NCBI GenBank assembly: GCA_964447285.1
Contig: CAYURO010000018.1
Span: forward strand, 20,522-84,521
Reading direction: 5' to 3'
DNA: 64,000 nt
Origin: an uncultured Enterobacteriaceae bacterium
GTDB lineage: Bacteria > Myxococcota_A > UBA9042
Part shown: positions 1 through 64,000 of the stretch, in pieces
How the letters are laid out: each line of letters opens with the position of its first letter
Position numbering within the stretch: the stretch's first letter is position 1
Translations under genes and position numbers: made by a program
The notes under the pieces: model-generated
Database searches by the model: none
Seen by the model: the letters and a program-made list of their open reading frames with translations, nothing else
What the model was told of the DNA's origin: nothing

Positions 1-1
1 C

Positions 2-649
2 GAGGTCAAGCTGTTCGCGCCGGATTCCACTTCCGGCATGATGGGTTGCGTGACCTACGAGGCAGGGCGCCGTCCCATCGCGTGGCTGGCGGCCTTCGTC
101 ATCGGTCTGGCGCCGCTGGTGGGCGGCGGTCTGGTGCTGTCGGGGCTGGTGTGGACGCTGCTGCACTTCGGTGGCCAGTCGCTGCCTCCCCTGCCGACGG
201 CGTGCGGTGCGGGTCGCGAGTGCCAGGCACTTGATGTGAATTTCTCCACGATCTCAGGATGGTCCGCGCTCGTCACGCCGCTTGGCCTGGCAGCGAAGGG
301 GCTGGGGCAGACGCTGGCGACGGCGGTGGCGGCCGTCTGGAGTCTCGGTCTGTGGCCGCGGGTCGCGCTGGTCGTCGGCAGCTATCTGTCGGCGTGCGTG
401 CTGGTGCACCTGACGCCTTCCAGCGTGGACCTGATGGGCGCATGGAAGGGCGCACTGCTGCTGGCGATTCTGCTCGCGGCGGCGCTGGCGGGCCTGCACT
501 TGGGCGGCGTGGCCTATGCCCCGGTGCTGGCGCAGGCGTTGTCGACCGTGTCTGCCTGGCTGGCCCCGGCACTGCTGGTCGCGGCCGGTCTGCTGGGGGG
601 GCTACGTCTGTTCGTCGCCGTGCTGGGGCGCGTGTTGCCCGGCGGTTGA
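2..649 (+). CDS. Hypothetical polytopic membrane protein. Probably 5'-partial: the reading frame is open back to the window edge, and the first in-window ATG is at 38
   Basis: Several hydrophobic segments (AWLAAFVIGLAPLVGGGLVLSGLVWTLL; LLLAILLAAALAGL; LAPALLVAAGLLGGL). No recognisable motif. The 3' end overlaps queG convergently. Confidence 0.35.
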   Translation, partial: EVKLFAPDSTSGMMGCVTYEAGRRPIAWLAAFVIGLAPLVGGGLVLSGLVWTLLHFGGQSLPPLPTACGAGRECQALDVNFSTISGWSALVTPLGLAAKGLGQTLATAVAAVWSLGLWPRVALVVGSYLSACVLVHLTPSSVDLMGAWKGALLLAILLAAALAGLHLGGVAYAPVLAQALSTVSAWLAPALLVAAGLLGGLRLFVAVLGRVLPGG

Positions 650-1762
650 CGGTGCGAGTCTTCCCTCGCGCACCGCCTGCACGTTGTCGCGCAACCCGTC
701 GATGCCCCTGCGTTTCAGCGGACTCTGCGCGAACCGCTCGGCAAACGCCGTCTCGTCCAGCGCGTGCAGATCCTTCAGCAGCGGCGCGAGGTTGCCGGGC
801 CGCGGGTCGAACTCCGCCTCGCCGCACGGCTTCGAGAACCGGTTCCACGGGCACACGTCCTGACACAGGTCGCAGCCGAACACGTGGTCGCCGACAAGGC
901 TGCGCTCTGGTTCGGGAATCCTTCCTTCGGTCTCGATGGTCGCGTGCGAGATGCACCGGCGCGCATCGACGACATAGGGCGCGACGATGGCCTGGGTCGG
1001 GCAGGCATCCAGACACGCCGTGCAGGTGCCGCAGTGGTCGGCCATCGGGGGGTCGGGATCCAGCGCCACGCTCGAGACCAGGGTCGCCAGAAAGAAGAAC
1101 GAGCCGTGCTGCGGATGCACCACCAGGCTGTGCTTGCCCCGCCAGCCCAAACCCGCGCGCACTGCCCACGCCCGCTCGAGCACCGGACCGTGGTCGACTT
1201 CGAACCGCAGGTCGCGCACGGACTTGAAGGGGCCGATGCGCCCGCCAGGTCCGCGAAAGTCATCGCCCAGCTCGCGCCGCCACTCGGCCGAGATCGCGTC
1301 GACCAGTCGCCGCAGCCGCTTCTCTACCACCAGGTGGTAGTCGGTGCCCCAGGCATAGCGCGAGATCCAGCCACGCTCGCCGCCAGCCAGATCTACTTGC
1401 CGTGTACGGGGTTGCGCGGTGTCGTAGTCCAGCGCCAGCACCACGACCGCCTGCGCGCCCGGAACGTACGCCTGCGGGTCGGTGCGGCGCGCGACGTCCT
1501 CGGCCAGCCAGGCCATGCTGCCGTGCATCCCCTGGTCCAGCCAGCGTTGCAGGTGCAGCCGGTCGTCGGTCAGCGCCGTCGCCAGCGCCACACCCACGCG
1601 CGAAAACCCATGCTGAATGGCGAGTTCCTTGACCCGGGCAGTGCGGCGCGCGCTCGTCTGCTCTGGCGTCTCGTGCAACCAGGACATCGCAGCCTGGCGT
1701 GCAAGTCGGCGCCGGGCGGACTTGGATCGCACGACGAGGTCTTCGGTGTCAGGTGTTGTCAC
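602..1762 (-). CDS. queG: tRNA epoxyqueuosine reductase QueG (4Fe-4S, cobalamin-dependent)
   Basis: 386 aa with two ferredoxin-type Cys clusters (CGTCTACLDACP and CDLCQDVCPWN) and a HEAT-like C-terminal region. Length and motif layout are typical of QueG. Confidence 0.8.
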   Translation of the reverse strand: MTTPDTEDLVVRSKSARRRLARQAAMSWLHETPEQTSARRTARVKELAIQHGFSRVGVALATALTDDRLHLQRWLDQGMHGSMAWLAEDVARRTDPQAYVPGAQAVVVLALDYDTAQPRTRQVDLAGGERGWISRYAWGTDYHLVVEKRLRRLVDAISAEWRRELGDDFRGPGGRIGPFKSVRDLRFEVDHGPVLERAWAVRAGLGWRGKHSLVVHPQHGSFFFLATLVSSVALDPDPPMADHCGTCTACLDACPTQAIVAPYVVDARRCISHATIETEGRIPEPERSLVGDHVFGCDLCQDVCPWNRFSKPCGEAEFDPRPGNLAPLLKDLHALDETAFAERFAQSPLKRRGIDGLRDNVQAVREGRLAPSTAGQHAPQHGDEQT

Positions 1763-1831
1763 TTGTCAAATACCGCGCTTTCGGTGCGCGCGCAGAAAGA
1801 TGTCAAGTGTCAAGTCCTGACACCCCTAGTC

Positions 1832-3409
1832 CTAGTGCCCATACCGCGCGACGAATTCTTCGTAGGTCCCCTGGAAGTCGAGGATCTCGCCGTCGCGGAT
1901 GCGCCAGATGCGGGTGCACGCCTCAGCCAGCACGCTTCGGTCATGGGTCGCAACCAACAGCGTTCCGGTGTAGTTGGCCAGCCCCTCGGCCAGCGCGCTG
2001 CACGACTCGAGATCCAGGTGGTTGGTGGGCTCGTCGAGGATCAGCAGGTTGTGCTGCAGCAGCATCAGCTTGCACATCAGCATCCGCACGCGCTCGCCGC
2101 CGGACAGCGTGGCGGTCGGCTTCACACCCTCTTCGCCGCGGAACAGCATGCGCCCCAGAAGGCTGCGGATCTCTTCCAGTTCTGCGCGTGGCTTGTGGCC
2201 GTGCAGCCAGCGGTCGGTCGTCAGGCCGGGCTCGATGGTGCCCTCGTGCTCCTGGGGCAGATAGCCGCAGTTGACCTCGTGTCCCTCGACGATCTTGCCG
2301 GAATTCGGGGTGACCTCGCGTTGCAGCAGCCGCAGCAGCGTTGTCTTGCCCATGCCGTCACGGCCGATCACGCCGATGCGGTCGCCGCGCAGGATGTGGC
2401 CGGTAAACGGCTTCCACAACGGCCCGTCTTCAAAGCCCTTTTCGACCTCCTGCAGTTCGAGCACGTGCCGACCGGACTCGCGGCCGACGTCGAAGCGGAT
2501 GTACGGGCGGGCGATGTTCGAGCGCTTGATGTCCGACGGCTGCAGCTTCTCGACCTGCTTGCGGCGGCTCTGCACCTGTGTGGCGCGCGTGCCGGCCGAG
2601 AACTTGGCGATGAACTCCTGCAAGTCCTTGATCTTCTTATCGCGCTGGGCGTTCTCCTGCTCCTTGCGGTTCTGCATGGCGGCCTTCATCCGCACCATGT
2701 CGTCGTAGTTGCCGGGGTACTGGATGATGGTCTCGAAGTCGATGTCGGCGATGTGCGTGCAGACGTCGTTCAGGAACTGGCGGTCGTGCGAGATGACGAT
2801 CAGGATCCCGTTGTAGCGACAGAGGAATTCCTCCAGCCACTCGATGGTCTCCAGGTCCAGGTTGTTGGTCGGCTCGTCCAGCAGCATGCAGTCCGGCGTC
2901 CCGAACAGCGACTGCGCCAGCAGCACGCGCACTTTCTGCGCCCCCGACAGCGACGCCATCGACGCGTTGTGCGACGCGTCCGGCACACCCAGACCGCCCA
3001 GCAGCTCTTCGGCCTCGGCCTCTGCCGCATAGCCGTTCTCTTCGGCGATCACGCCCTCCAGCTCGGCCAGCCGCATCCCGGCGTCGTCGCTCTCGTCGCC
3101 TGACTCGAAGATGGCGTTGCGCTCCTGCATGGCTTCCCACAGCGGCGCGTTGCCCATCATCACGGTGTCCATGACCGTGTGGTCGTCGAAAGCGTTCTGA
3201 TCCTGCTGCAAGAATGCGGTCTTGCGCGGGCGCGACACGTAGCCGGTGTCGGGCTCCAGGTCGCCGATCAGGATCTTCATGAAGGTCGACTTGCCGCTGC
3301 CGTTGGGTCCCGTCAGGCCATAGCGGTTGCCGGGCGCAAACGACGTCGACACTTGGTAGAAGAGCTTGCGACCACCATAGATCTTGGTGACTTCACCGAC
3401 TGTCAGCAT
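1832..3409 (-). CDS. ABC-F family ATPase (YbiT/Uup-like translation factor type) with two tandem ABC cassettes and no transmembrane domain
   Basis: 525 aa. First cassette has Walker A GPNGSGKST and signature LSGGQK. Second cassette has GRDGMGKTTL and signature LSGGERVR plus a Walker B ILILDEPTNHLD. There is a linker between the cassettes. Confidence 0.85.
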   Translation of the reverse strand: MLTVGEVTKIYGGRKLFYQVSTSFAPGNRYGLTGPNGSGKSTFMKILIGDLEPDTGYVSRPRKTAFLQQDQNAFDDHTVMDTVMMGNAPLWEAMQERNAIFESGDESDDAGMRLAELEGVIAEENGYAAEAEAEELLGGLGVPDASHNASMASLSGAQKVRVLLAQSLFGTPDCMLLDEPTNNLDLETIEWLEEFLCRYNGILIVISHDRQFLNDVCTHIADIDFETIIQYPGNYDDMVRMKAAMQNRKEQENAQRDKKIKDLQEFIAKFSAGTRATQVQSRRKQVEKLQPSDIKRSNIARPYIRFDVGRESGRHVLELQEVEKGFEDGPLWKPFTGHILRGDRIGVIGRDGMGKTTLLRLLQREVTPNSGKIVEGHEVNCGYLPQEHEGTIEPGLTTDRWLHGHKPRAELEEIRSLLGRMLFRGEEGVKPTATLSGGERVRMLMCKLMLLQHNLLILDEPTNHLDLESCSALAEGLANYTGTLLVATHDRSVLAEACTRIWRIRDGEILDFQGTYEEFVARYGH

Positions 3410-3488
3410 GGGGAATCTCCTGGGGGGCCGTCGCGCCGGAGAGGGGCGTCCGGGCGGGCGGGGCGCGCGACATAGTGCAGAACGGGCG

Positions 3489-4052
3489 TCATGGCAAGGG
3501 GTTTTGCAGTCTGGCGACCGCCCGCATCACCGACGCGTCGGACTCCAACGACCGCACCCGGTCCAGCGCCACCCACTGCGCGGCCTTGGCATCCGACCCA
3601 GCCTGCACCTCGCGCGTCGGCGAACGGAACAGAAAGCGCACGTCGAAGTGCCGGTGCTCGGGGTCCACCTTGCGCGCCGGGATCACGTGCACGTCCAGGT
3701 CGAAGGGGCCGTCGCCCACGCGGTCCAGCTCGGCAAGTCCCACTTCCTCCAGCACTTCTCGCCGTGCCGCTGCCTCCAGGTCCGCGTCGTCGGGGTCCAC
3801 GTGCCCGCCGGGCTGCAGCCACCGCGCCAGCTTGCCGTGCAGGATCAGCAGGATCTCGCCGCCGTCCGGGGCCAGCACAAACGCGCTCGCCGTGAAGTGG
3901 CCAGGCAGGAAATGGTCGCGCTCACAGGGAGTTTCCGACGTCTGCAGCAGGTCCAGCATCGCTTGGCGGTGGCTGGCCTCTGTCGCATCGGTGGGGAGAA
4001 AGGCTTGGATCTGCTGGCGAAGTTGGGGCAGGCGCGGGTCGGGGGCTGGCAT
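3489..4052 (-). CDS. NUDIX hydrolase
   Basis: Nudix box GHVDPDDADLEAAARREVLEEVGL (GX5EX7REUXEEXGU). Start chosen at the internal Met (MPAPDPRLPQ) to avoid overlapping the divergent recX; the ORF extends to 4208. Confidence 0.75.
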   Translation of the reverse strand: MPAPDPRLPQLRQQIQAFLPTDATEASHRQAMLDLLQTSETPCERDHFLPGHFTASAFVLAPDGGEILLILHGKLARWLQPGGHVDPDDADLEAAARREVLEEVGLAELDRVGDGPFDLDVHVIPARKVDPEHRHFDVRFLFRSPTREVQAGSDAKAAQWVALDRVRSLESDASVMRAVARLQNPLP

Positions 4053-4152
4053 CGGCACTCCTCGGTCGGGCAGGGCGTGGCCCCGTGGCAGCTTGGCGTG
4101 TAGCGAGAACGCGCGGTTGTCGCAAGCACCGCGGTGTGGCACCTTGCGCGAC

Positions 4153-4692
4153 ATGCAAAAGCTGCCTCCCGTCGCTGATCTGGCCCACCTGGAACACACC
4201 GCGCGCACCTACGTCGAGCGTTTCTGGGGGCCGTCGTCCAACCTGCGGCGGGTGCTGCTGCGCCACGTCACCAAGTCGGTTCACGCGCACGGCAGCGACC
4301 CGGAACAGAGTCGCGAGCTGGTCGAGCAGGTCATCGCCCGCTTTGTCGAGGCCGGTGCCGTGGACGACCGCAAGTTCGCCGAAGGGACCGCGCGCATCCG
4401 TCGCGAGAGGGGAGGCTCGCGGCGCGCGATTGAAATGGTCTTGCGTCAGAAGGGGTTGCCAGAGGCCGACATTGCGCACGCGCTGCATGAGGCTGCCGAA
4501 GAAGGCCACACGGACCTGACGGCCGCGCACGCCCTTGCCCGGCGCCGTCGGCTGGGACCGTACCGACCGCCGGAGGAGCGGGCCGAGCGAAGGCAGAAGG
4601 ACCTGATGGCACTCGCAAGGGCGGGATTCGACTTCGGAACCGCCATGAAAGTCATTGGGGGTTCGCGGGCAGACGAAGACTTTGAGGGTTGA
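4153..4692 (+). CDS. recX: RecA regulator RecX
   Basis: 179 aa with three-helix repeat architecture. Segments such as RRVLLRHVTKS, ELVEQVIARFVEAGAVDDRKFAEG and EMVLRQKGLPEADIAHAL are typical of the RecX family. The upstream part of the 3475..4692 ORF is antisense to the NUDIX gene. Confidence 0.75.
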   Translation: MQKLPPVADLAHLEHTARTYVERFWGPSSNLRRVLLRHVTKSVHAHGSDPEQSRELVEQVIARFVEAGAVDDRKFAEGTARIRRERGGSRRAIEMVLRQKGLPEADIAHALHEAAEEGHTDLTAAHALARRRRLGPYRPPEERAERRQKDLMALARAGFDFGTAMKVIGGSRADEDFEG

Positions 4693-4733
4693 CGTCTTCG
4701 GCCCTGCGGATTGGAAACACCCCAAAAACAACT

Positions 4734-4766
4734 TGGCGGCCGGGCAGGGAAGCCGCGGCCGCCAAA
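4734..4766 (+). terminator. Candidate intrinsic terminator downstream of recX
   Basis: Inverted repeat GGCGGCCG..(loop)..CGGCCGCC followed by AAAGTT. The T-tract is weak. Confidence 0.3.
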
Positions 4767-5282
4767 GTTCAGAGCGAAGAGGAGGAAAGGGGATGCGCTC
4801 TATGAATTCACAGTCCGAAGACTACCGGGGGCCCACTCCCTAACGATGAGCCTTAGGTAACGCGAATCACGAGGACGCACCCAGGGGGACGCCGTCCAGC
4901 CGAGGCTGGAAGCAGGGTGTGCGGATGAGGTGGAAGGAGTTCATGGAAGCCATAGGGATTGAGTTACGCTCTTGACGAACAAGAGAAGCAAGACGTGTGC
5001 CAGTCCTTGCGCAACTTCGTAAACCGCCGAAATGCCGAATGAAAATGAGAGACAACCGGCCAATTCGTGGACGTGAGAGGCTGTGGACCCGGTAAGCAAT
5101 TCCCGGCGTGTCTCAAATTGCGAATATGCGCGGCGAGTCGGGCCCCGACGGTGTTGCAAATTGGTACACACGGTCGCGTGACACGACTCTTGCCAAGCGA
5201 CGCGGGTGGCGACACGCTGCCATCGAATGTCCGGCGGCCCCGGGCGTTTGCCCCAAGTGGAGCCGCGATGGGAGGACTGACG

Positions 5283-6407
5283 ATGCGATCGACCCCTTGG
5301 ACAACCTGTGTCGCCCTGTGCGCCTTGGTCACCGGACTTGGCGGGTGCCTCTCGAACACGTACGAGGTGCCGCGCGACGAGCTGCAGCGCCTGATCAGCC
5401 TGCCGGGAGATCAGCGCGGCGGCAACGTGCGCGCCGTCCAACGCTTCGGAACTGCGGATGATCCGCCTGCCGCGCCGCCGTGGTCGGGCCAGGGAGCTCC
5501 CTACGGTATGCAGCAGGGCGTGGCTCCCGGCGTGTACATGGGGCCCTACTTCTATCCCTACGGTGCTCCCTACCACCATCCCGTCGTTGTGGATTACGGT
5601 TACAATACGCCAGGTTCCTCTTCGTACGAGCCGACCGGCGCCCCTTCCGTCCCCGGTTCAGGTCAGGCCCAGGCGGCTGCCGGACGCGGGGACGCCAAGG
5701 AGGCGATTGCTGCCGTCGTCGCCGTCGCCGTCGTCGTGGGCGTCTCGCTGGCGGTGACCGAGGGCGCGCGCTATGACGGGGCGGTGGCGGTGCATCCCAA
5801 GCATCCCGTGCACTTGATGGGGCCGGGCTATCAGCACGAGGTCGTGGCTTTGGACGAGCTGGGGCCGCAGCACCTGCGCGACGACTGGGACGCGGTCATC
5901 GCGGGCGGCGAAGGGGCCGGGCTGTGGCGTCGCGGTCGGCGGCCGCTGGACCGCGAGGGGATGACGTACCAGATGGGCTTCGGGTCCTCGGCAGCGTCTC
6001 TGTCCGACGCAACTGAGGTGGGCGGTGGCATGGGAGAGCTGCAGATCGGCTACTTCCCCAATCAGTACACAGGCTTGATGATGAATGGTGCGTATTCCTC
6101 GGGCATCGCGCACGGCGGCGACTTCGTGTCGTGGCGCGTCGGCTTTGAGGGCAAGTGGTACCCGATCGAGATCCTGCGCTTGCACCTGGGTGGCTATGGC
6201 GGGTTCGGTCAGGAGTGGCTCAGGGCCGGCTCCGGACTGCCAGAGACCGACACCTCGCGCCCGTACGTGGGGTACGGCGGTCTGCTGGAGTTCGACCTGA
6301 CGACGCGGCTGTCGCTGACGCTGAAGGTGGGCGCGCAGTGGCTGCCGACGCTGCACCTGCAGGACCGCACGACGCCCACGCTGGCATTCGGCCTCGCAGT
6401 CTACTGA
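5283..6407 (+). CDS. Hypothetical lipoprotein or outer-membrane protein with a Tyr/Pro/Gly-rich N-terminal region and a beta-strand-like C-terminus
   Basis: GGAGG Shine-Dalgarno six nt upstream of the ATG. Lipobox LVTGLGGC. C-terminal alternating-hydrophobicity Gly-rich strands ending in an aromatic residue (GLAVY). Confidence 0.5.
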   Translation: MRSTPWTTCVALCALVTGLGGCLSNTYEVPRDELQRLISLPGDQRGGNVRAVQRFGTADDPPAAPPWSGQGAPYGMQQGVAPGVYMGPYFYPYGAPYHHPVVVDYGYNTPGSSSYEPTGAPSVPGSGQAQAAAGRGDAKEAIAAVVAVAVVVGVSLAVTEGARYDGAVAVHPKHPVHLMGPGYQHEVVALDELGPQHLRDDWDAVIAGGEGAGLWRRGRRPLDREGMTYQMGFGSSAASLSDATEVGGGMGELQIGYFPNQYTGLMMNGAYSSGIAHGGDFVSWRVGFEGKWYPIEILRLHLGGYGGFGQEWLRAGSGLPETDTSRPYVGYGGLLEFDLTTRLSLTLKVGAQWLPTLHLQDRTTPTLAFGLAVY

Positions 6408-6428
6408 TCCGGCTGGCAATTCAACCGA

Positions 6429-8306
6429 TCAGCGGCGCATCCCAGGGCGCCCGTTCGAGCCCGGGCGCAGGCCGCCGGGGCGCGCAGCGGGAACCACGGG
6501 GCGCGGCTTGGGCTTGACGACCTTGGGCTTCGGCTTGGGCTTGGCAACCTCAGGCGCAACCTCAGGCTTGGGCGTAGGGGCCGCCACCTCGGGCTCGGGC
6601 GCAGGCTGCGGCTCTGGGGCTGGGGCGGCCTCGACGGGGGGCTCTGGCGGCGGTGGCGGCACGGCGGGTTGCGCGTCGCCCAGCGAGCCCAGGATGCCGC
6701 CTGCGATGCCGGCGGAAGGCGCGTCGGGCAGCGTCCCTTCCGGAATTTGCACAGGTGGCGTCTCAGGTTGGGCAACCGGAGCAGGCTCGGGCGTCACGGC
6801 CGGGGCAGCCGCTGCGGCACCCAAAGGCGCGGTGGGAGCGGCGGGGTCCCACGACCCGGCGGTCGGGGCACCGGTTGCCTCGGTCGGGGTCGCGGGCGCC
6901 TCTGCGGTGGCCGGTGCGGTCGCTTCAACCGCTGCGGAATCGGCGGCGGCTGGCGAGTCTTTCGGTCCGAACACGCCCTGCGAGTAGAGCGTGTACGTCA
7001 CGACCCCGCCGAGGACGACAAAGGCCAGACCCATCACCAGGCCGACCGTCAGCGAGCTGGGCGGCGGGGTAGCGGGGGCAACCCGAGGCCGCGCAGGGCC
7101 TTGCGCGACAACGGACGTCGGCGGCGTTGCTGCCGGACGAGGCGGGGCGGCAGGTGGAGCGGCCGGCGCTGGACGGGCGACGGGAGCAGCACGCGGCGCA
7201 GGTGGCGCGCTCAGCGGCGAGGCGGCGGCGGACCGGGATGCGGGAGGCGGCGGCATGTAGGGCGGGGGAGCGGGCGCGGCGGCCGGGGCGCTGGCGGGGA
7301 CGAACGGTGGTGGCGCGGTCATTGCGGCGGCGGGCACTGCGGTCGGTTGCACAGCGGGGCTCGTCCCCAGAGATTCGAGGGCCTGTCGCATCGCGGTCGC
7401 GTCCGAGAAGCGGTCAGCGGGGCGCTTGGCCAGCGCGATCTCGACGATCTGGGCAAACTCGGAAGTCACGCCCAGATTCGGAAGGTTGCGCAGGTCAGGA
7501 GGCGCTTCGCCCACCTGTTTCATCATCATCGAGTAGGTGGAGTCTGCCTGGAACGGCAGCTCGGCCGCCACGCAGCCGTACAGGACGATGCCCAGCGCGT
7601 ACAGGTCGCTGCGGCCGTCGATAGGCTGCCCCATGACCTGTTCGGGGCTCATGTACGAAGGCGTCCCCAGCGACGTGCCGGTGCGGGTCAGCGAGCTGTC
7701 GGCCGTCTTGGCAATGCCGAAGTCCAGCACCTTGACGACGGTTTCCGCGCCGTCGATCTCGTGCAGGAAGATGTTGGCGGGCTTCAGGTCCCGGTGCACC
7801 AGACCCACGCGGTGCGCTTCGCCCAAGCTGCGCAGCACCGGGACAGCGATCTCCACGGTCTCTTCTTGAGACATGCGCTTGCCGTCGCGCTTGTAGCGGG
7901 CCAGCCGGTCGGCCAGCGTGTCGCCGCGCAGGCACTCCATCGCAAGGAAGAAGACGCCCTCGTCCGACTGGCCAAAGTCGAACACCCGAATCGTATTGGG
8001 GTGTTGCAGGCCTGCCGTCAGCCGCGCTTCCTTGTAGAAACGCTGGGCGGCCCCGGGGTCGGCATCCGAGTCCAGCAGCAGCGTCTTGATCGCGACCGTC
8101 TGCCCGGTACCGGTGTGCTGTGCCGAGTACACGGTCCCCATGCCGCCGCGGCCGAGCACGTTGCCGATGCGGTAGCGCCCTGCGAAAACGGAGTTGGGTG
8201 TCAGGGCGGCGTTGGAGGGGTGGACGCCCTCGACGATCGTGGCCATGCCGTCATCGGGGCAGTGGGCAAGGTCGGTCTTCTGGCCGCATTGCAGACAGGT
8301 GCGCAT
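6429..8306 (-). CDS. Eukaryotic-like Ser/Thr protein kinase with an N-terminal C4 zinc ribbon, a single transmembrane segment and an Ala/Pro-rich C-terminal ectodomain
   Basis: MRTCLQCGQ...HCPDDG zinc ribbon. Hanks motifs GRGGMGTVY, VAIK, HRDLKPANIF, DFGIA and SPE. Transmembrane segment LTVGLVMGLAFVVLGGVV. About 230 aa of A/P low-complexity sequence follow. Start set at the internal Met because the upstream part of the ORF overlaps the divergent gene at 8554. Confidence 0.85.
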   Translation of the reverse strand: MRTCLQCGQKTDLAHCPDDGMATIVEGVHPSNAALTPNSVFAGRYRIGNVLGRGGMGTVYSAQHTGTGQTVAIKTLLLDSDADPGAAQRFYKEARLTAGLQHPNTIRVFDFGQSDEGVFFLAMECLRGDTLADRLARYKRDGKRMSQEETVEIAVPVLRSLGEAHRVGLVHRDLKPANIFLHEIDGAETVVKVLDFGIAKTADSSLTRTGTSLGTPSYMSPEQVMGQPIDGRSDLYALGIVLYGCVAAELPFQADSTYSMMMKQVGEAPPDLRNLPNLGVTSEFAQIVEIALAKRPADRFSDATAMRQALESLGTSPAVQPTAVPAAAMTAPPPFVPASAPAAAPAPPPYMPPPPASRSAAASPLSAPPAPRAAPVARPAPAAPPAAPPRPAATPPTSVVAQGPARPRVAPATPPPSSLTVGLVMGLAFVVLGGVVTYTLYSQGVFGPKDSPAAADSAAVEATAPATAEAPATPTEATGAPTAGSWDPAAPTAPLGAAAAAPAVTPEPAPVAQPETPPVQIPEGTLPDAPSAGIAGGILGSLGDAQPAVPPPPPEPPVEAAPAPEPQPAPEPEVAAPTPKPEVAPEVAKPKPKPKVVKPKPRPVVPAARPGGLRPGSNGRPGMRR

Positions 8307-8553
8307 CGAGAGCTCCGGGCCGGTGAGTTCAGGTTCGGGGGCGGAAGGTTGGACTTCGCGCCGACTTGGCAGTTGGCGGAGTGTATCACGGTCAACCTCA
8401 GGACCGGAACGGGTCTCGTCGCGTGGGTTCCGGTGCGCTGACACCCCAGACGGCAAGTGTGCGCGAGGCGAACCCACTGTGCAGCCAGCGCATTGGCCCC
8501 TATACTGCTGCGCCATTCGGCCCGGCCGCACCGACGGCCAAGGAGATTTCCCG

Positions 8554-9246
8554 ATGCTGCGCCCCCTTTCCATGTCCACCGTCGTTGCCGTCCTTGCCCT
8601 GACCGCGCTTGCCTGCAACAAGGCCCCGCCCGCCGAACCGCAAGCCGCCGTCGCGCCCGCCCAGGTCGTCGAAACGCCGCCTGCCGCCGTTCCCGCTGCC
8701 GCCACGACGACGACTGAGGAGCCCAAGGCCGAAGGCGCCGCCTGCCCCCACGCCGGCACGTCCGCCTGCGTCCACGGTGAGCCCACTGCAGACACGTCGA
8801 TCCCCGCTGCCGCTGGCCCCGCGCTGACGATGCCCGGCACCACGTACGGCGCTGGCGTCACGGTCGCTGAGGTCACGCCGGTCTCGAAGGTCATCGCGGA
8901 GTCGGACACCTTCGTCGGCAAGCGCGTGCGTATCGAGGGCATGGTCACCGACGTCTGCGCGGCCAAGGGCTGCTGGATCCGCGTGGCAAGCGACAAGGAA
9001 TTCGAGAACATCCAGATCAAGGTCGACGACGGCGTGATCGTGTTCCCCGTCTCGGTCAAGGGCCAGTACGTGGTGGCGGAAGGCATCGTGCGCAAGATCC
9101 CGCTGACGCTGGAGCAGACCCAGAAGGTGGCGGCGCGCGAGGCGGAGGAGTCTGGCAACACCGCCTTCGACCCCAAGACCGTCACCGAGGCCAAGACGAT
9201 CGTGCGCCTGCAGGGTCTGGGCGCCGTCATTCGCGAGAAGAAGTAG
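8554..9246 (+). CDS. Small secreted lipoprotein, DUF4920-like
   Basis: AAGGAG Shine-Dalgarno. Signal peptide and lipobox LALTALAC. Conserved core VGKRVRIEGMVTDVCAAKGCWIRV. Ala/Pro/Thr-rich linker after the signal peptide. Confidence 0.55.
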   Translation: MLRPLSMSTVVAVLALTALACNKAPPAEPQAAVAPAQVVETPPAAVPAAATTTTEEPKAEGAACPHAGTSACVHGEPTADTSIPAAAGPALTMPGTTYGAGVTVAEVTPVSKVIAESDTFVGKRVRIEGMVTDVCAAKGCWIRVASDKEFENIQIKVDDGVIVFPVSVKGQYVVAEGIVRKIPLTLEQTQKVAAREAEESGNTAFDPKTVTEAKTIVRLQGLGAVIREKK

Positions 9247-9870
9247 GTGGTTGCCCCGGCTTCAGGTTCCCCAGCGACGCCCCCGGCCGACCGCCCACGC
9301 GTCGGCCGCTGGTCCGCGTTCGTCCTGAACCGGGCGTTGCACCGCGACGTTGGCTACTTCGTCAGCGCATTGGCCATCGTCTACGCCGTCAGCGGTCTGG
9401 CGGTGAACCACACGGCCGACTGGAACCCCAGCCTCGACAAGACCACCACGCAGCTGGAGTTGGGACCCCTGCCGACCGATCTGGACGCGGCGGAAAAGGC
9501 CGTGGTCCAGCGTGCCGGCATCGACCCCTCGCGCGTTCGGGGACGCCATCGCCCGGGACCCGACGTGTTTCGCGTGTTTCTGGATGAGGGCAGTGAGGCC
9601 AAGGTCACCCTGTCGACCGGCAAGGGCACGCTGGTCGATGTGCAGCGGCGCAACGGCCTGTTTGAGGCCAACGCGCTGCACCTCAATCATCTCAAGGGTG
9701 TATGGACCTGGGTCGCCGACGTGTTTGCGGTCGCGCTGCTGTTTCTGGCCATCGGCGGCCTGTTCATGCTCAAGGGGCGCAAGGGGCTGATGGGACGGGG
9801 GAAGTGGTTCTTCTCGGCCGGCCTGCTGGTGCCCGTAGCGGCAACCGTCTGGTATCACCTGACGCGCTGA
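9247..9870 (+). CDS. PepSY-associated transmembrane helix protein
   Basis: GTG start abutting the previous stop. N-terminal and C-terminal transmembrane helices (YFVSALAIVYAVSGLAVNH; VFAVALLFLAIGGLFML) flank a periplasmic domain, the usual architecture for this family. Confidence 0.6.
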   Translation: MVAPASGSPATPPADRPRVGRWSAFVLNRALHRDVGYFVSALAIVYAVSGLAVNHTADWNPSLDKTTTQLELGPLPTDLDAAEKAVVQRAGIDPSRVRGRHRPGPDVFRVFLDEGSEAKVTLSTGKGTLVDVQRRNGLFEANALHLNHLKGVWTWVADVFAVALLFLAIGGLFMLKGRKGLMGRGKWFFSAGLLVPVAATVWYHLTR

Positions 9871-9885
9871 ATTCCCCAGTCGACC

Positions 9886-10710
9886 TCAGTCGTTCAGCCC
9901 GTCGCCGAACACCCGGCAGGGGATCCCCAGCTCGCTGCGGACCCTGTGCGCAATCGCCTCAGCCACGATGCCCGGCACCTTGTGCAGCTTCTTCTCGATC
10001 GGCGGGCGGTCCAGGGCGTAGAGGTCGACCCGGCGTGGGTGGGCCAGACGCACCAGCTCGAGCCACGCATCTACCTCTGCCGCAACGGTATTGTCGACGC
10101 TGCCTTGGACCAGCAGGGTCTGGACAATCGCGTTGGGCAGCTCACCCGCCGCTACGGCAATGTCGCGAAGCAAGATCGGCTGGAACGGCATGTTCAGGCG
10201 CTCGAACAGCTGCTGACTGCCGCCATCGATCTTGACCGCCACCTCGTCCAACCTTGCGACTGCTCTGCGGATACGCGGATGGACCAGCTCGGTGCCGGCC
10301 GTCAGCAGGATCGTGGGAACGTGGGGGGCCAGCTCGTCGCGCAGGCGCAGTAGCACCTCGATCGCTTCCGCCACCTGCGGGTGCAGCGTAGCGTCGCCGT
10401 TGCCGCTCAGGACCAGGCCGTGCAGGGGGTATCCGCGGAAGTCGCCGTGATCACGAAGGAGTTCCAGTGCGCCGCGCAGCTCGCTGGCGAACCGCTCGAC
10501 ACTCGGGAACGGCACGGTGTCCCTGCCCTCGGGCCCCAGCTGGCAGTAGGTGCACCGCAGGCTGCAGCGCTTGTGGTCAAGCGGCAACAGGTTGATCCCC
10601 AAGGTGTTTCCATAGCGTCGGGATGGCACCGGGCCGTAGATCGTGTCCACCGCCAGTGCCGCGTGCACGCTGGGGTCGGGGCCTGCCGTCTGGGCTGTTT
10701 CGCTGACCAT
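9886..10710 (-). CDS. Radical SAM protein, COG0731-type
   Basis: N-terminal YGPVPSRRYGNTLGINLLP followed by the CxxxCxxC cluster CSLRCTYCQ. 274 aa. Confidence 0.75.
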   Translation of the reverse strand: MVSETAQTAGPDPSVHAALAVDTIYGPVPSRRYGNTLGINLLPLDHKRCSLRCTYCQLGPEGRDTVPFPSVERFASELRGALELLRDHGDFRGYPLHGLVLSGNGDATLHPQVAEAIEVLLRLRDELAPHVPTILLTAGTELVHPRIRRAVARLDEVAVKIDGGSQQLFERLNMPFQPILLRDIAVAAGELPNAIVQTLLVQGSVDNTVAAEVDAWLELVRLAHPRRVDLYALDRPPIEKKLHKVPGIVAEAIAHRVRSELGIPCRVFGDGLND

Positions 10711-10818
10711 GGTCGTCCTCGCAGTCCTGTTTCCGCTTCTCGTCGGGACCGACTAGCATACGCTCTGGTCGCCGCCTTGGCACGAGTGGTGCCTGACCGC
10801 GCGGAGCCCGGGAGTCTC

Positions 10819-12351
10819 ATGCTGCAAGTCTCGCTGCGTCGCCCTCTGCTGATCCTGGCCGGTTGCCTGCTGCCCATCCTGCTCACGGGCTGTCCAACGC
10901 CGTTTACGGCCACGGATCAGGCCGAGGACACCTTGGATGCCGCCACCGACCAGAGCGATACCGCCGCTGACCCGGACGACGGTCGCTCACGCCCGCTTCC
11001 CGACACCACCGCGGAGACCGTCATGCCCGCCGGCTGCGACCCCGCGTGCCCGATGTGGCAGGCGTGCGTGAATGAGTCGTGCGAATCCGCGACGTGCCAG
11101 ACCGACGCGCAGTGCAACCCCGTCCCCGCGGTCGACCCGCCGCACTACTGCTACCGCGGCCAGTGCCAGCTGTTTCAGTGCTCGGACAAGAGCGACTGCA
11201 AGGCCGGCGACGACTGCAACAAACTGACCTACTTGTGCTATTCCCCCGGAACCGGCTGCCAGACCAACCCCAAGGCGTGCGAGGACGGCGACCCCTGCAC
11301 CCTGAACACCTGCAACTACGCAAGCGGCGTGTGCGAGGTGACGAACGTCAGCAACTGCTGCGCCACCGTTGCCCAATGCGACGACAAGGTGGCGTGCACC
11401 GTCGACAGCTGCGTGGGCCAGAAGTGCGTGAACGAGCCGGTGGGCGACTGCTGCTCCAGCGACCTCGAGTGCGGCGACGGCAAGCCCTGCACCACTGACA
11501 AGTGCAGCAACGGCCAGTGCGTGTTCACTCCGGTGGCGAACTGCTGCTCCAACGACGGCAACTGCATGGACAGCCTCGACATCACCGTCGACACCTGCGT
11601 GGTGCAGAAGTGCGTGCACGCATGGCCAGGCATGACGACGACTTGCACGGGCGAGGGGCAGTGCCAGCAGACGGCGTGCGTCGCCAGTACCTGCGTCTCG
11701 GGCAAGTGCAGCTACAGCCCGATTCCGACGGCGACCGGGTGCTGCGAGGCCGACGACCAGTGCCTGACCGACGTCAAGTGCTTCGTTCCCGCCTGCCAGG
11801 GCGGCGTGTGCGGTCAGACGGCGGCGCAGGGCATCGGCGCCCACGTGCGGTATCGCTTCGACACGGCGGCGTTGAACGGCTGGACGGTCGAGAAGTCCAG
11901 TCAGAGCGTGTACTTCCACTTCAGCACGCTAGGGTCGGTCGCCGGCGCGGGCTCCCTGCGCTATGGCAAGCCGGGGGTGATGTCGTTCGAGGACTCGACG
12001 GCGAACAAAGGCTCGGCCACCAGCCCGGTGCTGACGGTGCCGACCAGCGCCCCCAGCATCGCGTTCTGGGTCGCGCTGGACGCGGAGCCGGGAACGGCCG
12101 TGCATCAGGTAGGCCTTGACGTGATCGACGTCGCCACGGGCGCGGTAAAGGTCGGTTTGTGGAACAAGAACGATAACTTGAAGGGAACCACCATGGGCGC
12201 ATGGAAGGACCAGTTGGTCTCGCTGTCGCCGTGGGCCGGCAAGCAGGTCAAGCTGCGTTTCTGGTTCGATCAGGTGAAGTACGACACGTCGAACAAAAGC
12301 AAGCTGGGCTTCGTGATCGACGAGATCGAGATACAGGGCTCTTGTCCGTAA
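10819..12351 (+). CDS. Secreted lipoprotein with myxobacterial-type cysteine-rich repeats and a C-terminal beta-rich domain
   Basis: Signal peptide and lipobox LLTGC. More than eight repeats of C-x(2,3)-D-x-x-C / CxDGxPCTxDxC. C-terminal segment GIGAHVRYRFDTAALNGWTVEK... has no Cys. Confidence 0.6.
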   Translation: MLQVSLRRPLLILAGCLLPILLTGCPTPFTATDQAEDTLDAATDQSDTAADPDDGRSRPLPDTTAETVMPAGCDPACPMWQACVNESCESATCQTDAQCNPVPAVDPPHYCYRGQCQLFQCSDKSDCKAGDDCNKLTYLCYSPGTGCQTNPKACEDGDPCTLNTCNYASGVCEVTNVSNCCATVAQCDDKVACTVDSCVGQKCVNEPVGDCCSSDLECGDGKPCTTDKCSNGQCVFTPVANCCSNDGNCMDSLDITVDTCVVQKCVHAWPGMTTTCTGEGQCQQTACVASTCVSGKCSYSPIPTATGCCEADDQCLTDVKCFVPACQGGVCGQTAAQGIGAHVRYRFDTAALNGWTVEKSSQSVYFHFSTLGSVAGAGSLRYGKPGVMSFEDSTANKGSATSPVLTVPTSAPSIAFWVALDAEPGTAVHQVGLDVIDVATGAVKVGLWNKNDNLKGTTMGAWKDQLVSLSPWAGKQVKLRFWFDQVKYDTSNKSKLGFVIDEIEIQGSCP

Positions 12352-12394
12352 CGAGTGGTCTGCACGACCTGCCGTGGATCGCCGACGGCCGCCG

Positions 12395-12904
12395 TCAATC
12401 CAGCGAGAGTGCGTTCTGATCCTGATCCGCTGCGTCGTCCAGAGCGGCCGTGACGACCAAGTCGTGCTGTATCGGGAAGTTCACGGAGCGGCCGATGAAC
12501 GAGATCTGCCGCGACCGCTCGTGCAGCGCGTGGGCCAGGGCGATGTGGGTGGGATCATCCACAACGACGCGAGGTTGCAGCCGAATCTCGGTGAACTGCA
12601 GCACGCCGTTGACGGGCTCCAGCCGTCCCACCGGGTGGTCTTCGTAGGCGATAACAGTCACCCGTTCCCGCGCACACAGCGCCAGAAAGCTGAGCAGGCG
12701 GCAGCTGGCCACGGCCACGAGCAGCAGCTCCTCAGGGTTGTGCAGCGCCGGGTCACCGCGGAAGTGCGGGTCGGCGGACCCGACGATGGCGGGCTTTCCA
12801 TCGAATGTGCAAGTGAATTCGCGGGAGTAGCCGGGGGCGTTGGTCGGGCCGGTCGCGCTTCCGGTCCACGTGACCTGAGCCTGACAGTGCAGTTCGGCGG
12901 TCAT
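12395..12904 (-). CDS. OsmC/Ohr family peroxiredoxin-like protein
   Basis: 169 aa. Conserved EELLLVAVASCRLLSFLALC region and second Cys context typical of the OsmC family. Confidence 0.75.
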   Translation of the reverse strand: MTAELHCQAQVTWTGSATGPTNAPGYSREFTCTFDGKPAIVGSADPHFRGDPALHNPEELLLVAVASCRLLSFLALCARERVTVIAYEDHPVGRLEPVNGVLQFTEIRLQPRVVVDDPTHIALAHALHERSRQISFIGRSVNFPIQHDLVVTAALDDAADQDQNALSLD

Positions 12905-13139
12905 GCGACACCTCCAAGGTCAATGGAGGATGGTCGACCGCGGCGGACGGCGCAACTGATGAAACACGCTACATGTGGAAAATGTCTACATACACCCGCG
13001 GTTGCGTCAACGTGCAAGTGCGCCGTTCTCTCTGTAGTCCCATGGTGTTGTGTAGCAAGAGCGCAGGTGGCACAGACGCTGCAACTGGTTGGGCCGGCAG
13101 CCACGCGCTCGCACTCTTCCCACCCTCCGGAGGTCCCCC

Positions 13140-14912
13140 ATGTCACCCACCCGCCGCCGCATCCGCGCCTTGACCCTGGCCGTTTGCGTGCTGTTCCTGC
13201 CCGCCGCCTTTGCGGGGTGCGGCAGCGACGCCTCGATGACCGGTGCCGACGAGAGCCTGGAGACGCCCAATCAGATGGGCGACGTCAAGTCCGACACCAG
13301 TACCAGCTACCACAGCGACGTCGTGGCAAGCGACAGCTCTGGCTGGACGCCGATGGACGGGACCAGCTCAGACGCCACCGGTGGAACCCCGTACCCGGGC
13401 ACCGACGGCGACATGGGCATCGGCTTGAAGCCGGGCGGCGCGCAAGACATCAACTACTTCAGGATGTTGCTGGGGCAGGGCAAGCTCCCCAAGGCAGCGG
13501 ACATGACGATGGAAGGCTGGCTGAACGAGCACGACACGCTGCTGCCCAAGGCCAACCCGGAGCGCTCGATCGACCTGCACGCGATGGCGGCGATTCTTCA
13601 GGGCACGGCCAACATCGCGCCCGAAGTCGTGCTGCAGCTGGGCTTCAACAGCGGCATGTCGTTGGAGCAGGTCAAGGCCAAGGTCGCGCTGACGCTGGTG
13701 ATCGACCGTTCGGGGTCGATGTGGGGTGACAAGCTGGAGTACGTCAAGGCGGGGATGCGGGCGCTGATCGAGGTGCTGCCGGTGGGAACGCGGCTGGCGA
13801 TCGTGTCGTTCTCCAGTGACGTGAAGACCGATTGGCCAGCCAAGGACTTCACGGTTGGTGACAAGCCCGCGCTGCTGAACGTGATCGATCAGCTGACCTC
13901 AGACGGCGGCACCAACATCCACGGCGCGCTGCAGGCAGGCATCTTCGTCTGCAAGTCCGCAGGCCCTGAGTACACCTTTCGCCGCGTCCTGCTGCTGAGC
14001 GATGGCCAGGCCACCGAGGGCAACACCGATCCCAGCGCAATCCTGGCGGTGGCCAAGGGCGGCAAGCAGAGCGGCTGCAGCATCTCGACCGCGGGCGTGG
14101 GCTACGACTTCGACCTGCCGCTGATGACGCAGATTGCCCAGCAGGCTGACGGGACCGCCTGGTTCCTGCCGAATGCGGAGAAGGCCAAGGAGGTCTTCAT
14201 CGAGGATCTCGAGACGATGCTGCTGCCGGTCGGCCAGAACCTGTGGGTGCAGTTCAAGCTGGCGGAGGGCTGGCACGTCGACCAGATCTACGGCTTTGAG
14301 TGGGTGGAAAAGGACGGCGTCGTCAAGCTGTTGGGACCCAAGAAGGACGAGCCCAGCGACCCCGAGCAGGGCACGGATCAGGCCGACACGGTCGATACGC
14401 CCGACACCACGGACGAGTCGCCGCCCGTCGCGCTGCCGACCCTGTTCGCCTCAAAGAAGAACGGTCTGGTCATGGCGCGGCTGGTTCCCCCGGAGGGGTC
14501 GGATCTGTCCAAGATTCAAGACCTTCTGCTGGCAGACATCACCTACGGCTACACGTTGTCCAAGACCAACGAGACGCAGCAGTTCACGGTGCCCGTCACC
14601 GTTCCCGGCGTGGTGCAGATCCCCGATGGCGGCATCGGCTATTTCGCCAGCCCCATCGTGCGCCGCGCATTTACGCTGCTGCAGGTTGGTCGGGCGCTGA
14701 TGCGGTCATGCACGCGGTTTGAAGCCGGGCAGGTCGTGGAAGCCCTGGCGGTGCTGGACGAGGCCAAGACGCTGGTCGCGCAGCAGAAGGCTGAGTTCTC
14801 CGCCGAAGAGCTGGCGAAGGTCGACATGGCGCCAGGTCTGGACGACGCGGCGGAGCTTGCGGCTTTGTTGAAGACGGTGATGGCGCAGGGTCAGGCGCAG
14901 CAAACGCCCTGA
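13140..14912 (+). CDS. von Willebrand factor type A (vWA) domain lipoprotein
   Basis: GGAGG Shine-Dalgarno. Lipobox FAGC. vWA MIDAS motif DRSGSMWGDK with downstream threonine (LTSDGGTNI). Acidic/Thr-rich linker. Confidence 0.75.
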   Translation: MSPTRRRIRALTLAVCVLFLPAAFAGCGSDASMTGADESLETPNQMGDVKSDTSTSYHSDVVASDSSGWTPMDGTSSDATGGTPYPGTDGDMGIGLKPGGAQDINYFRMLLGQGKLPKAADMTMEGWLNEHDTLLPKANPERSIDLHAMAAILQGTANIAPEVVLQLGFNSGMSLEQVKAKVALTLVIDRSGSMWGDKLEYVKAGMRALIEVLPVGTRLAIVSFSSDVKTDWPAKDFTVGDKPALLNVIDQLTSDGGTNIHGALQAGIFVCKSAGPEYTFRRVLLLSDGQATEGNTDPSAILAVAKGGKQSGCSISTAGVGYDFDLPLMTQIAQQADGTAWFLPNAEKAKEVFIEDLETMLLPVGQNLWVQFKLAEGWHVDQIYGFEWVEKDGVVKLLGPKKDEPSDPEQGTDQADTVDTPDTTDESPPVALPTLFASKKNGLVMARLVPPEGSDLSKIQDLLLADITYGYTLSKTNETQQFTVPVTVPGVVQIPDGGIGYFASPIVRRAFTLLQVGRALMRSCTRFEAGQVVEALAVLDEAKTLVAQQKAEFSAEELAKVDMAPGLDDAAELAALLKTVMAQGQAQQTP

Positions 14913-14922
14913 CCCAAGGGCG

Positions 14923-16197
14923 CTACTTCGCGGCAGGGGGCGGAACCGGTGCGGCGGCAGGCGTCGGGACCGCGGCGGCCTTCGGAGCCGGAATGGCAGC
15001 GGGAGCGACACCGGGAGCCGGAGCTACGCCGGGAGCGGCACCCTGCGGCATCCCCTGCGGCATCCCCTGCGGCATTCCACCCTGCGGCATCCCCTGCGGC
15101 ATTCCACCCTGCGGCATCCCCTGCGGCATCCCCTGCGGCATTCCACCCTGCGGCATACCCTGCGGCATACCCTGCGGCATACCCTGCGGCATACCCTGCG
15201 GCATACCCTGCGGCATCCCCTGCGGCATCCCCTGAGGCATCCCACCCTGCGGCATCCCCTGAGGCATCCCACCCTGCGGCATCCCCTGAGGCATTCCACC
15301 CCGTGGCATCATTCCGGGAGGCATCATGCCGGCGGGCATGTCGGTGCCGGTCGGACGGCCGGGCAGGCCGCGGGGCATCATGCCGGGAGGCATGTCACCG
15401 GGGGGCATCATGCCGGGAGGCATCCCGTTGCCACCCTGGGGACCGAAGCGCTGGATGCGGCGGAAAATGGGGGTGAGCTCAGGTGCGGAGAAGTCGGTGA
15501 CCTCGTCGGGGCTGAACGACATGGGCACGCGCGCGGCACCGTCGAGCAGGAAGACCTCGACTGTGCAGGTCGGCGCCCCGGCGGCGAGAGCGAACAACAG
15601 GCCCTGCGGCCCTTGGTCGGCCCCGCGGCGCGGTGCAGGGGCGAACTTCAAGCCGGCCCCCTCAGCCGCGGCCACCAGACGGGACTTGCCCACGGCGCCC
15701 GAGACGTTGGGTCCGGCGACGAACGGCTGGCCGCCGAAGAGTTTGTTGGCCGCTTGCACACACTGGTCGGCGCGAGCACCGGCACCTTGGCGGAAGTGCA
15801 AGGTCGCCGTGACGCGGCCGTCCATCTCGAACAGGATCTGGACGCCCTGATCGTGCTCGAGGCGCACTTCCGAGTCGCCGTCGGGCGCCGGAATCACGAG
15901 ACGAACCGACCAGTCGCGCTCGCTGACGAACGGCACGCCGAACTTGCGGTCGCGCAGAATCTCGGCGCGGCCCTTGGGGTCGCTGCGGATCTTGGCCACC
16001 ACTTCCCATGCATCCGCGTAGCTGGCGGACTGCGTGGGGGCGACCTCAACGCGAACTTCCCTGCCGCCAAGCGGAGTTCCGTCGCGCTGGTACAACCACA
16101 GGTGAGTGGGGGCGACCCGCTCGACCATGCCGGCGATGACGAGAACGACCAAGACGGCGATGGCGCCGATTCCGATCCACAATCCCTTGCCTTGCAT
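14923..16197 (-). CDS. Membrane-anchored protein with a globular domain and a C-terminal Met/Pro/Gln/Gly tandem-repeat tail
   Basis: N-terminal transmembrane segment [20 protein letters not shown]. About 25 copies of GMPQG/MPQG. An Ala/Pro tail follows. Confidence 0.65.
15000..15330. repeat. Tandem 12/15-nt DNA repeat (ccctgcggcat / ccaccctgcggcat) encoding (G)MPQG units
   Basis: Directly visible as ggcatcccctgcggcattccaccctgcggcat iterations. The repeat also creates spurious ORFs in several frames on both strands (14949..15476, 14993..15235, 15024..15299). Confidence 0.9.
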
Positions 16198-16302
16198 GAA
16201 TTCCTCCAGTTTGGACCCTCGTGAGGCGGGCGCATGGTAGGAGCGTGCAAGTCAAAGGGCAAGCCGCGCATTCCCGCAAGCTGTGGGACCTTGAAAGCCC
16301 CG

Positions 16303-17529
16303 TTACCCGACCGGTGGTGCGGCCTGCGCGAACCCCAGCACCGCGTCGGCAAGCTTTGCGTACTGCGGTAGGTGGTTGTAGCCCTGTGCAGAGACACGCA
16401 GCCAGCGGTGACCTCCCCACGTCATGACGGGCACCTCGATGCGGTGGACCTGCCACAGGTGCGCGGCCAGCGGGTCGGGGGGCAGCTCTGTCGCGTCGTC
16501 GGAGTCGTGCAGGTGGCCGGGCAGGGCGACCGTGGCCAGACTGCCGATCAGCTCGTCGGGGCAGGGCGGGGCGACCGCCCACGCCGAACACAGCAGATCC
16601 CGGGCCTGCAGGACCAGCGCACGGTTCGCGGCCAGCCACGCCGGCCAACCTCCGGGGCGCAGGCCGGCCAGAAACCGCAGGGCCACCGGGACGCACAGGG
16701 CAGCGGTCGGGTCGCCGGTGCCCGTCCAGTCGAATTCCATCCAGAAGCGGGGTCTTCCGCGTGTCGGTCCTTGGAAACCGTGACTGATCGACAGGGGATG
16801 CAGGTGAAGTTGGCGGTCGCGGCGGACGTGGAGGAAGGCCGCCCCCTTTGGGCCGCACGTCCACTTGTGGCAGTTGCCCGTGTAGTAGGCGGCGCCCAAG
16901 CGGTCGAGGTCGAGGACCACCATCCCGGGGCCGTGCGCCCCGTCGACCAGCACGTCGATTCCTTGCCCCTGCAGCGTGTCAATGATCGGCTGGATGGGCC
17001 ACACAAGGCCCGTGGGGCTTGTCACGTGGTCGATCAGGGCAAGGCGAGTCCGGGACGTCACCGCGGCGGTCACGGCATCGACCACCTGCCGGCCAGACGC
17101 AAGCGGAAACGGCACCTGCGCCACCACCACCCGCGCACCGGTCGTCTGGGCGACGTACTCGACGGCGTTGCGGCAGGCGTTGTAGCCGTGGTCCGTGACG
17201 AGGATCTCGTCGCCAGGAGCAAAAGCCATCGATCGCAGGACGGAATTCACGCCCGCCGTGGCGTTGGCGATCCATGCAAGGTCCTGCGGTTGGGCTCCAA
17301 GGAACGCGCCCAGCTCGGCCCTTGCAGCGTCCAGCAGCGGCTCGAGCTCGCGGTCCAGAAACTGAACCGGATTGCGCTCCATGCGCGCGCGCAGCTCTGT
17401 CTGGGCGTCCAGCACGATGTCGGGGCAGGCACCGAACGAGCCGTGGTTCAGAAAGGTGATGTTCTGCGCGACTTTCCAATGCGTGGCGAGGTCGTGGGCG
17501 GTGGGGGGCAAGGGTTGGGTCGGGCGCAT
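16303..17529 (-). CDS. Class-V aminotransferase (PLP-dependent; cysteine desulfurase / isopenicillin-N epimerase-like)
   Basis: PLP-lysine context GNCHKWTCGPKG. Fold-type I layout. Start set at the internal Met (MRPTQPLPP); the ORF extends to 17670. Confidence 0.75.
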   Translation of the reverse strand: MRPTQPLPPTAHDLATHWKVAQNITFLNHGSFGACPDIVLDAQTELRARMERNPVQFLDRELEPLLDAARAELGAFLGAQPQDLAWIANATAGVNSVLRSMAFAPGDEILVTDHGYNACRNAVEYVAQTTGARVVVAQVPFPLASGRQVVDAVTAAVTSRTRLALIDHVTSPTGLVWPIQPIIDTLQGQGIDVLVDGAHGPGMVVLDLDRLGAAYYTGNCHKWTCGPKGAAFLHVRRDRQLHLHPLSISHGFQGPTRGRPRFWMEFDWTGTGDPTAALCVPVALRFLAGLRPGGWPAWLAANRALVLQARDLLCSAWAVAPPCPDELIGSLATVALPGHLHDSDDATELPPDPLAAHLWQVHRIEVPVMTWGGHRWLRVSAQGYNHLPQYAKLADAVLGFAQAAPPVG

Positions 17530-17789
17530 GTGGGGCTCTGGGTTTGGGTCCGGGCGGGAAGCGTAGTGTCCTGCACCGCCGAAGTCGATTCGCCTGCCCG
17601 TGGCCGTGGCATCGTTCAACCTGTTCATCTCCGACGACAGACAACGCTGCGGGGTTGCATTTCGGCCCATTTCGGTTCAATTTGGGCCTCCTGATTTTGT
17701 AGAGCGTCCCGTCGGGAAACCATTCGTGAACAGCGTGTCTCTCGCAACCGTCCCTCGCGAACGCCACGCCAGGCTCGCCCTCCGCAAGC

Positions 17790-18995
17790 GTGAGGTTCTG
17801 TGTGATTCCTGATCTCTTGAGCAAGTACCCTGTGGGCGAGTTGTTGACGCGGCGTTTGCTGCTGGTCGACGACGAACTGCCCAACTTGGCCGTGCTGCAA
17901 GCGTTTCTGGAGACCGATTACGAGGTCTTGACGGCTCGGTCTGGTGCCGAAGCGCTGGCGTTGCTGGCCAAAGAGACGGTCGACGTCATCATCGCCGACC
18001 AGCGAATGCCCGAGATGACGGGCGTCGAGCTGTTGGAGCGGGCCCGAGAGACTCGCCCCGACGTTGCGACCATCGTGCTGACCGGTTACAGCGACACGCC
18101 GGCCCTGATCTCGGCCATCAACCGCGCCCGCGTGTTTCGTTACCTGAAGAAACCCTGGAACGCCGACGAGGTGCTGGACGCCGTGTCCCGCGCCAGTGAG
18201 GCCGTGGCGCAGCAGCGCGCGATCCTGCGGTTGGTCGAGTTGTTGTCGGCGCGCACCGACGAGCTGGACGCGGCCTTGGCAGAGCTGCAGGAAGCCCAGA
18301 AGAACATGCTGCATCTCGACCGTCTGGCCACGACTGGGCGTCTGGCGGCCGGCATCACCCATGACCTGCGCAACGCAATGAACGGGTTGCTGCACCTGGA
18401 GCGCGAGATCAACGCCCGTGACGCCGACCCCGAGCTTGTCGAGTCGGTGACCGTGGGCGTCGCGGGTGTCCGCAACCTGATGAATGCCTTGGAGACGATC
18501 AACCAGTTCGTCCGTCAGCGCCGGATGTCCATGGCGATGGAGTACTTTGACCCGGCCCAGGTGGTGAAGGATGCCGTAACGGTCATGCGGCTGGACCTTA
18601 ACTTTCGGGTGCGGCGGGTTGAGGTCGATGCGCCCGCGGGTGACCTGCCCCCGGTATTTGGCGACCGGCAGAAGCTCGTTCAAGTGCTGGTGAATCTGCT
18701 GCGCAATGCCGTTCAAGCGACCGAGTCGCAGCAGGCCATCGCGATTCGCGTCAGTCAGAGCGGTCCCAACATCGTCTACCAGGTCGAGGACGAGGGCGCC
18801 GGTTTTCCTGAGCACCTGCGTGAGCACCTGTTCCAGCCGTTTGTGTCGTCCAAGGGCGACCAGGGCATGGGGCTCGGGCTGTACATGTCGCACCTCATCG
18901 TCACGAGCCACAACGGCCGTATCGCCTGCCATGACCGGCCGGGCGGTGGCACCACCTTCGAGATCCACCTGCCGATTGCCGAAATGCCGGCATAG
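17790..18995 (+). CDS. Hybrid response regulator plus histidine kinase (REC - HisKA - HATPase)
   Basis: GTG start. REC domain LLLVDDE...IADQRMPEMTGVEL...KKPW. H-box ITHDLRNAMNGL. N and G boxes LLRNAVQAT, DEGAGFP and GMGLGLY. Confidence 0.8.
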   Translation: MRFCVIPDLLSKYPVGELLTRRLLLVDDELPNLAVLQAFLETDYEVLTARSGAEALALLAKETVDVIIADQRMPEMTGVELLERARETRPDVATIVLTGYSDTPALISAINRARVFRYLKKPWNADEVLDAVSRASEAVAQQRAILRLVELLSARTDELDAALAELQEAQKNMLHLDRLATTGRLAAGITHDLRNAMNGLLHLEREINARDADPELVESVTVGVAGVRNLMNALETINQFVRQRRMSMAMEYFDPAQVVKDAVTVMRLDLNFRVRRVEVDAPAGDLPPVFGDRQKLVQVLVNLLRNAVQATESQQAIAIRVSQSGPNIVYQVEDEGAGFPEHLREHLFQPFVSSKGDQGMGLGLYMSHLIVTSHNGRIACHDRPGGGTTFEIHLPIAEMPA

Positions 18996-19040
18996 GCGCA
19001 GCGGGCCTCGCGTCGCGAGGCCTTCTGGAGACTCCTTGCC

Positions 19041-20594
19041 ATGACCCTGACCAACGACATTTCCACCGTCACAGGCGCCTCGAGGCCGGACGTTGGCCAG
19101 CAATCCTTCGGAGAGATCAGAGAATACGAGGAGTTGGAAGGGGCGCAGGGGCGCGAGATCTTCTTCCGCCCGGAGCGCTATCGCCCCGAGGACCTGTTTC
19201 CACTGATGCCAGCGGTCGAAGTTTCTTGGGACGGAACAGTGGCGGCGTGCCAGCTGGTCGACATCTCGGCGTCGGGTGTAGGGCTTGCATGGTCCGGGAA
19301 CGCGATCCCTTTGGTGGGCGAGGTGTTGCAGCGCCTGACCGTCGGCTTCGACGGCCACGTTTTGTACGACGGAGGAGCCCGGGTCACGTCGCTGCGCCGT
19401 AGGGGCGATGCACAAGTGGTCGGCGTGTCCTTTGCCGACGCACTGGTCAGCATCGACGATGTGCTGAGCCTGCGACACGTCGTGACTTGGCGCGGCACCC
19501 AGTCAGACCTGTCGTTTGGTCAGGCCGAGTGGTCGATCGAGGGACATGAGACCTTCCGGGCGCACGTCGCCGAGTTCCGCCTGTTCCTTGAGGACGCCGA
19601 AGAAGCGTTTCGCAAGATGGAAGCGGACTTGCCGTGGTCCGTCGTGCACGGTGAGGCGGACCTGCCGGCGCGTCGCGCCCTGATCGAGCGGTTGCGCGCC
19701 GAGTTTGTGCCGCAGGTGCTCGACCGATTCACGCGGATCGATCAGGCGATGCGCCGCGCCAATCGAGCGGACAACGAGGTGCTGAAGGCGTTTTCGGTGC
19801 GTCATTTGCACCGACTGCTGATGCCCGCGCCGCTGCTGCACCGGACCCGTTACAAGCCACTGGGCTATCCGGGTGACTTCGAGTCCATGAATTACATGTA
19901 CTTCCGAAATTTTGAGGGTGCCACTCTGTATGGCAAGGCGCTGCACTTGGCCTCGTGCGACTCGCTGCCGGCCCAAGCAGTGCGGGCGCGCAAGGACGTG
20001 ATCAAGGCACGGTTGCTCGAGCTGGCCGGCGAGACCCGTCCGGGACGGCCCGTGCGCATCGCCTCGGTCGCAGCCGGCCCCGCCCAAGAAACGCTGGAAT
20101 TTCTGTCGGAGGTCAAAGAGATCGCGGGTCCCGTCGAGATCGTTCTGTTCGATCAGGACAAGCAGGCGTTGTCCTTCGCGCACCGTCGCCTGGGGCCGGC
20201 CGTCGAGCGTCATGGGCGTGGTCTGATCAAGCTGACTTTCCTGCACGACTCCATCAAGCGCCTGTTGCACGACCCCACGCTGTTCGCTGATCAAGGGCCG
20301 TTCGACTTCATCTTCAGTTCAGGTCTTTACGATTACTTGCGGATCCCGACGGCGGTGACGCTGACCCGCAACCTGCACTCGCAGCTGGTTCCCGGAGGGG
20401 AGGCGTACGTTGGCAACATGGACCCCGCCAACCCCTGCCGGTGGATCTTCGAGCATCACCTCGACTGGACCCTGATCTACCGATCTCAGGCCGAGATGCT
20501 CGGCTTCGGCCGCGTGGCGTTGCCCGATGCACCGCTGCGCATCGCCGAAGACCGCACGCGGATCAACCCGTTCCTGGTGGTGACACGCACGTGA
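19041..20594 (+). CDS. PilZ-like N-terminal domain fused to a class-I SAM-dependent methyltransferase with CheR-like features
   Basis: PilZ-like block QLVDISASGVGLAW..GEVL. C-terminal methyltransferase fold with RIASVAAGPAQETLEF (compare CheR IWSAGCSTGEEPYS) and FDFIFSSGLYDYL (compare CheR FDLIFCRNVLIYF). The CheR assignment is an inference. Confidence 0.55.
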   Translation: MTLTNDISTVTGASRPDVGQQSFGEIREYEELEGAQGREIFFRPERYRPEDLFPLMPAVEVSWDGTVAACQLVDISASGVGLAWSGNAIPLVGEVLQRLTVGFDGHVLYDGGARVTSLRRRGDAQVVGVSFADALVSIDDVLSLRHVVTWRGTQSDLSFGQAEWSIEGHETFRAHVAEFRLFLEDAEEAFRKMEADLPWSVVHGEADLPARRALIERLRAEFVPQVLDRFTRIDQAMRRANRADNEVLKAFSVRHLHRLLMPAPLLHRTRYKPLGYPGDFESMNYMYFRNFEGATLYGKALHLASCDSLPAQAVRARKDVIKARLLELAGETRPGRPVRIASVAAGPAQETLEFLSEVKEIAGPVEIVLFDQDKQALSFAHRRLGPAVERHGRGLIKLTFLHDSIKRLLHDPTLFADQGPFDFIFSSGLYDYLRIPTAVTLTRNLHSQLVPGGEAYVGNMDPANPCRWIFEHHLDWTLIYRSQAEMLGFGRVALPDAPLRIAEDRTRINPFLVVTRT

Positions 20595-23302
20595 TGCCCC
20601 GACTGAACCCAGTACAGCCGCACGCGCAACCGCTGGAGGCCGCCCCCGTCGACGTGGAGCGGCGGTGGGAATCGTGGCTGGTCCAACGCAATCGGATGAG
20701 CACGCTGATCGCATTTTGGCTGACGATCACCATCTACCCCATGTTCGGCTTGCTGGACTGGATGGTGGCGCCGTCGAAGTGGTGGCCGCTGCTGTTTACG
20801 ACCCGTGCGGTGGTGTCGCTTTGGAGCCTCTGGCTGCTCGCCATTCATCGCGGTGAGTTTTTCGGTCGGCACTGGCGCATCCTGACTTCGGGGCACGCGG
20901 TCATGCTGGGCGGCGGTATCTCTGTGATGACCGTGGTGATGGGCGGTTACGAGACGCCGTACTACGCGGGCCTGAATCTGTCGGTCATGGGCGTCGGTCT
21001 GCTGTTCGTGTGGACGGGGCGGCAGGCCGCGTGGACCTACGGGCTCGTCGTTGCTTCCTACGTGGTTCCAAACGCGTTCCACGGGGGGCCGATCAACTGG
21101 GCGTGGGCTGCCCCGAACCTGTTCTTCGTCATATCGACCGCCACGGTGGTCACGGCCGCCCAGGCGTTCGGCTTTCGGTCCAACCGCGACCAAGTGCTGA
21201 ACCAGATTCGGCTGGAGCAGACGACGGCCAACCTCGAGCGGGCGCACGCCCAACTGCAGCAACTGGACGCGTTCAAGACCAAGTTCTTCGCAAACATTAC
21301 GCATGAACTGAAGACGCCGCTTGCGATGATCCTCTCGCCGCTGGAGCTGCTGATTCAGGAGGAGCTGGGCCGATTGACCGAGGTGCAGCGGTCGACGCTG
21401 CAGACGATGTTCCGCAATGGCTTTAAATTGCTGAACCTGATCAACGACTTGCTGGACCTGACCAAGCTGGAGGAGTCGCGACTCCGCCTGCGTATTGCGC
21501 AGCACGACATGGTCGAGTGGCTGGGAAGTCTGGTCGGACATGTGCAGCCGCTGGCCCAGCGCAAGCGAGTGTCGTTGGTGTTCAGTTCCTCGGTTGCGGA
21601 CGCGAACATCTGGTGCGACATCGAACGCATCGAGCGGGTGATGATCAACCTACTGTCGAACGCCGTGAAATTCACGCCCGCTGAGGGCCACATCGAGGTG
21701 CGACTCTACGACGACGGTGGCTCGGTGCGGGTCGAGGTCGCGGACGATGGCCCGGGTTTTCCCCCCGAGATGGCCGACCGTGTGTTCGAGCGGTTCTTCC
21801 AAGTCGACATGGGCGGCACCCGCAAGCACGGCGGCACCGGCATCGGACTGGCCTTGGCACGCGAGCTGGTCGGGCTGCATGGCGGCCGCATCTACGCGCG
21901 CGGTGCTGAGGGCAAGGGCGCCTGCTTCACCGTCGAGCTCCTGAAGGGGCGCACCCAATTCCGCCCCGACACGCTGACCGATGCCTCAGAGCCCGGGGAC
22001 GCGCTGAAGGTCGGCCGGCCCCACCAGATCGAGATCTTGGGGGGAGCCGTCGAGGTGGATGGGCGCGACGACTACCGTTTGCTCGACATCTCCGAGTTGA
22101 CCGAGCGACGCGTGGTCGAGCGAGATCAGGACGAAAACCAGCGCCAATGGACGGTGCTGATCGTCGAGGACACCCCGGACGTCATCCGCGTCATCCACCT
22201 GGCACTGCGGCGTCACTTCAAGGTCATGGCGGCCCCTGACGGGCTGAAGGGCCTGGAGATGGCCGTGCGCGAGCTGCCGTCGCTGATCATCACCGACCTG
22301 ATGATGCCCGGTATCGATGGACTCGAGCTGACCCGTCGGTTGCGCGAGGACCCGCGGACGCGCCACACGCCGATCGTGATGCTGACGGCCCGCGGTGACC
22401 TGGATGACCGGGTGCGCGGACTCGACACCGGCGTCAACGCGTACTTGAGCAAGCCGTTCTCGGCCAAGGAGCTGCTCTCGACCGCCCGCGCGCTGCTGAA
22501 CATTCAGGAGACGCAGGCCGACCTGCTGCTGAACTCGCGGCTGGACTCGCTCGAGACCATCGCCGGCGGTCTGGCGCACGAAATCAACAACCCGCTGAAC
22601 TACGTGAAGAATGCGCTGAGGCGGGTCGAGATCGACGTGCACGACACCGTCGAGTTGATGCACGCCGCGCGGGGTCGCGTCCTGACGGACGACGAGGTCG
22701 TGCGCTTGCAGAAGAGCGAGGACCGCGTCCACAAAATGATCGAGATGGCCGACGGCGGGGTGAAACGCATCGCGGCAACCGTAGACCTGATGGGACGTTA
22801 CAGTCGCGAGGGCTACTCCCGCGCCATGCGCCTCTACGACGCTTTCGGTGCCGTGCGCGATATCGTCGCCATGGTCCTGCCCGCGACGGGAAGGCCGGTG
22901 AAGGTGGACGTGGATCTGGTGGGCGACGGACATGTGGACTGCGTGCCCGAGGAACTGAACCAAGTGCTGTCGAACCTGGTGCAGAACGCCATCGAGGCCG
23001 TTGCGGACGAGTCTGGCTGCGTGTCTGTCACGGGGCGCGGCGACGACGACTGGGTGACGGTAACGGTGGCCGACAACGGGCACGGCATCTCGGACGAGGC
23101 AAAGGCGCGCATCTTCACGCCTTTCTTCACCACCAAGGGCCCCGGTCGCGGCATGGGCATGGGCCTGACCATCGTCCGCCGCGTCGTGCAGAGCTTGGGC
23201 GGCACCTTGCAGCTGACCAGCGAAGCCGGCGTCGGCACCACGTTCATCGTCCGTCTGCCGCGGCGCAGTCCGGTCGACCAGCAGGCCCTGCCGCTGGCGT
23301 GA
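20594..23302 (+). CDS. Large hybrid sensor histidine kinase: N-terminal polytopic membrane sensor - HisKA/HATPase - REC - second HisKA-like/HATPase
   Basis: The ATG overlaps the upstream stop (TGATG). About five transmembrane helices. H-box ITHELKTPL. G-box GGTGIGLALAREL. REC domain VLIVEDTP..DLMMPGIDG..SKPF. Second module LAHEINNPLNYV with VADNGHGI..GMGMGLTI. Confidence 0.85.
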   Translation: MPRLNPVQPHAQPLEAAPVDVERRWESWLVQRNRMSTLIAFWLTITIYPMFGLLDWMVAPSKWWPLLFTTRAVVSLWSLWLLAIHRGEFFGRHWRILTSGHAVMLGGGISVMTVVMGGYETPYYAGLNLSVMGVGLLFVWTGRQAAWTYGLVVASYVVPNAFHGGPINWAWAAPNLFFVISTATVVTAAQAFGFRSNRDQVLNQIRLEQTTANLERAHAQLQQLDAFKTKFFANITHELKTPLAMILSPLELLIQEELGRLTEVQRSTLQTMFRNGFKLLNLINDLLDLTKLEESRLRLRIAQHDMVEWLGSLVGHVQPLAQRKRVSLVFSSSVADANIWCDIERIERVMINLLSNAVKFTPAEGHIEVRLYDDGGSVRVEVADDGPGFPPEMADRVFERFFQVDMGGTRKHGGTGIGLALARELVGLHGGRIYARGAEGKGACFTVELLKGRTQFRPDTLTDASEPGDALKVGRPHQIEILGGAVEVDGRDDYRLLDISELTERRVVERDQDENQRQWTVLIVEDTPDVIRVIHLALRRHFKVMAAPDGLKGLEMAVRELPSLIITDLMMPGIDGLELTRRLREDPRTRHTPIVMLTARGDLDDRVRGLDTGVNAYLSKPFSAKELLSTARALLNIQETQADLLLNSRLDSLETIAGGLAHEINNPLNYVKNALRRVEIDVHDTVELMHAARGRVLTDDEVVRLQKSEDRVHKMIEMADGGVKRIAATVDLMGRYSREGYSRAMRLYDAFGAVRDIVAMVLPATGRPVKVDVDLVGDGHVDCVPEELNQVLSNLVQNAIEAVADESGCVSVTGRGDDDWVTVTVADNGHGISDEAKARIFTPFFTTKGPGRGMGMGLTIVRRVVQSLGGTLQLTSEAGVGTTFIVRLPRRSPVDQQALPLA

Positions 23303-23424
23303 ACCCATCAGTTCCGCAGCGGATCCGCGCCACCGGCTTGACAGACCCCCGCGCGTCCCGTGGACTTGCCCTCCCCCCGAACAGTGCGCCTTGGTGTGAG
23401 CGGCCGTTGCCGCAGGAGTCCCGC

Positions 23425-25461
23425 ATGTCCGCCGCCGCCCCCAAGCCCTCACTGCGTCTCGGGTTTCGCCTGTTTCAACGGGCTCCGGCCAGTGTGGAGG
23501 AGGCCCAGCAGCACCCGCCGCTCGACATCGGGCCGGACCAGGTGCTCGAGATGGACGAGGCCGAGTGGTACGCAAAGGTCTATCGCGGCGAGGACGCCCC
23601 CCAGTTGACATGGCGCGCGGTGCTGGTGGGCTCGCTGCTGGGCTTTCTGCTTGCGTTCACCAACCTGTACATCGGCCTGAAGACCGGGTGGGCGCTGGGC
23701 GTGGCCATCACCGCGACCATCGTGTCGTATTCGCTGTGGTCGGTGCTGCAGCGGGTTGGGCTGGCAAAGGCGCCGATGACGATCCTCGAGACCAACTGCA
23801 TGCAGTCCACGGCCTCGTCCGCTGGTTATGCGACGGGTGGCACGATGGTGTCGGCGATTGCCGCGCTGCTGATGGTCTCGGGCCACCACCTGCCGTGGCC
23901 GGTCCTCGTCGCGTGGACGCTGCTGTTGGGGGCTCTGGGTACGGTCCTGGCCATCCCCATGAAACGCAACATGATCAACCGCGAACGCCTGCGCTTTCCC
24001 TCTGGCACCGCCGCCGCCGTGACGTTGCAGTCGCTGTACAGCAAGGGCGATGAGGCGCTGGCCAAGGCCCGGGCGCTGTTTTGGGCGGCGTTGGGCGGCG
24101 CGGTGGTGCCGCTGCTGATCGAGCTGCAGGTGCGCGAGACCGTCAGCGCGACGGGAGAGAAGGTGCGGTCGGCGCTGCTGCCCGCGGAGTCGGCGCTGTT
24201 CGACTGGCTGCCGGCGCTGGGCACCCACGCACACGAGGGCGGCGGCCAGGTGGCCAACAAGCCGTCGGACTGGACGATGGTGCTGGACCACAACCCCATC
24301 ATGATCGCCGCGGGCGCCCTGGTGGGGCTGAAGGTCGCGATTTGGATGACGTTGTCGGGGCTGTTCCTGGCGTACGTGCTGGGGCCGCTGGGGCAGGACG
24401 CGGTCTGGACGAACGGGCAGGGCGAGCTGGTCGCGGCCGTCACGGCCCCGGGCAAGGCTTGGAAGGAGATCGGCATTTGGTCCGGCGTGCCGATCATGGT
24501 CGCCTCGGGTCTGCTGATGTTCCTGTTGCAGTGGCGCACGATCCTGCGCGCTTTCCAAGGCTTGGGCAGCAGCGCGGTTGGCGGCACCGACGACCACATC
24601 GGCCGCACCGAGGTGCCGTTCTCGTGGTTCGCTTGGGGCGTCGTCCTCAGCGGCGGCGGCGTGGTGTGGCTGGCGCACGCGTACTTCGCGGTGCCGTTGC
24701 ACTACGGAGCGCTGGCCGTCGCGCTGACGTTCTTCCTGTCGCTGGTGGCTTGTCGCGCAACGGGCGAGTCGGACATCACGCCGGTGGGCGCGATGGGCAA
24801 GGTCATGCAGCTGACCTACGGCGTGCTGATCCCGCAGAACGCGACGGCCAACCTGATGACGGCCAGCATCACGTCCAGCTCAGCCGGCTCGGCGGCGGAC
24901 CTGCTGAACGACCTGAAGTCCGGGTATCTGCTGGGCGCCCACCCGCGACGGCAGTTCATGGCGCAGTTCATTGGCATCTTTTCGGGTACTGCGGCGACGG
25001 TCATGGGCTTCTACCTGCTGGTGCCCGATGCGGCCGCGCTGATGGGTTCGACGGCGGCCGACGGCACCGTCATCGCCCCCAAGTTCCCGGCGCCGGCGGC
25101 CCAGACGTGGAAGGCGGTGGCCGACGTGTTTCGGCACGGTCTGGGCAACATGCACCCCGTGCACCGTGAGGCGATTTTCTGGGGCCTTGGGTTTGGCGTC
25201 GTGCTGGTGGTGCTGGAACAGGTGTTCCCCAAGTGGCAGAAGTGGTTGCCGTCGGCCACCGGCATCGGTCTGGGGCTGATCCTGCCCTTTCAGTACCCGC
25301 TGTCGATGCTGGTCGGTGCCCTGATCGCATGGGGGTGGCAGGCGCGCAGCAAGGAGGGGGCAGAGCGGTACGTCGTGCCGGTCGCCTCGGGCATCATCGC
25401 GGGCGTGTCGATCGTCGGCGTCGTCGTGGCGGCGTTGAACAACTTGCTGTTCGCTCCCTGA
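23425..25461 (+). CDS. OPT-family oligopeptide transporter
   Basis: AGGAG Shine-Dalgarno. 678 aa with about 14-16 transmembrane segments. OPT-family layout and conserved Gly/Pro-rich transmembrane helices. Confidence 0.8.
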   Translation: MSAAAPKPSLRLGFRLFQRAPASVEEAQQHPPLDIGPDQVLEMDEAEWYAKVYRGEDAPQLTWRAVLVGSLLGFLLAFTNLYIGLKTGWALGVAITATIVSYSLWSVLQRVGLAKAPMTILETNCMQSTASSAGYATGGTMVSAIAALLMVSGHHLPWPVLVAWTLLLGALGTVLAIPMKRNMINRERLRFPSGTAAAVTLQSLYSKGDEALAKARALFWAALGGAVVPLLIELQVRETVSATGEKVRSALLPAESALFDWLPALGTHAHEGGGQVANKPSDWTMVLDHNPIMIAAGALVGLKVAIWMTLSGLFLAYVLGPLGQDAVWTNGQGELVAAVTAPGKAWKEIGIWSGVPIMVASGLLMFLLQWRTILRAFQGLGSSAVGGTDDHIGRTEVPFSWFAWGVVLSGGGVVWLAHAYFAVPLHYGALAVALTFFLSLVACRATGESDITPVGAMGKVMQLTYGVLIPQNATANLMTASITSSSAGSAADLLNDLKSGYLLGAHPRRQFMAQFIGIFSGTAATVMGFYLLVPDAAALMGSTAADGTVIAPKFPAPAAQTWKAVADVFRHGLGNMHPVHREAIFWGLGFGVVLVVLEQVFPKWQKWLPSATGIGLGLILPFQYPLSMLVGALIAWGWQARSKEGAERYVVPVASGIIAGVSIVGVVVAALNNLLFAP

Positions 25462-25566
25462 CCTGCATCCGACGGTGCCCAATCGTACTCCTACCCCCCC
25501 ATGCCGTTTGGGTCTAAGCTTCGGCATTCCACTGCGACCGTTGGGCCGCCCACCTTGGGGGACGTC

Positions 25567-27726
25567 ATGACGCCTGCTTGCACGACCATGTTCCGCACAC
25601 TTCGACGGGTTGCGTTGGGCGTTCTTGCGCCGCTGCTGCTGCCGACACTTGCGTCTGCCGCAGTGCCGACCACCGTGCTGCTCGAGGGGACGCTGCAGGC
25701 GACGGGCGGCGGTCCGGCGGCGGACGGCAAGTATCTGCTGAATCTGGCGATCTATCCCGATGCGCTGGGTGGTCAGGCGGCGTGGAGCGAGCAGGGCGCT
25801 GAAGCGTCGGTTCAGGGCGGCTTGTTCAGTCTCGCCATGGGCGCAAAGGTCCCGCTGAAGCCCGAGCTGCTGGCGGCGCTGTCCAAAGCCTATCTGGGCG
25901 TGACCGTGCAGCCGGACCCCGAGCTACCGCGGGTGCCGGTACACGCCGTTCTGTACGCGTTGCGCGCTGGCGTGGCGACGGGGATCGACTGTTCCGGCTG
26001 CATCCAGACCGCGCATCTGGATCCGCAGGTGTTGGCCCCTTATGCCAAGTCGGCCGATCTGGCGGCCTATGCCAAGACCGCGTCGTTGGCCACGGTCGCG
26101 ACCTCGGGGGCCTTCGCTGACCTGTCGGGCGGCCCGGACCTGAGTGCCTATGCGAAGACGGCCTCGCTGGCGACGGTTGCGACATCCGGCACATACGCAG
26201 ACTTGGAGGGATTGCCGACCCTTGCCAAGCTGGGCATCGCCTGCGGGACCGGCTTGGTGGTGCGCGGACTGAAGGCAGACGGCAGCTACGACTGCGTGCA
26301 GGCGATGGACCCCTTGGCGCTGCCCAAGGATGCGCTCGACGAGGTCTCGAACGGCCTGTTGACCAACCAGTTCAACGAGGTCGCCGCCAGCACGAAACTC
26401 GTCCCCATCCCCGACAACAGCCCCGTCGGCATCAGTGACGTGATCGACGTGCCGGACTTCGGCACTGCCCAGACGTTCAGCGTAGCCGCCGAGATCGCCA
26501 ACAGCGACACCGGAAATCTGCGGATCACGCTCATCGACCCCACCGGCACCAAGTTCGTCCTGTGGGACAAGACGGCCAAGGGCACCATCGTCAAGACGAC
26601 GTGGCCCACCCCGACCAAGACGGTGTCCGGCGACTTGAGTACATGGATCGGCAAGAACCCTAAGGGAAAGTGGTACTTAGAGGTAATTGACGTCGCCTTC
26701 TTGAACAACGGCTTCGACGGTGCCCTGAAGGGGTGGAGCCTGAACATCGGCGTCATGTCGTCTGCCAAGGTCGGGTTGGCTGGTCTGCTGAAGCTGCAGA
26801 ACGCCGCCGAGGCCCCGCTTCCGTGCGGTCCGACACTGGCCGGTTCGCTGTACTTCGACACAGTGGCCAAGGCCGTGCGCTATTGCGACGGGGCGGCTTG
26901 GCGCAACTTGGCCGACACGTGCGGCAACGGCATTCTCGACGCCACCGAGCAGTGTGACGACGGCAACAACACCGATGGCGACGGCTGCTCGGCCACCTGC
27001 CAGACCGTGTGCGGCGACGGCAAGTTGCTGGGCAAGGAAGAGTGCGACGACGGCAACACCAAGGATGGCGACGGCTGCAGCGCGGCGTGCATCGCGTCGG
27101 TCGGTTTCTCGAAGGTGCGACCGGGCGCCTCGTGCGCTGCCATCCTCGCTGCGTGGACCAGTGCGGGCTGGACGGCCAAGGACGGCAAGTACTGGCTCGA
27201 CCCGAATCTGGGCGACCCAGCCGACGCGTTCCTGGCGACCTGCGACATGACGCAGAAGGGCGGTGGCTGGACCAAGGTCAGCGAGTTCGCCGAGACGTAC
27301 TACGACAACCTCAGCGACCGCAGCAAGATCCCGTACAAGGAAGTGCTGGTCCTCGAGTGGGACCACACCACCGCGACCCCCGTCTACTCGAACTTTGTGG
27401 TCCAGCACGCCTGCTACAACTCGGCCAAGACCGGCTTCCAGGTTGCCAACACATCGGCGAACTGCGACTCGGGCTATCAGGTCCGGGTCGGTGGCACGGG
27501 CGGTTCGTGCGGCGACGCCGAGGACGGCTGCTTTGGCTTGTACTACGGCGACTTGGCCGTTGGCGGCGGGTGCAACTGGAACTGCGGCGCGGGTGCCGTG
27601 AAGATCTGGGGCAAGGGCTACGCCTGCAATTCGTGCCGCTGCCGCAACGCGCCATACACGACAATCGAAGGCTGCGGCAACGGCGGTGCGTGGGGCAACA
27701 AGCGCTTCTGGATCTACGTGCGCTAA
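25567..27726 (+). CDS. Secreted multidomain protein: signal peptide - conserved N-terminal domain - ~24-aa tandem repeats - P-like (proprotein convertase P) domain - two Myxococcus Cys-rich repeats - fibrinogen-related domain
   Basis: Signal peptide LLLPTLASAA. Repeats DLAAYAKTASLATVATSGAFADLSGGPDLSAY. P-domain-like GKNPKGKWYLEVIDVAFLNNGFDGALKGWSLNI. CGNGILDATEQCDDGNNTDGDGCSATC occurs twice. CDMTQKGGGWT is a fibrinogen C-terminal-domain hallmark. Confidence 0.7.
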   Translation: MTPACTTMFRTLRRVALGVLAPLLLPTLASAAVPTTVLLEGTLQATGGGPAADGKYLLNLAIYPDALGGQAAWSEQGAEASVQGGLFSLAMGAKVPLKPELLAALSKAYLGVTVQPDPELPRVPVHAVLYALRAGVATGIDCSGCIQTAHLDPQVLAPYAKSADLAAYAKTASLATVATSGAFADLSGGPDLSAYAKTASLATVATSGTYADLEGLPTLAKLGIACGTGLVVRGLKADGSYDCVQAMDPLALPKDALDEVSNGLLTNQFNEVAASTKLVPIPDNSPVGISDVIDVPDFGTAQTFSVAAEIANSDTGNLRITLIDPTGTKFVLWDKTAKGTIVKTTWPTPTKTVSGDLSTWIGKNPKGKWYLEVIDVAFLNNGFDGALKGWSLNIGVMSSAKVGLAGLLKLQNAAEAPLPCGPTLAGSLYFDTVAKAVRYCDGAAWRNLADTCGNGILDATEQCDDGNNTDGDGCSATCQTVCGDGKLLGKEECDDGNTKDGDGCSAACIASVGFSKVRPGASCAAILAAWTSAGWTAKDGKYWLDPNLGDPADAFLATCDMTQKGGGWTKVSEFAETYYDNLSDRSKIPYKEVLVLEWDHTTATPVYSNFVVQHACYNSAKTGFQVANTSANCDSGYQVRVGGTGGSCGDAEDGCFGLYYGDLAVGGGCNWNCGAGAVKIWGKGYACNSCRCRNAPYTTIEGCGNGGAWGNKRFWIYVR

Positions 27727-27756
27727 GCCAACCCGTTGCCTGGCAAAGGAATCTGC

Positions 27757-28665
27757 ATGTCCCTGGACCCGCTCTTCGAACCCGCCGCCGACCACTTTCT
27801 GGACCTGCAGACCCGCATCGTGGCCGCGCTAGAGGCTCTGGACGGGCACGCGACCTTTCACCGGGACGAGTGGACCCGGGACGAGTCTGAGGTGCCAGAC
27901 GGCCCGTCTCTGCGCGGCTGGGGACGCACCTGCGCCCTGGAGGGGGGCGCGGTGCTCGAGAAGGCGGGCGTGGCGTTCTCGAAGGTGCGCGGGCGGTTGG
28001 CCCAGGGACACGCCGAAGCGATGCCCGGCGATGGACTCGACTTCCAGGCGACGGGCGTGTCGCTCGTCTTGCACCCGCGCAATCCGCACGTGCCCATCGT
28101 GCACCTGAACTACCGGCGGCTCGCGCGAGGGGCGACGGCCTGGTTCGGGGGCGGCGCGGACCTGACGCCGTGCTATCTGGATCCGCAGGACGTGCAGCAC
28201 TTTCACGAGACCCACCGGCGCGTTTGCGAGCAGCACGCCCGCGTGGCCGACTGGCCGACGCTGCACCGCGACTGCGACGCGTACTTCTACCTGCCGCACC
28301 GGGGCGAGCGGCGCGGGGTCGGGGGCCTGTTCTTCGACCACATGGCGGCCAACCCGGAAGAGATGTTCGCGTTCGTCAAGGCCGTGGGCGACGCCTTTCT
28401 GCCCGCCTGGTTGCCCATCGCCCAACGCCACCGCGACGACCCGTACGGCGACCGCGAGCGGCAGTGGCAGCTGGTGCGCCGCGGGCGCTACGTCGAGTTC
28501 AACCTGGTGCACGACCGCGGGACGGTGTTCGGCCTGCGCACGGGCGGCCGCATCGAGTCGATCCTGATGTCGATGCCGCCCTTGGCCGCGTGGGGCTACG
28601 ACCTGCAGCCCGAGCCGGGTTCGCCCGAGGCCGTGATGCAGCAGGCGCTGGTGCGCCCCGCCTGA
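27757..28665 (+). CDS. hemF: Oxygen-dependent coproporphyrinogen III oxidase
   Basis: GGGADLTPCY, YVEFNLVHDRGTVFGLRTGGRIESILMSMPP and HRGERRGVGGLFFD are all HemF hallmarks. Confidence 0.9.
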   Translation: MSLDPLFEPAADHFLDLQTRIVAALEALDGHATFHRDEWTRDESEVPDGPSLRGWGRTCALEGGAVLEKAGVAFSKVRGRLAQGHAEAMPGDGLDFQATGVSLVLHPRNPHVPIVHLNYRRLARGATAWFGGGADLTPCYLDPQDVQHFHETHRRVCEQHARVADWPTLHRDCDAYFYLPHRGERRGVGGLFFDHMAANPEEMFAFVKAVGDAFLPAWLPIAQRHRDDPYGDRERQWQLVRRGRYVEFNLVHDRGTVFGLRTGGRIESILMSMPPLAAWGYDLQPEPGSPEAVMQQALVRPA

Positions 28666-28783
28666 CGTGTTCACCCCGGACGCCAAGGTCGCACCGCCGC
28701 CCGCCGACGTGGTACACCTGACCGGTCGGCGACCCACCATGGCCGGCCGGCCGCCCCCCCGTTTCCCCCGCACGGAGGTACAA

Positions 28784-30379
28784 GTGTCGACCTTCCTTTC
28801 GACCCGCCGCTGTTCGTTCATCGTCTTCCTTTCGCTACTTGCAGTGTCGGCCGGCTGCGGCTCGAGCTCGGGCGCAGGGGGCTACTACTACATTCCCGTG
28901 GATGCGGCGGACGGCACCGGATCCGACGGCAGCGACGCCGCCAATCCCGACGCCAACCCGGCCGATGCGAAGACCGACACGGTGGCCGACGTCACCGCCG
29001 ACGCGACCGACCTGGACGCCACCGAGACCCTCGACACGGTCGACGCCACCGACGTCCCGGACGGCACCGACACGACCGATGTCCCCGACACGACAGACGT
29101 CTTCGACACCACGGACACCACCGAGGTGCAAGACACGACCGATGCCGTCGACACCACCGACGTCGTGGACACCACCGACACGACCGACACGATGGACGTC
29201 CCCGACACGACCGACACGATGGACGTCCCCGACACCACCGACACGTCCGACACGACCGACGCCGCGGACACGACCGACACGACCGACGGCGTCGTGGGAC
29301 CTGCCTGCGCCCCCACGCCGAATATCGCCGGTCTGCTGCAGTGCCCCGAGGGCAAGGTCGACGTGACGCTGAAGGCCGCGACCGTCACCTACGTGTTCAA
29401 TGCCGGCTACTTCCTGGCCGACGAGAGCACCACCCACGGCATCGAGGTCTACGTCGGCACCACCTGGACGTACCCCAAGCCGGTCGTGGGCGACCGCGTC
29501 GACTTGCACCTGACCGAGTGGGGCAACTGGAAGAACCAGCAGGAGATCACGGCGGCCGACGCGCCCGTGGCCTTGGGCGTGGGCAACCCGGCCGTGTTCA
29601 AGCTGGACCTGCAGTCGCCCGGATCCGCCGGCGTGCTGGCCGAGACCCACGAGAGCCGCGAGGTGGGGGGCACGGGCCTGAAGGTGCTGACGGTGGCCGG
29701 CGCGGACCTGACCGTTGCGTCCAACGTGCTGCCCAACATGGTGTTTCGCGTCGACGGCACCAGCACTTTGTGCAAGGGAGCGGTCTTCGAGCTGAAGTCG
29801 GCCGTCATCACCCAATTCGGCGAGATCTATCGTGTGCAATTGATGAACGGTGCAGCAGACTTGGGCACCATCGATATCTCGGGCTGCACGCCTGACCCGA
29901 TCGACGAGACGCAGAACTGGGGCTTCGAAGACCTGGCCGCCACCGACCCGCCGGCGGGTTTCGTCAAGCTGACCGGTCTGTTCTCGGCCCTGCGCACCAC
30001 GACCGTCGCCCACGCCGGCGCGGCGTCTTGCGAACTGATCTGGACCTCGGACGCCAACCAGGACTTTACCACCGGCGCCTATGCCGAGATCCTGCCCGGC
30101 GACACGGTCAAATTCAGCTTCTGGGTGCTGGACGAGGATGTGGCGGGCCGTGTGCGGCCGGGGCTGCTGTTCTACAAGGCCGACAAGACGTTCTTGAAGT
30201 CAGAGTATGCCACGGGGTACTCGGTCGACGCGGCGGGGGTGTGGAACCAGCTCGCGCATACCTTCGTCGCTCCGGCCGACGCCGCGTTCGTGCGCGGGCA
30301 GGTGCGGATGTACGACGTGGCGCCCTTCCCGGGGTCGGCCAAGGTGCGCATCGACGACTGGAGCATCGGCAAGCAGTAG
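28784..30379 (+). CDS. Secreted lipoprotein with a long acidic Thr/Asp-rich linker and a C-terminal globular domain
   Basis: GGAGG Shine-Dalgarno then a GTG start. Lipobox AVSAGC. About 120 aa of TDTTDV-type low complexity. No family motif recognised in the C-terminal domain. Confidence 0.55.
   Translation: MSTFLSTRRCSFIVFLSLLAVSAGCGSSSGAGGYYYIPVDAADGTGSDGSDAANPDANPADAKTDTVADVTADATDLDATETLDTVDATDVPDGTDTTDVPDTTDVFDTTDTTEVQDTTDAVDTTDVVDTTDTTDTMDVPDTTDTMDVPDTTDTSDTTDAADTTDTTDGVVGPACAPTPNIAGLLQCPEGKVDVTLKAATVTYVFNAGYFLADESTTHGIEVYVGTTWTYPKPVVGDRVDLHLTEWGNWKNQQEITAADAPVALGVGNPAVFKLDLQSPGSAGVLAETHESREVGGTGLKVLTVAGADLTVASNVLPNMVFRVDGTSTLCKGAVFELKSAVITQFGEIYRVQLMNGAADLGTIDISGCTPDPIDETQNWGFEDLAATDPPAGFVKLTGLFSALRTTTVAHAGAASCELIWTSDANQDFTTGAYAEILPGDTVKFSFWVLDEDVAGRVRPGLLFYKADKTFLKSEYATGYSVDAAGVWNQLAHTFVAPADAAFVRGQVRMYDVAPFPGSAKVRIDDWSIGKQ
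28900..29300. repeat. Degenerate DNA repeats (gacaccaccgac / gacacgaccgat) encoding the D/T-rich linker
   Basis: Visible iterations of gacacgaccgacacgatggacgtccccgacac and similar units. They generate antisense ORFs rich in Ser/Val. Confidence 0.8.
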
Positions 30380-30411
30380 ACGGCAAGCGGACTTGCGTCG
30401 CGCATCCGATG

Positions 30412-31509
30412 TCACGCGCCCTTGCCCCCGCGGTCGCGCTCGCCCTTCTTCCAGCGGCGAATCTCGCGTGAGAGGTCCTTCTCCGAGGCCTTGCGCTCTT
30501 GGGCCTGCCGTTGGGCAAAGCGCGCGTCGGCCATCGCGACCTCGTCTCGCAGCGCCAGCCACGACTCCAGGCGAACCGCCGGCAATTCCCCTGACTCGAC
30601 GGCCAGTTCCAGTGCGCAGCCCGGGTCGCCGCGGTGGCCGCAGTCGCGGAATCGGCAACCCGACGCCAGCGCCTCGACGTCGGCAAAGGTCGCCGCCACG
30701 CCCGCCTCGGCGTCTACCAGTCCGAACTCGCGCATGCCGGGCGTGTCGATCAGCAGCAGCCCGTCGGGTCCCGGCAGCAGCTGTCGGCGCGTCGTGGCGT
30801 GCCGCCCGGTGTCGTCCGAGTCGCGCACCGGCAGCGTGGGCTGCACGTCGTCGCCCAGCAAGCGGTTGATCAGGGTCGACTTGCCCACGCCCGACGACCC
30901 GGCAAAGGCCACCGTGGCGTGGGGGGGGAGCACCGCGCGCAGGGCGTCGAGGCCACCCGACACCACCGCGCTGGTCAGGACCACCGGCACGCCTGGGACG
31001 GCTTCTTCGAGCTCGGCGCGCACCGCCACCGGGTCGTGGGCGCGGTCTGCTTTCGAGACGATCACGACGGCCTGGGCACCCCCCGCAAGCGCCGCGCTGA
31101 CGTACCGCTGCACCCGCCGGGCCGAGAAGTCCTCGCCCAACGCGGTCACCACCAACACGACGTCCACGTTGGCCGCGACAAGCTGGGGGGCGCTGGCCCG
31201 ACCCGGCGCCTTGCGCGCGAACATGCTGTGGCGGGGCAGCAACTGCTCGGCCACGTCGTCCAACCCCAGGCGCCGACACGCGATCCAATCGCCGACGGCC
31301 AGCGCGGGGTCCAGCCGCAGGACCAGCTTGCGTGGCTCCCACGGGTCGGGTGGCAATCCCAGGACCCGCACGCTGCCGCGGTCGACCGCGCACACCCGGG
31401 CGGGCAGCAGGTCGGGGGCGCCCAGGTCGTTCAGCGCGGCCGTCAGGCGCGGGGACCAACCCAGGGCAGTCAGGGCAAGGGGCATCGTCGGGGGGGATTC
31501 GGCAGCCAT
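30412..31509 (-). CDS. rsgA: Ribosome small-subunit-dependent GTPase A (RsgA/YjeQ)
   Basis: Circularly permuted GTPase order: G4-like VVLVVTALGEDF, then G1 GSSGVGKSTLINRL, then DTPG. C-terminal zinc motif CRFRDCGHRGDPGC. Confidence 0.85.
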   Translation of the reverse strand: MAAESPPTMPLALTALGWSPRLTAALNDLGAPDLLPARVCAVDRGSVRVLGLPPDPWEPRKLVLRLDPALAVGDWIACRRLGLDDVAEQLLPRHSMFARKAPGRASAPQLVAANVDVVLVVTALGEDFSARRVQRYVSAALAGGAQAVVIVSKADRAHDPVAVRAELEEAVPGVPVVLTSAVVSGGLDALRAVLPPHATVAFAGSSGVGKSTLINRLLGDDVQPTLPVRDSDDTGRHATTRRQLLPGPDGLLLIDTPGMREFGLVDAEAGVAATFADVEALASGCRFRDCGHRGDPGCALELAVESGELPAVRLESWLALRDEVAMADARFAQRQAQERKASEKDLSREIRRWKKGERDRGGKGA

Positions 31510-31594
31510 GGCGCGACGCTACGAATGCCCGCGGCGCTCGTCAACCCGGGTCGCCTCTGCAAGACCGCCCGCCGGACCCGGGGCAGGGCAGCCA

Positions 31595-31640
31595 AAACGC
31601 CGAAGGGGACCCCCGCCGCAGTCGGCAGGGGTCCCCTTCA
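31595..31640 (-). terminator. Intrinsic terminator downstream of the zincin gene
   Basis: On the minus strand: GGGGTCCCCTTC - loop - the plus-strand arm GAAGGGGACCCC forms a 12-bp GC-rich stem, followed by GGCGTTTTGG (T-run). Confidence 0.5.
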
Positions 31641-31663
31641 TGCGTCTATCGACCCTCAATCGC

Positions 31664-34600
31664 TCAGTAGATGCCCTTGGCGTTCGCACCGCCGAAGCCG
31701 TATGCGTCTACGGCCTCGCGCAGGTAGAACGGCACTTCGGTATACTGTCCCAGCTTCATGCACGCCTTGTTGTGCACGCACTTGCACCCGCTGTTGTCCG
31801 TGGCAGAGCAGCCCGCGATGGGGCCACCGTTCACGTTCTCCATCGAGGGGTCGTACTTCACCAGGGCCTCGCCGGTCTTGTCGCTGTAGACGGGCTCGTA
31901 CCAGTCGGGAATGCCGTCACCGTCCTGGTCGGGGCCGGGCGTCGTCTGGTAAGCGTCTTTCAGCAGCGAGTTGGCGTATTCGAGCACGCGCGCGGCGATG
32001 CCCTTCTCGACCGTGCGGCCGAAGATGGTCTCGCGGCCGATGCGCCGGGCGACGTAGATCTTGCCGATCGGGTTATGGAACTCGATGCGCGCCTTGATGC
32101 CCGGGTCGGAGTCCTTGCCGAGCTCCCAGATGCGCATCATGTCCATCCAGCCCTGCTGCGCGTTCTCTGGCAGGTACAGCATCGTCCAGGCGATCAGGAA
32201 CTTCTGCTGCTCCCAGCCCACCTGCGGGTCGACCACGGCCGTCTTGACGGGGGCCACGGCACCAAAGGGCTTGTCGTCGGTCGAGCCATAGGTCGTGCAG
32301 ACGGTGCTGTTCTGCGCCGGGAAGCAACTGGTGGGCTGCATGCCGAACCACGTCGTCCAGCCAAAGCCCATCGTCGGGAACTTCTGGGTGTCGATCAGCG
32401 GCTTGCCGTTGGCGCCGGCGGCAAGGCGCGGGCCCTTCAGGAAGTCGTCGCCGGTCAGTTGGTTGGCAAGCAGGCGGCGGAAGCCGTCCGGGAAGAGGTC
32501 TGCCAGCGAGGCTGAGCGGTAGCGAGCGTCGACGAAGTCGCCGAGGGACGAGCTGATGAAGTTGTCGACCGATTCGGTCATCAGCATCGAGATGTACATC
32601 TTGTCGTAGTACGAACCCGCATTCAGCGTGTACTGCGAGTCGTACTCGCCCTTGTCGCTGGCCAGTTGGTTCTCGACCGGGCGACCGCCGTAGGTGACCT
32701 GACCGAAGTAGCCCGTTGCGCCATTCGGAACGACTACCGTGACGGTCGCCGGCGAGCTGCTCATCTTCGATTCCATCGACCTCAGCACGCCATTCGCGGC
32801 GTCGGCGAAGTGCTCGCCTGCCTCTGGACGCGCCAACTGCTTGGCGAAGTGGTCAAACACGATACCCGAGGCCAGCACGTTGTCGGGGAAGAACGACTTG
32901 GCGGCATAGGCCCACAGCTCGTCCGGATCCGCGCCCACTTCAAGCGCGACGTCCCGGTAGATATTGCGGTACAGGGCCAAGCCCTTGGCGCCGTCGCGCA
33001 GCTTCTCGTTGAAGCGGGTCAGCGCGCGGTTCGCGGCGCCGCGGACCGAGAAGCTCTTTCGGCCGCGACGGTAGTTGTCGAAGATGTGGCCTACTTCCTG
33101 CTGGGTGATCATGAACCCGAAGATCTCGTAGGGATCCGCACCGTTATCGTGGCGGTACACGCTCAGGTTGCCCAGGTCGGCCCAGTTGTCGGTCGCGAAG
33201 CCATAGGGCACACGCTGGCGCTTCTGGGGGTCCACAGCAACGCCACCGCGGTAACCGCCCGTCGGCAGTTCGTTCGTCGCCGGCGCGCGCAGGCTGGTCC
33301 AGGGCACGTAATCGACCTTCTGCTGGCGGCAGCGGGTGTATCTCTCGTCAATCTTGACGATCAGGCCGTCGAGCAGGGGCGAGAAGGAACCGTCGGTCGC
33401 CTCGTTCCAGCGCGCCGGCTTGAACTTCAGGGGGTCGACCTCTTGGCAGTCCTTGATCAACTCGAAGCCCGTGTTCAGCGCCGAGTAATGGATGTCTTTG
33501 GACCCAAGGCTGAAAGTCAGGCCGAGGATGCCACCGAAGTTGTCGGTCTTGCCCAGCATGGCCTTGCCGCGTGGTGTGCCGGCCTTGTAGGTGTCGTCGG
33601 CGTACACGGCCACCGAGTCGCCGTACAGCATGCGCGTCGCGGCAAAGTCGTACACGCCAAGACCCAGGAAGTCCTGAGTGGTCTCGCCGGCATAGTCCAT
33701 GATCGACGACTGCTGCCACATCCAGATCAGGTTGTCGCGCTCCTCCTTGGTCACCGGGTCGAAGTAGCGCGGGCCGACGCACGTCGAGCCGTCGGGAGCC
33801 AGCGCCTTGCAGTCGGTCTTGACCTTGCCGTTCTTGGTGCGGAGCTGCCAGTACTGCGGGCGGAAGCCGGTCGCGTCGGAGGAGCTGATGAAGTTGTGGC
33901 GCAGACCGATGCTGTGTCCCATTTCGTGCGCGATGACCGCGTAGTGGGCGCGGCGAGCGACGTAGTCGCGCATCTTCTCTGCGCGCGCCTGCTGAACTTC
34001 CGGCGGCTGGGTCGGGTCGAACTGGCCAAACTTCTCCTGCAGCACGTCTGCAAGGCCGGCGATGCTCAGCGGTGCCTCAGCCATCTGCATGATGCACATG
34101 CCCCGCTCGGCCAGGGCGGTCTCCTTCATGCGGCGCAACTCGCGCTGAACCGCCGGGTTGCCGCCACGCAGCGGCGAGGCGATGTCCAACACGGCCTGGC
34201 CCAGCGGCATCCCCACCATGCCGGCAAGCACCTGGACGGCGGGCGTGATCAGCGAGGCCTCGAACAGCGTTCCCATCGCCATCTGGCGGCGGGCGGCGTA
34301 GGTGGGCGCCATGGCCGAAGCGACCTTTGCGGAGGCGGTCACTTCCTTCAACTGATGCTTCAGGTCCACGGCGGCCTGAACCGCTTCGGGGTGCTGCTGC
34401 TCGAAGGCGGCGGCACGCTCGGCGTTCATGTCGATGCCTTCAGACTGGGCGGTGCGCGCGTTGAATTCTTCAGCCGTCAGGCGGGGAAGCAGGCCGTTGG
34501 CAGAGGCGGCACGGGCGGCCTCGGACCAGTCTTTGATGTACTTGCCCTCGGTGATGCTCTCGGCCTTCAGCTCGCCAGCGATATAGCGAGCCTGGTCGAC

Positions 34601-36559
34601 GACGCCCTGACTCCAGAGGTCGTTGACGTACGTCCACGCGTTGATGCTGGCGGCGATGGTCTCGCCAGTCAGCGGGTCGTTCGAGTCGACCATGATGCCC
34701 CAGGGCGACGGCGTCTGCGGTTCGGGAAGGCCATTGACCTGGTGGTAGCGCAGGTCGCCGCGGCGGACGTTCAGGGCCTTGGCGCACACCGCCAGCGTCT
34801 CGGTGTCGCCGTCGACGCGGGCCGTCTCGCACTTGTCCGCGGTCCAGCCGATCGGCAGGCGCTCGGCCGTCTTGGCGCACCCGATGGGGTCGCCCAGCTC
34901 GACGGGGCTGTGGCACAGGACGATCATCTCGGGCATCTTCGCGATCGCCTTGACGCCGTCGGTATAGCCGCGCTCTGTCCCCACCGTGTCGGCCAGGTTC
35001 TGGCACAGCAGCTCGTTGCGACCCAACTGCGCGTAAGCACGGCTGTTGCGGCAGTCGTCGACTTCCATCGCCAGCGCGACGGCATCACCGTTGTCGTCCT
35101 GCTGGCCGTCGTACACAGGGAACTGCGTATCGCACTTGGCGTACTCGGCAACCAGGTCCACCGCGGCCCCGCCGTCGGGAACAGTGGCGCTCGCTCTGGC
35201 TTGGGCAACGCGCTTGCACTCACCGAGCTGCGACGACCGGATGGCGACGCGCAGGGCGATGTCCCATTCGTGGGTGGCCTGCTCCGTGGCCTCGAAGTAC
35301 TTCAGGTTGCTGCCACCGGTGTAGTACCACGCGACCGGCTTGGCCAGGCGCTGGGTCAAGGGCAGGGTGCAGCGCTGCTTGAACGTGTCGCAACGAGATC
35401 CGTTGCCAACGGAAGCGCACTCGTCTTCGGTGCCGTCCTGGTTCAGGTCGCGGTGCGGGTCCTGGCCATACTTGGTGGTCTCGGGGGTATAGCAGGCGAC
35501 CGGACCGCCCTTGGGGTCCTGGAACGTCGTGGGCGTCGAGGTCGGCTTGCCGCTGGCGTCCAGCTTGTAGTACGCGTGGCTCTGCTCCCAGATGTTGTAA
35601 TAGTTCAAGAAGCGGTACCACTTGGCGTCGGTCATGCCGTAGTTGCGCGTGTATCCCGACCGCTCGGTGGTGAAGCCGCCAAACGCCTGAAAGCGAAAGC
35701 CGTCCCAGTCGCGGGGTTCGAAGTCGGTGACCACGACGCGGCGGAAGGCATGGCGGACGGTGAGCTCGATGGGGTTGCACGAGCCCGCGGGCGCGGTGCC
35801 GCCGGCAAAGTCGGCCTCGAGGAAGCAGGCAGGGAACGTGTCGATGCCCCAGCCCAGGTGGCTGAGATCGACGACGCCCGGCTTGGCGAACGCCTTGCTG
35901 GTGATGTCGAAGTAGCTGTTGTCTTTGGCGAAGTACGGGGCATTCGGGTCGTTCGGGTCCTGGACGTTGTACGCCATGGGCTCGTACTGCACGCCGCCGT
36001 AGATGCCGACCATCGACAGGGTGTCGAAGTCGTAGCTATCCACGTTCTGGTTCTTCGACCAGTCGATCCGCATGTGGGTGCGCTGGTACCAAGGGCGGTC
36101 GTAGTTGTTCTCCTCGAGGATGTTCATCTCCTCGCCCGTGGTGGAGTTGTACGACCGCTTGATGTCGAAGTGCGACTCGATGCGGAACGCGCAGACGATC
36201 ACGCCGTCCTGCGTCGCCTTGCCCAGGCCCTTGCCGTCCGAGCCCTCGATGCGCTCGTAGGCGAGGCGGCCGATCAGCAGCCCTTCGGTGATCTGCCACT
36301 TGATACGCGACACCGGCTGCGCATAGGTCGACGTGAACAGGCCGTCCTGCGACGCGCCGTAGCCGACGTCGATCAGGGTGGCCTGCGCCCAGAATTCCGG
36401 GTCGTCAGCGGTGCTGACCAGGTCCTTGCCGACGAACAGGGTCTTGTCGAGCGCCCAGGGCTGGACGCGGTCGATCGGGGCACGCTCCTCGGCACAACTG
36501 GCGGAAAAGGCCGAAAGGGCGAGCAGCAGGAACAGGGGGGCGCGAAGGGCGCGGAACAT
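31664..36559 (-). CDS. Giant secreted or lipo-anchored zinc metalloprotease-like protein (HEXXH zincin), about 1632 aa
   Basis: Signal peptide with lipobox FSASC. Zincin motif VIAHEMGHSIGLRHNF near residue 1000. The rest resembles no family I can name. Confidence 0.7.
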   Translation of the reverse strand: MFRALRAPLFLLLALSAFSASCAEERAPIDRVQPWALDKTLFVGKDLVSTADDPEFWAQATLIDVGYGASQDGLFTSTYAQPVSRIKWQITEGLLIGRLAYERIEGSDGKGLGKATQDGVIVCAFRIESHFDIKRSYNSTTGEEMNILEENNYDRPWYQRTHMRIDWSKNQNVDSYDFDTLSMVGIYGGVQYEPMAYNVQDPNDPNAPYFAKDNSYFDITSKAFAKPGVVDLSHLGWGIDTFPACFLEADFAGGTAPAGSCNPIELTVRHAFRRVVVTDFEPRDWDGFRFQAFGGFTTERSGYTRNYGMTDAKWYRFLNYYNIWEQSHAYYKLDASGKPTSTPTTFQDPKGGPVACYTPETTKYGQDPHRDLNQDGTEDECASVGNGSRCDTFKQRCTLPLTQRLAKPVAWYYTGGSNLKYFEATEQATHEWDIALRVAIRSSQLGECKRVAQARASATVPDGGAAVDLVAEYAKCDTQFPVYDGQQDDNGDAVALAMEVDDCRNSRAYAQLGRNELLCQNLADTVGTERGYTDGVKAIAKMPEMIVLCHSPVELGDPIGCAKTAERLPIGWTADKCETARVDGDTETLAVCAKALNVRRGDLRYHQVNGLPEPQTPSPWGIMVDSNDPLTGETIAASINAWTYVNDLWSQGVVDQARYIAGELKAESITEGKYIKDWSEAARAASANGLLPRLTAEEFNARTAQSEGIDMNAERAAAFEQQHPEAVQAAVDLKHQLKEVTASAKVASAMAPTYAARRQMAMGTLFEASLITPAVQVLAGMVGMPLGQAVLDIASPLRGGNPAVQRELRRMKETALAERGMCIMQMAEAPLSIAGLADVLQEKFGQFDPTQPPEVQQARAEKMRDYVARRAHYAVIAHEMGHSIGLRHNFISSSDATGFRPQYWQLRTKNGKVKTDCKALAPDGSTCVGPRYFDPVTKEERDNLIWMWQQSSIMDYAGETTQDFLGLGVYDFAATRMLYGDSVAVYADDTYKAGTPRGKAMLGKTDNFGGILGLTFSLGSKDIHYSALNTGFELIKDCQEVDPLKFKPARWNEATDGSFSPLLDGLIVKIDERYTRCRQQKVDYVPWTSLRAPATNELPTGGYRGGVAVDPQKRQRVPYGFATDNWADLGNLSVYRHDNGADPYEIFGFMITQQEVGHIFDNYRRGRKSFSVRGAANRALTRFNEKLRDGAKGLALYRNIYRDVALEVGADPDELWAYAAKSFFPDNVLASGIVFDHFAKQLARPEAGEHFADAANGVLRSMESKMSSSPATVTVVVPNGATGYFGQVTYGGRPVENQLASDKGEYDSQYTLNAGSYYDKMYISMLMTESVDNFISSSLGDFVDARYRSASLADLFPDGFRRLLANQLTGDDFLKGPRLAAGANGKPLIDTQKFPTMGFGWTTWFGMQPTSCFPAQNSTVCTTYGSTDDKPFGAVAPVKTAVVDPQVGWEQQKFLIAWTMLYLPENAQQGWMDMMRIWELGKDSDPGIKARIEFHNPIGKIYVARRIGRETIFGRTVEKGIAARVLEYANSLLKDAYQTTPGPDQDGDGIPDWYEPVYSDKTGEALVKYDPSMENVNGGPIAGCSATDNSGCKCVHNKACMKLGQYTEVPFYLREAVDAYGFGGANAKGIY

Positions 36560-36596
36560 CGAGGACCTCCCGGACGGGCGAGACGAAATGGCGGGG

Positions 36597-37637
36597 CTAG
36601 AAGAGCTCCGCGGGGGCGATCTGCAAATTGAGGTACAGATTCGTGAAACGATTGAAGAAAACCGATTGGTAGGTCGAATCTGGCGCGAGCTGGCTGTTGA
36701 CCGTCTGGGCGCCCAGCGACACATTCACCACATCCGTGATGTCCCACGACGCCTCGACCACGTAGACCATGGTCACGCGCTGCGACGGGTCGTTGGGGTC
36801 CGGCTCGACGGTGTAGGTCGTGCCTTTTGCGGTGCCGAGGGCGTAGAGCTGGTCGGCGTGCACTCCCGCGGTGCCGGTAACGGCCACGGACGATACGGGC
36901 GTCCACGTCGCGTTGGCCAAGCCGGTCCAGCGCCACTCGGGGTTGCGCAGGCCGGTGTGCGAGAACTGTGAGCAGCCGCTGGTCAAGTCGGCGCAACCCA
37001 CGACCCACGGCGAGTCGAGCTGGCCGGTCGTGTACTCGTGCGCCATGTAGGTGCCGCGGCCGGTCAACGACAGCTGCAGGCCCTGGCCGGCGAAGCGTGA
37101 GCTCCATGCGGCCGTGACGCCCAGCGACGGGGCAATGATGAGCGAGCGGGCTGCCGACGCCTTGCTGGTGGGCAGGTTCACGCCCAGGTCCGAGGACACC
37201 GACAGGCCGGTGGGGGTCACGGCGTCAGGCAACAAGATCGCATAGCGGGCGCCCAGTTGCGTGTCACCGACCATGGTCTCACCTTGGTAGGTGGTCCAGT
37301 CGCTCTGGGTCAACTCGCGCGAGAGGCTGCTGGATGCGTTGAAGCGCACGCGGCGGCTCAGGGTGTAGCGGACGGTGGCGCTCAGCGACATCTCGACGTT
37401 CGGATTCCAGGTCGGGTCCGCAGCCTTGTCCAGTCCGATCGCGAGGACGTCGGTTCGCAGGCTGACGTCGGAGCCGCGGAAGTTGGCCGCGATGCCGGGA
37501 TCGTCAACGGGCACCGCCACCGCCGTCACTGCATCCTCCGCCGCCGCCGAGGCGGGCCGAGCAAGCATTCCGATGAGGAGGAGCAGGAGGGGCAAGCTCA
37601 GGCAGGGAGAGCAGAGCGGACGAAGAGACCGTGGCAT
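36597..37637 (-). CDS. Outer-membrane beta-barrel protein, likely co-transcribed with the downstream zincin gene
   Basis: Signal peptide LLLLLIGMLARPASAAA. Alternating amphipathic strands. C-terminal ...IAPAELF with terminal Phe is a classic OMP signature. 37 bp upstream of the zincin start. Confidence 0.6.
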   Translation of the reverse strand: MPRSLRPLCSPCLSLPLLLLLIGMLARPASAAAEDAVTAVAVPVDDPGIAANFRGSDVSLRTDVLAIGLDKAADPTWNPNVEMSLSATVRYTLSRRVRFNASSSLSRELTQSDWTTYQGETMVGDTQLGARYAILLPDAVTPTGLSVSSDLGVNLPTSKASAARSLIIAPSLGVTAAWSSRFAGQGLQLSLTGRGTYMAHEYTTGQLDSPWVVGCADLTSGCSQFSHTGLRNPEWRWTGLANATWTPVSSVAVTGTAGVHADQLYALGTAKGTTYTVEPDPNDPSQRVTMVYVVEASWDITDVVNVSLGAQTVNSQLAPDSTYQSVFFNRFTNLYLNLQIAPAELF

Positions 37638-37879
37638 GTGGGGAACCGGGCCTTGGGAGCGGAGAAGAGCGACCACCCGTGCGGGGGCCGAGGGGCGCGT
37701 GTGGTAGTCTGCGCAACGCCGGGTGTCAATGCCGAACTCTGCGAGGAGTCATCTCCGGCCTGACCGCCCCCGTTCGCAGAGTGGACGGGCGGCCCCTTCG
37801 GCAACGCAGTGCGTCAATCGGCGAGCACCTAAAGGGGAAGGTGCAGGCGTGCGGAGTCGTGATCGTGTCGGCCAGCACT

Positions 37880-38611
37880 TCACCGTGGCCAATGGTCGGG
37901 CGCACGTACCAACTCAAGCTCGTGACCGCCCCAGACGGAGTCGAATTCCAGCCGCGTCAAGCCTACTTCGGGGGCCAGACAGCGCTCATAGCTGTAATAG
38001 TCGCCCGTGTCCGGTGACGGGTGCTGCAGTGCGGCGCACAGGCTGGGCCACGAGCCGATGGCCTTGCGGTACACACCCTCGTCGTCCGGGCGCAGCGCCG
38101 CGGGAGAGCCTTCCAACTTGGCGCCGGGCGCCAGAGGCCATGTGGGGTCCTCTGCGACGAGGGTGCGGACCTCGTCGGCGTCGGGGGCGTCGTCGCTGAG
38201 CAGCAGCCATGCGGCGGGCTGACCCTTGAAGGTGCCAAATACCAACGCAAGATGAGGGGCAAATTCGGGGAAGGGAGCGGCCGTCAGGCCCAAACGCTCG
38301 AGGTCGTCCGGTCCTTGGCGCGTCCCTGCGACTTCGACCACCAGGTCGTGCACGCGGTACCCGGCAATCTCGCGCCGACCGGTCTCGACCATGTCCAACT
38401 CGCGGGTGGCGTCGGGCGTTGCGGCTTCTTGCGCTTCGCCATCGCGGGTGACCTTGGCGCGGTAGGTCCAGCGTGGCGCCTTGGATGCATCTGATGCAGT
38501 GGCAGCCGCCGTGGCACCGGAGGGTTCGATGGGCGCCGCGGGCTTGCGCTCGCAACCTGTGCTGACGAGCACGAAGAGCAGGGCGGCAACGGTCGGCAGG
38601 CGGTGGGCCAT
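37880..38611 (-). CDS. Hypothetical lipoprotein
   Basis: Signal peptide and lipobox LVSTGC at the internal Met (the ORF extends to 38782). No recognisable motif. Confidence 0.4.
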   Translation of the reverse strand: MAHRLPTVAALLFVLVSTGCERKPAAPIEPSGATAAATASDASKAPRWTYRAKVTRDGEAQEAATPDATRELDMVETGRREIAGYRVHDLVVEVAGTRQGPDDLERLGLTAAPFPEFAPHLALVFGTFKGQPAAWLLLSDDAPDADEVRTLVAEDPTWPLAPGAKLEGSPAALRPDDEGVYRKAIGSWPSLCAALQHPSPDTGDYYSYERCLAPEVGLTRLEFDSVWGGHELELVRAPDHWPR

Positions 38612-38702
38612 GACGCACCTCAGGGAAGGGAGGCGGCGATGCTGGCGCAATCGGGCTGGTCGCGCAAACCCATGGCCACTTGAGCGAGCGGTCCGGGCGC
38701 GG

Positions 38703-39440
38703 TCACTCGTCCGAGTCGACGCGCATCGGCTCTTGTTCCTCGGTCTGGGCCTGACTGTCGTTGCGCTGCGTCCAGACGTCATGCGTTTGGGTGGCGTCGC
38801 CGTCGATGGGAATCGTCGGACCCAGAAACCGCGCCTGCGTGTTCAGGATCTTCACGTCGAGCCACGCCTTGACCCGTGCCCCGGTCTCGCGCACCGCGTC
38901 GAAGGTGCGCTTGGCGTACACGCGCCGGTCGGCGGCAAGCCCCACCGCCTGGATCCCGGCCTGTTGCGCAAGATAAAGCGACCGCGGCAGATGGAAGGTC
39001 TGGGTGCACACGACTGCCCGCCGTACCAGAAACACCCGCGCCGCCCGCTGCATGGTGTCAAGCGTTCGCAACCCGGCGTGGTCCATGAAGATCGATTCGG
39101 ACGGCACGCCTTGGGCCAGTAGCCAGCGCCGCATCGCATTCGGCTCGTCGTACTTGGGGCCGTGGTGGTCACCCGACACGAGGATCCGCTGCACCTTGCC
39201 CGCCCGGAACAGGTCCAGCGCGGCGTGCAGGCGGTCTTGCAGCGCGAGCGATGGCGAGCCGTCGGGGCGGACGTGGGCGCCCGGGACAATCGCGACCGAG
39301 AAGTCCGGCACGTCTGCGGGGTTGCGATAGGTCACCCCAGCGCCGGCTTGTTGCACCGTCCGGTTCAGGGCGTAGGTCACCGCGATGACGACGGCGAGGA
39401 CCAACAGTGGGAGCAACATCATGCGTAGGCGTCTGGGCAT
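38703..39440 (-). CDS. SanA/YdcF (DUF218) family envelope protein
   Basis: N-terminal transmembrane segment. Conserved DUF218 blocks AIVPGAHV...RILVSGDHHGPKYDEPNAMRRWLLAQGVP...IFMDHAGLRTLDT. Confidence 0.7.
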   Translation of the reverse strand: MPRRLRMMLLPLLVLAVVIAVTYALNRTVQQAGAGVTYRNPADVPDFSVAIVPGAHVRPDGSPSLALQDRLHAALDLFRAGKVQRILVSGDHHGPKYDEPNAMRRWLLAQGVPSESIFMDHAGLRTLDTMQRAARVFLVRRAVVCTQTFHLPRSLYLAQQAGIQAVGLAADRRVYAKRTFDAVRETGARVKAWLDVKILNTQARFLGPTIPIDGDATQTHDVWTQRNDSQAQTEEQEPMRVDSDE

Positions 39441-39455
39441 GGGGTGGCTGGGCGG

Positions 39456-41738
39456 CTAGAGCGCCTTCGTGCACAGCGGCGTCTCGAGTGCGCCCATCTT
39501 GGCCGATACGATTGTGCGCGCCGAGATCGCGAACACGTAGTCGCCGAGGAAGACGCTGCGCTTGACCTCACTGGTGGAGAACATCCATGGGTCGGCGCAT
39601 CCCTTTGCGTACACCTCGTCGTTCGGGGTCACGAGCGGCAGGCCCCCGAGCTTCTGAAAGCCGTTGAAGGCCGTCACGTCGTACACGTACAGGCCGCTGA
39701 ACTCGAGGGGGTGTGTGGGTATGCCGGGGGTCGTGGCTCCGCACACGGTGGCTGGCAGCCCCAACCAGTGTCGGTTGCCGTCCCAGTTGAACGCCAGGTG
39801 GTCCGTGGCCGCCGCCGACGAGGACCCCTGAGTGCCGATGACTTCCGAGTGAAGCAGCTTGGGATTCGCGGGGGTAGCCACATCCACCAGCTGCAGTCGC
39901 AGGGCCGACCAACTCACCTGGCCAGCCGCGGCATCCGAGACTTCGAAGCCGAGCGTCAGCAACGTCCTTGGCGCGATGAACTGCATGTACGTGGCGAACC
40001 CCGGGACCTTCAGCTGCCCCACTTCTTTGGGGTGGGTCTTGTCCGTCAGATCGATCACCAGCAGCGGCGCGGTCTTGTCCGCCGTCGACAGGTAGGCGGT
40101 CTTGTCGTCGAACCGCACGGAGCGGATGTCCTGACCCTTCACCAGCCCCGTCAGCGCGCCGACGGTGGCCAGCAGGTCGTTCCCCGCCTGTTCCATGACG
40201 TACAGGTGATTCTCGACTGCGGGGGCGGGCATCTTGCCCAGCGTGGTGGCAAGGCGGAGGTTGTCGCCGGACTCGCTCATCGAGAACTCATTCAGCACCA
40301 GACCTTTCACGACGCCGGAACCCATGTAAGTCGTCGTCACGCCGGTCGCCGGAAGGCTGAAGCGGTGGAGGCTGGTGGCATGTTGACTCGCATCGCCCTC
40401 CCAGTACCAACTCTCGTTCGGCTGCCGATAGTGCCGCTGGGCGATGTAGATCGACTTGGCCGTGGCGTAGACCGCACCCGGGCGGCCCAGCACCGTGCGC
40501 ATCGACAGCGGCTCGTCGTTGGTCAGGTCGAAAGACAGCAGGCCGATCAGGTTCTGGCCATCGCCCTCTTGCCCCAAGAGGAAGCCTCCACAGTCCCCGA
40601 ATAGCGCGGCGTCTGTCTTCGGCGTGCCGACCAAGTCGCGTTGGTCGATGACGGACGGAAACAAGCCGGTCAGGTCCAACTGCTGGATCACCTTCTCGTT
40701 CTTGGCCTTCAACAGCTCGTAGGCTTCGGCCACCTGATGGGCAGAGTAGGGGTAGACCGCGCCGCTCGAGCTGCACGCCTCTTCCCACGGCAGCAGCTGC
40801 TTGGGCCGCATGTCGTACTTGTCGGCCGCGAGCTGCGGAAACACCACGACCGTATGCACCACGTTGCCGATCAGACGGGCAGACAGAAACGTGCCCGTGA
40901 TGCCGGTCTTGCGCACCGGAACCGGAGCTTTGCGATTGGTGATGTCCAGCACGGTGATGTCGAGCGAGTAGGCGTCGCCCGTGAAGTCGCAGTCGTAGCC
41001 GTAGGTGCACGCATCAGTGCCGTCCTGCCACCCGCCACCGGCGTCCATGCCCGCGTTGGGACTCAGCAATTGCAGCGGGTACTTGGACTCGAAGACGACC
41101 GCGTAGTCGCCCTGGACAAACAGGCGGCGCGGGATTCCGTCGAACGCGTGGGAACCGACCTCCTGAATGTCGGCGGGCGAGGACACGTCGAAGATCCGCA
41201 GCTTCTTGTCGGCCAATAGATACAGGTACTTGTCGTCGTACTTCAGGAAATCGGCTTCTTCGACTTGGGGCGGCCCCGCAGCGGCAGCCTGCTCGCCATT
41301 CGCGGGTGAGTCGTTGATGTCCGATTTCGGTGTGTCGAGGGTGTCGCCTGTCCCGGACATCGTCTCGCCCGCCTGCGCATCGACCGGGGATCCGCCGCCG
41401 TCGGTCCCCCATCGCGACCCGCAGCCAAGCTCCGCCTGCCAGAGCGCGCGTTGCTTCTGCACCTCGACTTCAGCAGCCATGGTCGTCACGATGCGGTCCC
41501 GGACGGTGTCCATCACTTCGCCGCACCCCTTGGCTTCCACCAGACGCGCCAGCGTTTCGCCGTACGTAGGTGTGTGGGGCGGGGGCGTCCAGACGTAGCC
41601 GGTGGTGTCCCCAACGGCGTCGCCGGACATGAAGACGCGGCGAGTCTCGTCCTTGCAACCTGTGGCGAGCACGGCAGCAAACAGGAACAGCAGCCCGGTG
41701 GAGCGCAGGACGGCAGAGCGAAACCGGCGGCGGGGCAT
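39456..41738 (-). CDS. Secreted lipoprotein with a beta-propeller domain (PF09826-like)
   Basis: Lipobox LATGC. Conserved C-terminal block IRSVRFDDKTAYLSTADKTAPLLVIDLTDKTHPKEVGQLKVPGFATYMQFIAP matches the beta-propeller domain family found in secreted archaeal and bacterial proteins. Confidence 0.6.
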   Translation of the reverse strand: MPRRRFRSAVLRSTGLLFLFAAVLATGCKDETRRVFMSGDAVGDTTGYVWTPPPHTPTYGETLARLVEAKGCGEVMDTVRDRIVTTMAAEVEVQKQRALWQAELGCGSRWGTDGGGSPVDAQAGETMSGTGDTLDTPKSDINDSPANGEQAAAAGPPQVEEADFLKYDDKYLYLLADKKLRIFDVSSPADIQEVGSHAFDGIPRRLFVQGDYAVVFESKYPLQLLSPNAGMDAGGGWQDGTDACTYGYDCDFTGDAYSLDITVLDITNRKAPVPVRKTGITGTFLSARLIGNVVHTVVVFPQLAADKYDMRPKQLLPWEEACSSSGAVYPYSAHQVAEAYELLKAKNEKVIQQLDLTGLFPSVIDQRDLVGTPKTDAALFGDCGGFLLGQEGDGQNLIGLLSFDLTNDEPLSMRTVLGRPGAVYATAKSIYIAQRHYRQPNESWYWEGDASQHATSLHRFSLPATGVTTTYMGSGVVKGLVLNEFSMSESGDNLRLATTLGKMPAPAVENHLYVMEQAGNDLLATVGALTGLVKGQDIRSVRFDDKTAYLSTADKTAPLLVIDLTDKTHPKEVGQLKVPGFATYMQFIAPRTLLTLGFEVSDAAAGQVSWSALRLQLVDVATPANPKLLHSEVIGTQGSSSAAATDHLAFNWDGNRHWLGLPATVCGATTPGIPTHPLEFSGLYVYDVTAFNGFQKLGGLPLVTPNDEVYAKGCADPWMFSTSEVKRSVFLGDYVFAISARTIVSAKMGALETPLCTKAL

Positions 41739-41834
41739 TGCAAACCTCCTCGACAACACGTCCATCCTGCGCCATGAACGGACCTACGCCAAGCAGTTCT
41801 GGGGCCGCTGGACCCCGACCGAGAGGCTGCACCG

Positions 41835-42800
41835 ATGACCGACCTGTTCGCCGAAGTCGTCCACACCAGCCGCGGGTACTTGCGCGATTCGCTGGGTCAC
41901 GCAGGCCACGCGCTGGGACTGTGGCGGGAGCTGTTGGAGCCGATCGGGCTTGCTCAACTCGCCGAACGCATGAGTATTTCTCCGCAGCGGTTGCGTCCCG
42001 TGCTGGAGGCGATGCGCCTGCAGGGGTGGGCGGAGACAGACGAGCGCGAGGCTTGGCACCTGGCCGGAACTACACCTGATGATACGGAAGTGCTGAAGCT
42101 AGGTTGGGGTAGGTTATGTGATGTGTTGCATGATGATCGACCTCTTGACCCGTTCATCGGTCTCGACGTCCGCGACGCCAAGCTGGCTTGGCACGCCCAT
42201 CAGGCGCGCGTGCACGCGGACCCGGCAGCCGAGCTTGCCAATGCGCTGAAGTCTATGCATCCGTTGCGGATTCTGGACGCAGGGGGCGGCTCTGGGGTGT
42301 GGTCGTGCGCGCTGCTGCGGGTCTGCCCAGAGGCTCGCGTGACGATCATCGACGACGCGGAGACACTGAAGGTCGCGGCGGCGCACCTGGACCAGGCGGA
42401 CAAGGCGGGTGCGCCCGGACTGCGCGAGAGGACGACCTTGCACGCGGCGGACCTGCGTCACGACGTGGGGTTGCGCGACTTCGACCTCGTCGTGCTGGCC
42501 CACGTGCTGCACCTGCTGGGGCCGGCAGAGGCGGCGGCTGTGGTGCAGACGTGCGCGCAGACCCTGCGCCCGGGCGGGCTGCTGGTCCTGATCGACTTGG
42601 CACTGGACGCCGACCGACGCGGACCTGAGACAGCGCTGTGGTTCGCGGTCGACATGGCGCTTTACACCCCAGCGGGTCGCGTGTACGAAGTTGGTGAACT
42701 TGAACAGTTCCTTAATGATAGTGACATAAAAGTGATCCAACACATTAGATTGACGTCGGCCCCCGAGACCTGCGTCCTGCTGGCACGGCGACCTGGGTGA
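41835..42800 (+). CDS. Class-I SAM-dependent O-methyltransferase with an N-terminal winged-helix/dimerisation domain (small-molecule OMT type)
   Basis: SAM motif I ILDAGGGSGVWSCALL. Acidic motif II IIDDAE. Motif III LVVLAHVLH. Layout is that of plant and Streptomyces O-methyltransferases. Confidence 0.75.
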   Translation: MTDLFAEVVHTSRGYLRDSLGHAGHALGLWRELLEPIGLAQLAERMSISPQRLRPVLEAMRLQGWAETDEREAWHLAGTTPDDTEVLKLGWGRLCDVLHDDRPLDPFIGLDVRDAKLAWHAHQARVHADPAAELANALKSMHPLRILDAGGGSGVWSCALLRVCPEARVTIIDDAETLKVAAAHLDQADKAGAPGLRERTTLHAADLRHDVGLRDFDLVVLAHVLHLLGPAEAAAVVQTCAQTLRPGGLLVLIDLALDADRRGPETALWFAVDMALYTPAGRVYEVGELEQFLNDSDIKVIQHIRLTSAPETCVLLARRPG

Positions 42801-43601
42801 TCAGCGCATGGGGCGCAGCGCGGTCGTGCCATCGGCTGGCGCGGGCTCGAAGCGCAGATCCAGCGACGCGCGCACTAGGTCTCGCGACATGTTCGACCAC
42901 GCGCAGTGCACCGTCCGCGCCTCGAACAACACCACGTCGCCTGCCCGCACCGCTTGGGTGGCCCAGCGCAGGTTCGGGTCGCTCAGGTCCAGATCGATCC
43001 CGGTCCATGCATCCACGTGCGGCCAGTCGCGGCGGTGGGATCCGGGAACAATCCCCAAGGGTCCCAATGGGATCGACGTGTCGACGACCGGCACCCACGC
43101 GGTCCACAGCCCAGGCGTTTGCGGCAGGTAGAACGCGTCCTGGTGCGGCCGGGTGGTCTGCGACGGACTGCCGGGAAGCTTCAGCCAGCAGTAGCTCGCC
43201 GTCGCCAACCACATCGCTTGAATTGCCACGATGGCGATGACGTCAACGAGCGCCGGGTGTTGGGCCACCGCCAGAAACTCAGGCGCCGTACGCAAGAGTC
43301 GTTGCAGGTCGACGAAGCGCGGGTCGTCCCAGCCGCGACCCTCCAGCCGTGCGCCGGGGACAGCGCGCAGCACCTCCGCGTCGGCAGTCCGTTGCAACAA
43401 GCCGCAGTTGCAGGCGAAGTCGTGCACCACCTGGCGCAGGGCCGTCAGCGTCGCGAGGTCGATCAAACCGGGAAGGTAGAGATAGCCGTCGTCATGCGCC
43501 AACTCGCGAAGGGCTTGCGGATCATGCAGTTGTGTACGTGCATCGCGGAACGGCTGGGTCCGAAAGGTATGGGGCTCCAGCGGCTGGCTCAGGTCGACCA
43601 A
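42801..43601 (-). CDS. Phytanoyl-CoA dioxygenase (PhyH) family Fe(II)/2-oxoglutarate-dependent oxygenase
   Basis: HxD motif HQDAFY. Distal His IVPGSHRRDW. 2-oxoglutarate-binding region GDVVLFEARTVHCAWSN. Confidence 0.8.
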   Translation of the reverse strand: MVDLSQPLEPHTFRTQPFRDARTQLHDPQALRELAHDDGYLYLPGLIDLATLTALRQVVHDFACNCGLLQRTADAEVLRAVPGARLEGRGWDDPRFVDLQRLLRTAPEFLAVAQHPALVDVIAIVAIQAMWLATASYCWLKLPGSPSQTTRPHQDAFYLPQTPGLWTAWVPVVDTSIPLGPLGIVPGSHRRDWPHVDAWTGIDLDLSDPNLRWATQAVRAGDVVLFEARTVHCAWSNMSRDLVRASLDLRFEPAPADGTTALRPMR

Positions 43602-43608
43602 TGTCCCC

Positions 43609-44373
43609 TCACGTGCGTGCGACCATCAGGCGGTCGGCAAGCTCGAGCCAGCCGCCAGCACCGGACTCGACGGTGATCCAAGCGGGAGGCTGGTCGATGA
43701 CGGACAGCTGGGCTGTGACGTCGGCCGTCCCCACCGCCAGACCGAACCGACCTGTCTGCCACAGCCCCACGTCGTTGGGCGAGTCGCCGATCGTTGCGAT
43801 CTCGTGCGGAGCAACGCCGCGACGTCGCGCAAGTTCAAGCACTGCAAGGCCTTTGTCCGGATCATGGTCCGACAAGTGCAGGTGGACCGACGACCACACC
43901 AGCCACACCCCGAGCCGTCGGGCCACCGCGCGCAACCCGTCCAGCTCCGTGTCGGTCCGCCCCTCTCGCAGCCACGCCACGTCGCCGACGCGGCAGAAAC
44001 GGTCGGGCGACAGCGTCCACGGGCGCCCCAAGTGCCCGAGTTCCTTGGCCGCTTCGTACAGCCGATCGAGGTCGGGCGGGGGGGTCAAGGCCTCGACGGG
44101 AAGGTCGGGGGTGACCAGCGTGGCGCCGTTCTCTGCGATGGCCTCTCGGATGCCGGGCAAGTATCGGGCCAGCCCCAACGTCTCGCCGGCGGGACGACCG
44201 GTGACCGGCAGCACTTCGACACCCGCTCGGCTGAGCCGACGGAACTCGATCAGGACGTCCGGGGGGATGCGGCCGCCGTGGGTCAGGGTGCCGTCGATGT
44301 CGGTGGCGAGCAGACGGATGCCCGCAAGCGTCGCCGACGGGACGGTCGATAAGGGAGCAGGGGCCTTGCGCAT
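43609..44373 (-). CDS. HAD-superfamily hydrolase (Cof/HAD-IIB-like)
   Basis: Motif I LLATDIDGTLT. Motif IV GDSPND. Start set at the internal Met (the ORF extends to 44466). The stop lies 7 bp before the PhyH start, so the two are probably co-transcribed. Confidence 0.7.
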   Translation of the reverse strand: MRKAPAPLSTVPSATLAGIRLLATDIDGTLTHGGRIPPDVLIEFRRLSRAGVEVLPVTGRPAGETLGLARYLPGIREAIAENGATLVTPDLPVEALTPPPDLDRLYEAAKELGHLGRPWTLSPDRFCRVGDVAWLREGRTDTELDGLRAVARRLGVWLVWSSVHLHLSDHDPDKGLAVLELARRRGVAPHEIATIGDSPNDVGLWQTGRFGLAVGTADVTAQLSVIDQPPAWITVESGAGGWLELADRLMVART

Positions 44374-44735
44374 CGCATCTCCGACCGGGGGGAGGGCGGG
44401 TCGGAGCTTGGCACACGCCGGCCGGGTGGCCAAGCGAAACGGCGTGTGCGGGTGCGCCAACCCCACGGCAAGGATGCGACCGCAGCCGTAGACGCCCGCG
44501 GCTCCGCTTCCTACAATCTCGCGCTTCGGCGACGGCCCGGGTCAGCATGTCTCGTGGAGTCTCGCCGCGCACTCGGTCGCTGAGGACGAGCCGAGCACCG
44601 CGCTGCGGGCAGCGGCAGCGAACGAAGGTGGCCGCACCCACAGCCGGCGGGATGGCGATTTTCTGGCCACGTGCAGCGATTCGCGTTTGACTGTCATCCC
44701 CAAGAACGCTCCTCAGTGGAGCAGCGAGAACCGTC

Positions 44736-45692
44736 ATGAACCACGACCGCTCTGCCACCCCCGTGCTCGTCGCGATGGGCGGCAATTCGCTCCTTGACCC
44801 GGCCAAGCCGCCGACCGTCGACAACCAGTTCGCCGTGACGGCCGCCGCCATCGTCCCCGTGGCCGACTTGATCCAGCGCGGCGTCCACGTTGTCCTGACC
44901 CACGGCAACGGCCCGCAGGTCGGCTTCATGCTCCTGCGCTCGGACGCCGCGCGTCAGGTGGTGCACCAGGTGCCGCTCGACTCGCTGGTTGCCGACTCGC
45001 AGGGCGCCATCGGCTACATGATCCAGCGACTGCTGCGCGACGAACTGACGAAGCGGGGCATCGACCACACGCCGATCAGCATCGTGACGCAGGTCGAGGT
45101 CGACCCGAACGACAAGGCGTTCCAGAAGCCCACCAAGCCGATCGGCAAGTTCTACTCGGCCGAAGAGGCAGAGGATTTCAAGCGCAACGCCGGTTGGGAC
45201 ATGGTCGAGGACTCGCGTCGCGGCTACCGTCGGGTGGTCAGCTCGCCCTCGCCTGTCAGCATCCTCGAGCTCGGCGCCATCAAGATGCTGGTCGAGAACG
45301 GTGCCACCGTGATCGCGTGTGGCGGCGGCGGCATCCCGGTCAAGCGCACGCCCGACGGCTGGCGCGGGGTCGAGGCCGTCATCGACAAGGACCGGGCCAG
45401 CGCGCTGCTGGCGGCGGCGTTGGGCGTCAAGCGTTTCTTCATCACCACGGGAGTCGATGCGGTCTACGTCGACTACCAGACCGATCACCGTCGCGCGCTG
45501 CATCAAGTCACGATTGCAGAGTTGCGGCGGCTGGAAGCCGAGGGCCAGTTCCCCCCTGGCAGCATGGGCCCCAAGGTAGAGGCGGCCATGGACTTTCTCG
45601 AGAACGGCGGCGAGGAAGTGATCATCTGCACCCCCGAGGCGCTTGCCGACGCCTACGACGGTCGCGCGGGCACCCGCGTCACGAAGGATTGA
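44736..45692 (+). CDS. Carbamate kinase
   Basis: LVAMGGNSL, VLTHGNGPQVG and CGGGGIPV are carbamate-kinase (ArcC/YqeA-type) hallmarks. 318 aa. Confidence 0.85.
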   Translation: MNHDRSATPVLVAMGGNSLLDPAKPPTVDNQFAVTAAAIVPVADLIQRGVHVVLTHGNGPQVGFMLLRSDAARQVVHQVPLDSLVADSQGAIGYMIQRLLRDELTKRGIDHTPISIVTQVEVDPNDKAFQKPTKPIGKFYSAEEAEDFKRNAGWDMVEDSRRGYRRVVSSPSPVSILELGAIKMLVENGATVIACGGGGIPVKRTPDGWRGVEAVIDKDRASALLAAALGVKRFFITTGVDAVYVDYQTDHRRALHQVTIAELRRLEAEGQFPPGSMGPKVEAAMDFLENGGEEVIICTPEALADAYDGRAGTRVTKD

Positions 45693-45697
45693 ACACC

Positions 45698-46837
45698 ATG
45701 ACGAACCCCCTCCACGGCCTGGATGCGCAGGCTTTGAACGCACTTTACGGCCGCAGCCTGTCCATCACCCAGGACTGGACCACCGGCGAGATCGAGCAGC
45801 TGCTTGGCGTCGCCGCCCGCTTCCACGAGCTGGACCGCTCGGGCAAGCAGATGGATCTGCTGCCGAACGAGCTGGCCTACGCGATGTTCTTCGACAACTC
45901 GACCCGCACCAAGTCGGCGTGGGCCGGTGCCGCCACGCGTCTGGGCATGATGCCCGTCATCGTTGACGGCTCGTCCACCCAGGTCGCTCACGGCGAGACC
46001 GCGGAAGAGACCGGCGCCATGCTCGGCATGAACGCGCACGCACTGGGCGTTCGCCATGACTTGATCCTCGGCGAAGGCAACCTGTTCATGCGCGACGTGC
46101 TGAAGGGCATCACCGACTATCTTGTGGCGACCAAGAATCCGCGCAAGGTGCCGCTGGTCAACCTGCAGTGCGACATCGACCACCCGACCCAGGTGCTGGC
46201 CGACCTGCTGTGGCTGCGCGAGAACTTCGGCAACGACGGCCTGAAGGGCAAGAAGGTCGCGGTGTCGTGGGCCTATTCGCCCAGCTATGCCAAGCCGCTG
46301 TCGGTGCCGCAGGGCCTGATCATGCTGCTGACCCGCTATGGCGCGGACATCACGCTGGCGCACCCCGAGGGCTACGACCTGCTGCCCGACACGATTGCCG
46401 CGGCGAAGAAGAACGCCCAGGAGTCCGGCGGTCAGTTCAACGTCACGCACTCGATGGATCAGGCCTTCGAGGGCGCGATCGCGGTGTACCCGAAGAGCTG
46501 GGGCCCGCAGGCGCTGATGTTTGAGCGCGTGGCCGCCAACAAGCGCCGCGACACCAAGGCGATGGGCGACATCGAGCAGCGCGCGCTGGCGATGAATGCG
46601 ACCCACAAGGACTGGATCTGCGACGAGCATCGCATGGCCAAGACCGCCGGTGGCAAGGCCCTGTATCTGCACTGCCTGCCTGCCGACATCGGCGCCGAGG
46701 TCTCGCCCGGCATCATGGACCTGCACCGCGTGAACGTGGCCAAGGAAGCCCAGTGGAAGGTCTATGTGATCATGGCGATGCTGGCCATCGGCAAGGTCCC
46801 GGATCTGGCCAACCGTCTGGCTGCCCTGGGCCGCTAG
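45698..46837 (+). CDS. YgeW-like (knotted) carbamoyltransferase, catabolic transcarbamylase type
   Basis: Carbamoyl-phosphate-binding STRTK motif (FFDNSTRTKSAW). HCLP motif (LYLHCLPAD). About 379 aa with extended C-terminus, as in YgeW / oxamate carbamoyltransferase rather than ArgF. Confidence 0.75.
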   Translation: MTNPLHGLDAQALNALYGRSLSITQDWTTGEIEQLLGVAARFHELDRSGKQMDLLPNELAYAMFFDNSTRTKSAWAGAATRLGMMPVIVDGSSTQVAHGETAEETGAMLGMNAHALGVRHDLILGEGNLFMRDVLKGITDYLVATKNPRKVPLVNLQCDIDHPTQVLADLLWLRENFGNDGLKGKKVAVSWAYSPSYAKPLSVPQGLIMLLTRYGADITLAHPEGYDLLPDTIAAAKKNAQESGGQFNVTHSMDQAFEGAIAVYPKSWGPQALMFERVAANKRRDTKAMGDIEQRALAMNATHKDWICDEHRMAKTAGGKALYLHCLPADIGAEVSPGIMDLHRVNVAKEAQWKVYVIMAMLAIGKVPDLANRLAALGR

Positions 46838-46955
46838 TTCGTTCTTTCGGGGCTGCCGCCCGCGCCGGGCAAGATCTGGGCGCGGGCGGCAGTCCCTTGT
46901 TTCCGTGAGCGTTTCTTCATTCCGCCCGCCCCCCCGTGGCCGGCAGAGGTTCATC

Positions 46956-48509
46956 ATGGTCGACAACACCAAGGCTTCCACGCTGGACGCCCGCATCGCC
47001 GAACTCGCCGAGAAGTACCGGCCGCTTGCCGCTGAGATCCTGGCAGAAGTCGTCCGCATTCCGGCCGACTACGTCGATCGCTCGGTCGAGGAGGGGGGCG
47101 ACCCGACCTGTGGCGAGTCGAACCACGAAGGCCCGCGTTTTGAGTACTTGCGCAAGAAGATCATTGAGATCGGTGCGGTCCGTCGCCCAGAAGACGCGGG
47201 CTTCGACGCCTTCGGCAATGTCGTGTGGCACGTCGAGGACGAGTCGGACGGCATCCCCCGCGCGCAGAAGAAGGTCATCTACATGGATGGCCACGGCGAC
47301 ACCGTGCGCCCCCTGCGCTCGCAGTGGCACGCCCGCATGAACGGCGCGCTCGACCCGTTCGACGGTATGGTCGACGCGGCCAAGCTTGACCCCAAGGCGC
47401 TTGCCAGCTCGCTGGGCTACCTGCCGCCCCAGAACGAGTGGAACCACCTGCTGTTCGGTCGTGGTTCCGCGGACCAGCTCGGTGGCGTCGTGGCTGAGGT
47501 GGTTGCGACCAAGATCCTGCTCGAGCTGGCCCCTGAGGGCGCCCTGCGTGGTGCCATCGTGCGTGCCTATGCCACCGCGGCCGAAGAGGACAACGACGGC
47601 GGCGGCCCGCTGTACGTCGTTGACAAGGTCCTGCGCGGCGCTCCCTCCGAACTGGTCCCCGACGTGGTGATCCTGACCGAGGGCACGGGCGACGCCAACA
47701 AGGGCGCGCTGGGCATCTACCGCGGTCAGCGCGGCCGCATGCAGATCGAGGTCACGGTCGCCGGCCGTTCCTGCCATGGCTCGATGCCGTGGGAGGGCTT
47801 GAATCCGTTGGAGTTCGGCGGCGCCATCGTCAGCGAGGCCGCCCGTCGCTACAACGCGCGCGAAGGCTTCCTGGACCACGCGTTTTTGGGCCACGGCACC
47901 CGCACGGCCAGCTGGGCAACGTTGGACTCCCCCAGCGACTGCGCCGTGCCGGACAAGTTCGTGTTCCGCTTCGACCGCCGCCTGACGGTGGGCGAGACGC
48001 CGGAGCAGGCGGTCAAGGACGTCGAGGCGCTGGACGGCGTGCGCGTGGCCCGCGAGGCCGGCCTGAAGGTCGACGTCTCGGTGCCGCGCTACAACAACCT
48101 GACCTGGCGCAAGTATCGCCCCGACAACCCGCAGATCTACATGGGTTGGCTGACGCCTGAGGAGCACCCGGCCATCCAGACCGCCGTCGACGCGTACCAC
48201 CGCGTGATCACGCCGCACATCCCCGTGCGTGAAGAGAAGGGGGGCATGCTGCGCAAGGAGCCGCGCGTCGACCGCTGGATCTTCTCCACCGACGGTGTGG
48301 GCTTCCCCGTGCTGGTCGAGGACAAGACCATCCAGACTGAGGGCAAGCAGTGGGTCACGTCTGGCCCCGTCAAGCACCCCGCCATGTTCGGCATCGGGCC
48401 CGGCATCGAGCAGAACACGCACAAGATCGGCGAGTGCTCGGACTTGCGCGAGCTGCAACACGCGATCGCCTTCCTGGCGCGATTCCCCAGCCTGTACGCC
48501 CAGAAGTAG
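46956..48509 (+). CDS. M20-family metallohydrolase (YgeY/DapE/ArgE-like)
   Basis: Metal ligands in MDGHGDTV. GRGSADQLGG (Asp bridge). EEDNDGGG / EG catalytic Glu region. C-terminal His. 517 aa. Confidence 0.75.
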   Translation: MVDNTKASTLDARIAELAEKYRPLAAEILAEVVRIPADYVDRSVEEGGDPTCGESNHEGPRFEYLRKKIIEIGAVRRPEDAGFDAFGNVVWHVEDESDGIPRAQKKVIYMDGHGDTVRPLRSQWHARMNGALDPFDGMVDAAKLDPKALASSLGYLPPQNEWNHLLFGRGSADQLGGVVAEVVATKILLELAPEGALRGAIVRAYATAAEEDNDGGGPLYVVDKVLRGAPSELVPDVVILTEGTGDANKGALGIYRGQRGRMQIEVTVAGRSCHGSMPWEGLNPLEFGGAIVSEAARRYNAREGFLDHAFLGHGTRTASWATLDSPSDCAVPDKFVFRFDRRLTVGETPEQAVKDVEALDGVRVAREAGLKVDVSVPRYNNLTWRKYRPDNPQIYMGWLTPEEHPAIQTAVDAYHRVITPHIPVREEKGGMLRKEPRVDRWIFSTDGVGFPVLVEDKTIQTEGKQWVTSGPVKHPAMFGIGPGIEQNTHKIGECSDLRELQHAIAFLARFPSLYAQK

Positions 48510-48824
48510 TCTCTCCGGCTACCGACGCAGCGCCGCCGACCGCGTGAGCCGACCATGACTCACGCGGCCTGCGGTGTGCCTCGCCTGCACTGGTCTTCTC
48601 CGATTCGGCCTTTCATCGGCCGATCGACTGACCGTCGCCAAGCCGCGGAAACACGCGCGGGTCACGGCATCCAAACCGCCGGCAGGACTGTCGCAAAGCC
48701 TTCTGGTTCGCTATACTTCGCGCCCACTTCCGCGCCCACGTGCGGAGCTTGAGTCGTCGCAACGCACCTACGCGGCCACGGCGACTGGACACCCTCAACT
48801 CTTGTGTTTCATCGAGGCTCTGCC

Positions 48825-50885
48825 ATGAGGACGACCGCAACCCGCTTCTCCGTTCCCTGCGCGCTCGCGCTTGCCTGTCTTTGGTTTGCGGTTCCGGCCG
48901 CAGCCCTCGTGCCCACCACGGTTGGGGTAGAGGGGCTACTGCTGTCGTCCGGTGGTGGTCCGGCGGCAGATGGCGACTATGCGGTGACCTTCGCCATCTA
49001 CAAGGACGTCAGCGGCGGAGCCGCCGTGTGGTCGGAAGGCCCAGTGACGCTGACCGTGAAGAGCGGGCAGTTCGTCCACGCGTTGGGCAGCAAGACGGCG
49101 CTGACCCAGCAGGTCCTTGCCACCGCCGGCGCTCAGTCGTTCTTGGGGGTGCGGGTGGGCATCGACCCCGAGTTCGCTCGCAAGCCGCTGAATTCAGTGA
49201 CCACAGCGCTGCGGGCGGCTGTGGCTGAGAACATCGACTGCTCCGGCTGCATTGGCTTGGGGCAGCTGGATGCCACCGCATTGGTCGATTACGCCAAGGT
49301 TGCCGACCTCTCCAAGGTGGCGACCACGGGCAAGTTCTCTGACCTGCAGGGGGGGCCGGACCTGTCCGCGTACGTCAAGATGGTTTCGCTTGCGACCGTC
49401 GCGCTGTCGGGGGCGTATGCCGACCTGTCCGGCATCCCCGACCTGTCGGTCTATGCGAAGTCCGCAGCCCTGCACAAGGTCGCTACGACGGGCAAGTATG
49501 CAGATCTGGTGGATGCGCCGGTGCTGGCGGCGGTGGCGAAGTCGGGCTCGTACAAGGACCTGATCGACCAGCCGACGCTGCCCAAGCTGGGCGACAAGTG
49601 CGGCACCGGCCTTGTGATGCGCGGCATTCTGGCGAACGGCGCCTACGACTGCGTGGTTGCGCTCGACCCGGCGGCTCTGCCCGGCGACGGCCTGAACGAG
49701 ATCTCCAATGGCCTGATCACCAATGAGTTCGCAGACTCAGCCAGCGGCGGCACGGGTGTGAAGATCCCCGACAACAGCCCGGTCGGTGTGTCCGACATCA
49801 TCGACTTTCCCGACGTGGGCTTGGCCAAGAAGCTGACGATCAACATCGACATCACCAATTCCAAGATCAACACCGTGACCGTGTACCTCTACGACCCGGC
49901 GAATCAGGAGTACGTCCTGCACCAGAAGTCGAGTTCAGGCACCAGTCTGAAGACCGGTTACCCAACCCCGACCAGCACGGCGTCGGGCGACCTGAGCACT
50001 TGGCTTGGCAAGAATCCCAAGGGCAAGTGGTTCCTGAAGGTTGTGGACAACGACTTCCTCAACAACACGACAGACGGTCAGATCAACGCCTGGTCGATTT
50101 CGATCGAGACGCTGTCCAGCAAGAAGGTTCAGGTCAAGGGCGACCTGCTGGTGGACGGTGGCATCAAGGTCGGCGCCGACGCGACGGCGTGCACGGCCGC
50201 GAAGGCTGGCACGCAGCGATACGCCAACGACCGGATCGAGTACTGCAACGGATTGGTTTGGCTACCGGTCGGCGCTTCCGGGGCGACGTACCGCTGGGCC
50301 GTTTGGTCCAGCTACGACCAGAGTTGCTGCTGGTTCGGCGCTGGCGGTAACGGCAACGCGGCGCTGTTCGGCGGCGTGACTCCGCAGGCTTGGGGTGATG
50401 GCAGCGGTTTTGCGGGTCAGATGAGTGCCGACAAGGAAGTGCTGCGGACCCTGTTTACGAACAAGGGCTACGCCCAGAAGAACGCGACGGTGTGGGCCGA
50501 GTCCTGGTACACCTACAGCTCAACCAACTCCAAGCACGCGGGAGCGTTGTTCCGCATCCGCAATACCACGGGCTCCGCCATCACTTGGACGCCCTACGCG
50601 TACATGACGTCCTACGCGGGCTGGGGCAACTACGCGAGCGTGGCTCTAAACGGTACCAGCATTTGGAACAGCGGCGGCAACAACTACTACTCGAATTCGA
50701 CCTTCAGTTGGAACCTGTCGATCCCAGCGAACCGCGTCAGCACGGCGATCTTCATCTCAGCCAACACGGCACCGTCCGGCACGGCGACCACGTTCCTCGC
50801 GTTCTACAACAACAGCTTGGCGCTTCCGGCCGGTTTGGTGTTCGTGGACGATATGGACTTCGCGACAGGTGGCTGGGAGCAGTAG
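48825..50885 (+). CDS. Secreted paralog of the 25567..27726 protein: same N-terminal domain, ~24-aa repeats and P-like domain, but a different C-terminal domain (Trp/Tyr/Asn/Ser-rich, lectin-like)
   Basis: Signal peptide ALALACLWFAVPAAA. About 45-50% identity to the paralog over the first ~420 aa (VPTTV..GGGPAADG..; GKNPKGKWFLKVVDNDFLNNTTDGQINAWSISI). C-terminal domain has no Myxo Cys repeats or FReD. Confidence 0.7.
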   Translation: MRTTATRFSVPCALALACLWFAVPAAALVPTTVGVEGLLLSSGGGPAADGDYAVTFAIYKDVSGGAAVWSEGPVTLTVKSGQFVHALGSKTALTQQVLATAGAQSFLGVRVGIDPEFARKPLNSVTTALRAAVAENIDCSGCIGLGQLDATALVDYAKVADLSKVATTGKFSDLQGGPDLSAYVKMVSLATVALSGAYADLSGIPDLSVYAKSAALHKVATTGKYADLVDAPVLAAVAKSGSYKDLIDQPTLPKLGDKCGTGLVMRGILANGAYDCVVALDPAALPGDGLNEISNGLITNEFADSASGGTGVKIPDNSPVGVSDIIDFPDVGLAKKLTINIDITNSKINTVTVYLYDPANQEYVLHQKSSSGTSLKTGYPTPTSTASGDLSTWLGKNPKGKWFLKVVDNDFLNNTTDGQINAWSISIETLSSKKVQVKGDLLVDGGIKVGADATACTAAKAGTQRYANDRIEYCNGLVWLPVGASGATYRWAVWSSYDQSCCWFGAGGNGNAALFGGVTPQAWGDGSGFAGQMSADKEVLRTLFTNKGYAQKNATVWAESWYTYSSTNSKHAGALFRIRNTTGSAITWTPYAYMTSYAGWGNYASVALNGTSIWNSGGNNYYSNSTFSWNLSIPANRVSTAIFISANTAPSGTATTFLAFYNNSLALPAGLVFVDDMDFATGGWEQ

Positions 50886-50937
50886 TCTCCGGGCCGATGT
50901 ACCTCCGCAGCCGTCCGCGGAGGGCAGCAGCAGGCGA

Positions 50938-52101
50938 ATGACCGAACGCCATCACATCTACCTGATCCCCGGCTTCTTCGGGTTCACCAATCTGGGTGAC
51001 CTTCGCTATTTCGCCCACGTGAACGACGTGCTGCGGGACGAGTTCGCGCGCCGCGACTTGGACGTGGTCGTGCACCCGGTGCGGACGTGGCCCACGGCTT
51101 CCGTCCGCCGCCGGGCGCAGCGGTTGCTACAGGTCATCGCGGAGACAAGCGGGGATACGGACGAGCCGGTGCACCTGATCGGCCATTCGTCGGGAGGTCT
51201 GGACGCGCGGTTGCTGGTCTCTGCTGGCGCGTCGCTGTCCGAAGACCCGTCGGCGGAGCGCATTGCCGCCCGGGTTCGCTCTATCGTCACAGTGGCCGCA
51301 CCGCATTTCGGCACGCCGCTGGTGTCGGTATTCACCCGCCGGTTGGGTGGCCGGCTGCTGCAAGTGCTTTCGCTGTCTACGATTTACGTCCTGCGTTATG
51401 GCCGCCTGCCGCTGTCGGTCGCGGTGCGGCTGGGCGGCCTTCTGGTCAAGCTGGAAGACCGGATGGGCACCGGACAGGACGTGCTTGACCAACTGTACGG
51501 CGAGCTGCTGGACGACTTCTCGGACGAGCGCCGCGTGGCCTTGGACGAATTCCTGACCGATGTGGGCAGCGACCAGCAGCTGATTCCGCAGCTGACGCCT
51601 GAAAACATGGCGACTTTCAACGCGACGACGCGCGACGACGGTGGGGTTCGCTACGGCTGCGTGCTGGCCCGCGGACGGCCGCCGGGGCTCGCCTCGACGT
51701 TGGCCGCGGGCCTTGGGGTGTACGCGCAGGCCAGTCACGCCTTGTACGCAACGATCTATCGAGGGGCGTCACGCACGCCGCATGACCGCACGGTGATGCC
51801 GTCCTACGAGCAAGTTCAGGCGATGCGGGCGGCTTGGGGCGAGGTTCCGGACCCGCGCGACAACGACGGCATCGTGCCCACGCTGTCGCAGCTGTGGGGC
51901 GAGGTGATCTGCGCCGTCACGGCGGACCATCACGACCTGATCGGCCACTTCGACGATACCGAGCACGACCCGCCGCACTACGACTGGATCACCAGTGGCT
52001 CGGGGTTCAAGCGGCGGGAGTTCGAGGCGTTGTGGGCTTCGGTGGCGCACTGGATTGCAGTTCGAGGCATTCCGTCGGCGGGAAAGGGCGCGCCCAGATA
52101 G
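50938..52101 (+). CDS. Alpha/beta-hydrolase, putative secreted-type lipase/esterase
   Basis: Nucleophile elbow HLIGHSSGG (GHSxG). HIYLIPGFFGF oxyanion region. Downstream Asp and His (DNDGIV; DHHDLIGHF). Confidence 0.6.
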   Translation: MTERHHIYLIPGFFGFTNLGDLRYFAHVNDVLRDEFARRDLDVVVHPVRTWPTASVRRRAQRLLQVIAETSGDTDEPVHLIGHSSGGLDARLLVSAGASLSEDPSAERIAARVRSIVTVAAPHFGTPLVSVFTRRLGGRLLQVLSLSTIYVLRYGRLPLSVAVRLGGLLVKLEDRMGTGQDVLDQLYGELLDDFSDERRVALDEFLTDVGSDQQLIPQLTPENMATFNATTRDDGGVRYGCVLARGRPPGLASTLAAGLGVYAQASHALYATIYRGASRTPHDRTVMPSYEQVQAMRAAWGEVPDPRDNDGIVPTLSQLWGEVICAVTADHHDLIGHFDDTEHDPPHYDWITSGSGFKRREFEALWASVAHWIAVRGIPSAGKGAPR

Positions 52102-52277
52102 CTGCTTCATCGACCCGGCGCACGCTGTTCTCCAGCGATGGCGACAGGTTGGGCGTCGAGTTGTTGCAGGCCGACTGCTCAGGACTCAGGCGCGCTGGTT
52201 GCGATGCGCAGGCATCTCCGATACCTTCATATTCACTATTCAGGCGTTTCGAAGGCGGGTCGTGCGCCGTGGAGCGG

Positions 52278-55010
52278 ATGCGGATGAAGCGTGGTCCCCT
52301 CGTCGCAATTCTGGCCGTCTCATTGGTGTTCGCAGGCTGCCGTGCCGAATTCCTGCCCGCTTCGGCCGCACCTGGCGAGGACGTCGATTCGCTGGACGCT
52401 GCAGACACTGCCGTCCCCGACGGGGCGGTAGAAACGACGCCCGACATTGTGGCGGACCTCGCGGTGGATACCTCTGCCGACGACGTGGCGGACGTTGGTG
52501 TTGATCAGGACACAGCCGCAGAGACCCTTGCCGACGCGGAGTTGGACGTTGCCGTCGACGCTGTCACCGACGCGGCTGTGGACGACGCGACGCCCGACGA
52601 TGTTGTCGTCAACGTCGACGTCGATGCCTCGGAGGTGCTGGATACGGTCGAGCCCTGCACCAACCAGACCTGCGACGACGGCCAGCCATGCACAGCGGAC
52701 AGTTGCAAGGACGGCGTGTGCTCGCATCTGGCCCTCGCGGGGGCCTTCTGCAACGACGGCGACGCCTGCACGGTCGGGGACAAGTGCGTGCAGGGCCTGT
52801 GCAAGGCGACCGGGCCGGCCAACTGCGACGACGGCCAACCGTGCACCATCGACACGTGCGACAAGGTCGCCGGCTGCCAGAAGAAGGCAGCGGTCGACGG
52901 CATCGCGTGCGAAGACGGCAGTGCGTGCACGGCTGGCGACGCCTGCGCGATCGGCAAGTGTGTGGCGGGCAAGCCGGTGGCGTGCGACGACGGCAACGTG
53001 TGCACCGACGACGGCTGCGACGCGGTGCAAGGGTGCGTCCATCCAGCGGTTTCGGCAGACATGGGCTGCGACGACGGCGACGCTTGTACCGAAGGCGATG
53101 TTTGCGGGGGAGCCACCTGCAAGGCTGGCAAGCCGCTGATCTGCGACGACGGCAAGCCTTGCACGACCGACAAATGCGTGGCAGCGACGGGATGCGCGAA
53201 TGCCAACACGGAGATCGAGACCGTGTGCAACGACGGCAACGACTGCACGGTCGGCGACATGTGCGACGGACAGGGTAAGTGCGGCGGCCTGGGCAAAGAC
53301 TGCAACGACGATAACCCTTGCACCATAGATACTTGCGCCAATAGCGTCTGCGCCCACGGCCCGTCCGCCGTCGGCGACCCCTGCAGCGACGACAACCCCT
53401 GCACCTTGGGCGACGCCTGCAAGGACTCAGCATGCGTGGCGGGGACCCCCAAGGTTTGCGACGACAAGAACGCGTGCACGGCAGACGCGTGCGTGGCCGG
53501 GACGTGCAAGTACCAGCCGAAGGCCAGCGGTGCCTGCGACGACGGCGACGGCTGCACGGTCGACGATGCCTGCGACGCGGGCGTATGCGTGGGCGGCGCC
53601 GCCAAGACCTGCGACGACAACAACACCTGCACCAAGAACACTTGCGCTGAGGGCAGTTGCAGCTTCCCCGCGCTGAGCGGACTCAGCTGCGACGACGGCG
53701 ACGGCTGCACGCTGGGCGACACCTGCCAGGTGGGTCAGTGCAAGGCCGGCACCGCCAAGGACTGCGGCGATAGCCATCCGTGCACCGACGACAGTTGCGC
53801 CGGTGGCGTCTGCGCCAACCTGGCGAACGCGGCCCCGTGCAACGACGGAGAGGCCTGTACGGTGTCGGACCAGTGCAGCAACAAGTCGTGCCAGGCCAAG
53901 AAGTTGGCCACCGTCACCCATGCCCAGGTGAAGGCCTGCGGTTACGTCGGGGCCGTCTCTTTCCGCCAGCGCGGGATGACGGTGGTTCCCGGTGGCTACG
54001 CCGTCGCGGGCGACGCGAGCTGTGGCGGTTCCAGCGGCAACGACAGCACGGGCTCGATGCTTCTGCGCCTGGGTCCCGACGGCGTCGCGCTGGGTCCCGC
54101 GACGTCGTTCTACCCGTCCACGTCGAATCTGGTGCTGGGCGTGGTCTGGGACGGCAAGTCGATTCTGGTTCCGTTGTACCAGGACCAGACCGGACTGCGG
54201 CGCCTCGTGGTGGTCCGTTTTGGACTCGATGGCGTCCTGAAGGGCGAGCTGCTGCTGCCGACCGCGGGCGTCGTCTATCCGGCCGACGCCAGGGCAATTG
54301 CGGGCGGCGTCGCGGTGCTGATCGGCGGCAAGGTGCCGTCCAGCGACTCTGTCACCGACACGTCGACCACCCTGTTCGTCGTCGCCAACGACACTTTGGT
54401 CGCGGCCTTGCCGACGTCGTCCGGTGCGGCGCAGTACTCGGGCCTGGTGCTGCCCGTCTCGGGGGCCTACATCGTGTTGTACGGCGCGGGAACCATGGCG
54501 CGTCACGCTGTTTCTGCAGACGGCAGCAAGATCGTGTCCACCGTGACTACGTCGTCGCCGCAGCCGAATTCGTTCCCGGGTGCTCCCGTCACTGCGCTGG
54601 GCCTGACAGGGGACCCGAACATCGCCGTCGTCGCCGGCTACCAGCCGCCCGGCGGACCGTCGGTGGGACCTGCTTGGGCGTCACTGTTCTACACCTCGAA
54701 TCTGCAGTACATCGCCCGGGTTCCGCTGGTCGACGCGGGCGGCAAGACGGCGGTCGTTGCGCCAATGGCGATCGTGCCGCTGACGACGACAGAGTTTCTG
54801 GTGGCCGGCATCAAGACGAACAGCGGGACGACGTACGCGGTCCGCATGAACACGGCGGGTCAGGTGTTGTCGACCATCGACACGCTGCCGCAAGAGGCCA
54901 CGACCTGGCTGTACGACGCGGCCTCGGGCGTGTTGACGCTGGGACTGGTGCATCAGAACACGCAGCTGTCCTTTGCCAAGACCCAACCGGTGCCGGCGGT
55001 CTGCAAATAG
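52278..55010 (+). CDS. Large lipoprotein with about 20 tandem Cys-rich modules (C-DDG-x-CT-x-D-x-C) and a C-terminal beta-rich, propeller-like region
   Basis: Lipobox VFAGC. Acidic linker. Regular 36-40-aa Cys modules from about residue 100 to 560. C-terminal 350 aa are Gly/Val/Ala-rich with repeated strand-like segments. Confidence 0.65.
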   Translation: MRMKRGPLVAILAVSLVFAGCRAEFLPASAAPGEDVDSLDAADTAVPDGAVETTPDIVADLAVDTSADDVADVGVDQDTAAETLADAELDVAVDAVTDAAVDDATPDDVVVNVDVDASEVLDTVEPCTNQTCDDGQPCTADSCKDGVCSHLALAGAFCNDGDACTVGDKCVQGLCKATGPANCDDGQPCTIDTCDKVAGCQKKAAVDGIACEDGSACTAGDACAIGKCVAGKPVACDDGNVCTDDGCDAVQGCVHPAVSADMGCDDGDACTEGDVCGGATCKAGKPLICDDGKPCTTDKCVAATGCANANTEIETVCNDGNDCTVGDMCDGQGKCGGLGKDCNDDNPCTIDTCANSVCAHGPSAVGDPCSDDNPCTLGDACKDSACVAGTPKVCDDKNACTADACVAGTCKYQPKASGACDDGDGCTVDDACDAGVCVGGAAKTCDDNNTCTKNTCAEGSCSFPALSGLSCDDGDGCTLGDTCQVGQCKAGTAKDCGDSHPCTDDSCAGGVCANLANAAPCNDGEACTVSDQCSNKSCQAKKLATVTHAQVKACGYVGAVSFRQRGMTVVPGGYAVAGDASCGGSSGNDSTGSMLLRLGPDGVALGPATSFYPSTSNLVLGVVWDGKSILVPLYQDQTGLRRLVVVRFGLDGVLKGELLLPTAGVVYPADARAIAGGVAVLIGGKVPSSDSVTDTSTTLFVVANDTLVAALPTSSGAAQYSGLVLPVSGAYIVLYGAGTMARHAVSADGSKIVSTVTTSSPQPNSFPGAPVTALGLTGDPNIAVVAGYQPPGGPSVGPAWASLFYTSNLQYIARVPLVDAGGKTAVVAPMAIVPLTTTEFLVAGIKTNSGTTYAVRMNTAGQVLSTIDTLPQEATTWLYDAASGVLTLGLVHQNTQLSFAKTQPVPAVCK
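52578..53960 (+). repeat. Protein-level tandem array of Cys-rich modules (about 114-nt period at the DNA level, degenerate)
   Basis: Repeated gcgacgacggc...tgcac units. Encodes CxDGxxCTxDxCxxGxC iterated. Confidence 0.7.
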
Positions 55011-55102
55011 GTCGCGGACGGGCAGGGTTGAACGCAGGGGCAGCACGGCGCAGGGTCGCGCGATTTCGGTTGTCGGGTGTCGTCGGGGGGAGAGGAGCAG
55101 GA

Positions 55103-56113
55103 ATGGTCGACCGGCGAGTCATGCAGCTGATCCAGAGGACCGACCGAGGTCGTGCGGTGGTCCATTGTCTGGCGCTGGGCCTTGCCTTGCAGGTTGCCGC
55201 GGTATCTCTGACCGGCGTTGCGGTTTCGACTGCTGTTGCGGCCCCTGCAGACACCTCTGCGACGCTGGCTGCGGAGGGTGCGGCGCTGTTCAAGCGGAGC
55301 GAATACCTGGATGCTGCACGCACCTTCGATAGGGCCATCGCCTTGGACGGCAAGGACTTTCGCCTGCTGCGCTATGCCGGTCGCGCTTGGCAAGAGGTCG
55401 GGCACTGGCCCAAGGCGCTGGACCTGCTGGAGCGCTATGACCGTCAGGAGCCCGAGGTGGCGTTGCGGGCGACGCTGCTGCCGAACCTTGACAAGCTGCG
55501 CAAGGCGACGCCGCTGGAGCGCGCCGAAGCGTTGGAGGCGGCTTGCCAGCGCTATCCGCAAGCTGGTCTGGAGGCGGACGCGGGCAAGGCGTTCGAGGTG
55601 CTGAACGACGCCGCGGGCCACCGCAAGGCGCTGGCGTTCGCCGAGACGGCGCGTCGGGCGGCCACGGACCCGAGTCAAGTCGCGGAGTTGGACGCGTGGA
55701 TCGCCCGACTGCGAACCCGACAAGCTGAGTTCGACCGAAAAGCTGCAGTTCAGACGACCGCGTCGCCAGTGCCGGTGGTTCGCACGGCCGACGGACCCAC
55801 GGGCGCACAGTGGGCGGCTTGGGCCGGCGGCGCGACGCTGGCGGTCGGGGGCGCGGTGCTGTGGGTGATAGGCACGAGCGCGACGCAGTCGGCCAACGAC
55901 GACCTGACCGAAGGGCGTTCGACCTATGCCGAGTACAAAAACGCGCGTGATGGTGCAGATGTACAGTATTTCACCGGCATCGGGCTGGTCGGTGCAGGCG
56001 CCGTTGCCGCCGCCGTCGGTTGGTTCTTGGCCCCTGACGCGACCGACGCCACCCAGTCTCGCCTGTTTGTGACACCCGCTCCCGCCGGAATCGGTTTGGC
56101 GATGCGCTTTTGA
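55103..56113 (+). CDS. Hypothetical signal-peptide protein with a TPR-like helical region and two C-terminal transmembrane helices, immediately upstream of a Ser/Thr kinase
   Basis: AGGAG Shine-Dalgarno. Signal peptide. Helical repeats (FKRSEYLDAARTFDRAIALDGKDFRLLRYAGRAWQEVGHWPKALDLLERY). Transmembrane segments AAWAGGATLAVGGAVLWVIG and YFTGIGLVGAGAVAAAVGWFLAP. Its stop overlaps the region of the next start. Confidence 0.45.
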   Translation: MVDRRVMQLIQRTDRGRAVVHCLALGLALQVAAVSLTGVAVSTAVAAPADTSATLAAEGAALFKRSEYLDAARTFDRAIALDGKDFRLLRYAGRAWQEVGHWPKALDLLERYDRQEPEVALRATLLPNLDKLRKATPLERAEALEAACQRYPQAGLEADAGKAFEVLNDAAGHRKALAFAETARRAATDPSQVAELDAWIARLRTRQAEFDRKAAVQTTASPVPVVRTADGPTGAQWAAWAGGATLAVGGAVLWVIGTSATQSANDDLTEGRSTYAEYKNARDGADVQYFTGIGLVGAGAVAAAVGWFLAPDATDATQSRLFVTPAPAGIGLAMRF

Positions 56114-56130
56114 CCCCCAGTGAGTCCTGC

Positions 56131-57684
56131 ATGCCGCGCATTTGTCCGACCTGCCAGTTCACTACCGAGGCGCTTCAGTGCCCCGCGGACGGAACGGACA
56201 CCACGCCCCTCGATTCCCCAGCGGGCGGAGGTCTCGTCGGCAAGACCCTCGGCGGCCGCTACCGCGTCACGCGCCTGATCGGCGAGGGCGGTTTTGGTGC
56301 CGTGTATCAGGCCGAGCACTCGGGCACCGGCGACGTGGTGGCCATCAAGGTGCTGCATCCGGAGCAGGCGGACAGCGGCGAGACCACCTCCCGTTTTCAG
56401 CATGAGGCCGCGGTCACTGCGCGCCTGAAGCAGCCCCACACCGTGCGGGTGTTCGACTTTGGCCAGATGGACTCAGGCGCGCTGTACCTGGCGATGGAGT
56501 TTCTGGACGGCCGCACCCTGACCAAGGTCATCGACACAGAGAGTCCGCTGGGGTACGAGCGCATCGGCAGCATCGCGCTGCAGGTGCTGAAGTCGCTGGC
56601 AGAGGCTCACGCGCAAGGGTTGGTGCACCGCGACCTGAAGCCGGACAACATCTTCCTGCAAAACGTCCATGGCGAAGACGACTTTGCCAAGGTGCTGGAC
56701 TTCGGCATCGCCAAGTCGCTGGCGCGGGGCAGCGAGTCGCGGACGGCGGCGGGCGTGATCGTCGGTACCCCGCAGTTCATGAGTCCGGAGCAAGCGCGCG
56801 GAACACCGGTGGACGCGCGAACCGACCTGTACGCACTGGGTTGCATCCTGTTCCATGCGCTGACGGGCAAGTTGGCTTTCGCTTCAGAGAGCGCGATCGA
56901 CACCTTGGTGCAGCGCCTGACCCAGCCTCCGCCCGACGTGCGCGGCCAGTGCCTGACCCCGACGCCCGATGCGATATGCGAGGTGGTCCGCAAGGCGATG
57001 GCCACAGAAGCGAACGACCGCTACGCCTCGGCGCAAGAGATGGCCAAGGCGTTGACGGAGGCGATGAAGAAGTCCAACGCGCCGGGGCCGCAAACGTCAC
57101 GGGTGGCACCGGGGCCTCTTCGTCCGGCCCGTCCGCAGCCGGCCTCGCCTCGCCCGGCGCCGCAGCCTGCAGCGCAACGCCCGGCGACCCGGCCGGTGGC
57201 CGCCGCGCCACAAGTGCCCGAAGAGCGGACCGTCGCCATCGACCTCCTCGCCGCGCCCGCGCCAGCGCCCGCCCGGTTGGCCGTCGCTAAGCCCAAGTCG
57301 GCCGCGGCGTCCGACGCGAACGCGCCGGTGGCGTTGTCCAAGGTTGGATCGTCGAAGTGGATGTGGATAGGCATCGGGGCCGTGCTGGTGGCTGCTGCCG
57401 CGGCGGGAGGCTATGCCGCGCTGCGTCCGGCGCCCGTATCGCCAGACCCGTTGCCGGTCGCATCGTCGGTCCCGGTCGCGCAACCCGTCGCCGATCCGGC
57501 CCCGGCTCCGCCGGCCGAGCCCGTTGCTGCCCCTGCACCCGCCGCGCCAACCCCAGCACTGGTCCAGCCGGCCGCTGTCCCTGCCGCGCCGTCTCAGCCC
57601 GCCGCGGCGCCTGCCAAGGCCAAACCGGTGCGCAAGGCAGCCAAGCCCAAGTCGGCAGCCGCGCCCGAGATTCTGGTGGAGTAG
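56131..57684 (+). CDS. Eukaryotic-like Ser/Thr protein kinase, paralog of the kinase at 6429..8306
   Basis: Zinc ribbon MPRICPTCQ...QCPADG. Hanks motifs GEGGFGAVY, VAIK, HRDLKPDNIF, DFGIA and SPE. Pro/Ala-rich linker. Transmembrane segment WMWIGIGAVLVAAAAAGG. Ala/Pro-rich tail. Confidence 0.85.
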   Translation: MPRICPTCQFTTEALQCPADGTDTTPLDSPAGGGLVGKTLGGRYRVTRLIGEGGFGAVYQAEHSGTGDVVAIKVLHPEQADSGETTSRFQHEAAVTARLKQPHTVRVFDFGQMDSGALYLAMEFLDGRTLTKVIDTESPLGYERIGSIALQVLKSLAEAHAQGLVHRDLKPDNIFLQNVHGEDDFAKVLDFGIAKSLARGSESRTAAGVIVGTPQFMSPEQARGTPVDARTDLYALGCILFHALTGKLAFASESAIDTLVQRLTQPPPDVRGQCLTPTPDAICEVVRKAMATEANDRYASAQEMAKALTEAMKKSNAPGPQTSRVAPGPLRPARPQPASPRPAPQPAAQRPATRPVAAAPQVPEERTVAIDLLAAPAPAPARLAVAKPKSAAASDANAPVALSKVGSSKWMWIGIGAVLVAAAAAGGYAALRPAPVSPDPLPVASSVPVAQPVADPAPAPPAEPVAAPAPAAPTPALVQPAAVPAAPSQPAAAPAKAKPVRKAAKPKSAAAPEILVE

Positions 57685-57745
57685 GAAAGTGGCGGAAGCG
57701 GGCGTGCCGGTCGCGAAGGTCGGGCGACGGGCAGATGACCTGCGA

Positions 57746-58765
57746 TCAACGCTTGGCGACGGGAACGACGATGGCGGGAACAGGCTCGGCGGCGGGTGCG
57801 ACGGGCTTGGGCGGATTGTCCAACAGCGCGTCGAACTTCTGCACGGTTGCCTGGAAGCTGGCGAGCGAACCGGCGTCGAGCTGACGCTGCGTCGTGCCGT
57901 GGTAGTCGATCGGGTCGATCGTCTTGCCGTCGGCCGTATTCAGTTGGTAGTGCAGGTGCGCGCCCGTCGAGCGACCGGTGTTGCCGGACAGCGCGATGAC
58001 CTGGCCCGCCGTGAGTTTGTCGCCCACCTTCACGCGGTTCTCGGACAAGTGCAGGAACTTGGCGATCGTGCCGTCCTCATACTGCACTTCGATGCAGTTG
58101 CCGTTCGCGCTCCAATTCCAGTTGCTGCGGAGCACGACGCCCGGCTTGGGGCAGTTGATCTCGGTGCCGACGTCGGTCTTGAAGTCCATGCCCTTGTGGG
58201 TGGGGCGGTCCTTCAGCAGGCTGGTGACCTGCTCGTAGTCCTCGATTGGCGAGTCGTTCAGGCGGCGAGCGACCTCGGCTCCCTGCTCGTTCCAGTAGCT
58301 CGCATACTTGTCGCCGGGGGCCAGAAAACGGTAGGCGCGGAAGGTCTTGCCCAGTCTGTTGACCTTCAGGCTGGCGACGCCGATCTCCAGCTCCGCCTCT
58401 TCCGTCCAGTGCCAGCCTGCGCGCATCACGTCGCCGGGGTTCAGCTGGCGGCGCAGGTCGACGTCCCAAACGAACAGGCGCGCCCACTCGGCCGAAACGA
58501 GGTCGCCGTCGACCGACGCGTCGCCAAAGTCCTGCGAAGGAGAGCGCTTGAGCGAGACCGTCACGGCCTCCCACTCGCCTTCCGGCACTGCGGCAAGGGC
58601 TGGGGCAGCGGCTTGCGGGGCGGCGGGTTGGGCGGCGGCGGCGGGCTTGGTGGTCTGGGGATCGGGTGCAGACGTGCGAATGAACGCGAGCGCGAGGATC
58701 ACCACCAACGAGACGGCCAGCAGCAGCCAGGGAACGCCAGGCTTGGCGAAGAGCTTGCGGATCAT
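57746..58765 (-). CDS. M23-family metallopeptidase (LytM-like) with an N-terminal membrane anchor
   Basis: HxxxD motif HKGMDF. HxH motif GAHLHYQL. N-terminal transmembrane segment WLLLAVSLVVILALAFI. Ala/Pro-rich linker. Confidence 0.85.
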   Translation of the reverse strand: MIRKLFAKPGVPWLLLAVSLVVILALAFIRTSAPDPQTTKPAAAAQPAAPQAAAPALAAVPEGEWEAVTVSLKRSPSQDFGDASVDGDLVSAEWARLFVWDVDLRRQLNPGDVMRAGWHWTEEAELEIGVASLKVNRLGKTFRAYRFLAPGDKYASYWNEQGAEVARRLNDSPIEDYEQVTSLLKDRPTHKGMDFKTDVGTEINCPKPGVVLRSNWNWSANGNCIEVQYEDGTIAKFLHLSENRVKVGDKLTAGQVIALSGNTGRSTGAHLHYQLNTADGKTIDPIDYHGTTQRQLDAGSLASFQATVQKFDALLDNPPKPVAPAAEPVPAIVVPVAKR

Positions 58766-58892
58766 GAGGCGACCTCCGGGATGCGCGAAAACGGGAAATA
58801 CGACTCGGCGCCCGGGATGCCCTCGGGCTCAAGGCGACGATAATCGTGAACCTGGAGGTGTAAACTTTTTCGCAGAATTCGAGAGGCTGGGC

Positions 58893-60998
<2,106 letters not shown>

Positions 60999-61154
60999 GT
61001 GATTCTGGGGCAGGGGCTCCCAGGCCCCGAGCGGCGCACGGTAGTCCCCGCTTGGCGGAAGGGCAAGCGATCCTGCCGCCTCGCTTGGCGTTCCTCATCG
61101 GTTCTGCTACCGATTCGCCGCGCGCGAGACCCGCGCGCCTTCCGTGGAGTCCCC

Positions 61155-63155
61155 ATGCTGCCCACTGTTCGCACCGCCGCACATCTCGCCTCATGGCGCG
61201 TCATCCTGAGGCTGTGCGCGGGTTTGTCCCTGACCGCGGTCCCCGTCGTTGCGGCAACGCCGTCCGCGCCGCAAGTCACCACCGCCGGAAATCTGGTGCT
61301 GGACGGCGTGCCCGACATCCCGGACGCGCTGGCAGAGCGGATGCTGCAGTACCAGAACGTGCGCGCGGCGGGCCTGCTGGATTGGGACCCGAACGGCCAG
61401 GGTGTGCTGATCAGCACCCGCTTTGGCGAGACCAACCAGCTGCACTTCGTCCAGAAGCCGGGCGGAGCGCGCACCCAGCTGACGTTCTTTCCGGAGCCGG
61501 TGCGCGGCGCGCAGTGGCGTCCGCGCGTGGGCGACCGCGAGGCGCTGCTGTCGATGGATCAGGGCGGTGCCGAGAACGACCAACTGTACCTGTGGCGCTG
61601 GCGCGATGGTCAATCGACGCGGCTGACGGACGGCAAGTCGCGGCACGAGTCGGCGCTGTGGTCGGGGCAGGGGGATCGCATCGCCTACACATCGAACGCC
61701 CGGAACGGCAAGGACTTTGACGTCTACGTGATGAATCCAGACGACCCGGCGACGGCGCGGCGTGTGATCGACCTCGAAGGGTCGTGGCGCATCACGGACT
61801 GGTCGCCGGACGGGTCGAAGCTGCTGCTGCTGCGCTATGTGTCCATCGAAGAGAGCCACCCGTTCGTCCTCGACCTGGCCAAGCGCGACCTCACTCGGCT
61901 GTTCCCAGAGTCGAAGAAGCTGGTGTCGTACGGGACGTTGCGCTGGGGCGAGGGCGGTCGCGTCTGGATCCTGTCCGACGACGGCGGCGAGCTGCAGCGG
62001 CTGGGGCGGCGCGAGGCGGACGGTCAGGTCAAGTGGTTCTCGGCTGAGATCCCTTGGAACGTCGAAGACCTGGACGTGTCGACCGACCTGCGGCAGGTGG
62101 CCTTTGCCGTCAACGAAGACGGCATCTCGCGGGTCTATCTGCTGCCCACGAGCGGCAAGCCCGTGCGCGTCGGTGCGGTGCCAGAGGGCCTGCTGACCGG
62201 GTTGAAGTGGCGCCCGGACGGCAGGGAACTGGGGCTCTCGGTGTCGACGGCCACCACACCCGGCGACGTGTTTTCGGTCGACGCCTTGGGGCGCAAGGTC
62301 GTGCGCTGGACCCAGAGCGAGGTGGGTGGGCTGCCGCAAGAGACGTTTGTCGCGCCGAAGCTGATTCGCTATCCGACGTTCGACCAGGTCAACGGCAAGC
62401 CGCGCGAGATCCCCGCCTTCTGGTACCAGCCGCGGGCGAAGCAAGGGCGCCCCGCGCGCAGTCCGTTCGTGGTGCACATCCACGGGGGCCCCGAGGGCCA
62501 GGCGCGACCGCGGTTCGACCCCACGATCCAGTTCTGGGTCAACGAGTTGGGGGTGGCGGTGCTGGTGCCGAACGTGCGCGGGTCAGACGGCTATGGTCGG
62601 TCGTACCTGGCGCTGGACAACGGCAAGCTGCGCGAGGATTCGGTCCGCGACATCGGGGCTTTGCTCGACTGGGCGGCGACGCAACCGCAGCTCGACGCGA
62701 CAAGGGCGGCGGTCTATGGCGGGTCGTACGGCGGCTACATGGTGCTGGCGAGCCTCGCGAAGTATCCCGACAAGCTGCGGGCGGGCGTAGACGTGGTCGG
62801 CATCAGCCACTTCGTCACGTTTCTGGAGAACACGAAGGGCTATCGCCAGGACCTGCGCCGCGTGGAGTACGGCGACGAGCGCATTCCGGAGATGCGCGCC
62901 TTCTTGCAGGCGATCTCGCCGCTGACCCTGGCCGACCGCATCCGCGCGCCGCTGCTGGTGATTCAGGGCGCGAACGACCCGCGCGTGCCGGCCAGCGAGG
63001 CCGCGCAGATTGTGCAGGCCGTGCGCAAGAACGGCGTCGAGGTCGGGTACCTGCTGGCCAAGGACGAGGGGCACGGCTTCCAGAAGAAGGGCAACCGCGA
63101 CGTGATGGGTCGGGCCGTCGTGGCGTTCTTCGAGCGGTTTCTGGTGCCGAAGTGA
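61155..63155 (+). CDS. S9-family serine peptidase (prolyl oligopeptidase / acylaminoacyl-peptidase type) with an N-terminal beta-propeller
   Basis: GGAG Shine-Dalgarno. Signal peptide. TolB-like propeller blades (WSPDGSKLLLLRY). Catalytic Ser GGSYGGYM, Asp GANDPRV and His DEGHGF. Confidence 0.85.
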   Translation: MLPTVRTAAHLASWRVILRLCAGLSLTAVPVVAATPSAPQVTTAGNLVLDGVPDIPDALAERMLQYQNVRAAGLLDWDPNGQGVLISTRFGETNQLHFVQKPGGARTQLTFFPEPVRGAQWRPRVGDREALLSMDQGGAENDQLYLWRWRDGQSTRLTDGKSRHESALWSGQGDRIAYTSNARNGKDFDVYVMNPDDPATARRVIDLEGSWRITDWSPDGSKLLLLRYVSIEESHPFVLDLAKRDLTRLFPESKKLVSYGTLRWGEGGRVWILSDDGGELQRLGRREADGQVKWFSAEIPWNVEDLDVSTDLRQVAFAVNEDGISRVYLLPTSGKPVRVGAVPEGLLTGLKWRPDGRELGLSVSTATTPGDVFSVDALGRKVVRWTQSEVGGLPQETFVAPKLIRYPTFDQVNGKPREIPAFWYQPRAKQGRPARSPFVVHIHGGPEGQARPRFDPTIQFWVNELGVAVLVPNVRGSDGYGRSYLALDNGKLREDSVRDIGALLDWAATQPQLDATRAAVYGGSYGGYMVLASLAKYPDKLRAGVDVVGISHFVTFLENTKGYRQDLRRVEYGDERIPEMRAFLQAISPLTLADRIRAPLLVIQGANDPRVPASEAAQIVQAVRKNGVEVGYLLAKDEGHGFQKKGNRDVMGRAVVAFFERFLVPK

Positions 63156-63297
63156 CGGGGCGGGGCGGGGCGGGGCAGGTGCGTCCAGTCATGGGGAGGG
63201 CAGCGGGTCTCCTCCTTGCGCCCCCTTCCCCCCTTTGCGACATCCTGTGCTATAGGCGCGGACCCACGCGCATTCGCGCGCCTTTCGGGTGGCCGAC

Positions 63298-63885
63298 ATG
63301 ACCCTGGACATCGTCCTGCTGACCTCCGTTGCCCTGGCCATGGACGCCTGCGCCGTCGCTGCGGGTTGCGCCCTGCGCGTGCCCCGAGTGTCCGCCGCCC
63401 GCACGTTGGAAATGGCATTGGTATTCGGCGGGTTCCAGGCCGTCATGCCGGTGATTGGCTTCTTTCTTGGGGTGGCCTTCACGGGCGCGGTGGCGTCGAT
63501 GGCTCCGTGGATTGCGTTTGCGCTGCTGGTCGGTTTGGGCGGGCGCATGGTGTGGAGCGCCTTCAAGTCCCCCGAGAACAGCGCCGAGGGCAGCGGCCGC
63601 CACGACGACGCGCCTTCGGGTTGGCCCACGTTCACTGCGCTGCTGGGGTTGGGCGTGGCCACCAGCATCGACGCGCTGGCGGTCGGCATCGGCTTTGGTC
63701 TGCTGCAGGTGCCACTGGCGCTTGCGGCGACGGTCATCGGTCTGGTGACGTTCGGGCTGGTGCTGGTCGCGGCGCACGTCGGACGCAAGGCAGGCGCGGC
63801 GCTGGGCCGTCACGCCGAGTGGCTGGGCGGTGCCGTGCTGATCGCGATCGGAATCCGCATTCTGGTCGCGCACTTGCTGGCGTGA
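63298..63885 (+). CDS. mntP: Manganese efflux pump MntP (DUF204)
   Basis: LLTSVALAMDACAVA. Duplicated transmembrane halves with conserved Asp (SIDALAVGIGFGL). About 195 aa. A GTG at 63289 is an alternative start. Confidence 0.75.
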   Translation: MTLDIVLLTSVALAMDACAVAAGCALRVPRVSAARTLEMALVFGGFQAVMPVIGFFLGVAFTGAVASMAPWIAFALLVGLGGRMVWSAFKSPENSAEGSGRHDDAPSGWPTFTALLGLGVATSIDALAVGIGFGLLQVPLALAATVIGLVTFGLVLVAAHVGRKAGAALGRHAEWLGGAVLIAIGIRILVAHLLA

Positions 63886-64000
63886 CCGAGTGCAACTGGA
63901 CAAATATCTATCTTGGTGATGTTCGTCTAGTCGACGGAGATCAGGTCGCGGCGCCCTTGCGCAGCCGTCGGCCGTAGTAGATCTCGAGCATCTCGCGGCG

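Follow-up and report, generated by a model that had tools for sequence, protein, structure and literature searches.

What function is served in a lake myxobacterium by an operon that joins a carbamate kinase, a YgeW-like carbamoyltransferase and an M20 metallohydrolase? The three genes form a compact unit on the forward strand (44,736–48,509) of a 64 kb window, the whole stretch of DNA analyzed here. In E. coli, carbamoyl phosphate arises from the phosphorolysis of 2,3-diureidopropionate by YgeW, and YqeA uses it to generate ATP; YgeY removes the second ureido group hydrolytically, leaving 2,3-diaminopropionate, and YgeY and YgeX complete the route to pyruvate, as part of the reductive uric acid/2,8-dioxopurine pathway (Life Metab 2025, PMC12507026; bioRxiv 10.1101/2025.04.24.650524). 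In the known pathway, 2,3-diureidopropionate is made by HyuA. Elucidated only in 2025, this reductive uric-acid pathway has been attributed to host-associated anaerobes, most of them Bacillota. A preliminary description of the locus had likened it to the E. coli ygeW-ygeX-ygeY-hyuA-yqeA locus, a parallel that holds. Its mention of oxamate as the YgeW substrate is outdated, since the oxamate transcarbamylase is AllFGH and YgeW catalyzes 2,3-diureidopropionate phosphorolysis.

The three genes lie on the forward strand where the preliminary description had placed them, and its end coordinate coincides with the true stop codon (Table 1). Independent gene calls on public contigs of identical sequence also yield these three proteins, with lengths of 318, 379 and 517 aa. 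The M20 reading frame opens at 46,905, probably 17 codons too early, and 46,956 was taken as the start. As read from the sequence, the triad is tightly packed: the carbamoyltransferase start follows the kinase stop codon after a 5-nt spacer and is preceded by a ribosome-binding site, AAGGA. Third-position G+C, measured for the kinase and M20 reading frames, is 0.87–0.88, a high value typical of real genes in this DNA. A tentative promoter candidate lies approximately 220 nt upstream of the carbamate kinase start, within the divergent intergenic region common to the triad and a HAD hydrolase gene; the consensus scan returned one site where 0.3 were expected. The 118-nt spacer separating the carbamoyltransferase and M20 genes contains a hairpin found once in the window, and folding of positions 46,835–46,960 gave −67.9 kcal/mol (z = −5.4 versus shuffles). 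This hairpin matched no Rfam family and fails a terminator scan because its T-run is weak; it could act as a partial terminator or stabilize the mRNA.

Table 1. Features of the carbamate kinase–YgeW–M20 operon and its putative control elements (window coordinates).
Feature	Coordinates	Strand	Basis
Sigma-70-like promoter candidate, TAGACG-17-TACAAT	44489..44517	+	Consensus scan only
Carbamate kinase, 318 aa, first operon gene	44736..45692	+	TIGR00746 arcC; Pfam AA_kinase
YgeW-like carbamoyltransferase, 379 aa	45698..46837	+	Pfam OTCace_N and OTCace; NF005538; PDB 3Q98
Hairpin, perfect 18-bp, G+C-rich, followed by UUGUUUCC	46849..46896	+	RNA fold
Long-form YgeY-like M20 metallohydrolase, 517 aa	46956..48509	+	Pfam M20_dimer and Peptidase_M20; NF009555

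The carbamate kinase scores 365.2 bits against TIGR00746 (arcC), above the curated equivalog cut-off of 358.25, and aligns over its full length (residues 10–317 to model positions 3–309 of 309). It shares 54–68% identity with the kinases of other carbamate kinase–YgeW–M20 loci and about 42% with enterobacterial YqeA. The carbamoyltransferase is best matched by YgeW models, scoring 385.3 bits against NCBIfam NF005538 (equivalog cut-off 453) and 362.4 bits against TIGR03316 (cut-off 500), in both cases below the cut-off. Other families follow at 162 (N-acetylornithine carbamoyltransferase), 117 (OTC), 96 (PTC) and 87 bits (ATC), and the closest solved structures are those of YgeW proteins (E. 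coli YgeW 3Q98, 354 bits; 2YFK, 320 bits), with AOTCase at about 108 bits. For the M20 protein, YgeY scores 188 bits versus 66 for DapE and 26 for ArgE. The three family assignments of the preliminary description were right, and its reading survived the comparison with ArgF and ArgE that it had set beforehand as a test.

The same scores bear on a role in arginine metabolism, in which an acetyl- or succinyl-ornithine transcarbamylase or a catabolic OTC would be joined by an ArgE-type deacylase and an arginine-deiminase-like kinase. AOTCase and SOTCase are the nearest characterized knotted relatives, and ArgE and DapE belong to the M20 superfamily. However, beyond the family scores, the 80s-loop of the carbamoyltransferase is of the YgeW type, with Q95 where AOTCase and SOTCase carry a substrate-binding Trp; scans of the ORFs on either side of the triad and of the other large ORFs in the window turned up no arc or arg genes, arcA and arcD included; and the relatives of these genes sit with XDH, SsnA and YgfK genes. 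Family scores, gene context and Q95 thus effectively refute this assignment, which we regard as improbable in the extreme.

The active site of the carbamoyltransferase was compared with that of E. coli YgeW. The motifs STRT (68–71), HPTQ (162–165) and HCLP (325–328) are present. Taking SxRT, HPxQ and HxLP together with R122, Q98 and K364 (E. coli numbering; residue list PMC4581275) to define the carbamoyl-phosphate site, all 11 binding residues are found (S68, T69, R70, T71, R119, H162, Q165, C326, L327, Q95 and K354 in window numbering), and all are invariant across 26 sequences of the clade described below, the window protein included. Each of the seven residues proposed to contact the second substrate in E. 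coli YgeW (Q160, K270, D124, S200, K203, D334 and E344; PMC4581275) has its equivalent (Q157, K266, D121, S196, K199, D330 and E334), invariant in the 26 sequences save for one S-to-T change. In YgeW the C-terminal domain forms a trefoil knot threaded through a proline-rich loop; the corresponding segment here, WAYSPSYAKPLSVPQG, differs by one residue from E. coli YgeW in a sequence comparison. Nearby, two changes are fixed in the clade, STRTR to STRTK and D123 to H, and the loop from D334 to E344 is six residues shorter throughout, through a deletion after HCLPADI that leaves D334 and E344 themselves conserved. Identity to enterobacterial YgeW is about 46%, and the median between this clade and canonical YgeW is 44%.

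The M20 protein is more strongly modified. It scores 188.3 bits against YgeY NF009555 (cut-off 321), aligning over residues 162–516 only, and 158.4 bits against TIGR03526 (cut-off 321.5), again below both cut-offs. The metal-ligand motifs DGHGDTV, GRGSADQ, AEEDNDG, TEGT and NTHKIGE are conserved, and the binuclear ligands H-x-D, D, EE, E and H line up with their YgeY counterparts within the two-domain architecture of catalytic and dimerization domains. The protein is approximately 30% identical to YgeY and approximately 115 residues longer, carrying six insertions of about 6–28 residues relative to YgeY proteins (395–425 aa), so that their architecture of approximately 400 residues is not matched; its clade counterparts range from 503 to 528 aa. 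An AlphaFold model (pLDDT 80.8, pTM 0.87) found DapE, ArgE and carnosinase as its best solved folds, at no more than 18% identity. We predict that this enzyme is a ureidohydrolase.

The genes adjoining the triad are unrelated to it and encode a HAD hydrolase, a PhyH dioxygenase, a methyltransferase and secreted proteins. The first three lie directly upstream in divergent orientation, an arrangement that would suit a biosynthetic operon: with carbamoyl phosphate from the kinase, the transcarbamylase would modify a diamino acid destined for a secondary metabolite, as do the DAP transcarbamylases of zwittermicin and viomycin synthesis, and the PhyH dioxygenase, methyltransferase and HAD phosphatase would tailor the product. 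Transcarbamylases that carbamoylate DAP do exist (PMC4581275), but those known are unknotted and OTC-like, with other active-site residues (PMC4581275, Table 1), and a de-carbamoylating M20 enzyme encoded alongside would reverse the modification. A Pfam scan of 23 window ORFs found no core biosynthetic gene of the NRPS, PKS or any other type. Moreover, the PhyH, HAD and methyltransferase neighbors were seen only in the near-identical contigs (L001, L002 and the JGI place), and are absent from the gene calls of relatives L087–L089. We consider a biosynthetic role very unlikely.

The YgeW-like and M20 proteins of the window belong to a separate, co-diverged environmental clade rather than to canonical YgeW and YgeY. 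The clade is widespread, with hosts among free-living Myxococcota, Acidimicrobiia, Gemmatimonadota and Acidobacteriota. All 27 clade loci have an M20 gene no more than 10 kb from the YgeW-like gene, directly beside it in nearly every case, and 13 of the 27 have a carbamate kinase gene within that distance; with these frequencies in other genomes, the adjacency of the three genes is not due to chance. For comparison, a YgeY-type gene is encoded beside ygeW in 39 of 51 canonical loci. The preliminary description missed the clade, the long-form M20 and the absence of ygeX, hyuA, ssnA, xdh and ygfK from the window. It had also called the triad unexpected for a presumed aerobe, which overstates the case, as the clade is widespread in free-living phyla and the three steps neither need nor exclude oxygen.

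In 14 of the 27 clade loci, one or more purine-type genes are found within 10 kb: a Se-type xanthine dehydrogenase in 11 (TIGR03311, 902 bits versus a cut-off of 830), an SsnA-like amidohydrolase in nine and a YgfK-N-like protein in six. PLP enzymes are present at many of these purine-gene-linked loci, with PLP fold-II enzymes where YgeX would be expected. In relative L089 (76% identical), the operon reads PLP enzyme–XDH–amidohydrolase–carbamate kinase–YgeW–M20, and in L087 the order is PLP–carbamate kinase–PLP–YgeW–M20. The PLP, XDH and SsnA families of these loci also occur beside canonical-type YgeW in Verrucomicrobiota and Planctomycetota. A neighbor-joining tree places the window's protein among XDH-linked members. 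No further neighbor family stood out as conserved among the 27 loci.

Because the YgeW residues are conserved and purine-type genes stand at 14 of 27 loci, the most likely assignment is to a variant of the reductive purine pathway, of which the triad would form the terminal, ureide-cleaving and ATP-yielding part. We propose that the triad is probably the diverged end of reductive uric-acid (2,8-dioxopurine-type) purine degradation, cleaving a di-ureido or ureido amino acid with ATP gain; we infer the substrate, the reaction direction and the purine link in this genome. The YgeW-like trimer, acting catabolically, would convert 2,3-diureidopropionate and phosphate to carbamoyl phosphate and mono-ureido-aminopropionate. 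Carbamate kinase would then transfer the phosphate to ADP, yielding ATP and carbamate, which would decay to NH3 and CO2, a step that would also pull the unfavorable phosphorolysis forward. The long-form binuclear M20 would remove the remaining ureido group to give 2,3-diaminopropionate, and a PLP enzyme encoded elsewhere would turn this into pyruvate and ammonia. Family identity, the E. coli biochemistry, the active-site residues, synteny, loci L089 and L087, the tree, shared context and operon packing all suggest this assignment. Support extends to the logic, put forward in the preliminary description, of a catabolic transcarbamylase feeding a carbamate kinase, while the different substrate it envisaged is not favored, given the conserved second-substrate residues and the relatives' module beside xanthine-dehydrogenase, SsnA and YgfK-type genes.

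Several observations run against a purine module. The immediate neighbors are unrelated, and a tblastn search of the 64 kb window with representatives found no XDH, SsnA, YgfK-like, hydantoinase (HyuA), YgeX or cluster-type PLP gene. HyuA occurs in only 1 of the 27 clade loci, within an apparently unrelated pyrimidine-type cluster, YgeX in none of the 27, and about half of the clade loci are stand-alone. The sub-cut-off scores of the YgeW-like and M20 proteins, the fixed differences near the active site and the six M20 insertions also speak against it. A possible but unlikely alternative is that the same chemistry serves the self-contained salvage of an imported ureido substrate that does not derive from purines; candidates would include albizziin (beta-ureidoalanine), other N-carbamoyl amino acids and molecules resembling citrulline. 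The triad's isolation in the window, the stand-alone state of about half of the loci, the clade-specific changes around the active site, the much modified M20, the near absence of HyuA as the source of the known substrate, and locus L006, which adjoins reductive pyrimidine genes, fit such a role. Set against it are the near-invariance of the proposed second-substrate residues and the tree, in which stand-alone and XDH-linked loci are interleaved and not split into subclades. No transporter or other gene is consistently tied to the stand-alone loci among the 27, and pathway genes are sometimes dispersed in characterized degraders as well, the C. sporogenes carbamate kinase lying elsewhere on the chromosome (PMC12507026; bioRxiv 10.1101/2025.04.24.650524).

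More tentatively still, the environmental clade could represent a differently wired ureide pathway, with stand-alone triads acting as autonomous ureide-to-ATP salvage units in oxygen-tolerant, free-living bacteria. Given the rarity of HyuA and the absence of YgeX from the 27 loci, the transcarbamylase would then receive an intermediate other than 2,3-diureidopropionate, perhaps a ring-opened compound that an SsnA-like enzyme produces directly, or an imported ureido amino acid. The clade, with its shortened active-site loop, long-form M20 and PLP enzymes, would in that case amount to more than a sequence variant.

The window itself offers a modest finding, namely a catabolic operon that is well conserved but is not accompanied by its pathway partners within the 64 kb. 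Across loci, the data suggest that free-living Myxococcota, Acidimicrobiia, Gemmatimonadota and Acidobacteriota, together with related MAGs, commonly carry a co-diverged version of the pathway's ATP-yielding end module, often with Se-type xanthine dehydrogenase, SsnA-like and YgfK-like genes, with PLP enzymes replacing YgeX and almost never with HyuA. The identity cut-offs of published surveys (at least 63% for YgeW and at least 53% for YgeY) would exclude this clade. If our assignment to purine degradation is correct, anaerobic-type purine breakdown would extend ecologically to lakes and soils, the clade would supply naturally occurring enzyme variants with which YgeW and YgeY specificity could be defined, and generic annotations such as "M20 family metallo-hydrolase" could be corrected.

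Among known systems, the arginine deiminase pathway (ArcB and ArcC) shares with the proposed route the phosphorolysis of a ureido group to carbamoyl phosphate and substrate-level ATP formation by carbamate kinase, and the window kinase satisfies the arcC model; unlike that pathway, the window operon has a YgeW-type enzyme, predicted to be knotted, in place of OTC, lacks arcA and arcD, and includes a predicted M20 ureidohydrolase. AOTCase and SOTCase with ArgE resemble the triad in the knotted transcarbamylase fold class with its proline-rich loop, predicted for the window protein, and in an M20 partner of the ArgE/DapE superfamily, but differ in the low family and structure scores, the 80s-loop Trp that is Gln here, and the arginine gene context, whereas the triad has a kinase partner and an inferred catabolic role. 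Compared with the E. coli locus, the window's gene order is carbamate kinase–YgeW–M20, without ygeX, hyuA, ssnA, xdh or ygfK; its YgeW-like protein bears STRTK and the six-residue deletion, its M20 is long and divergent, both fall under curated family cut-offs, PLP fold-II enzymes substitute for YgeX in the clade, and its hosts belong to environmental, free-living phyla instead of being gut anaerobes. As in E. coli (YgeW-YqeA-YgeY) and the C. sporogenes homologs, however, the same three families lie side by side, the motifs of the transcarbamylase are identical, as is every substrate residue proposed for E. coli YgeW, the M20 metal ligands are kept, and, as in known purine clusters, relatives of the window genes are clustered with XDH/DOPDH-, SsnA- and YgfK-type genes.

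The window has a G+C content of 64-71%, so its raw ORF lists are crowded with shadow frames. For the triad, third-position G+C, Pfam, NCBIfam and the public gene calls for identical contigs were concordant. The coordinates of the preliminary description proved right, since composition, domain models and public gene calls agree on three consecutive plus-strand genes. The kinase stop lies 5 nt before the carbamoyltransferase start, which is preceded by AAGGA, and a 118-nt spacer separates the carbamoyltransferase and M20 genes. The 126-nt spacer region bearing a hairpin folds at -67.9 kcal/mol (z = -5.4 versus shuffles); the hairpin has no second copy in the window, so it is not a repeated element, and a terminator scan does not call it. 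Spacers at the YgeW/M20 junction of relatives are likewise 50-170 nt long. An Rfam search of the whole window at gathering thresholds, together with a permissive one of 44300-48900, returned nothing meaningful, with no riboswitch or RNA leader.

Triad genes, spacer hairpin and other features of the window
Feature	Coordinates	Strand or location	Evidence
Carbamate kinase, 318 aa	44736-45692	+	Pfam/NCBIfam, third-position G+C, public-contig gene calls
YgeW-like carbamoyltransferase, 379 aa	45698-46837	+	Pfam/NCBIfam, third-position G+C, public-contig gene calls
M20 hydrolase, 517 aa	46956-48509	+	Pfam/NCBIfam, third-position G+C, public-contig gene calls
Perfect 18-bp G+C-rich hairpin, then UUGUUUCC	46849-46896	carbamoyltransferase/M20 spacer	RNA fold
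SAM-dependent O-methyltransferase, PhyH-family Fe/2OG dioxygenase, Cof-type HAD hydrolase	41835-44466	+, -, - (divergent); directly upstream of triad	
Secreted proteins with proprotein-convertase P-domain (two paralogues)	25462-27726; 48804-50885		
Dicty_CTDC-repeat protein, 1058 aa	51834-55010		
Protein with weak Met-zincin (DUF4953) match, 1686 aa	31664-36724		

The kinase scores 365.2 bits against the arcC equivalog model, above the curated cut-off of 358.25. The carbamoyltransferase scores highest against YgeW (385 bits, below the YgeW cut-off of 453), followed by the N-acetylornithine carbamoyltransferase (162), OTC (117), PTC (96) and ATC (87) models; its nearest solved structures are E. 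coli YgeW (3Q98, 354 bits) and an E. faecalis homologue (2YFK, 320 bits), with AOTCase next at ~108 bits. The M20 protein scores 188 bits against YgeY, below the cut-off of 321 and with the alignment limited to residues 162-516, versus 66 for DapE and 26 for ArgE. Against solved structures, phmmer gave no match to it at 1e-5 and a profile search gave only remote DapE matches (≤32 bits); its AlphaFold model (pLDDT 80.8, pTM 0.87; input alignment of database homologues) retrieved in Foldseek only the generic two-domain M20 fold, as in DapE, ArgE and carnosinase, at ≤18% identity. The model scores, and for the carbamoyltransferase also the solved structures, uphold the carbamate kinase, YgeW-like and YgeY-like assignments made previously. 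An ArgF-like transferase paired with an ArgE-like hydrolase, which would have indicated simple arginine metabolism, is not what these scores describe, as they place YgeW over OTC and YgeY over ArgE. Arginine metabolism was rejected on HMM scores and gene context, and an arginine-related reading of the triad is unlikely.

Searching one genome per species with the window's YgeW-like protein gave two sharply separate groups. The first (63-99% identity) comprises MAGs labelled Myxococcota, Acidimicrobiia, Gemmatimonadota, Thermoanaerobaculia, Acidobacteria and Eisenbacteria, hereafter the environmental clade; the second (43-49%) comprises the canonical, E. coli-type YgeW of Enterobacteria, Vibrionaceae, Aeromonas, Verrucomicrobiota, Clostridia and Bacteroidales. 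Median YgeW identity is 67% inside the environmental clade and 44% between clades. In a neighbour-joining tree (distance-based, no outgroup, no support values) the environmental sequences form a monophyletic group whose sister is a small Phycisphaerae/Sumerlaeota cluster. The M20 proteins of the clade are 503-528 aa long and 59-69% identical to that of the window, versus ~400 aa and 28-33% for YgeY proteins; by these identities, the M20 partner appears to co-diverge with the YgeW-like clade. Kinases from loci ordered CK-YgeW-M20 are 54-68% identical to the window's kinase, versus only ~40% in six Acidimicrobiia loci ordered YgeW-M20-CK (L012, L013, L019, L022, L026, L031), which suggests that the kinase was recruited to the YgeW-M20 pair more than once, separately in Acidimicrobiia and in the CK-first loci. 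Metagenomes hold thousands of homologues at 70-78% identity, in which the carbamoyltransferase is usually named YgeW automatically and the M20 protein usually carries a generic name.

Four 'binchicken'/TPA MAGs with environmental-clade genes (loci L009, L011, L017 and L029) are labelled Rickettsiales, Bifidobacterium or Enterobacteriaceae; the tree places L011 and L017 with Actinomycetota/Acidimicrobiia loci and L009 and L029 near the window's Myxococcota sequence, and these labels look unreliable. A Myxococcales locus from an ONT assembly (L020) gave a 66%-identical tblastn match but no intact ORF in any conserved family, probably owing to assembly frameshift errors.

Active-site residues were taken from the 2015 transcarbamylase review (PMC4581275; E. 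coli numbering). All carbamoyl-phosphate ligands of E. coli YgeW, and the proposed second-substrate residues Q160, K270, D124, S200, K203, D334 and E344, are kept in the window protein and essentially invariant in 26 clade sequences. Forty positions are fixed differently between the clades, including (canonical to environmental) STRTR to STRTK, R68F and D123H, the last adjoining D124. Between D334 and E344 the environmental clade has also lost six residues (HCLPADISGVSCKEGEV to HCLPADIG-AEV). The window's M20 protein keeps all binuclear-metal ligand motifs and carries six insertions.

YgeW was long an orphan, once proposed as an oxamate transcarbamylase, an activity never found for it. The E. 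coli oxamate transcarbamylase is AllFGH, and the earlier suggestion of oxamate transcarbamylation for the present locus was accordingly rejected. The reductive uric acid (2,8-dioxopurine) pathway was reconstituted in two studies from 2025 (PMC12507026; bioRxiv 10.1101/2025.04.24.650524). In it, the combined action of XdhD/DOPDH, YgfK, SsnA and HyuA turns urate into 2,3-diureidopropionate. YgeW then splits off one ureido group with phosphate, and the carbamate kinase YqeA uses the resulting carbamoyl phosphate to form ATP. Hydrolysis of the remaining ureido group by YgeY leaves 2,3-diaminopropionate, from which YgeX produces pyruvate. The studies differ over which of the two ureido groups is removed by YgeW and which by YgeY. 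We propose that the triad operon probably encodes the closing, ureide-cleaving module of a variant reductive purine pathway: phosphorolysis of one ureido group of 2,3-diureidopropionate would be followed by ATP formation by carbamate kinase, and the second ureido group would be hydrolysed to leave diaminopropionate. All three reactions are oxygen-independent.

For the gene neighbourhoods, ORFs of 86 fetched loci and the window segment were clustered and representatives annotated, with 10 kb taken on each side. Canonical loci reproduced the known order of ygeV-type regulator, ygeW, ygeX, ygeY, hyuA and yqeA, which validates the method. At least one purine-type gene lies within 10 kb in 14 of the 27 environmental loci.

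Genes within 10 kb of YgeW in 27 environmental-clade and 51 canonical loci (loci not phylogenetically independent)
Gene	Environmental	Canonical
M20	27/27	39/51
Carbamate kinase	13/27	33/51
Se-type xanthine dehydrogenase (XDH; TIGR03311, 902 bits, cut-off 830)	11/27	20/51
SsnA-like amidohydrolase	9/27	16/51
Homologue of YgfK N-terminal 400 residues with 4Fe-4S domain	6/27	20/51
HyuA	1/27	32/51
YgeX	0/27	32/51

Among the closest non-identical relatives with Pfam-annotated contigs, L089 (76% identity) reads PLP - XDH - amidohydrolase - CK - YgeW - M20 with an Fe-S protein on the opposite strand, L087 (76%) reads PLP - CK - PLP - YgeW - M20, and L088 (72%) has the YgeW-M20 pair alone. In the neighbour-joining tree, stand-alone loci are interspersed with XDH-linked ones, and the window's protein falls among the latter. 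On a 903 kb contig (L006, 1-9000 and 17131-21149), the triad is flanked on one side by a reductive-pyrimidine-like set (Fer4_20/Pyr_redox_2 protein, class-III aminotransferase, dihydropyrimidinase, CN-hydrolase and aldehyde dehydrogenase) and on the other by a YgfK-C-like flavoprotein and a xanthine-dehydrogenase-like gene.

Turning to the window itself, tblastn over the 64 kb found no XDH, SsnA-like, YgfK-N-like, YgeX or dihydropyrimidinase gene and none of three PLP families. The triad is flanked by HAD hydrolase (-), PhyH dioxygenase (-), SAM methyltransferase, beta-propeller, secreted P-domain, Dicty_CTDC and serine-hydrolase-like proteins, with signalling and ABC-F genes farther out; according to the gene calls for L087-L089, none of these is found next to the module there. 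The upstream methyltransferase/PhyH/HAD set is kept only in near-identical contigs and probably has no connection with the triad. A secondary-metabolite role suggested by these neighbours was dismissed on the same ground, and a biosynthetic reading is unlikely. Because an O2-dependent dioxygenase adjoins the triad, the host is no strict anaerobe by gene content. The P-domain proteins (one also with DUF4215), the Dicty_CTDC protein and the Met-zincin-like protein are a typical myxobacterial secretome.

The main alternative, prompted by the stand-alone context of the triad, the scarcity of HyuA in the clade, the remodelled M20 protein and the shorter loop at the YgeW-like active site, is a different substrate with the chemistry unchanged; we regard a substrate other than 2,3-diureidopropionate as less likely, and retain the terminal module of a variant purine pathway as the preferred assignment.

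In place of YgeX, environmental-clade loci have PLP fold-II enzymes (CysK-like, ThrC-like), and in Verrucomicrobiota and Planctomycetota these families are also found alongside YgeW of the canonical type. YgeX and these families occur together in 0 of 82 loci (counts of 0, 32, 18 and 32; Fisher p = 5e-5, without phylogenetic correction). Because the PLP enzymes never stand alongside YgeX, a diaminopropionate ammonia-lyase, and usually occur without HyuA, they suggest a non-orthologous replacement of the last pathway steps. Purine-type clusters outside Enterobacteria/Firmicutes carry 1-3 such enzymes each, of ~490 aa (CysK-like), ~410 aa (ThrC-like) or a third family; the loci concerned are L014, L016, L018, L024, L025, L028, L029, L032, L087 and L089 in the environmental clade and L033, L062, L064, L076 and L083 in the canonical clade. 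A YgfK-like protein of 690-720 aa (L025, 7818-9974; L089, 12970-15030, - strand) aligns with YgfK over its N-terminal ~400 residues only (TIGR03315 positions 4-396 of 1012). It has a 4Fe-4S dicluster domain but no counterpart of the Pyr_redox_2 NAD(P)H module found in E. coli YgfK. The domain content of this short protein implies that environmental clusters would draw on an electron donor different from that of E. coli YgfK.

The environmental clade with its long-form M20 protein, its occurrence in free-living phyla and its cluster make-up (PLP enzymes replacing YgeX, a short YgfK-like protein and hardly any HyuA) appear to be undescribed in the searchable literature, and the identity thresholds of the survey in one 2025 study would also miss the clade; the gene families and the logic of the module are those already known.

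What the first reader, a model, noticed from the sequence alone, without database searches (positions are those of the whole stretch)
48825..50885. Paralog pair of secreted repeat/P-domain proteins with swapped C-terminal binding modules
The proteins at 25567 and 48825 share signal peptide, N-terminal domain (VPTTV..GGGPAADG.Y...AIY), the same ~24-aa tandem repeat (DLS.YAK.ASLATVATSG.YADLSG.PDL, 3-4 copies) and the P-like domain. They diverge completely afterwards: FReD versus a Trp/Tyr/Asn/Ser-rich lectin-like domain. This is a modular architecture with a conserved scaffold and an exchangeable C-terminal head, as seen in receptor-binding proteins, phage tail-fibre-like proteins and polymorphic adhesins. 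The repeat itself resembles phage tail-fibre repeats, though I cannot verify that.
Basis: seen in the sequence. Interest (0 to 1): 0.65.

Follow-up and report, generated by a model that had tools for sequence, protein, structure and literature searches.

The report
Secreted fibre proteins with swappable tips
Two genes in this uncultured myxobacterial genome belong to a large family of secreted, phage-tail-fibre-like proteins that share one conserved body and carry different sugar-binding-type tips, probably a toolkit for recognising different targets such as prey cells.

Summary
ORF A (48825..50885) and ORF B (25501/25588..27726) are 45% identical over about 455 residues (E 5e-115) and share nothing after that.

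The shared body consists of:
- a signal peptide
- a 116-aa beta-rich N-domain
- 27-aa repeats (4 in A, 2 in B), also found in phage long tail fibres
- a disulphide loop
- a proprotein-convertase-type P-domain, with no protease domain present
- a short stalk

The pair is part of a family of more than 650 proteins from lake and groundwater Myxococcota MAGs. One MAG has at least 18 paralogs, and a related contig carries eight to nine in tandem. More than 15 tip types occur, including C1q-like, CTHRC1, TLD, C-lectin-like, tail-collar and propellers.

A's tip also occurs in other phyla on collagen, coiled-coil or bare N-domain stalks.

Best reading: secreted, probably trimeric, N-terminally anchored lectin fibres, analogous to the Bdellovibrio MAT adhesins. 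Trimerisation, anchoring and ligands are inferred. This is a new variant of a known kind.

The parts
48825..50885 (+). ORF A, 686 aa from the ATG at 48825 (693 aa from the GTG at 48804): family member with the lectin-like 'A-type' tip
   Evidence: P0001 is 100% identical, 686 aa; GAGG 8 nt upstream of the ATG.
48825..48905 (+). A: Sec-type signal peptide (MRTTATRFSVPCALALACLWFAVPAAA, then LVPTT)
   Evidence: Read from the sequence. In 150 relatives the N-domain starts at residues 19-54, directly after such a leader. No signal-peptide predictor was available.
48906..49253 (+). A: N-domain, about 116 aa, beta-rich, ending in a CSGC motif. Presumed anchoring or presentation domain.
   Evidence: pLDDT about 90. 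Its profile finds 38,274 representative clusters. Homologous to the Bacteroidota-type N-domain by hhalign, 95.7% probability, E 9e-9.
49281..49577 (+). A: phage-tail-fibre-type repeats, three of 27 aa and one of 18 aa (core motif VAtSGxYxDLxGxP)
   Evidence: phrog_17509, E 5e-12; same unit in a Pseudomonas jumbo-phage long tail fibre.
49599..49652 (+). A: conserved Cys-bridged loop (CGTGLVMRGILANGAYDC)
   Evidence: C259 is invariant and C276 at least 90% conserved (686-aa numbering) in 62 homologs.
49722..50123 (+). A: P-domain (proprotein-convertase type beta-sandwich) with no accompanying S8 protease domain
50124..50279 (+). A: stalk (GDLLVDG...) and Cys-bridged hairpin (C..G..RY....YCNG..W). 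This is the junction zone where similarity to paralogs ends.
   Evidence: It is only 71% identical to the ortholog in L005, against 91-96% elsewhere.
50280..50882 (+). A: C-terminal tip of about 200 aa. A jelly roll of an undescribed domain family with the signature YRW, FGGV.PS.W.DG, LFR..NTT, NG, LP.GL..VDDLD.
25588..27726 (+). ORF B, the paralog with a fibrinogen-related tip. The ORF is open from 25501; the likely start is M23 (25567) or M30 (25588).
   Evidence: 94% ortholog in L066.
25660..26001 (+). B: N-domain
   Evidence: 52% identical to A's N-domain; included in profile A2.
26032..26220 (+). B: two 27-aa tail-fibre-type repeats and a partial leader unit
   Evidence: phrog_30808, E 4e-7.
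26437..26769 (+). B: P-domain
   Evidence: Pfam PF01483, E 4.3e-10.
26911..27108 (+). B: two myxobacterial Cys-rich acidic repeats (TIGR02232 / DUF4215)
   Evidence: This segment is 94% identical to paralog L071, while its flanks are 43-75% identical.
27109..27723 (+). B: fibrinogen-related (FReD/intelectin-like) tip with the motif C-D-M-T-x-x-GGGWT
   Evidence: NF040941, 42.7 bits against a cut-off of 30. Profile against PDB hits intelectin at 1.6e-14 and ficolin-2 over nearly the whole domain at 1.3e-7.

Best explanation
A and B are two members of a large Myxococcota multigene family of secreted, fibre-like lectin/adhesin proteins.

Each protein is exported by a Sec signal peptide. I propose the following roles for its parts:
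- The conserved N-domain holds the protein at the producer's surface.
- The phage-tail-fibre repeats, the disulphide loop, the P-domain and a short beta-stalk form a conserved shaft.
- The C-terminal tip binds a ligand, most likely a glycan, on a target such as a prey cell, a particle or another cell.

The family diversifies by keeping the shaft and exchanging the tip. B carries a fibrinogen-related/intelectin-like tip behind two Cys-rich repeats. A carries a jelly-roll tip of a previously undescribed domain family. The fibre is probably a homotrimer.

Shown here: the domain architecture, the homology of each module, the tip exchange, the family size and the tandem arrays.

Inferred: trimerisation, surface anchoring through the N-domain, glycan binding, and a role in target or prey recognition.
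For: Paralogy and tip swap:
- A and B are 45% identical over the scaffold and unrelated in the head.
- All 120 top homologs share the scaffold, and their tails fall into at least 13 clusters.
- Tips recognised: CTHRC1_C at E 4e-29; weak C1q, C-lectin/FGE and collagen-IV C4 hits. TLD comes from precomputed Pfam annotation. The tail-collar-like label for P0082/P0075 rests only on reading their sequences; Pfam found nothing in P0082 and P0075 was not scanned.
- Further tips: FG-GAP and lactonase propellers, and Xlink.

Export and an extracellular setting:
- N-terminal leaders directly precede the N-domain in 150 relatives.
- Cys pairs are conserved.

Shaft related to phage fibres:
- The 27-aa unit is shared with phage long tail fibres.
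- The best viral fold matches are tail fibre, minor tail and J-like proteins, including a phage protein named for a P-domain.

Tips are lectin-type:
- The B-type profile hits intelectins, ficolins, FIBCD1 and fibrinogen.
- A's tip is nearest to GH2 sugar-binding and PA14 adhesin domains.

Trimer-compatible:
- A-type tips in other phyla sit on collagen GXY repeats or on stretches that read as coiled coils.
- Several sister tips (C1q, CTHRC1) belong to families known as trimers (established knowledge).

The N-domain as a common base:
- Its profile finds 38,274 clusters, and in the 150 matches listed the domain starts at residues 1-54.
- Minimal proteins of signal peptide, N-domain and A-tip (about 330 aa) exist.
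- It is homologous to the Bacteroidota N-domain.

Repertoire:
- At least 18 paralogs occur in one MAG, and at least 8-11 in four others.
- Eight to nine paralogs lie in tandem on one contig with different tips.
- Identity is mosaic: DUF4215 is 94% identical while its flanks are 25-75%.

Precedent: the Bdellovibrio MAT fibres have a signal peptide, a conserved N-domain of about 130 aa, a trimeric fibre, variable tips, 21 paralogs, surface display and glycan binding (PMC10769870).
Against: - No experiment and no multimer model. The monomer model leaves the repeat region at pLDDT below 55, so the shaft structure and the oligomeric state are unknown.
- Homology of this N-domain to the Bdellovibrio MAT N-domain could not be tested, because no Bdellovibrio sequence was obtainable and the afdb50 library was unavailable.
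- No export route across the outer membrane and no anchoring partner is evident. No conserved neighbouring gene was found.
- The predatory lifestyle of these uncultured MAGs is assumed, not shown.
Confidence: 0.6

Rival explanations
1. They are soluble secreted lectins or agglutinins, a bacterial counterpart of ficolins, intelectins or C1q. They are released into the medium or matrix to aggregate or coat targets and are not held on the producer's surface.
For: Signal peptide, no C-terminal sorting tag, no lipobox, and no anchoring partner gene. The tips are homologous to soluble animal lectin heads.
Against: The strictly N-terminal, very widespread conserved N-domain is most simply explained as a docking module. 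Relatives that keep only the N-domain and the tip exist. The analogous MAT fibres are surface-displayed (PMC10769870). None of this is decisive.
Confidence: 0.2
2. They are tail fibres of an extracellular contractile injection system, a tailocin or a prophage. The N-domain would be a baseplate-attachment domain and the tips would be receptor-binding domains.
For: The repeat is shared with phage long tail fibres. Viral fold matches are tail proteins. eCIS fibres also combine conserved N-terminal attachment domains with swapped tips, including C1q, collagen and lactonase propellers, and Myxococcota are enriched in multi-fibre loci (PMC12923769).
Against: Sec signal peptides and conserved disulphide-type Cys pairs do not fit cytoplasmic assembly. 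No sheath, tube, baseplate, capsid or terminase family was found in about 45 ORFs scanned across the 64-kb window, nor beside the tandem array. Paralogs are scattered over many contigs of one genome. eCIS loci hold at most five fibres.
Confidence: 0.05
3. They are polymorphic self/kin-recognition receptors in the manner of Myxococcus TraA, mediating cell-cell recognition within the species and not target capture.
For: Myxobacterial Cys-rich repeats (TIGR02232) occur in B and many paralogs. A's tip has a PA14-like fold. The terminal domains are highly variable.
Against: The variable domain is C-terminal, not N-terminal. No MYXO-CTERM or other C-terminal sorting signal is present; the proteins end in the globular tip, and NCBIfam finds no such model. 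Orthologous tips are 93-95% conserved between related MAGs and not allelically hypervariable. Variation lies between paralogs, not between alleles.
Confidence: 0.1
4. They are subtilisin-like proprotein convertases, as the automatic annotations say.
For: JGI names the family 'subtilisin-like proprotein convertase family protein', and NCBI names members 'proprotein convertase P-domain-containing protein'. The P-domain is real.
Against: No Peptidase_S8 or any other catalytic domain is detected in A, B or the tails. The P-domain sits mid-protein between fibre repeats and a stalk.
Confidence: 0.01

Closest known systems
Bdellovibrio bacteriovorus MAT (mosaic adhesive trimer) fibre adhesins (Caulton et al. 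2024, PMC10769870)
   Same: Signal peptide followed directly by a conserved beta-rich N-domain of about 120-130 aa. A fibre-like shaft related to phage fibres. Unrelated, independently folding C-terminal tips, including TNF/C1q-like and C-type-lectin-like ones. About 20 paralogs per genome. The authors already extend MAT to other predators, including a Myxococcales protein and collagen-bearing Bacteroidota proteins.
   Different: The proteins are shorter (600-780 aa against about 1000). The shaft is built from 27-aa tail-fibre repeats and a P-domain, not long beta-helices. No S74 chaperone-protease tips were seen. The tip set is dominated by FReD/intelectin-like domains and the new A-type domain. 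Homology of the N-domains was not testable here, so membership is open.
Phage long tail fibre proteins of PA5oct-like jumbo Pseudomonas phages (e.g. XAI94161.1), phiRSL1 and Lentibacter podophage tail fibres
   Same: The same 27-aa repeat unit (…DLSxYxxxxxLxxVATtGxYxDLxGxPDL…): 40% identity over 111 residues, E 6e-13. Both follow the logic of a conserved body with a variable tip.
   Different: A and B have Sec signal peptides and Cys pairs, no phage genes nearby, and are chromosomal multigene family members. Only the repeat segment is shared.
eCIS tail fibres with swapped receptor-binding domains (PMC12923769)
   Same: A conserved N-terminal attachment module with horizontally exchanged tips, including C1q, collagen and propellers. 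Multi-fibre loci are enriched in Myxococcota.
   Different: There is no eCIS operon context and signal peptides are present, so these are stand-alone genes.
Animal soluble pattern-recognition lectins (ficolins, intelectins, FIBCD1, C1q, CTHRC1)
   Same: B-type tips are sequence-level members of the FReD superfamily. Sister paralogs carry CTHRC1_C (E 4e-29) and C1q-like heads. Both are oligomeric stalks carrying a C-terminal recognition head. A-type heads sit on collagen stalks in other phyla.
   Different: A and B have no collagen stalk. The part of the FReD after GGGWT is hypervariable and Cys-rich. The organisms are bacteria, and the direction of any transfer is unknown.
Proprotein convertase P-domain (PF01483; furin/kexin)
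   Same: Sequence and fold match of the central domain.
   Different: No S8 catalytic domain is present. The domain is used as a shaft element.
Myxococcus xanthus TraA (from my own knowledge: PA14-like variable domain, Cys-rich repeats and MYXO-CTERM)
   Same: TIGR02232 Cys-rich repeats in B. PA14-like fold resemblance of A's tip.
   Different: The order of modules is reversed and there is no MYXO-CTERM. Variability lies between paralogs and not between alleles.

Membership tests
MAT fibre adhesins (Bdellovibrio type) | Signal peptide followed immediately by a conserved beta-rich N-domain of about 130 aa | tested here: inconclusive
   The architecture is met: a leader followed by a 116-aa beta-rich domain, pLDDT about 90. 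Homology to the Bdellovibrio N-domain itself could not be tested. No Bdellovibrio MAT sequence was obtainable, PDB holds only tip fragments, and afdb50 was unavailable. Indirect support: the domain is homologous to the Bacteroidota N-domain, and the MAT authors list Bacteroidota and Myxococcales proteins as MATs.
MAT fibre adhesins (Bdellovibrio type) | Homotrimeric fibre along the whole length | not testable with these tools
   Only monomer prediction was available, and the repeat region has pLDDT below 55. Indirect support: A-type tips occur on collagen and on stretches that read as coiled coils.
MAT fibre adhesins (Bdellovibrio type) | Conserved body with diverse, independently folding C-terminal tips, in many paralogs per genome | tested here: met
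   At least 13 tail clusters among 120 homologs. At least 18 paralogs in one MAG. A tandem array of eight to nine.
MAT fibre adhesins (Bdellovibrio type) | Surface display and glycan binding | not testable with these tools
   This requires experiment.
Phage long tail fibre | 27-aa SGxYxDLxxxP-type repeat | tested here: met
   tblastn E 6e-13 and the same period. PHROG hits.
Phage long tail fibre | Encoded among phage or tail structural genes; no secretion signal | tested here: not met
   Signal peptides are present. No phage or tail Pfam family was found in about 45 window ORFs.
Subtilisin-like proprotein convertase | P-domain | tested here: met
Subtilisin-like proprotein convertase | Peptidase S8 catalytic domain N-terminal of the P-domain | tested here: not met
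   No S8 hit in Pfam or NCBIfam at E up to 1.
Fibrinogen-related domain (FReD) superfamily (B tip) | Sequence membership including the C-x-M-x(n)-GGGWT core | tested here: met
   NF040941 at 42.7 bits, cut-off 30. The profile hits intelectins, FIBCD1, ficolin-2 (nearly the full domain), fibrinogen and angiopoietin. Several paralogs carry PF00147.
Fibrinogen-related domain (FReD) superfamily (B tip) | Conserved Ca2+ and ligand site in the P subdomain | not tested
   The C-terminal half is unalignable between paralogs (0-25% identity).
PA14 / galactose-binding-like lectin domains (A tip) | Fold similarity | tested here: inconclusive
PA14 / galactose-binding-like lectin domains (A tip) | Sequence membership (Pfam PA14 or a related model) | tested here: not met
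   None of 28 A-type heads hits any Pfam family significantly, and the PDB profile search finds nothing. The invariant D682-D683 recalls the calcium-binding Asp-Asp pair of PA14 lectins. That is from memory only and was not tested.
TraA-type myxobacterial recognition receptor | MYXO-CTERM sorting tag | tested here: not met
   The proteins end in the globular tip (…FATGGWEQ and …RFWIYVR). No NCBIfam hit for such a tag.
eCIS tail fibre | Located in an eCIS operon | tested here: not met
   No sheath, tube or baseplate families in the window or beside the L002 array.

The most novel reading that the evidence does not exclude
An uncultured freshwater Myxococcota lineage maintains a repertoire of about 20 genes for secreted, phage-fibre-derived, N-terminally docked trimeric lectin fibres. 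Their tips include bacterial versions of animal innate-immunity recognition heads (FReD/intelectin, C1q, CTHRC1, TLD, collagen-IV-NC1-like) and a new, widely exchanged tip domain (A-type). On this reading it is a bacterial pattern-recognition toolkit for prey or particle capture. It would be evolutionarily linked, through the shared N-domain, to the Bdellovibrio MAT fibres and to tens of thousands of N-domain proteins in other phyla.
Probability: 0.3. Interest if true: 0.8.

Novelty: new variant of a known kind. Interest (0 to 1): 0.6.

Why it matters
If the reading is right, three things follow.

First, mosaic fibre adhesins, so far characterised only in Bdellovibrio, would extend to a second, unrelated group of presumed predators. 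These would use a different shaft (tail-fibre repeats and a P-domain) and a different tip set.

Second, it would give a function to a domain family that is very large and not covered by Pfam: the N-domain, with 38,000 representative clusters. It would also define a new fibre-tip domain, the A-type head.

Third, the tip catalogue is rich in domains otherwise typical of animal innate immunity. That makes these genes useful for studying how recognition modules move between phages, bacteria and eukaryotes, and a source of natural glycan-binding modules.

There is also a practical point. The public annotation 'subtilisin-like proprotein convertase' for hundreds of these proteins is misleading.

Tried and rejected
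1. Direct test of N-domain homology to the Bdellovibrio MAT proteins failed on every route:
   - PDB holds only tip fragments, and the N-domain profile finds only weak NEAT-domain hits at E 2e-4.
   - The phage K1F S74 domain, and then a five-sequence S74 profile, did not retrieve Bd3182 from PDB.
   - A concatenate of 13 alternative tails hit no MAT entry.
   - The afdb50 library was not installed.
   - The representative search lists only the best 150 of 38,274 hits.
2. The repeat region alone finds nothing in PDB, so the repeat has no solved structure detectable by sequence.
3. Tandem Repeats Finder found no DNA-level repeat. The repeats are old and diverged.
4. A search for conserved neighbouring genes by all-against-all clustering of locus ORFs returned mainly antisense shadow ORFs of the family genes. 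No partner gene was identified. Precomputed gene calls show housekeeping neighbours.
It was repeated with five sequences.
6. Single-linkage clustering of tails merged the A-type and FReD-type tails through the shared stalk. They were re-classified with head cores.
7. The promoter and terminator scan gave nothing above chance.
8. The protease reading and the phage/eCIS fibre reading were considered and rejected (see the rival explanations).
Full report
**What is at the coordinates**

The window has 67% G+C. Its genes are typical of a Myxococcota chromosome: Ser/Thr kinases, sigma-54 activators, an OPT transporter, HemF and an M20 peptidase.

ORF A runs from 48804 to 50885 on the + strand. It gives a 686-aa protein identical to database protein P0001.

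ORF B is open from 25501 to 27726.

BLASTP of A against B gives 351 bits, E 5e-115, 45% identity over A33-486 / B52-467, and nothing beyond that. tblastn finds no further copy in the window.

**Anatomy of the shared body**

1. Both proteins start with a Sec-type leader. In A it is …AVPAAA, then LVPTT. In B it is …PTLASA, then AVPTT.
2. A 116-aa beta-rich N-domain follows, ending in CSGC. It is modelled at pLDDT about 90.
3. Repeats come next. The unit is 27 aa, sometimes 18, with consensus L-x-x-Y-A-K-x-A-x-L-A-x-V-A-t-S-G-x-Y-x-D-L-x-G-x-P-D. Over 333 units from 122 family members, four positions are 99-100% conserved. Copy number in the family ranges from 0 to 9. A has four core motifs and B has two, and the 45-residue gap in their alignment equals one long unit plus one short unit. 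There is no DNA-level repeat.
4. A conserved Cys-bridged loop follows.
6. Last is a short stalk (GDLxVDG…) and a small Cys-bridged hairpin, after which similarity ends. Region by region, identity between A and B is N-domain 52%, repeats 63%, loop 62%, P-domain 49%, stalk 26% and head 0%.

**The repeat is a phage tail-fibre repeat**

The repeat region hits PHROG families (phrog_17509 at E 5e-12, and a weak tail-fibre PHROG).

By tblastn it matches the 'long tail fiber protein' of PA5oct-like jumbo Pseudomonas phages (40% identity over 111 residues, E 6e-13), the phiRSL1 tail fibre and Lentibacter phage tail fibres.

The phage protein shows the same 27-aa period: …VASSGQYADLQGTPDLSDYVLSVSLADIATTGEYSDLINAPDLSVYANKTDLSDVATTGQYSDLLGIP….

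No solved structure contains this repeat by sequence.

**The two tips**

B continues with two myxobacterial Cys-rich repeats (TIGR02232, E 8.5e-21) and a fibrinogen-like domain (NF040941, 42.7 bits against a cut-off of 30).

On its own, B's head only reaches tenascin at E 0.011. A profile of 15 B-type heads does much better:
- intelectins and XEEL at 1.6e-14 to 5e-13
- procollagen C-propeptides at 1e-10
- FIBCD1 at 3e-9
- MFAP4 and tenascins
- ficolin-2 over nearly the whole domain at 1.3e-7
- fibrinogen beta/gamma, angiopoietins and tachylectin-5A

Between paralogs, the half of the domain after GGGWT is essentially unalignable (0-25% identity).

**The pair is part of a large family**

A full-length search returns at least 648 relatives. 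Every one that carries an organism name comes from a Myxococcota, 'Myxococcales' or 'Deltaproteobacteria' MAG.

All of the best 120 carry the scaffold at 40-63% identity. About 64-73 have an A-type tip: 74 give a BLAST match to A's tail, but ten of those match only the first 41-82 stalk residues, and 73 fall in the A-type cluster. The other tails form at least 12 more clusters.

Tips recognised:
- CTHRC1_C at E 4e-29
- TLD, from precomputed Pfam annotation
- weak C1q, C-type-lectin/FGE and collagen-IV-C4 hits
- tails that look tail-collar-like by eye only (P0082, P0075); Pfam found nothing in P0082
- FG-GAP propeller, TIG with a lactonase propeller, and Xlink/C-lectin
- several with no match at all

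All are in MAGs whose isolate names point to lake and groundwater metagenomes. A few are evidently mislabelled as Enterobacteriaceae or Klebsiella.

Lower-bound paralog counts are 18 in Loc090721-8m_bin-517, 11 in Deming_bin.407, 10, 9 and 8 in three further MAGs. In bin-517, the 16 scorable paralogs comprise 4 A-type, 1 C1q-like, 1 Cys-rich lectin-like, 1 P0092-type and 9 unassigned by head-core BLAST. By inspection, most of the unassigned tails printed for this MAG carry the C-D-M-T-x-x-GGGWT fibrinogen-like motif.

On a JGI contig, eight to nine paralogs with different tips lie head to tail, followed by housekeeping genes.

A and B each have 91-94% orthologs in related MAGs. Both appear to lie on the same 42,079-bp Deming contig. 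This rests on B's ortholog being in L066 on JBMOIG010000025.1 and A's ortholog MFZ4577922.1 being on a contig of the same length. If so, the pair is old and syntenic.

Identity is mosaic:
- A against its ortholog is 91-96% identical everywhere except the stalk junction, which is 71%.
- B against paralog L071 is N-domain 44%, P-domain 75%, Cys-rich repeats 94%, FReD 43% and then 25%.

This pattern fits module exchange at the stalk.

**The N-domain and A's tip are both mobile modules used well beyond this family**

A profile of the N-domain finds 38,274 representative clusters at E up to 1e-3, and 15,310 at E up to 1e-10. In the 150 matches listed, the domain starts at residues 1-54, the lowest values being truncated proteins.

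A search with A's tip alone returns 61 short proteins (113-355 aa) that are 43-63% identical to it. The named ones come from Verrucomicrobia, Neolewinella (Bacteroidota) and Thermoanaerobaculia MAGs. In these proteins the tip follows one of these elements:
- the N-domain directly, giving minimal proteins of signal peptide, N-domain and tip of about 330 aa
- collagen GXY repeats
- stretches that read as coiled coils
- a GDLxV stalk with the same hairpin
- PF26696
- a lipoprotein-type leader

A 122-sequence alignment across phyla gives a sharp signature: R497, W510, G524, P527, W530, F583-R584, N587, W595, N616-G617, P641, R661, F667, L674-P675-x-G677-L678 and D682-D683-x-D685.

The Myxococcota N-domain is homologous to the Bacteroidota N-domain by hhalign (95.7% probability, E 9e-9, 108 columns). 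In the Bacteroidota N-domain search, single hits also carry collagen, tail-collar, SprB or Big_1 annotations.

Collagen stalks imply that the A-type tip works as a trimer. This inference rests on the established trimeric nature of collagen helices.

**How it most likely works**

The architecture shown here is a leader, a conserved N-domain, a conserved shaft, and an exchangeable tip of lectin type. It comes in about 20 versions per genome.

The closest precedent is the Bdellovibrio MAT family. MATs have a signal peptide, a conserved beta-rich N-domain of about 130 aa, a trimeric phage-like fibre and diverse tips (S74, TNF-like, C-type lectin, novel sandwiches). There are 21 paralogs, they are surface-displayed, and one binds prey glycans. 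The authors already list Myxococcales, Bradymonadales and collagen-bearing Bacteroidota proteins as MATs.

I therefore propose that A and B are secreted, probably homotrimeric fibres. They would be docked by the N-domain to the producer's surface and present different glycan-binding tips to targets.

Trimerisation, docking, ligands and a role in predation are all inferences. Membership of MAT in the strict sense, meaning N-domain homology, could not be tested.

**Rivals**

- A soluble-lectin role is not excluded (0.2).
- A phage or eCIS fibre role is suggested by the repeat, the viral fold matches and the eCIS fibre catalogue. Against it are the signal peptides, the conserved Cys pairs, and the absence of any tail structural family in about 45 ORFs across the window and beside the tandem array.
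- A TraA-like kin-recognition role is disfavoured by the reversed module order, the lack of a MYXO-CTERM, and tips that are conserved between orthologs.
- A protease role is excluded by the absence of a catalytic domain.

**Novelty**

Full-text searches found no description of this family.

I rate it a new variant of a known kind, the mosaic fibre adhesins or receptor-binding fibres. The new features are the shaft composition, a tip catalogue rich in animal-type recognition heads, and a tip domain not covered by Pfam or detectable in PDB. Interest is moderate to high for people working on predatory bacteria, phage receptor-binding proteins or lectin evolution.

**Limits**

- The protein search tool appears to favour hits of similar length to the query, so domain-partner surveys are samples and not censuses.
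- No signal-peptide predictor, multimer prediction or AlphaFold-database search was available.

Noticed in passing
window 50124-50279 (A residues 441-492), compared with L005: A and its 91% ortholog in MAG bin-517 are 91-96% identical in every region except the stalk/hairpin junction, which is only 71% identical. This is a local divergence hotspot exactly where tips are exchanged.
   Followed up: partly
window 26911-27108 (B Cys-rich repeats), compared with L071:7841-10133: The two DUF4215/TIGR02232 repeats are 94% identical to those of a paralog from another MAG. That paralog's N-domain (44%), P-domain (75%) and FReD (25-43%) are much more diverged, which suggests recent recombination or gene conversion of this segment.
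   Followed up: partly
L009, L028, L035, L037, L040, L055, L063, L077, L080, L083: MAG records titled 'uncultured Enterobacteriaceae bacterium' or 'Klebsiella pneumoniae' carry this high-GC Myxococcota gene family. Their taxonomic labels are almost certainly wrong.
   Followed up: no
window 48906-49253 (N-domain profile A2): The N-domain profile gives weak hits to NEAT domains of Bacillus Isd proteins (3sik and 3sz6, E 2e-4 to 3e-4, about 50 residues). This could be a distant Ig-like relationship or chance.
   Followed up: no
window about 52300-55010 (+), within ORF 51834..55010: A large protein with a lipoprotein-like leader (MRMKRGPLVAILAVSLVFAGC) and many Cys-rich 'CxDGxxCTxDxC' repeats (Pfam Dicty_CTDC, E 1e-12), lying two genes downstream of A. 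This is another secreted Cys-repeat protein.
   Followed up: no
window 28667-30379 (+): A 570-aa ORF with a long Asp/Thr-rich 'DTTDV/DTTDT' low-complexity tract and no Pfam family, just downstream of B and hemF.
   Followed up: no
window 31664-36724 (-): A 1,686-aa ORF whose only Pfam signal is a short Met-zincin motif (DUF4953, E 8e-6). Otherwise a large protein with no other Pfam hit.
   Followed up: no
window 50280-50882 (A tip), residues D682-D683: An Asp-Asp pair is invariant in all 122 A-type tips, within the motif LP.GL..VDDLD. From memory, it recalls the calcium-binding Asp-Asp pair of PA14 lectins.
   Followed up: no
(tool behaviour): the search for homologous proteins returned hits close in length to the query: 476-789 aa for a 693-aa query, 113-355 aa for 204 aa, and 112-203 aa for 116 aa. 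It omitted the identical full-length protein P0001 from the tip-only search. Domain-partner surveys made with it are therefore biased samples.
   Followed up: partly
P0187, P0246 (about 1,540 aa): Two long relatives match the N-domain profile in three separate stretches and carry a TIG domain and a lactonase-type beta-propeller. The N-domain can apparently be repeated within one protein.
   Followed up: no

Follow-up and report, generated by a model that had tools for sequence, protein, structure and literature searches.

A single myxobacterium has on the order of a hundred Ser/Thr kinases, most of them with no known input, and many of these kinases, like the one described here, have no recognisable sensor domain. 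In other bacterial pathways, such as RcsF-IgaA and NlpE-CpxA, an inner-membrane signalling protein takes its extracytoplasmic input from a Cys-containing lipoprotein, and an FGE-sulfatase domain frequently forms the outer part of bacterial Ser/Thr kinases. Tetratricopeptide repeat (TPR) proteins are known to bind C-terminal peptides: Hop and CHIP hold the EEVD end of Hsp70 and Hsp90, and PEX5 holds PTS1. One TPR protein of M. xanthus, MkapB, is kinase-associated. In the H1-T6SS of Pseudomonas aeruginosa, a membrane Hanks-type kinase receives envelope signals through the outer-membrane lipoprotein TagQ and the periplasmic protein TagR (PMC7817224).

Here, we describe a recurring, uncharacterised unit of uncultured freshwater myxobacteria, consisting of a kinase and a TPR partner and usually accompanied by a Cys-rich lipoprotein. 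It lies in a 64-kb stretch of DNA (the window, 64,000 nt), for which an earlier note had proposed that five consecutive genes, g1 to g5 (Table 1), form a cell-surface cluster that senses or remodels the envelope and feeds a Ser/Thr kinase. Our main reading is narrower: g4 and g5 make up a conserved signalling unit of two genes in uncultured Myxococcota, g3 would join them in a proposed sensor mechanism, and g1 and g2 are bystanders. We put the probability of this combination, taken as a whole, at about 0.6.

Results

Third-position GC, the translations and the independent gene calls made by JGI for an identical metagenome contig all bear out the five consecutive plus-strand genes, which are separated by 52, 176, 92 and 17 nt (the last given earlier as 18 nt, which is essentially right). 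The shared strand is not peculiar to them, given that the upstream genes for ornithine carbamoyltransferase (OTCase) and an M20 peptidase also lie on it. A scan for consensus promoters and terminators between g1 and g5 returned nothing, with fewer terminator-like sites than in shuffled sequences, and no Rfam RNA family was found. Comparison with L009, a relative of about 90% identity with the same g1-g5 order, singles out several noncoding elements. The hairpin behind the M20 peptidase gene, whose stem is preserved in L009 through compensatory changes, is probably a terminator parting that gene from g1. Judged by sequence conservation, the block upstream of g1 is a candidate g1 promoter, lying in a spacer that is only 65% identical overall, and the block in the g2-g3 spacer may be a promoter or regulatory element serving g3-g4-g5; outside the block, this second spacer shows an indel and a higher number of mismatches, and the whole is 79% identical. 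The g3-g4 spacer is 92% identical, compared with 82–85% at third codon positions, and is thus more conserved than synonymous sites; it contains no terminator-like fold (folding z-score +0.78).

Table 1 Features of the locus and of the second kinase in the window.
Feature	Position	Strand	Basis or remark
Second kinase, 625 aa	6429-8306	-	Same architecture as g5
Hairpin 3' of the M20 peptidase gene	48540..48567	+	Folding z-score -4.25
Conserved block upstream of g1, contains TATACT	48685..48730	+	~95% identical to L009
g1, secreted protein with P-domain (residues 336-426), 686 aa	48825-50885	+	Pfam P_proprotein, 38.9 bits
g2, lipase/esterase-family alpha/beta hydrolase without signal peptide, 387 aa	50938-52101	+	GHSSG
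Conserved 50-nt block in g2-g3 spacer (TTGCGA ... CACTATTCA)	52197..52246	+	~92% identical to L009
g3, Cys-rich repeat lipoprotein, 910 aa	52278-55010	+	Pfam Dicty_CTDC, repeat count
g3-g4 spacer, G-rich, strong GGAGAGGAG ribosome-binding site ahead of g4	55011..55102	+	L009 comparison
g4, TPR partner, 336 aa	55103-56113	+	AlphaFold2 model, Foldseek, family alignments
LRYAGRAW motif of g4 (residues 89-96)	55367..55390	+	Invariant in 19/19
g5, membrane Hanks-type Ser/Thr kinase, 517 aa	56131-57684	+	Pfam Pkinase E 2e-47, motif positions, TM prediction
EILVE-COOH tail motif of g5	57667..57681	+	Conserved among TPR-linked kinases

The P-domain previously recognised in g1 is confirmed by Pfam (E 9e-10), which finds no peptidase S8 or other protease domain in the protein, so g1 is not a proprotein convertase of the kexin/furin kind. 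A g1 paralogue with 45% identity lies at about 25.65–26.9 kb of the window, beside a gene that we take by eye to be coproporphyrinogen oxidase (hemF), and the paralogue, at about 27 kb, presumably has a TIGR02232/DUF4215-type repeat, which was recognised by eye alone. The hydrolase g2 scores below the Pfam thresholds for DUF7379 (28 against 33) and PGAP1 (22.4 against 24.3); its homologues are labelled triacylglycerol lipase by their source, and lactonizing lipase is only a weak PDB match (E 0.003–0.007). Having no signal peptide, g2 does not fit the description of the cluster as cell-surface.

The lipobox of g3, LVFAG-C21 (MRMKRGPLVAILAVSLVFAG-C21), identifies it as a bacterial lipoprotein with predicted lipidation. 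It is followed by an acidic Asp/Ala/Val tether (residues 22–125) and, over residues 127–540, by 16 four-Cys units with the pattern C-x5-C-x4/5-C-x4/5-C, forming 8 double repeats of about 53 aa and replacing the 20 Cys repeats counted initially. The protein reaches 48.1 bits with Dicty_CTDC (PF00526), for which the cut-off is 27. It does not match the Myxococcus cysteine-rich repeat (TIGR02232/DUF4215), since Pfam returns Dicty_CTDC only and NCBIfam nothing at E <= 0.01. No tandem repeats were found in g3 at the DNA level, and the papers searched contain only passing mentions of the Cys repeats. The C-terminal domain (about 370 aa) appears all-beta in a single-sequence AlphaFold2 model whose pLDDT of 39 makes it unusable as a fold, and PDB sequence searches with this domain and with g1 gave nothing meaningful.

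The product of g4 is a TPR protein, its family profile matching consensus TPR proteins at E 9e-17; the Pfam scores of g4 itself are sub-threshold (TPR_9 24.4 against 35, TPR_19 19.2 against 25). A signal peptide with cleavage near AVA/AP (residue 46) precedes a TPR domain of about four TPR-like repeats, and no more, at about residues 50–218, across which the AlphaFold2 model has a pLDDT above 90. Foldseek retrieves only generic TPR folds with this model (consensus TPR, MamA and PilF, also BamD and PcrH). The C-terminal part consists of two Gly/Ala-rich hydrophobic helices (236–257 and 289–309), joined by a loop with a conserved Tyr and some Ser/Thr, and a short beta-hairpin ending in Phe, which is the last residue in all 21 called family members. 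Read by eye, the charges flanking the two helices show no clear fit to the positive-inside rule, and the topology of g4 is uncertain. The LRYAGRAW motif is kept throughout the 19 sequences, across both gene orders, despite an overall identity of about 33%. By alignment to consensus TPR, its R90, Y91 and R94 occupy helix-A positions 5, 6 and 9 of the second repeat, on the concave, ligand-facing side. The counterpart in a distant subfamily is LRNAGRA[WF]EEAG.

The kinase g5 scores 162 bits against Pkinase (PF00069; cut-off 31.7) and has the catalytic motifs of the Hanks type (VAIK 70–73, HRDLKP 166–171 and SPE 218–220, with VLDFGIAK in the translation). Ahead of the kinase domain (44–298) stands CPTC...CPADG, which the earlier note had called a zinc ribbon: the CxxC...CxxDG motif (residues 5–21, three Cys and one Asp) is present, but no Pfam zinc-ribbon model matches it. 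A Pro/Ala-rich linker and one predicted TM helix (410–431) lead to a predicted extracytoplasmic tail of 86 aa, rich in Pro, Ala and Lys, with EILVE as its last residues; in the present lineage g5 has no folded sensor domain of its own. The tail end is shared, given that [ILV]L[VIM][DEK] terminates 16 of 17 complete TPR-linked kinases, with the near variant ALMID on the 17th, and none of 271 other proteins (288 proteins examined). Two kinases end in Lys (GLLIK), which weakens the case for a strict two-carboxylate clamp. In the distant subfamily the kinase C-terminus is GDxxL (4/4), so that putative clamp and tail co-vary: LL[IV][DE] goes with LRYAGRAW and GDxxL with LRNAGRA[WF].

A kinase 52–72% identical to g5 directly adjoins the g4 relative in 19 of 24 distinct genome loci, and the other five have no neighbouring kinase. 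Either gene can come first, with gaps of -4 to 339 nt, and both orders occur within single metagenome-assembled genomes, which indicates that the pair was duplicated as a unit long ago. Identity matrices of the TPR proteins and of the kinases are correlated (Mantel r = 0.77, p <= 2e-4), as expected of co-divergence. Among six sampled distant g4 relatives, five adjoin a kinase, three of them overlapping it and one with a 19-nt gap. A metagenome scan with the g4 alignment yielded 8 more loci, mostly duplicates, and one new short contig with kinase then TPR. The unit is known so far from freshwater and groundwater metagenome-assembled genomes only, and its family has no name in Pfam, NCBIfam or PADLOC. 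Inspection of the translations by eye suggests housekeeping roles for neighbours in the kinase-then-TPR loci (ribosome recycling factor, frr; UMP kinase, pyrH; CcmE), and CtaA (Pfam) lies beside some pairs.

Among the 38 gene positions next to a pair, 11 encode a Cys-rich protein, compared with 8 of 137 at other positions (Fisher p = 3e-4, a value that overstates the support because orthologous loci are not independent and g3-like genes are common in these genomes). The window itself holds three Cys-repeat proteins. All five distant kinase-linked pairs are flanked by Cys-rich proteins, and three close TPR-then-kinase loci (L010, L013 and L014) have no adjoining Cys-rich gene. The partner lipoproteins contain up to about 10% Cys, and one carries a C-terminal FGE-sulfatase domain. 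From the adjacency counts (19/24 and 5/6) and the Cys-rich enrichment, an envelope-facing input to the kinase, as proposed earlier, is reasonable for g3-g4-g5 and does not extend to g1 and g2; g3 is probably the third member of the module.

The second kinase of the window had been taken as a sign of duplicated modules. It is 41% identical to g5, lies on the opposite strand and has neither a TPR neighbour nor the tail motif, and no g4-like sequence occurs elsewhere in the 64-kb window. We therefore rejected a second module there and regard this gene as a paralogous kinase.

Discussion

We infer that g3, g4 and g5 could form a trans-acting sensor. The lipoprotein, with its tether, disulphide-rich stalk and variable head, would be the extracytoplasmic receptor, and g4, its TPR domain in the periplasm and its two helices in the membrane, would be the adaptor. 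Its concave groove (R90, Y91 and R94) would clamp the conserved C-terminal peptide of the g5 tail, and ligand-dependent changes would pass through the packed membrane helices to the cytoplasmic kinase domain. A more specific version, which we regard as tentative and rather doubtful, is a trans-assembled "receptor kinase" of uncultured Myxococcota, in which interchangeable disulphide-rich lipoprotein receptors dock on an inner-membrane TPR adaptor that holds the kinase C-terminal peptide in a carboxylate-clamp-like groove. The receptor heads would then vary, with FGE-sulfatase-like or all-beta domains as examples.

Co-directionality, short gaps and the lack of terminator-like sites between the genes would also suit a single operon of all five for envelope sensing or remodelling, with g1 and g2 acting upstream of g3-g4-g5. 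The order kept in L009 agrees with this, as do a g2 orthologue adjoining a giant Dicty_CTDC protein (L034) and another about 6.6 kb from a g1 homologue (L036). However, L009 is too close to inform, and it is the only locus in which g1 and g2 accompany the pair, both being missing from 23 of 24 g4-anchored loci. The g2 family is widespread, with more than 1700 homologues that extend to cultured Myxococcus and Corallococcus and lie among varied, unrelated genes. The product of g2 lacks a signal peptide, the g1 paralogue adjoins the hemF-like gene, and the conserved promoter-like block stands ahead of g3. We consider such an operon quite improbable; g1 and g2 are unrelated same-strand neighbours, not conserved members. 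The neighbourhood comparison suggested by the earlier note thus splits its cluster, largely refuting the five-gene module for g1 and g2 and upholding the g4-g5 link and, less firmly, g3. Genomic context also speaks against g5 being an anti-phage defence kinase like PD-T4-6, a one-gene kinase system of defence or prophage surroundings, and we set this reading aside as very improbable: PADLOC models match g5 at E 1e-88, but the matches essentially span the generic kinase domain, g1 to g4 have no PADLOC match, the pairs have no defence-island neighbours and stand beside the housekeeping-like genes and CtaA, and g5 itself sits in the membrane and has a conserved partner in the envelope.

Two other alternatives keep the pair and give g4 a different role. 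It may serve the kinase as a substrate, a scaffold or a localisation factor, phosphorylated for example in the inter-helix loop, with the Cys-rich lipoprotein incidental. Pairing and co-divergence suit any obligate partnership, the loop has its conserved Tyr and some Ser/Thr, and several close loci are without a Cys-rich neighbour. We nevertheless find this unlikely, given that conservation peaks at the periplasmic groove of the TPR domain and the extracytoplasmic tail of the kinase rather than in the loop, and that Cys-rich lipoproteins recur in distant lineages. Alternatively, g4 might act as a chaperone in the assembly or export of the disulphide-rich lipoprotein, with the kinase regulating the process or reporting on it as a sentinel (compare NlpE-Cpx and RcsF-IgaA). 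TPR proteins commonly chaperone envelope proteins, PilF, BamD and PcrH are among the Foldseek matches, and the high Cys content of the partner lipoproteins would fit. This explanation, which seems improbable to us, leaves the conserved kinase tail unaccounted for, and the lipoprotein families differ among lineages whereas the TPR groove is invariant.

If the receptor-kinase version is true, it would represent a previously undescribed coupling of bacterial Hanks-type kinases to outside signals. A co-evolving TPR partner and a variable-head lipoprotein would explain how envelope or surface signals reach "sensor-less" kinases, and the g4/g5 unit marks a lineage-specific signalling invention. Its practical value is moderate, as a generator of hypotheses.

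The TagQRST-PpkA pathway resembles g3-g4-g5 in logic only (lipoprotein, periplasmic adaptor and transmembrane Ser/Thr kinase), with no sequence relation. The locus is not a member of that pathway: the Pfam annotations of the window genes and related loci include no T6SS, FHA, PP2C/PppA, TagST-like ABC or TagR/TagQ homologues. The present locus has a TPR protein bearing two membrane helices as its putative adaptor and a giant Cys-repeat protein as its lipoprotein, and g5 has a conserved C-terminal tail in place of a folded periplasmic domain. The PknB/Stk1 PASTA kinases share the fold and layout of g5 (kinase, juxtamembrane linker, one TM helix and outer region), and their model NF033483 is its best NCBIfam match, at 290 bits and thus under the 450-bit cut-off; the outer region of g5 is a low-complexity tail in which Pfam finds no PASTA domains, and g5 is not a kinase of that group. 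RcsF-IgaA and NlpE-CpxA have in common with the proposed scheme a Cys-containing lipoprotein as input, but they feed histidine-kinase phosphorelays, their lipoproteins are small with 4–6 Cys, and they have no homology to g3, g4 or g5. Compared with Hop/CHIP and PEX5, g4-g5 is bacterial and periplasmic, has only about four TPR-like repeats, and would recognise LL[IV][DE] or GDxxL in a putative interaction. The likeness to these proteins is that g4 has basic and aromatic residues, invariant in its family, on the concave side of helix A, and that g5 has a conserved acidic/hydrophobic C-terminal peptide.

Results

At 67% G+C, open reading frames alone are unreliable for gene calls in the window, and genes were called from third-position GC, translations and independent JGI calls on a metagenome contig with an identical kinase, all of which agree. 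They confirm five consecutive plus-strand genes (g1–g5), and the observation in the earlier note was largely right. The successive intergenic gaps are 52, 176, 92 and 17 nt. The plus-strand run starts upstream of g1, with genes for an ornithine carbamoyltransferase and an M20 peptidase, and terminates at a convergent M23 peptidase gene. The identical g5 kinase is present on several lake metagenome contigs (one of the metagenomes is JGI 3300045131), and the nearest genome, a MAG of an "uncultured Myxococcales bacterium" (locus L009), has the same gene order at 85–98% protein identity. Elsewhere in the window there is a very large minus-strand gene with high third-position GC.

Table. Positions of genes and sites in the window and in related loci (L handles).
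Feature	Sequence	Positions	Strand	Length
g1, P-domain protein	window	48825-50885	+	686 aa
g2, lipase-type hydrolase	window	50938-52101	+	387 aa
g3, Cys-rich lipoprotein	window	52278-55010	+	910 aa
g4, TPR membrane protein	window	55103-56113	+	336 aa
g5, Ser/Thr kinase	window	56131-57684	+	517 aa
g4 C-terminus	window	56087-56110	+	
Hairpin 3' of M20 peptidase gene	window	48540-48567		
g3–g4 spacer	window	55011-55102		
Other Ser/Thr kinase (6429 kinase)	window	6429-8306	-	625 aa
Lipoprotein gene, convergent with 6429 kinase	window	~5.27-6.4 kb		
Lipoprotein gene, divergent from 6429 kinase	window	~8.56-9.25 kb		
Cys-rich lipoprotein	window	~10800-12351	+	
g1 paralogue	window	~25560-27726	+	
Very large gene	window	31664-36724	-	~1687 aa
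Dicty_CTDC protein	L034	2488-7770	-	1760 aa
Second giant Cys-rich protein	L021	14717-19183		
Second giant Cys-rich protein	L028	14865-18209		
Lipoprotein beside distant pair	L049	6865-7920	-	
Lipoprotein beside distant pair	L051	6841-7842	-	
Lipoprotein beside distant pair	L052	6898-7968	-	

Conservation centres on g4 and g5. The g4 product has a signal peptide, a TPR domain (residues 50–218, pLDDT >90 in an AlphaFold2 model) that matches generic TPR only, two Gly/Ala-rich hydrophobic helices and a short C-terminal hairpin. Judged from its sequence, g5 is a Hanks-type kinase with intact catalytic motifs. A CxxC...CxxDG motif lies N-terminal to its kinase domain, and on the C-terminal side come a Pro/Ala linker, a single TM helix and an outer tail of 86 aa with low complexity. 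The g4 family is small: a word-seeded search of 5.8 billion proteins gave 6 homologues, and 31 clusters at E <1e-30 came out of an exhaustive profile search across 1.84 billion representatives. All members with a source name are called "hypothetical" or "TPR repeat protein", and all come from MAGs. A scan with the g4 alignment, covering a single genome of each species, yielded 25 loci (24 distinct) in 18 freshwater/groundwater Myxococcota genomes; the loci were annotated by tblastn with nine window proteins and by our own gene calls. In 19 of the 24 distinct loci the TPR gene is directly adjoined by a g5-type kinase gene, whose product shares 52–72% identity with g5 across the N-terminal motif and kinase domain. 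The TPR gene comes first in the window and in L007–L014, and the kinase gene in L018–L023, L027–L031 and L033; both orders occur together in three genomes, which indicates an ancient duplication of both genes together. Identity matrices of the TPR proteins and kinases correlate (Mantel r = 0.77, p <= 2e-4). Of six distant members of the family (E 1e-11 to 1e-20), five adjoin a kinase, three with overlapping genes and one with a 19-nt gap. The adjacency looks obligate, and it is accompanied by co-divergence and by conserved extracytoplasmic elements.

These elements lie in both partners. The paired kinases have low-complexity outer tails of 86–192 aa. In each of the 17 complete tails a Lys/Pro-rich stretch precedes a terminal [ILV]L[VIM][DEK] or its close variant ALMID (for example EILVE, VLVE, LLID, LMID or LLIK), an ending found in 0 of 271 other proteins of the loci and window. 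Kinases of the distant subfamily end in GDxxL (4/4). All 19 TPR partners share an invariant LRYAGRAW at an overall identity of ~33%, replaced in the distant subfamily by LRNAGRA[WF]EEAG. Aligned to the consensus TPR, g4 residues A92, G93, A95 and W96 are structural positions, and R90, Y91 and R94 are helix-A positions 5, 6 and 9, which in TPR proteins face the ligand on the concave side and usually vary. Every called g4-family member (21/21) also has a C-terminal Phe, preceded by an alternating hydrophobic pattern (GIGLAMRF, GLSLALKF, GLALAGSF and others). This pattern resembles an outer-membrane beta-barrel signal or a PDZ ligand, yet g4 is helical, and the AlphaFold2 model has only a low-confidence hairpin at this end.

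The g3 product is a lipoprotein by sequence (LVFAG-C21), with an acidic tether of ~100 aa, 16 four-Cys Dicty_CTDC-type units (previously counted as 20 Cys repeats) and a predicted all-beta C-terminal domain of ~370 aa, for which a PDB sequence search matched nothing meaningful. Proteins with at least 4% Cys, counted here as Cys-rich, occupy 11 of the 38 positions that flank the pair versus 8 of the 137 others in these loci (odds ratio 6.6). The Fisher p = 3e-4 assumes more independence than there is, since several of the loci are orthologous and Cys-rich genes are frequent in these genomes, with three in the window alone. At least six arrangements nevertheless show the association: the Cys-rich gene lies upstream of the pair (window), downstream (L007; the L019–L023/L028 group), on both sides (L018/L020), convergent (L015) or divergent (L053), and in the sixth arrangement Cys-rich lipoproteins of unrelated families adjoin all five distant kinase-linked pairs. 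One kinase-then-TPR locus has a lipoprotein with Dicty_CTDC repeats and a C-terminal FGE-sulfatase domain, and the kinases at those loci have a PEGA-like outer domain. Given this recurrence and the FGE-sulfatase-headed lipoprotein, we regard g3 as probably the third member of the module, with a variable head.

At some kinase-then-TPR loci (L021, L028) the first giant Cys-rich protein is followed by a second, of ~1100–1500 aa with 83–121 Cys and a different repeat, FC.GK.NG.WCDG..L..C; that of L021 has a segment resembling, by eye, an M23 peptidase. Near a CtaA/COX15 gene, distant pairs adjoin a family of lipoproteins (~330–356 aa, 22–23 Cys, C-terminal CC.E.K..F) that has no Pfam match.

The g1 product carries a signal peptide together with a P-domain of proprotein-convertase type; a domain scan found no protease domain in it. 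The g2 product is an alpha/beta hydrolase with GHSSG, Pfam matches below cut-offs, a weak match to lactonizing lipase and no signal peptide; it has >1700 homologues, including 51–54%-identical proteins of Myxococcus, Corallococcus and Hyalangium, in neighbourhoods unlike that of g2. In L034 a 69%-identical g2 orthologue divergently adjoins the giant Dicty_CTDC protein, so that lipase and Cys-repeat genes adjoin in a second lineage, and in L036 a g2 orthologue lies ~6.6 kb from a g1 homologue. Both loci lack g4/g5 relatives, and their arrangements are remnants of local synteny. A g1 paralogue in the window is 45% identical over residues 26–479 and differs in its C-terminal part, which has CGNG..CDDGN-type Cys repeats (by eye the Myxococcus Cys-rich repeat) and a terminal domain that is Cys-rich; the gene after it looks like hemF by eye.

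Directly 3' of the M20 peptidase gene, a perfect hairpin without a T-run is kept in L009 via compensatory C-to-T and G-to-A changes. It is likely a terminator of a type outside the reach of our consensus scan, which found no terminator-like site between cluster genes. A block with TATACT is conserved upstream of g1, and a conserved block in the 3' part of the g2–g3 spacer may be a promoter. The g3–g4 spacer is 92% identical to L009 versus 82–85% at synonymous sites, a modest excess (7 mismatches in 92 nt); it is G-rich, with several GGG/GGGG runs and no predicted stable fold. None of the intra-cluster spacers folds better than shuffled sequence, and the region has no Rfam family. This spacer evidence is only suggestive and would fit a g3–g4–g5 transcript, perhaps apart from g1–g2.

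The 6429 kinase shares the g5 layout of CxxC...CxxDG, kinase domain, Pro/Ala linker, TM and tail, and ends in GMRR. At only 41% identity to g5 and with no TPR neighbour, it does not bear out the earlier suggestion of a duplicated module. Lipoprotein genes lie on both sides of it. A further Cys-rich lipoprotein ~2.5 kb away, with three unrelated genes between, has 52 Cys in its ORF, a weak match to the g3 repeats (33% identical) and a non-repeat C-terminal domain.

Discussion

The earlier note found the arrangement of the five genes suggestive of an envelope sensing or remodelling module that feeds the kinase. A five-gene system is unsupported: the neighbourhood comparison upholds the g4–g5 pairing as conserved and a g3-type lipoprotein as recurrent, and finds g1 and g2 only in L009 among the 24 distinct g4 loci. 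On this distribution g1 and g2 are neighbours of the kinase–TPR unit rather than part of it. The pair itself is conserved and unnamed, comes with a recurrent Cys-rich lipoprotein and is so far confined to uncultured Myxococcota.

PADLOC models for the anti-phage defence kinase PD-T4-6 match g5 strongly, but essentially within the generic kinase domain, and the gene context of g5 speaks against a defence system; we consider a PD-T4-6-like role highly improbable. We read the kinase–TPR pair as a new variation on kinase signalling by way of accessory envelope proteins; it yields a specific tail-clamp hypothesis. The lipoprotein head would receive the signal, the TPR groove of g4 would clamp the C-terminal peptide of the kinase, and the membrane helices of the two proteins, rich in Gly and Ala, would pack against each other and so relay the signal to the kinase domain.

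Hop-EEVD and PEX5-PTS1 provide the model for such a TPR clamp on a C-terminal peptide. In logic, the closest analogue is TagQ (lipoprotein)–TagR (periplasmic)–PpkA (PMC7817224), although these proteins have no homology to g3–g5 and their T6SS context is absent here.
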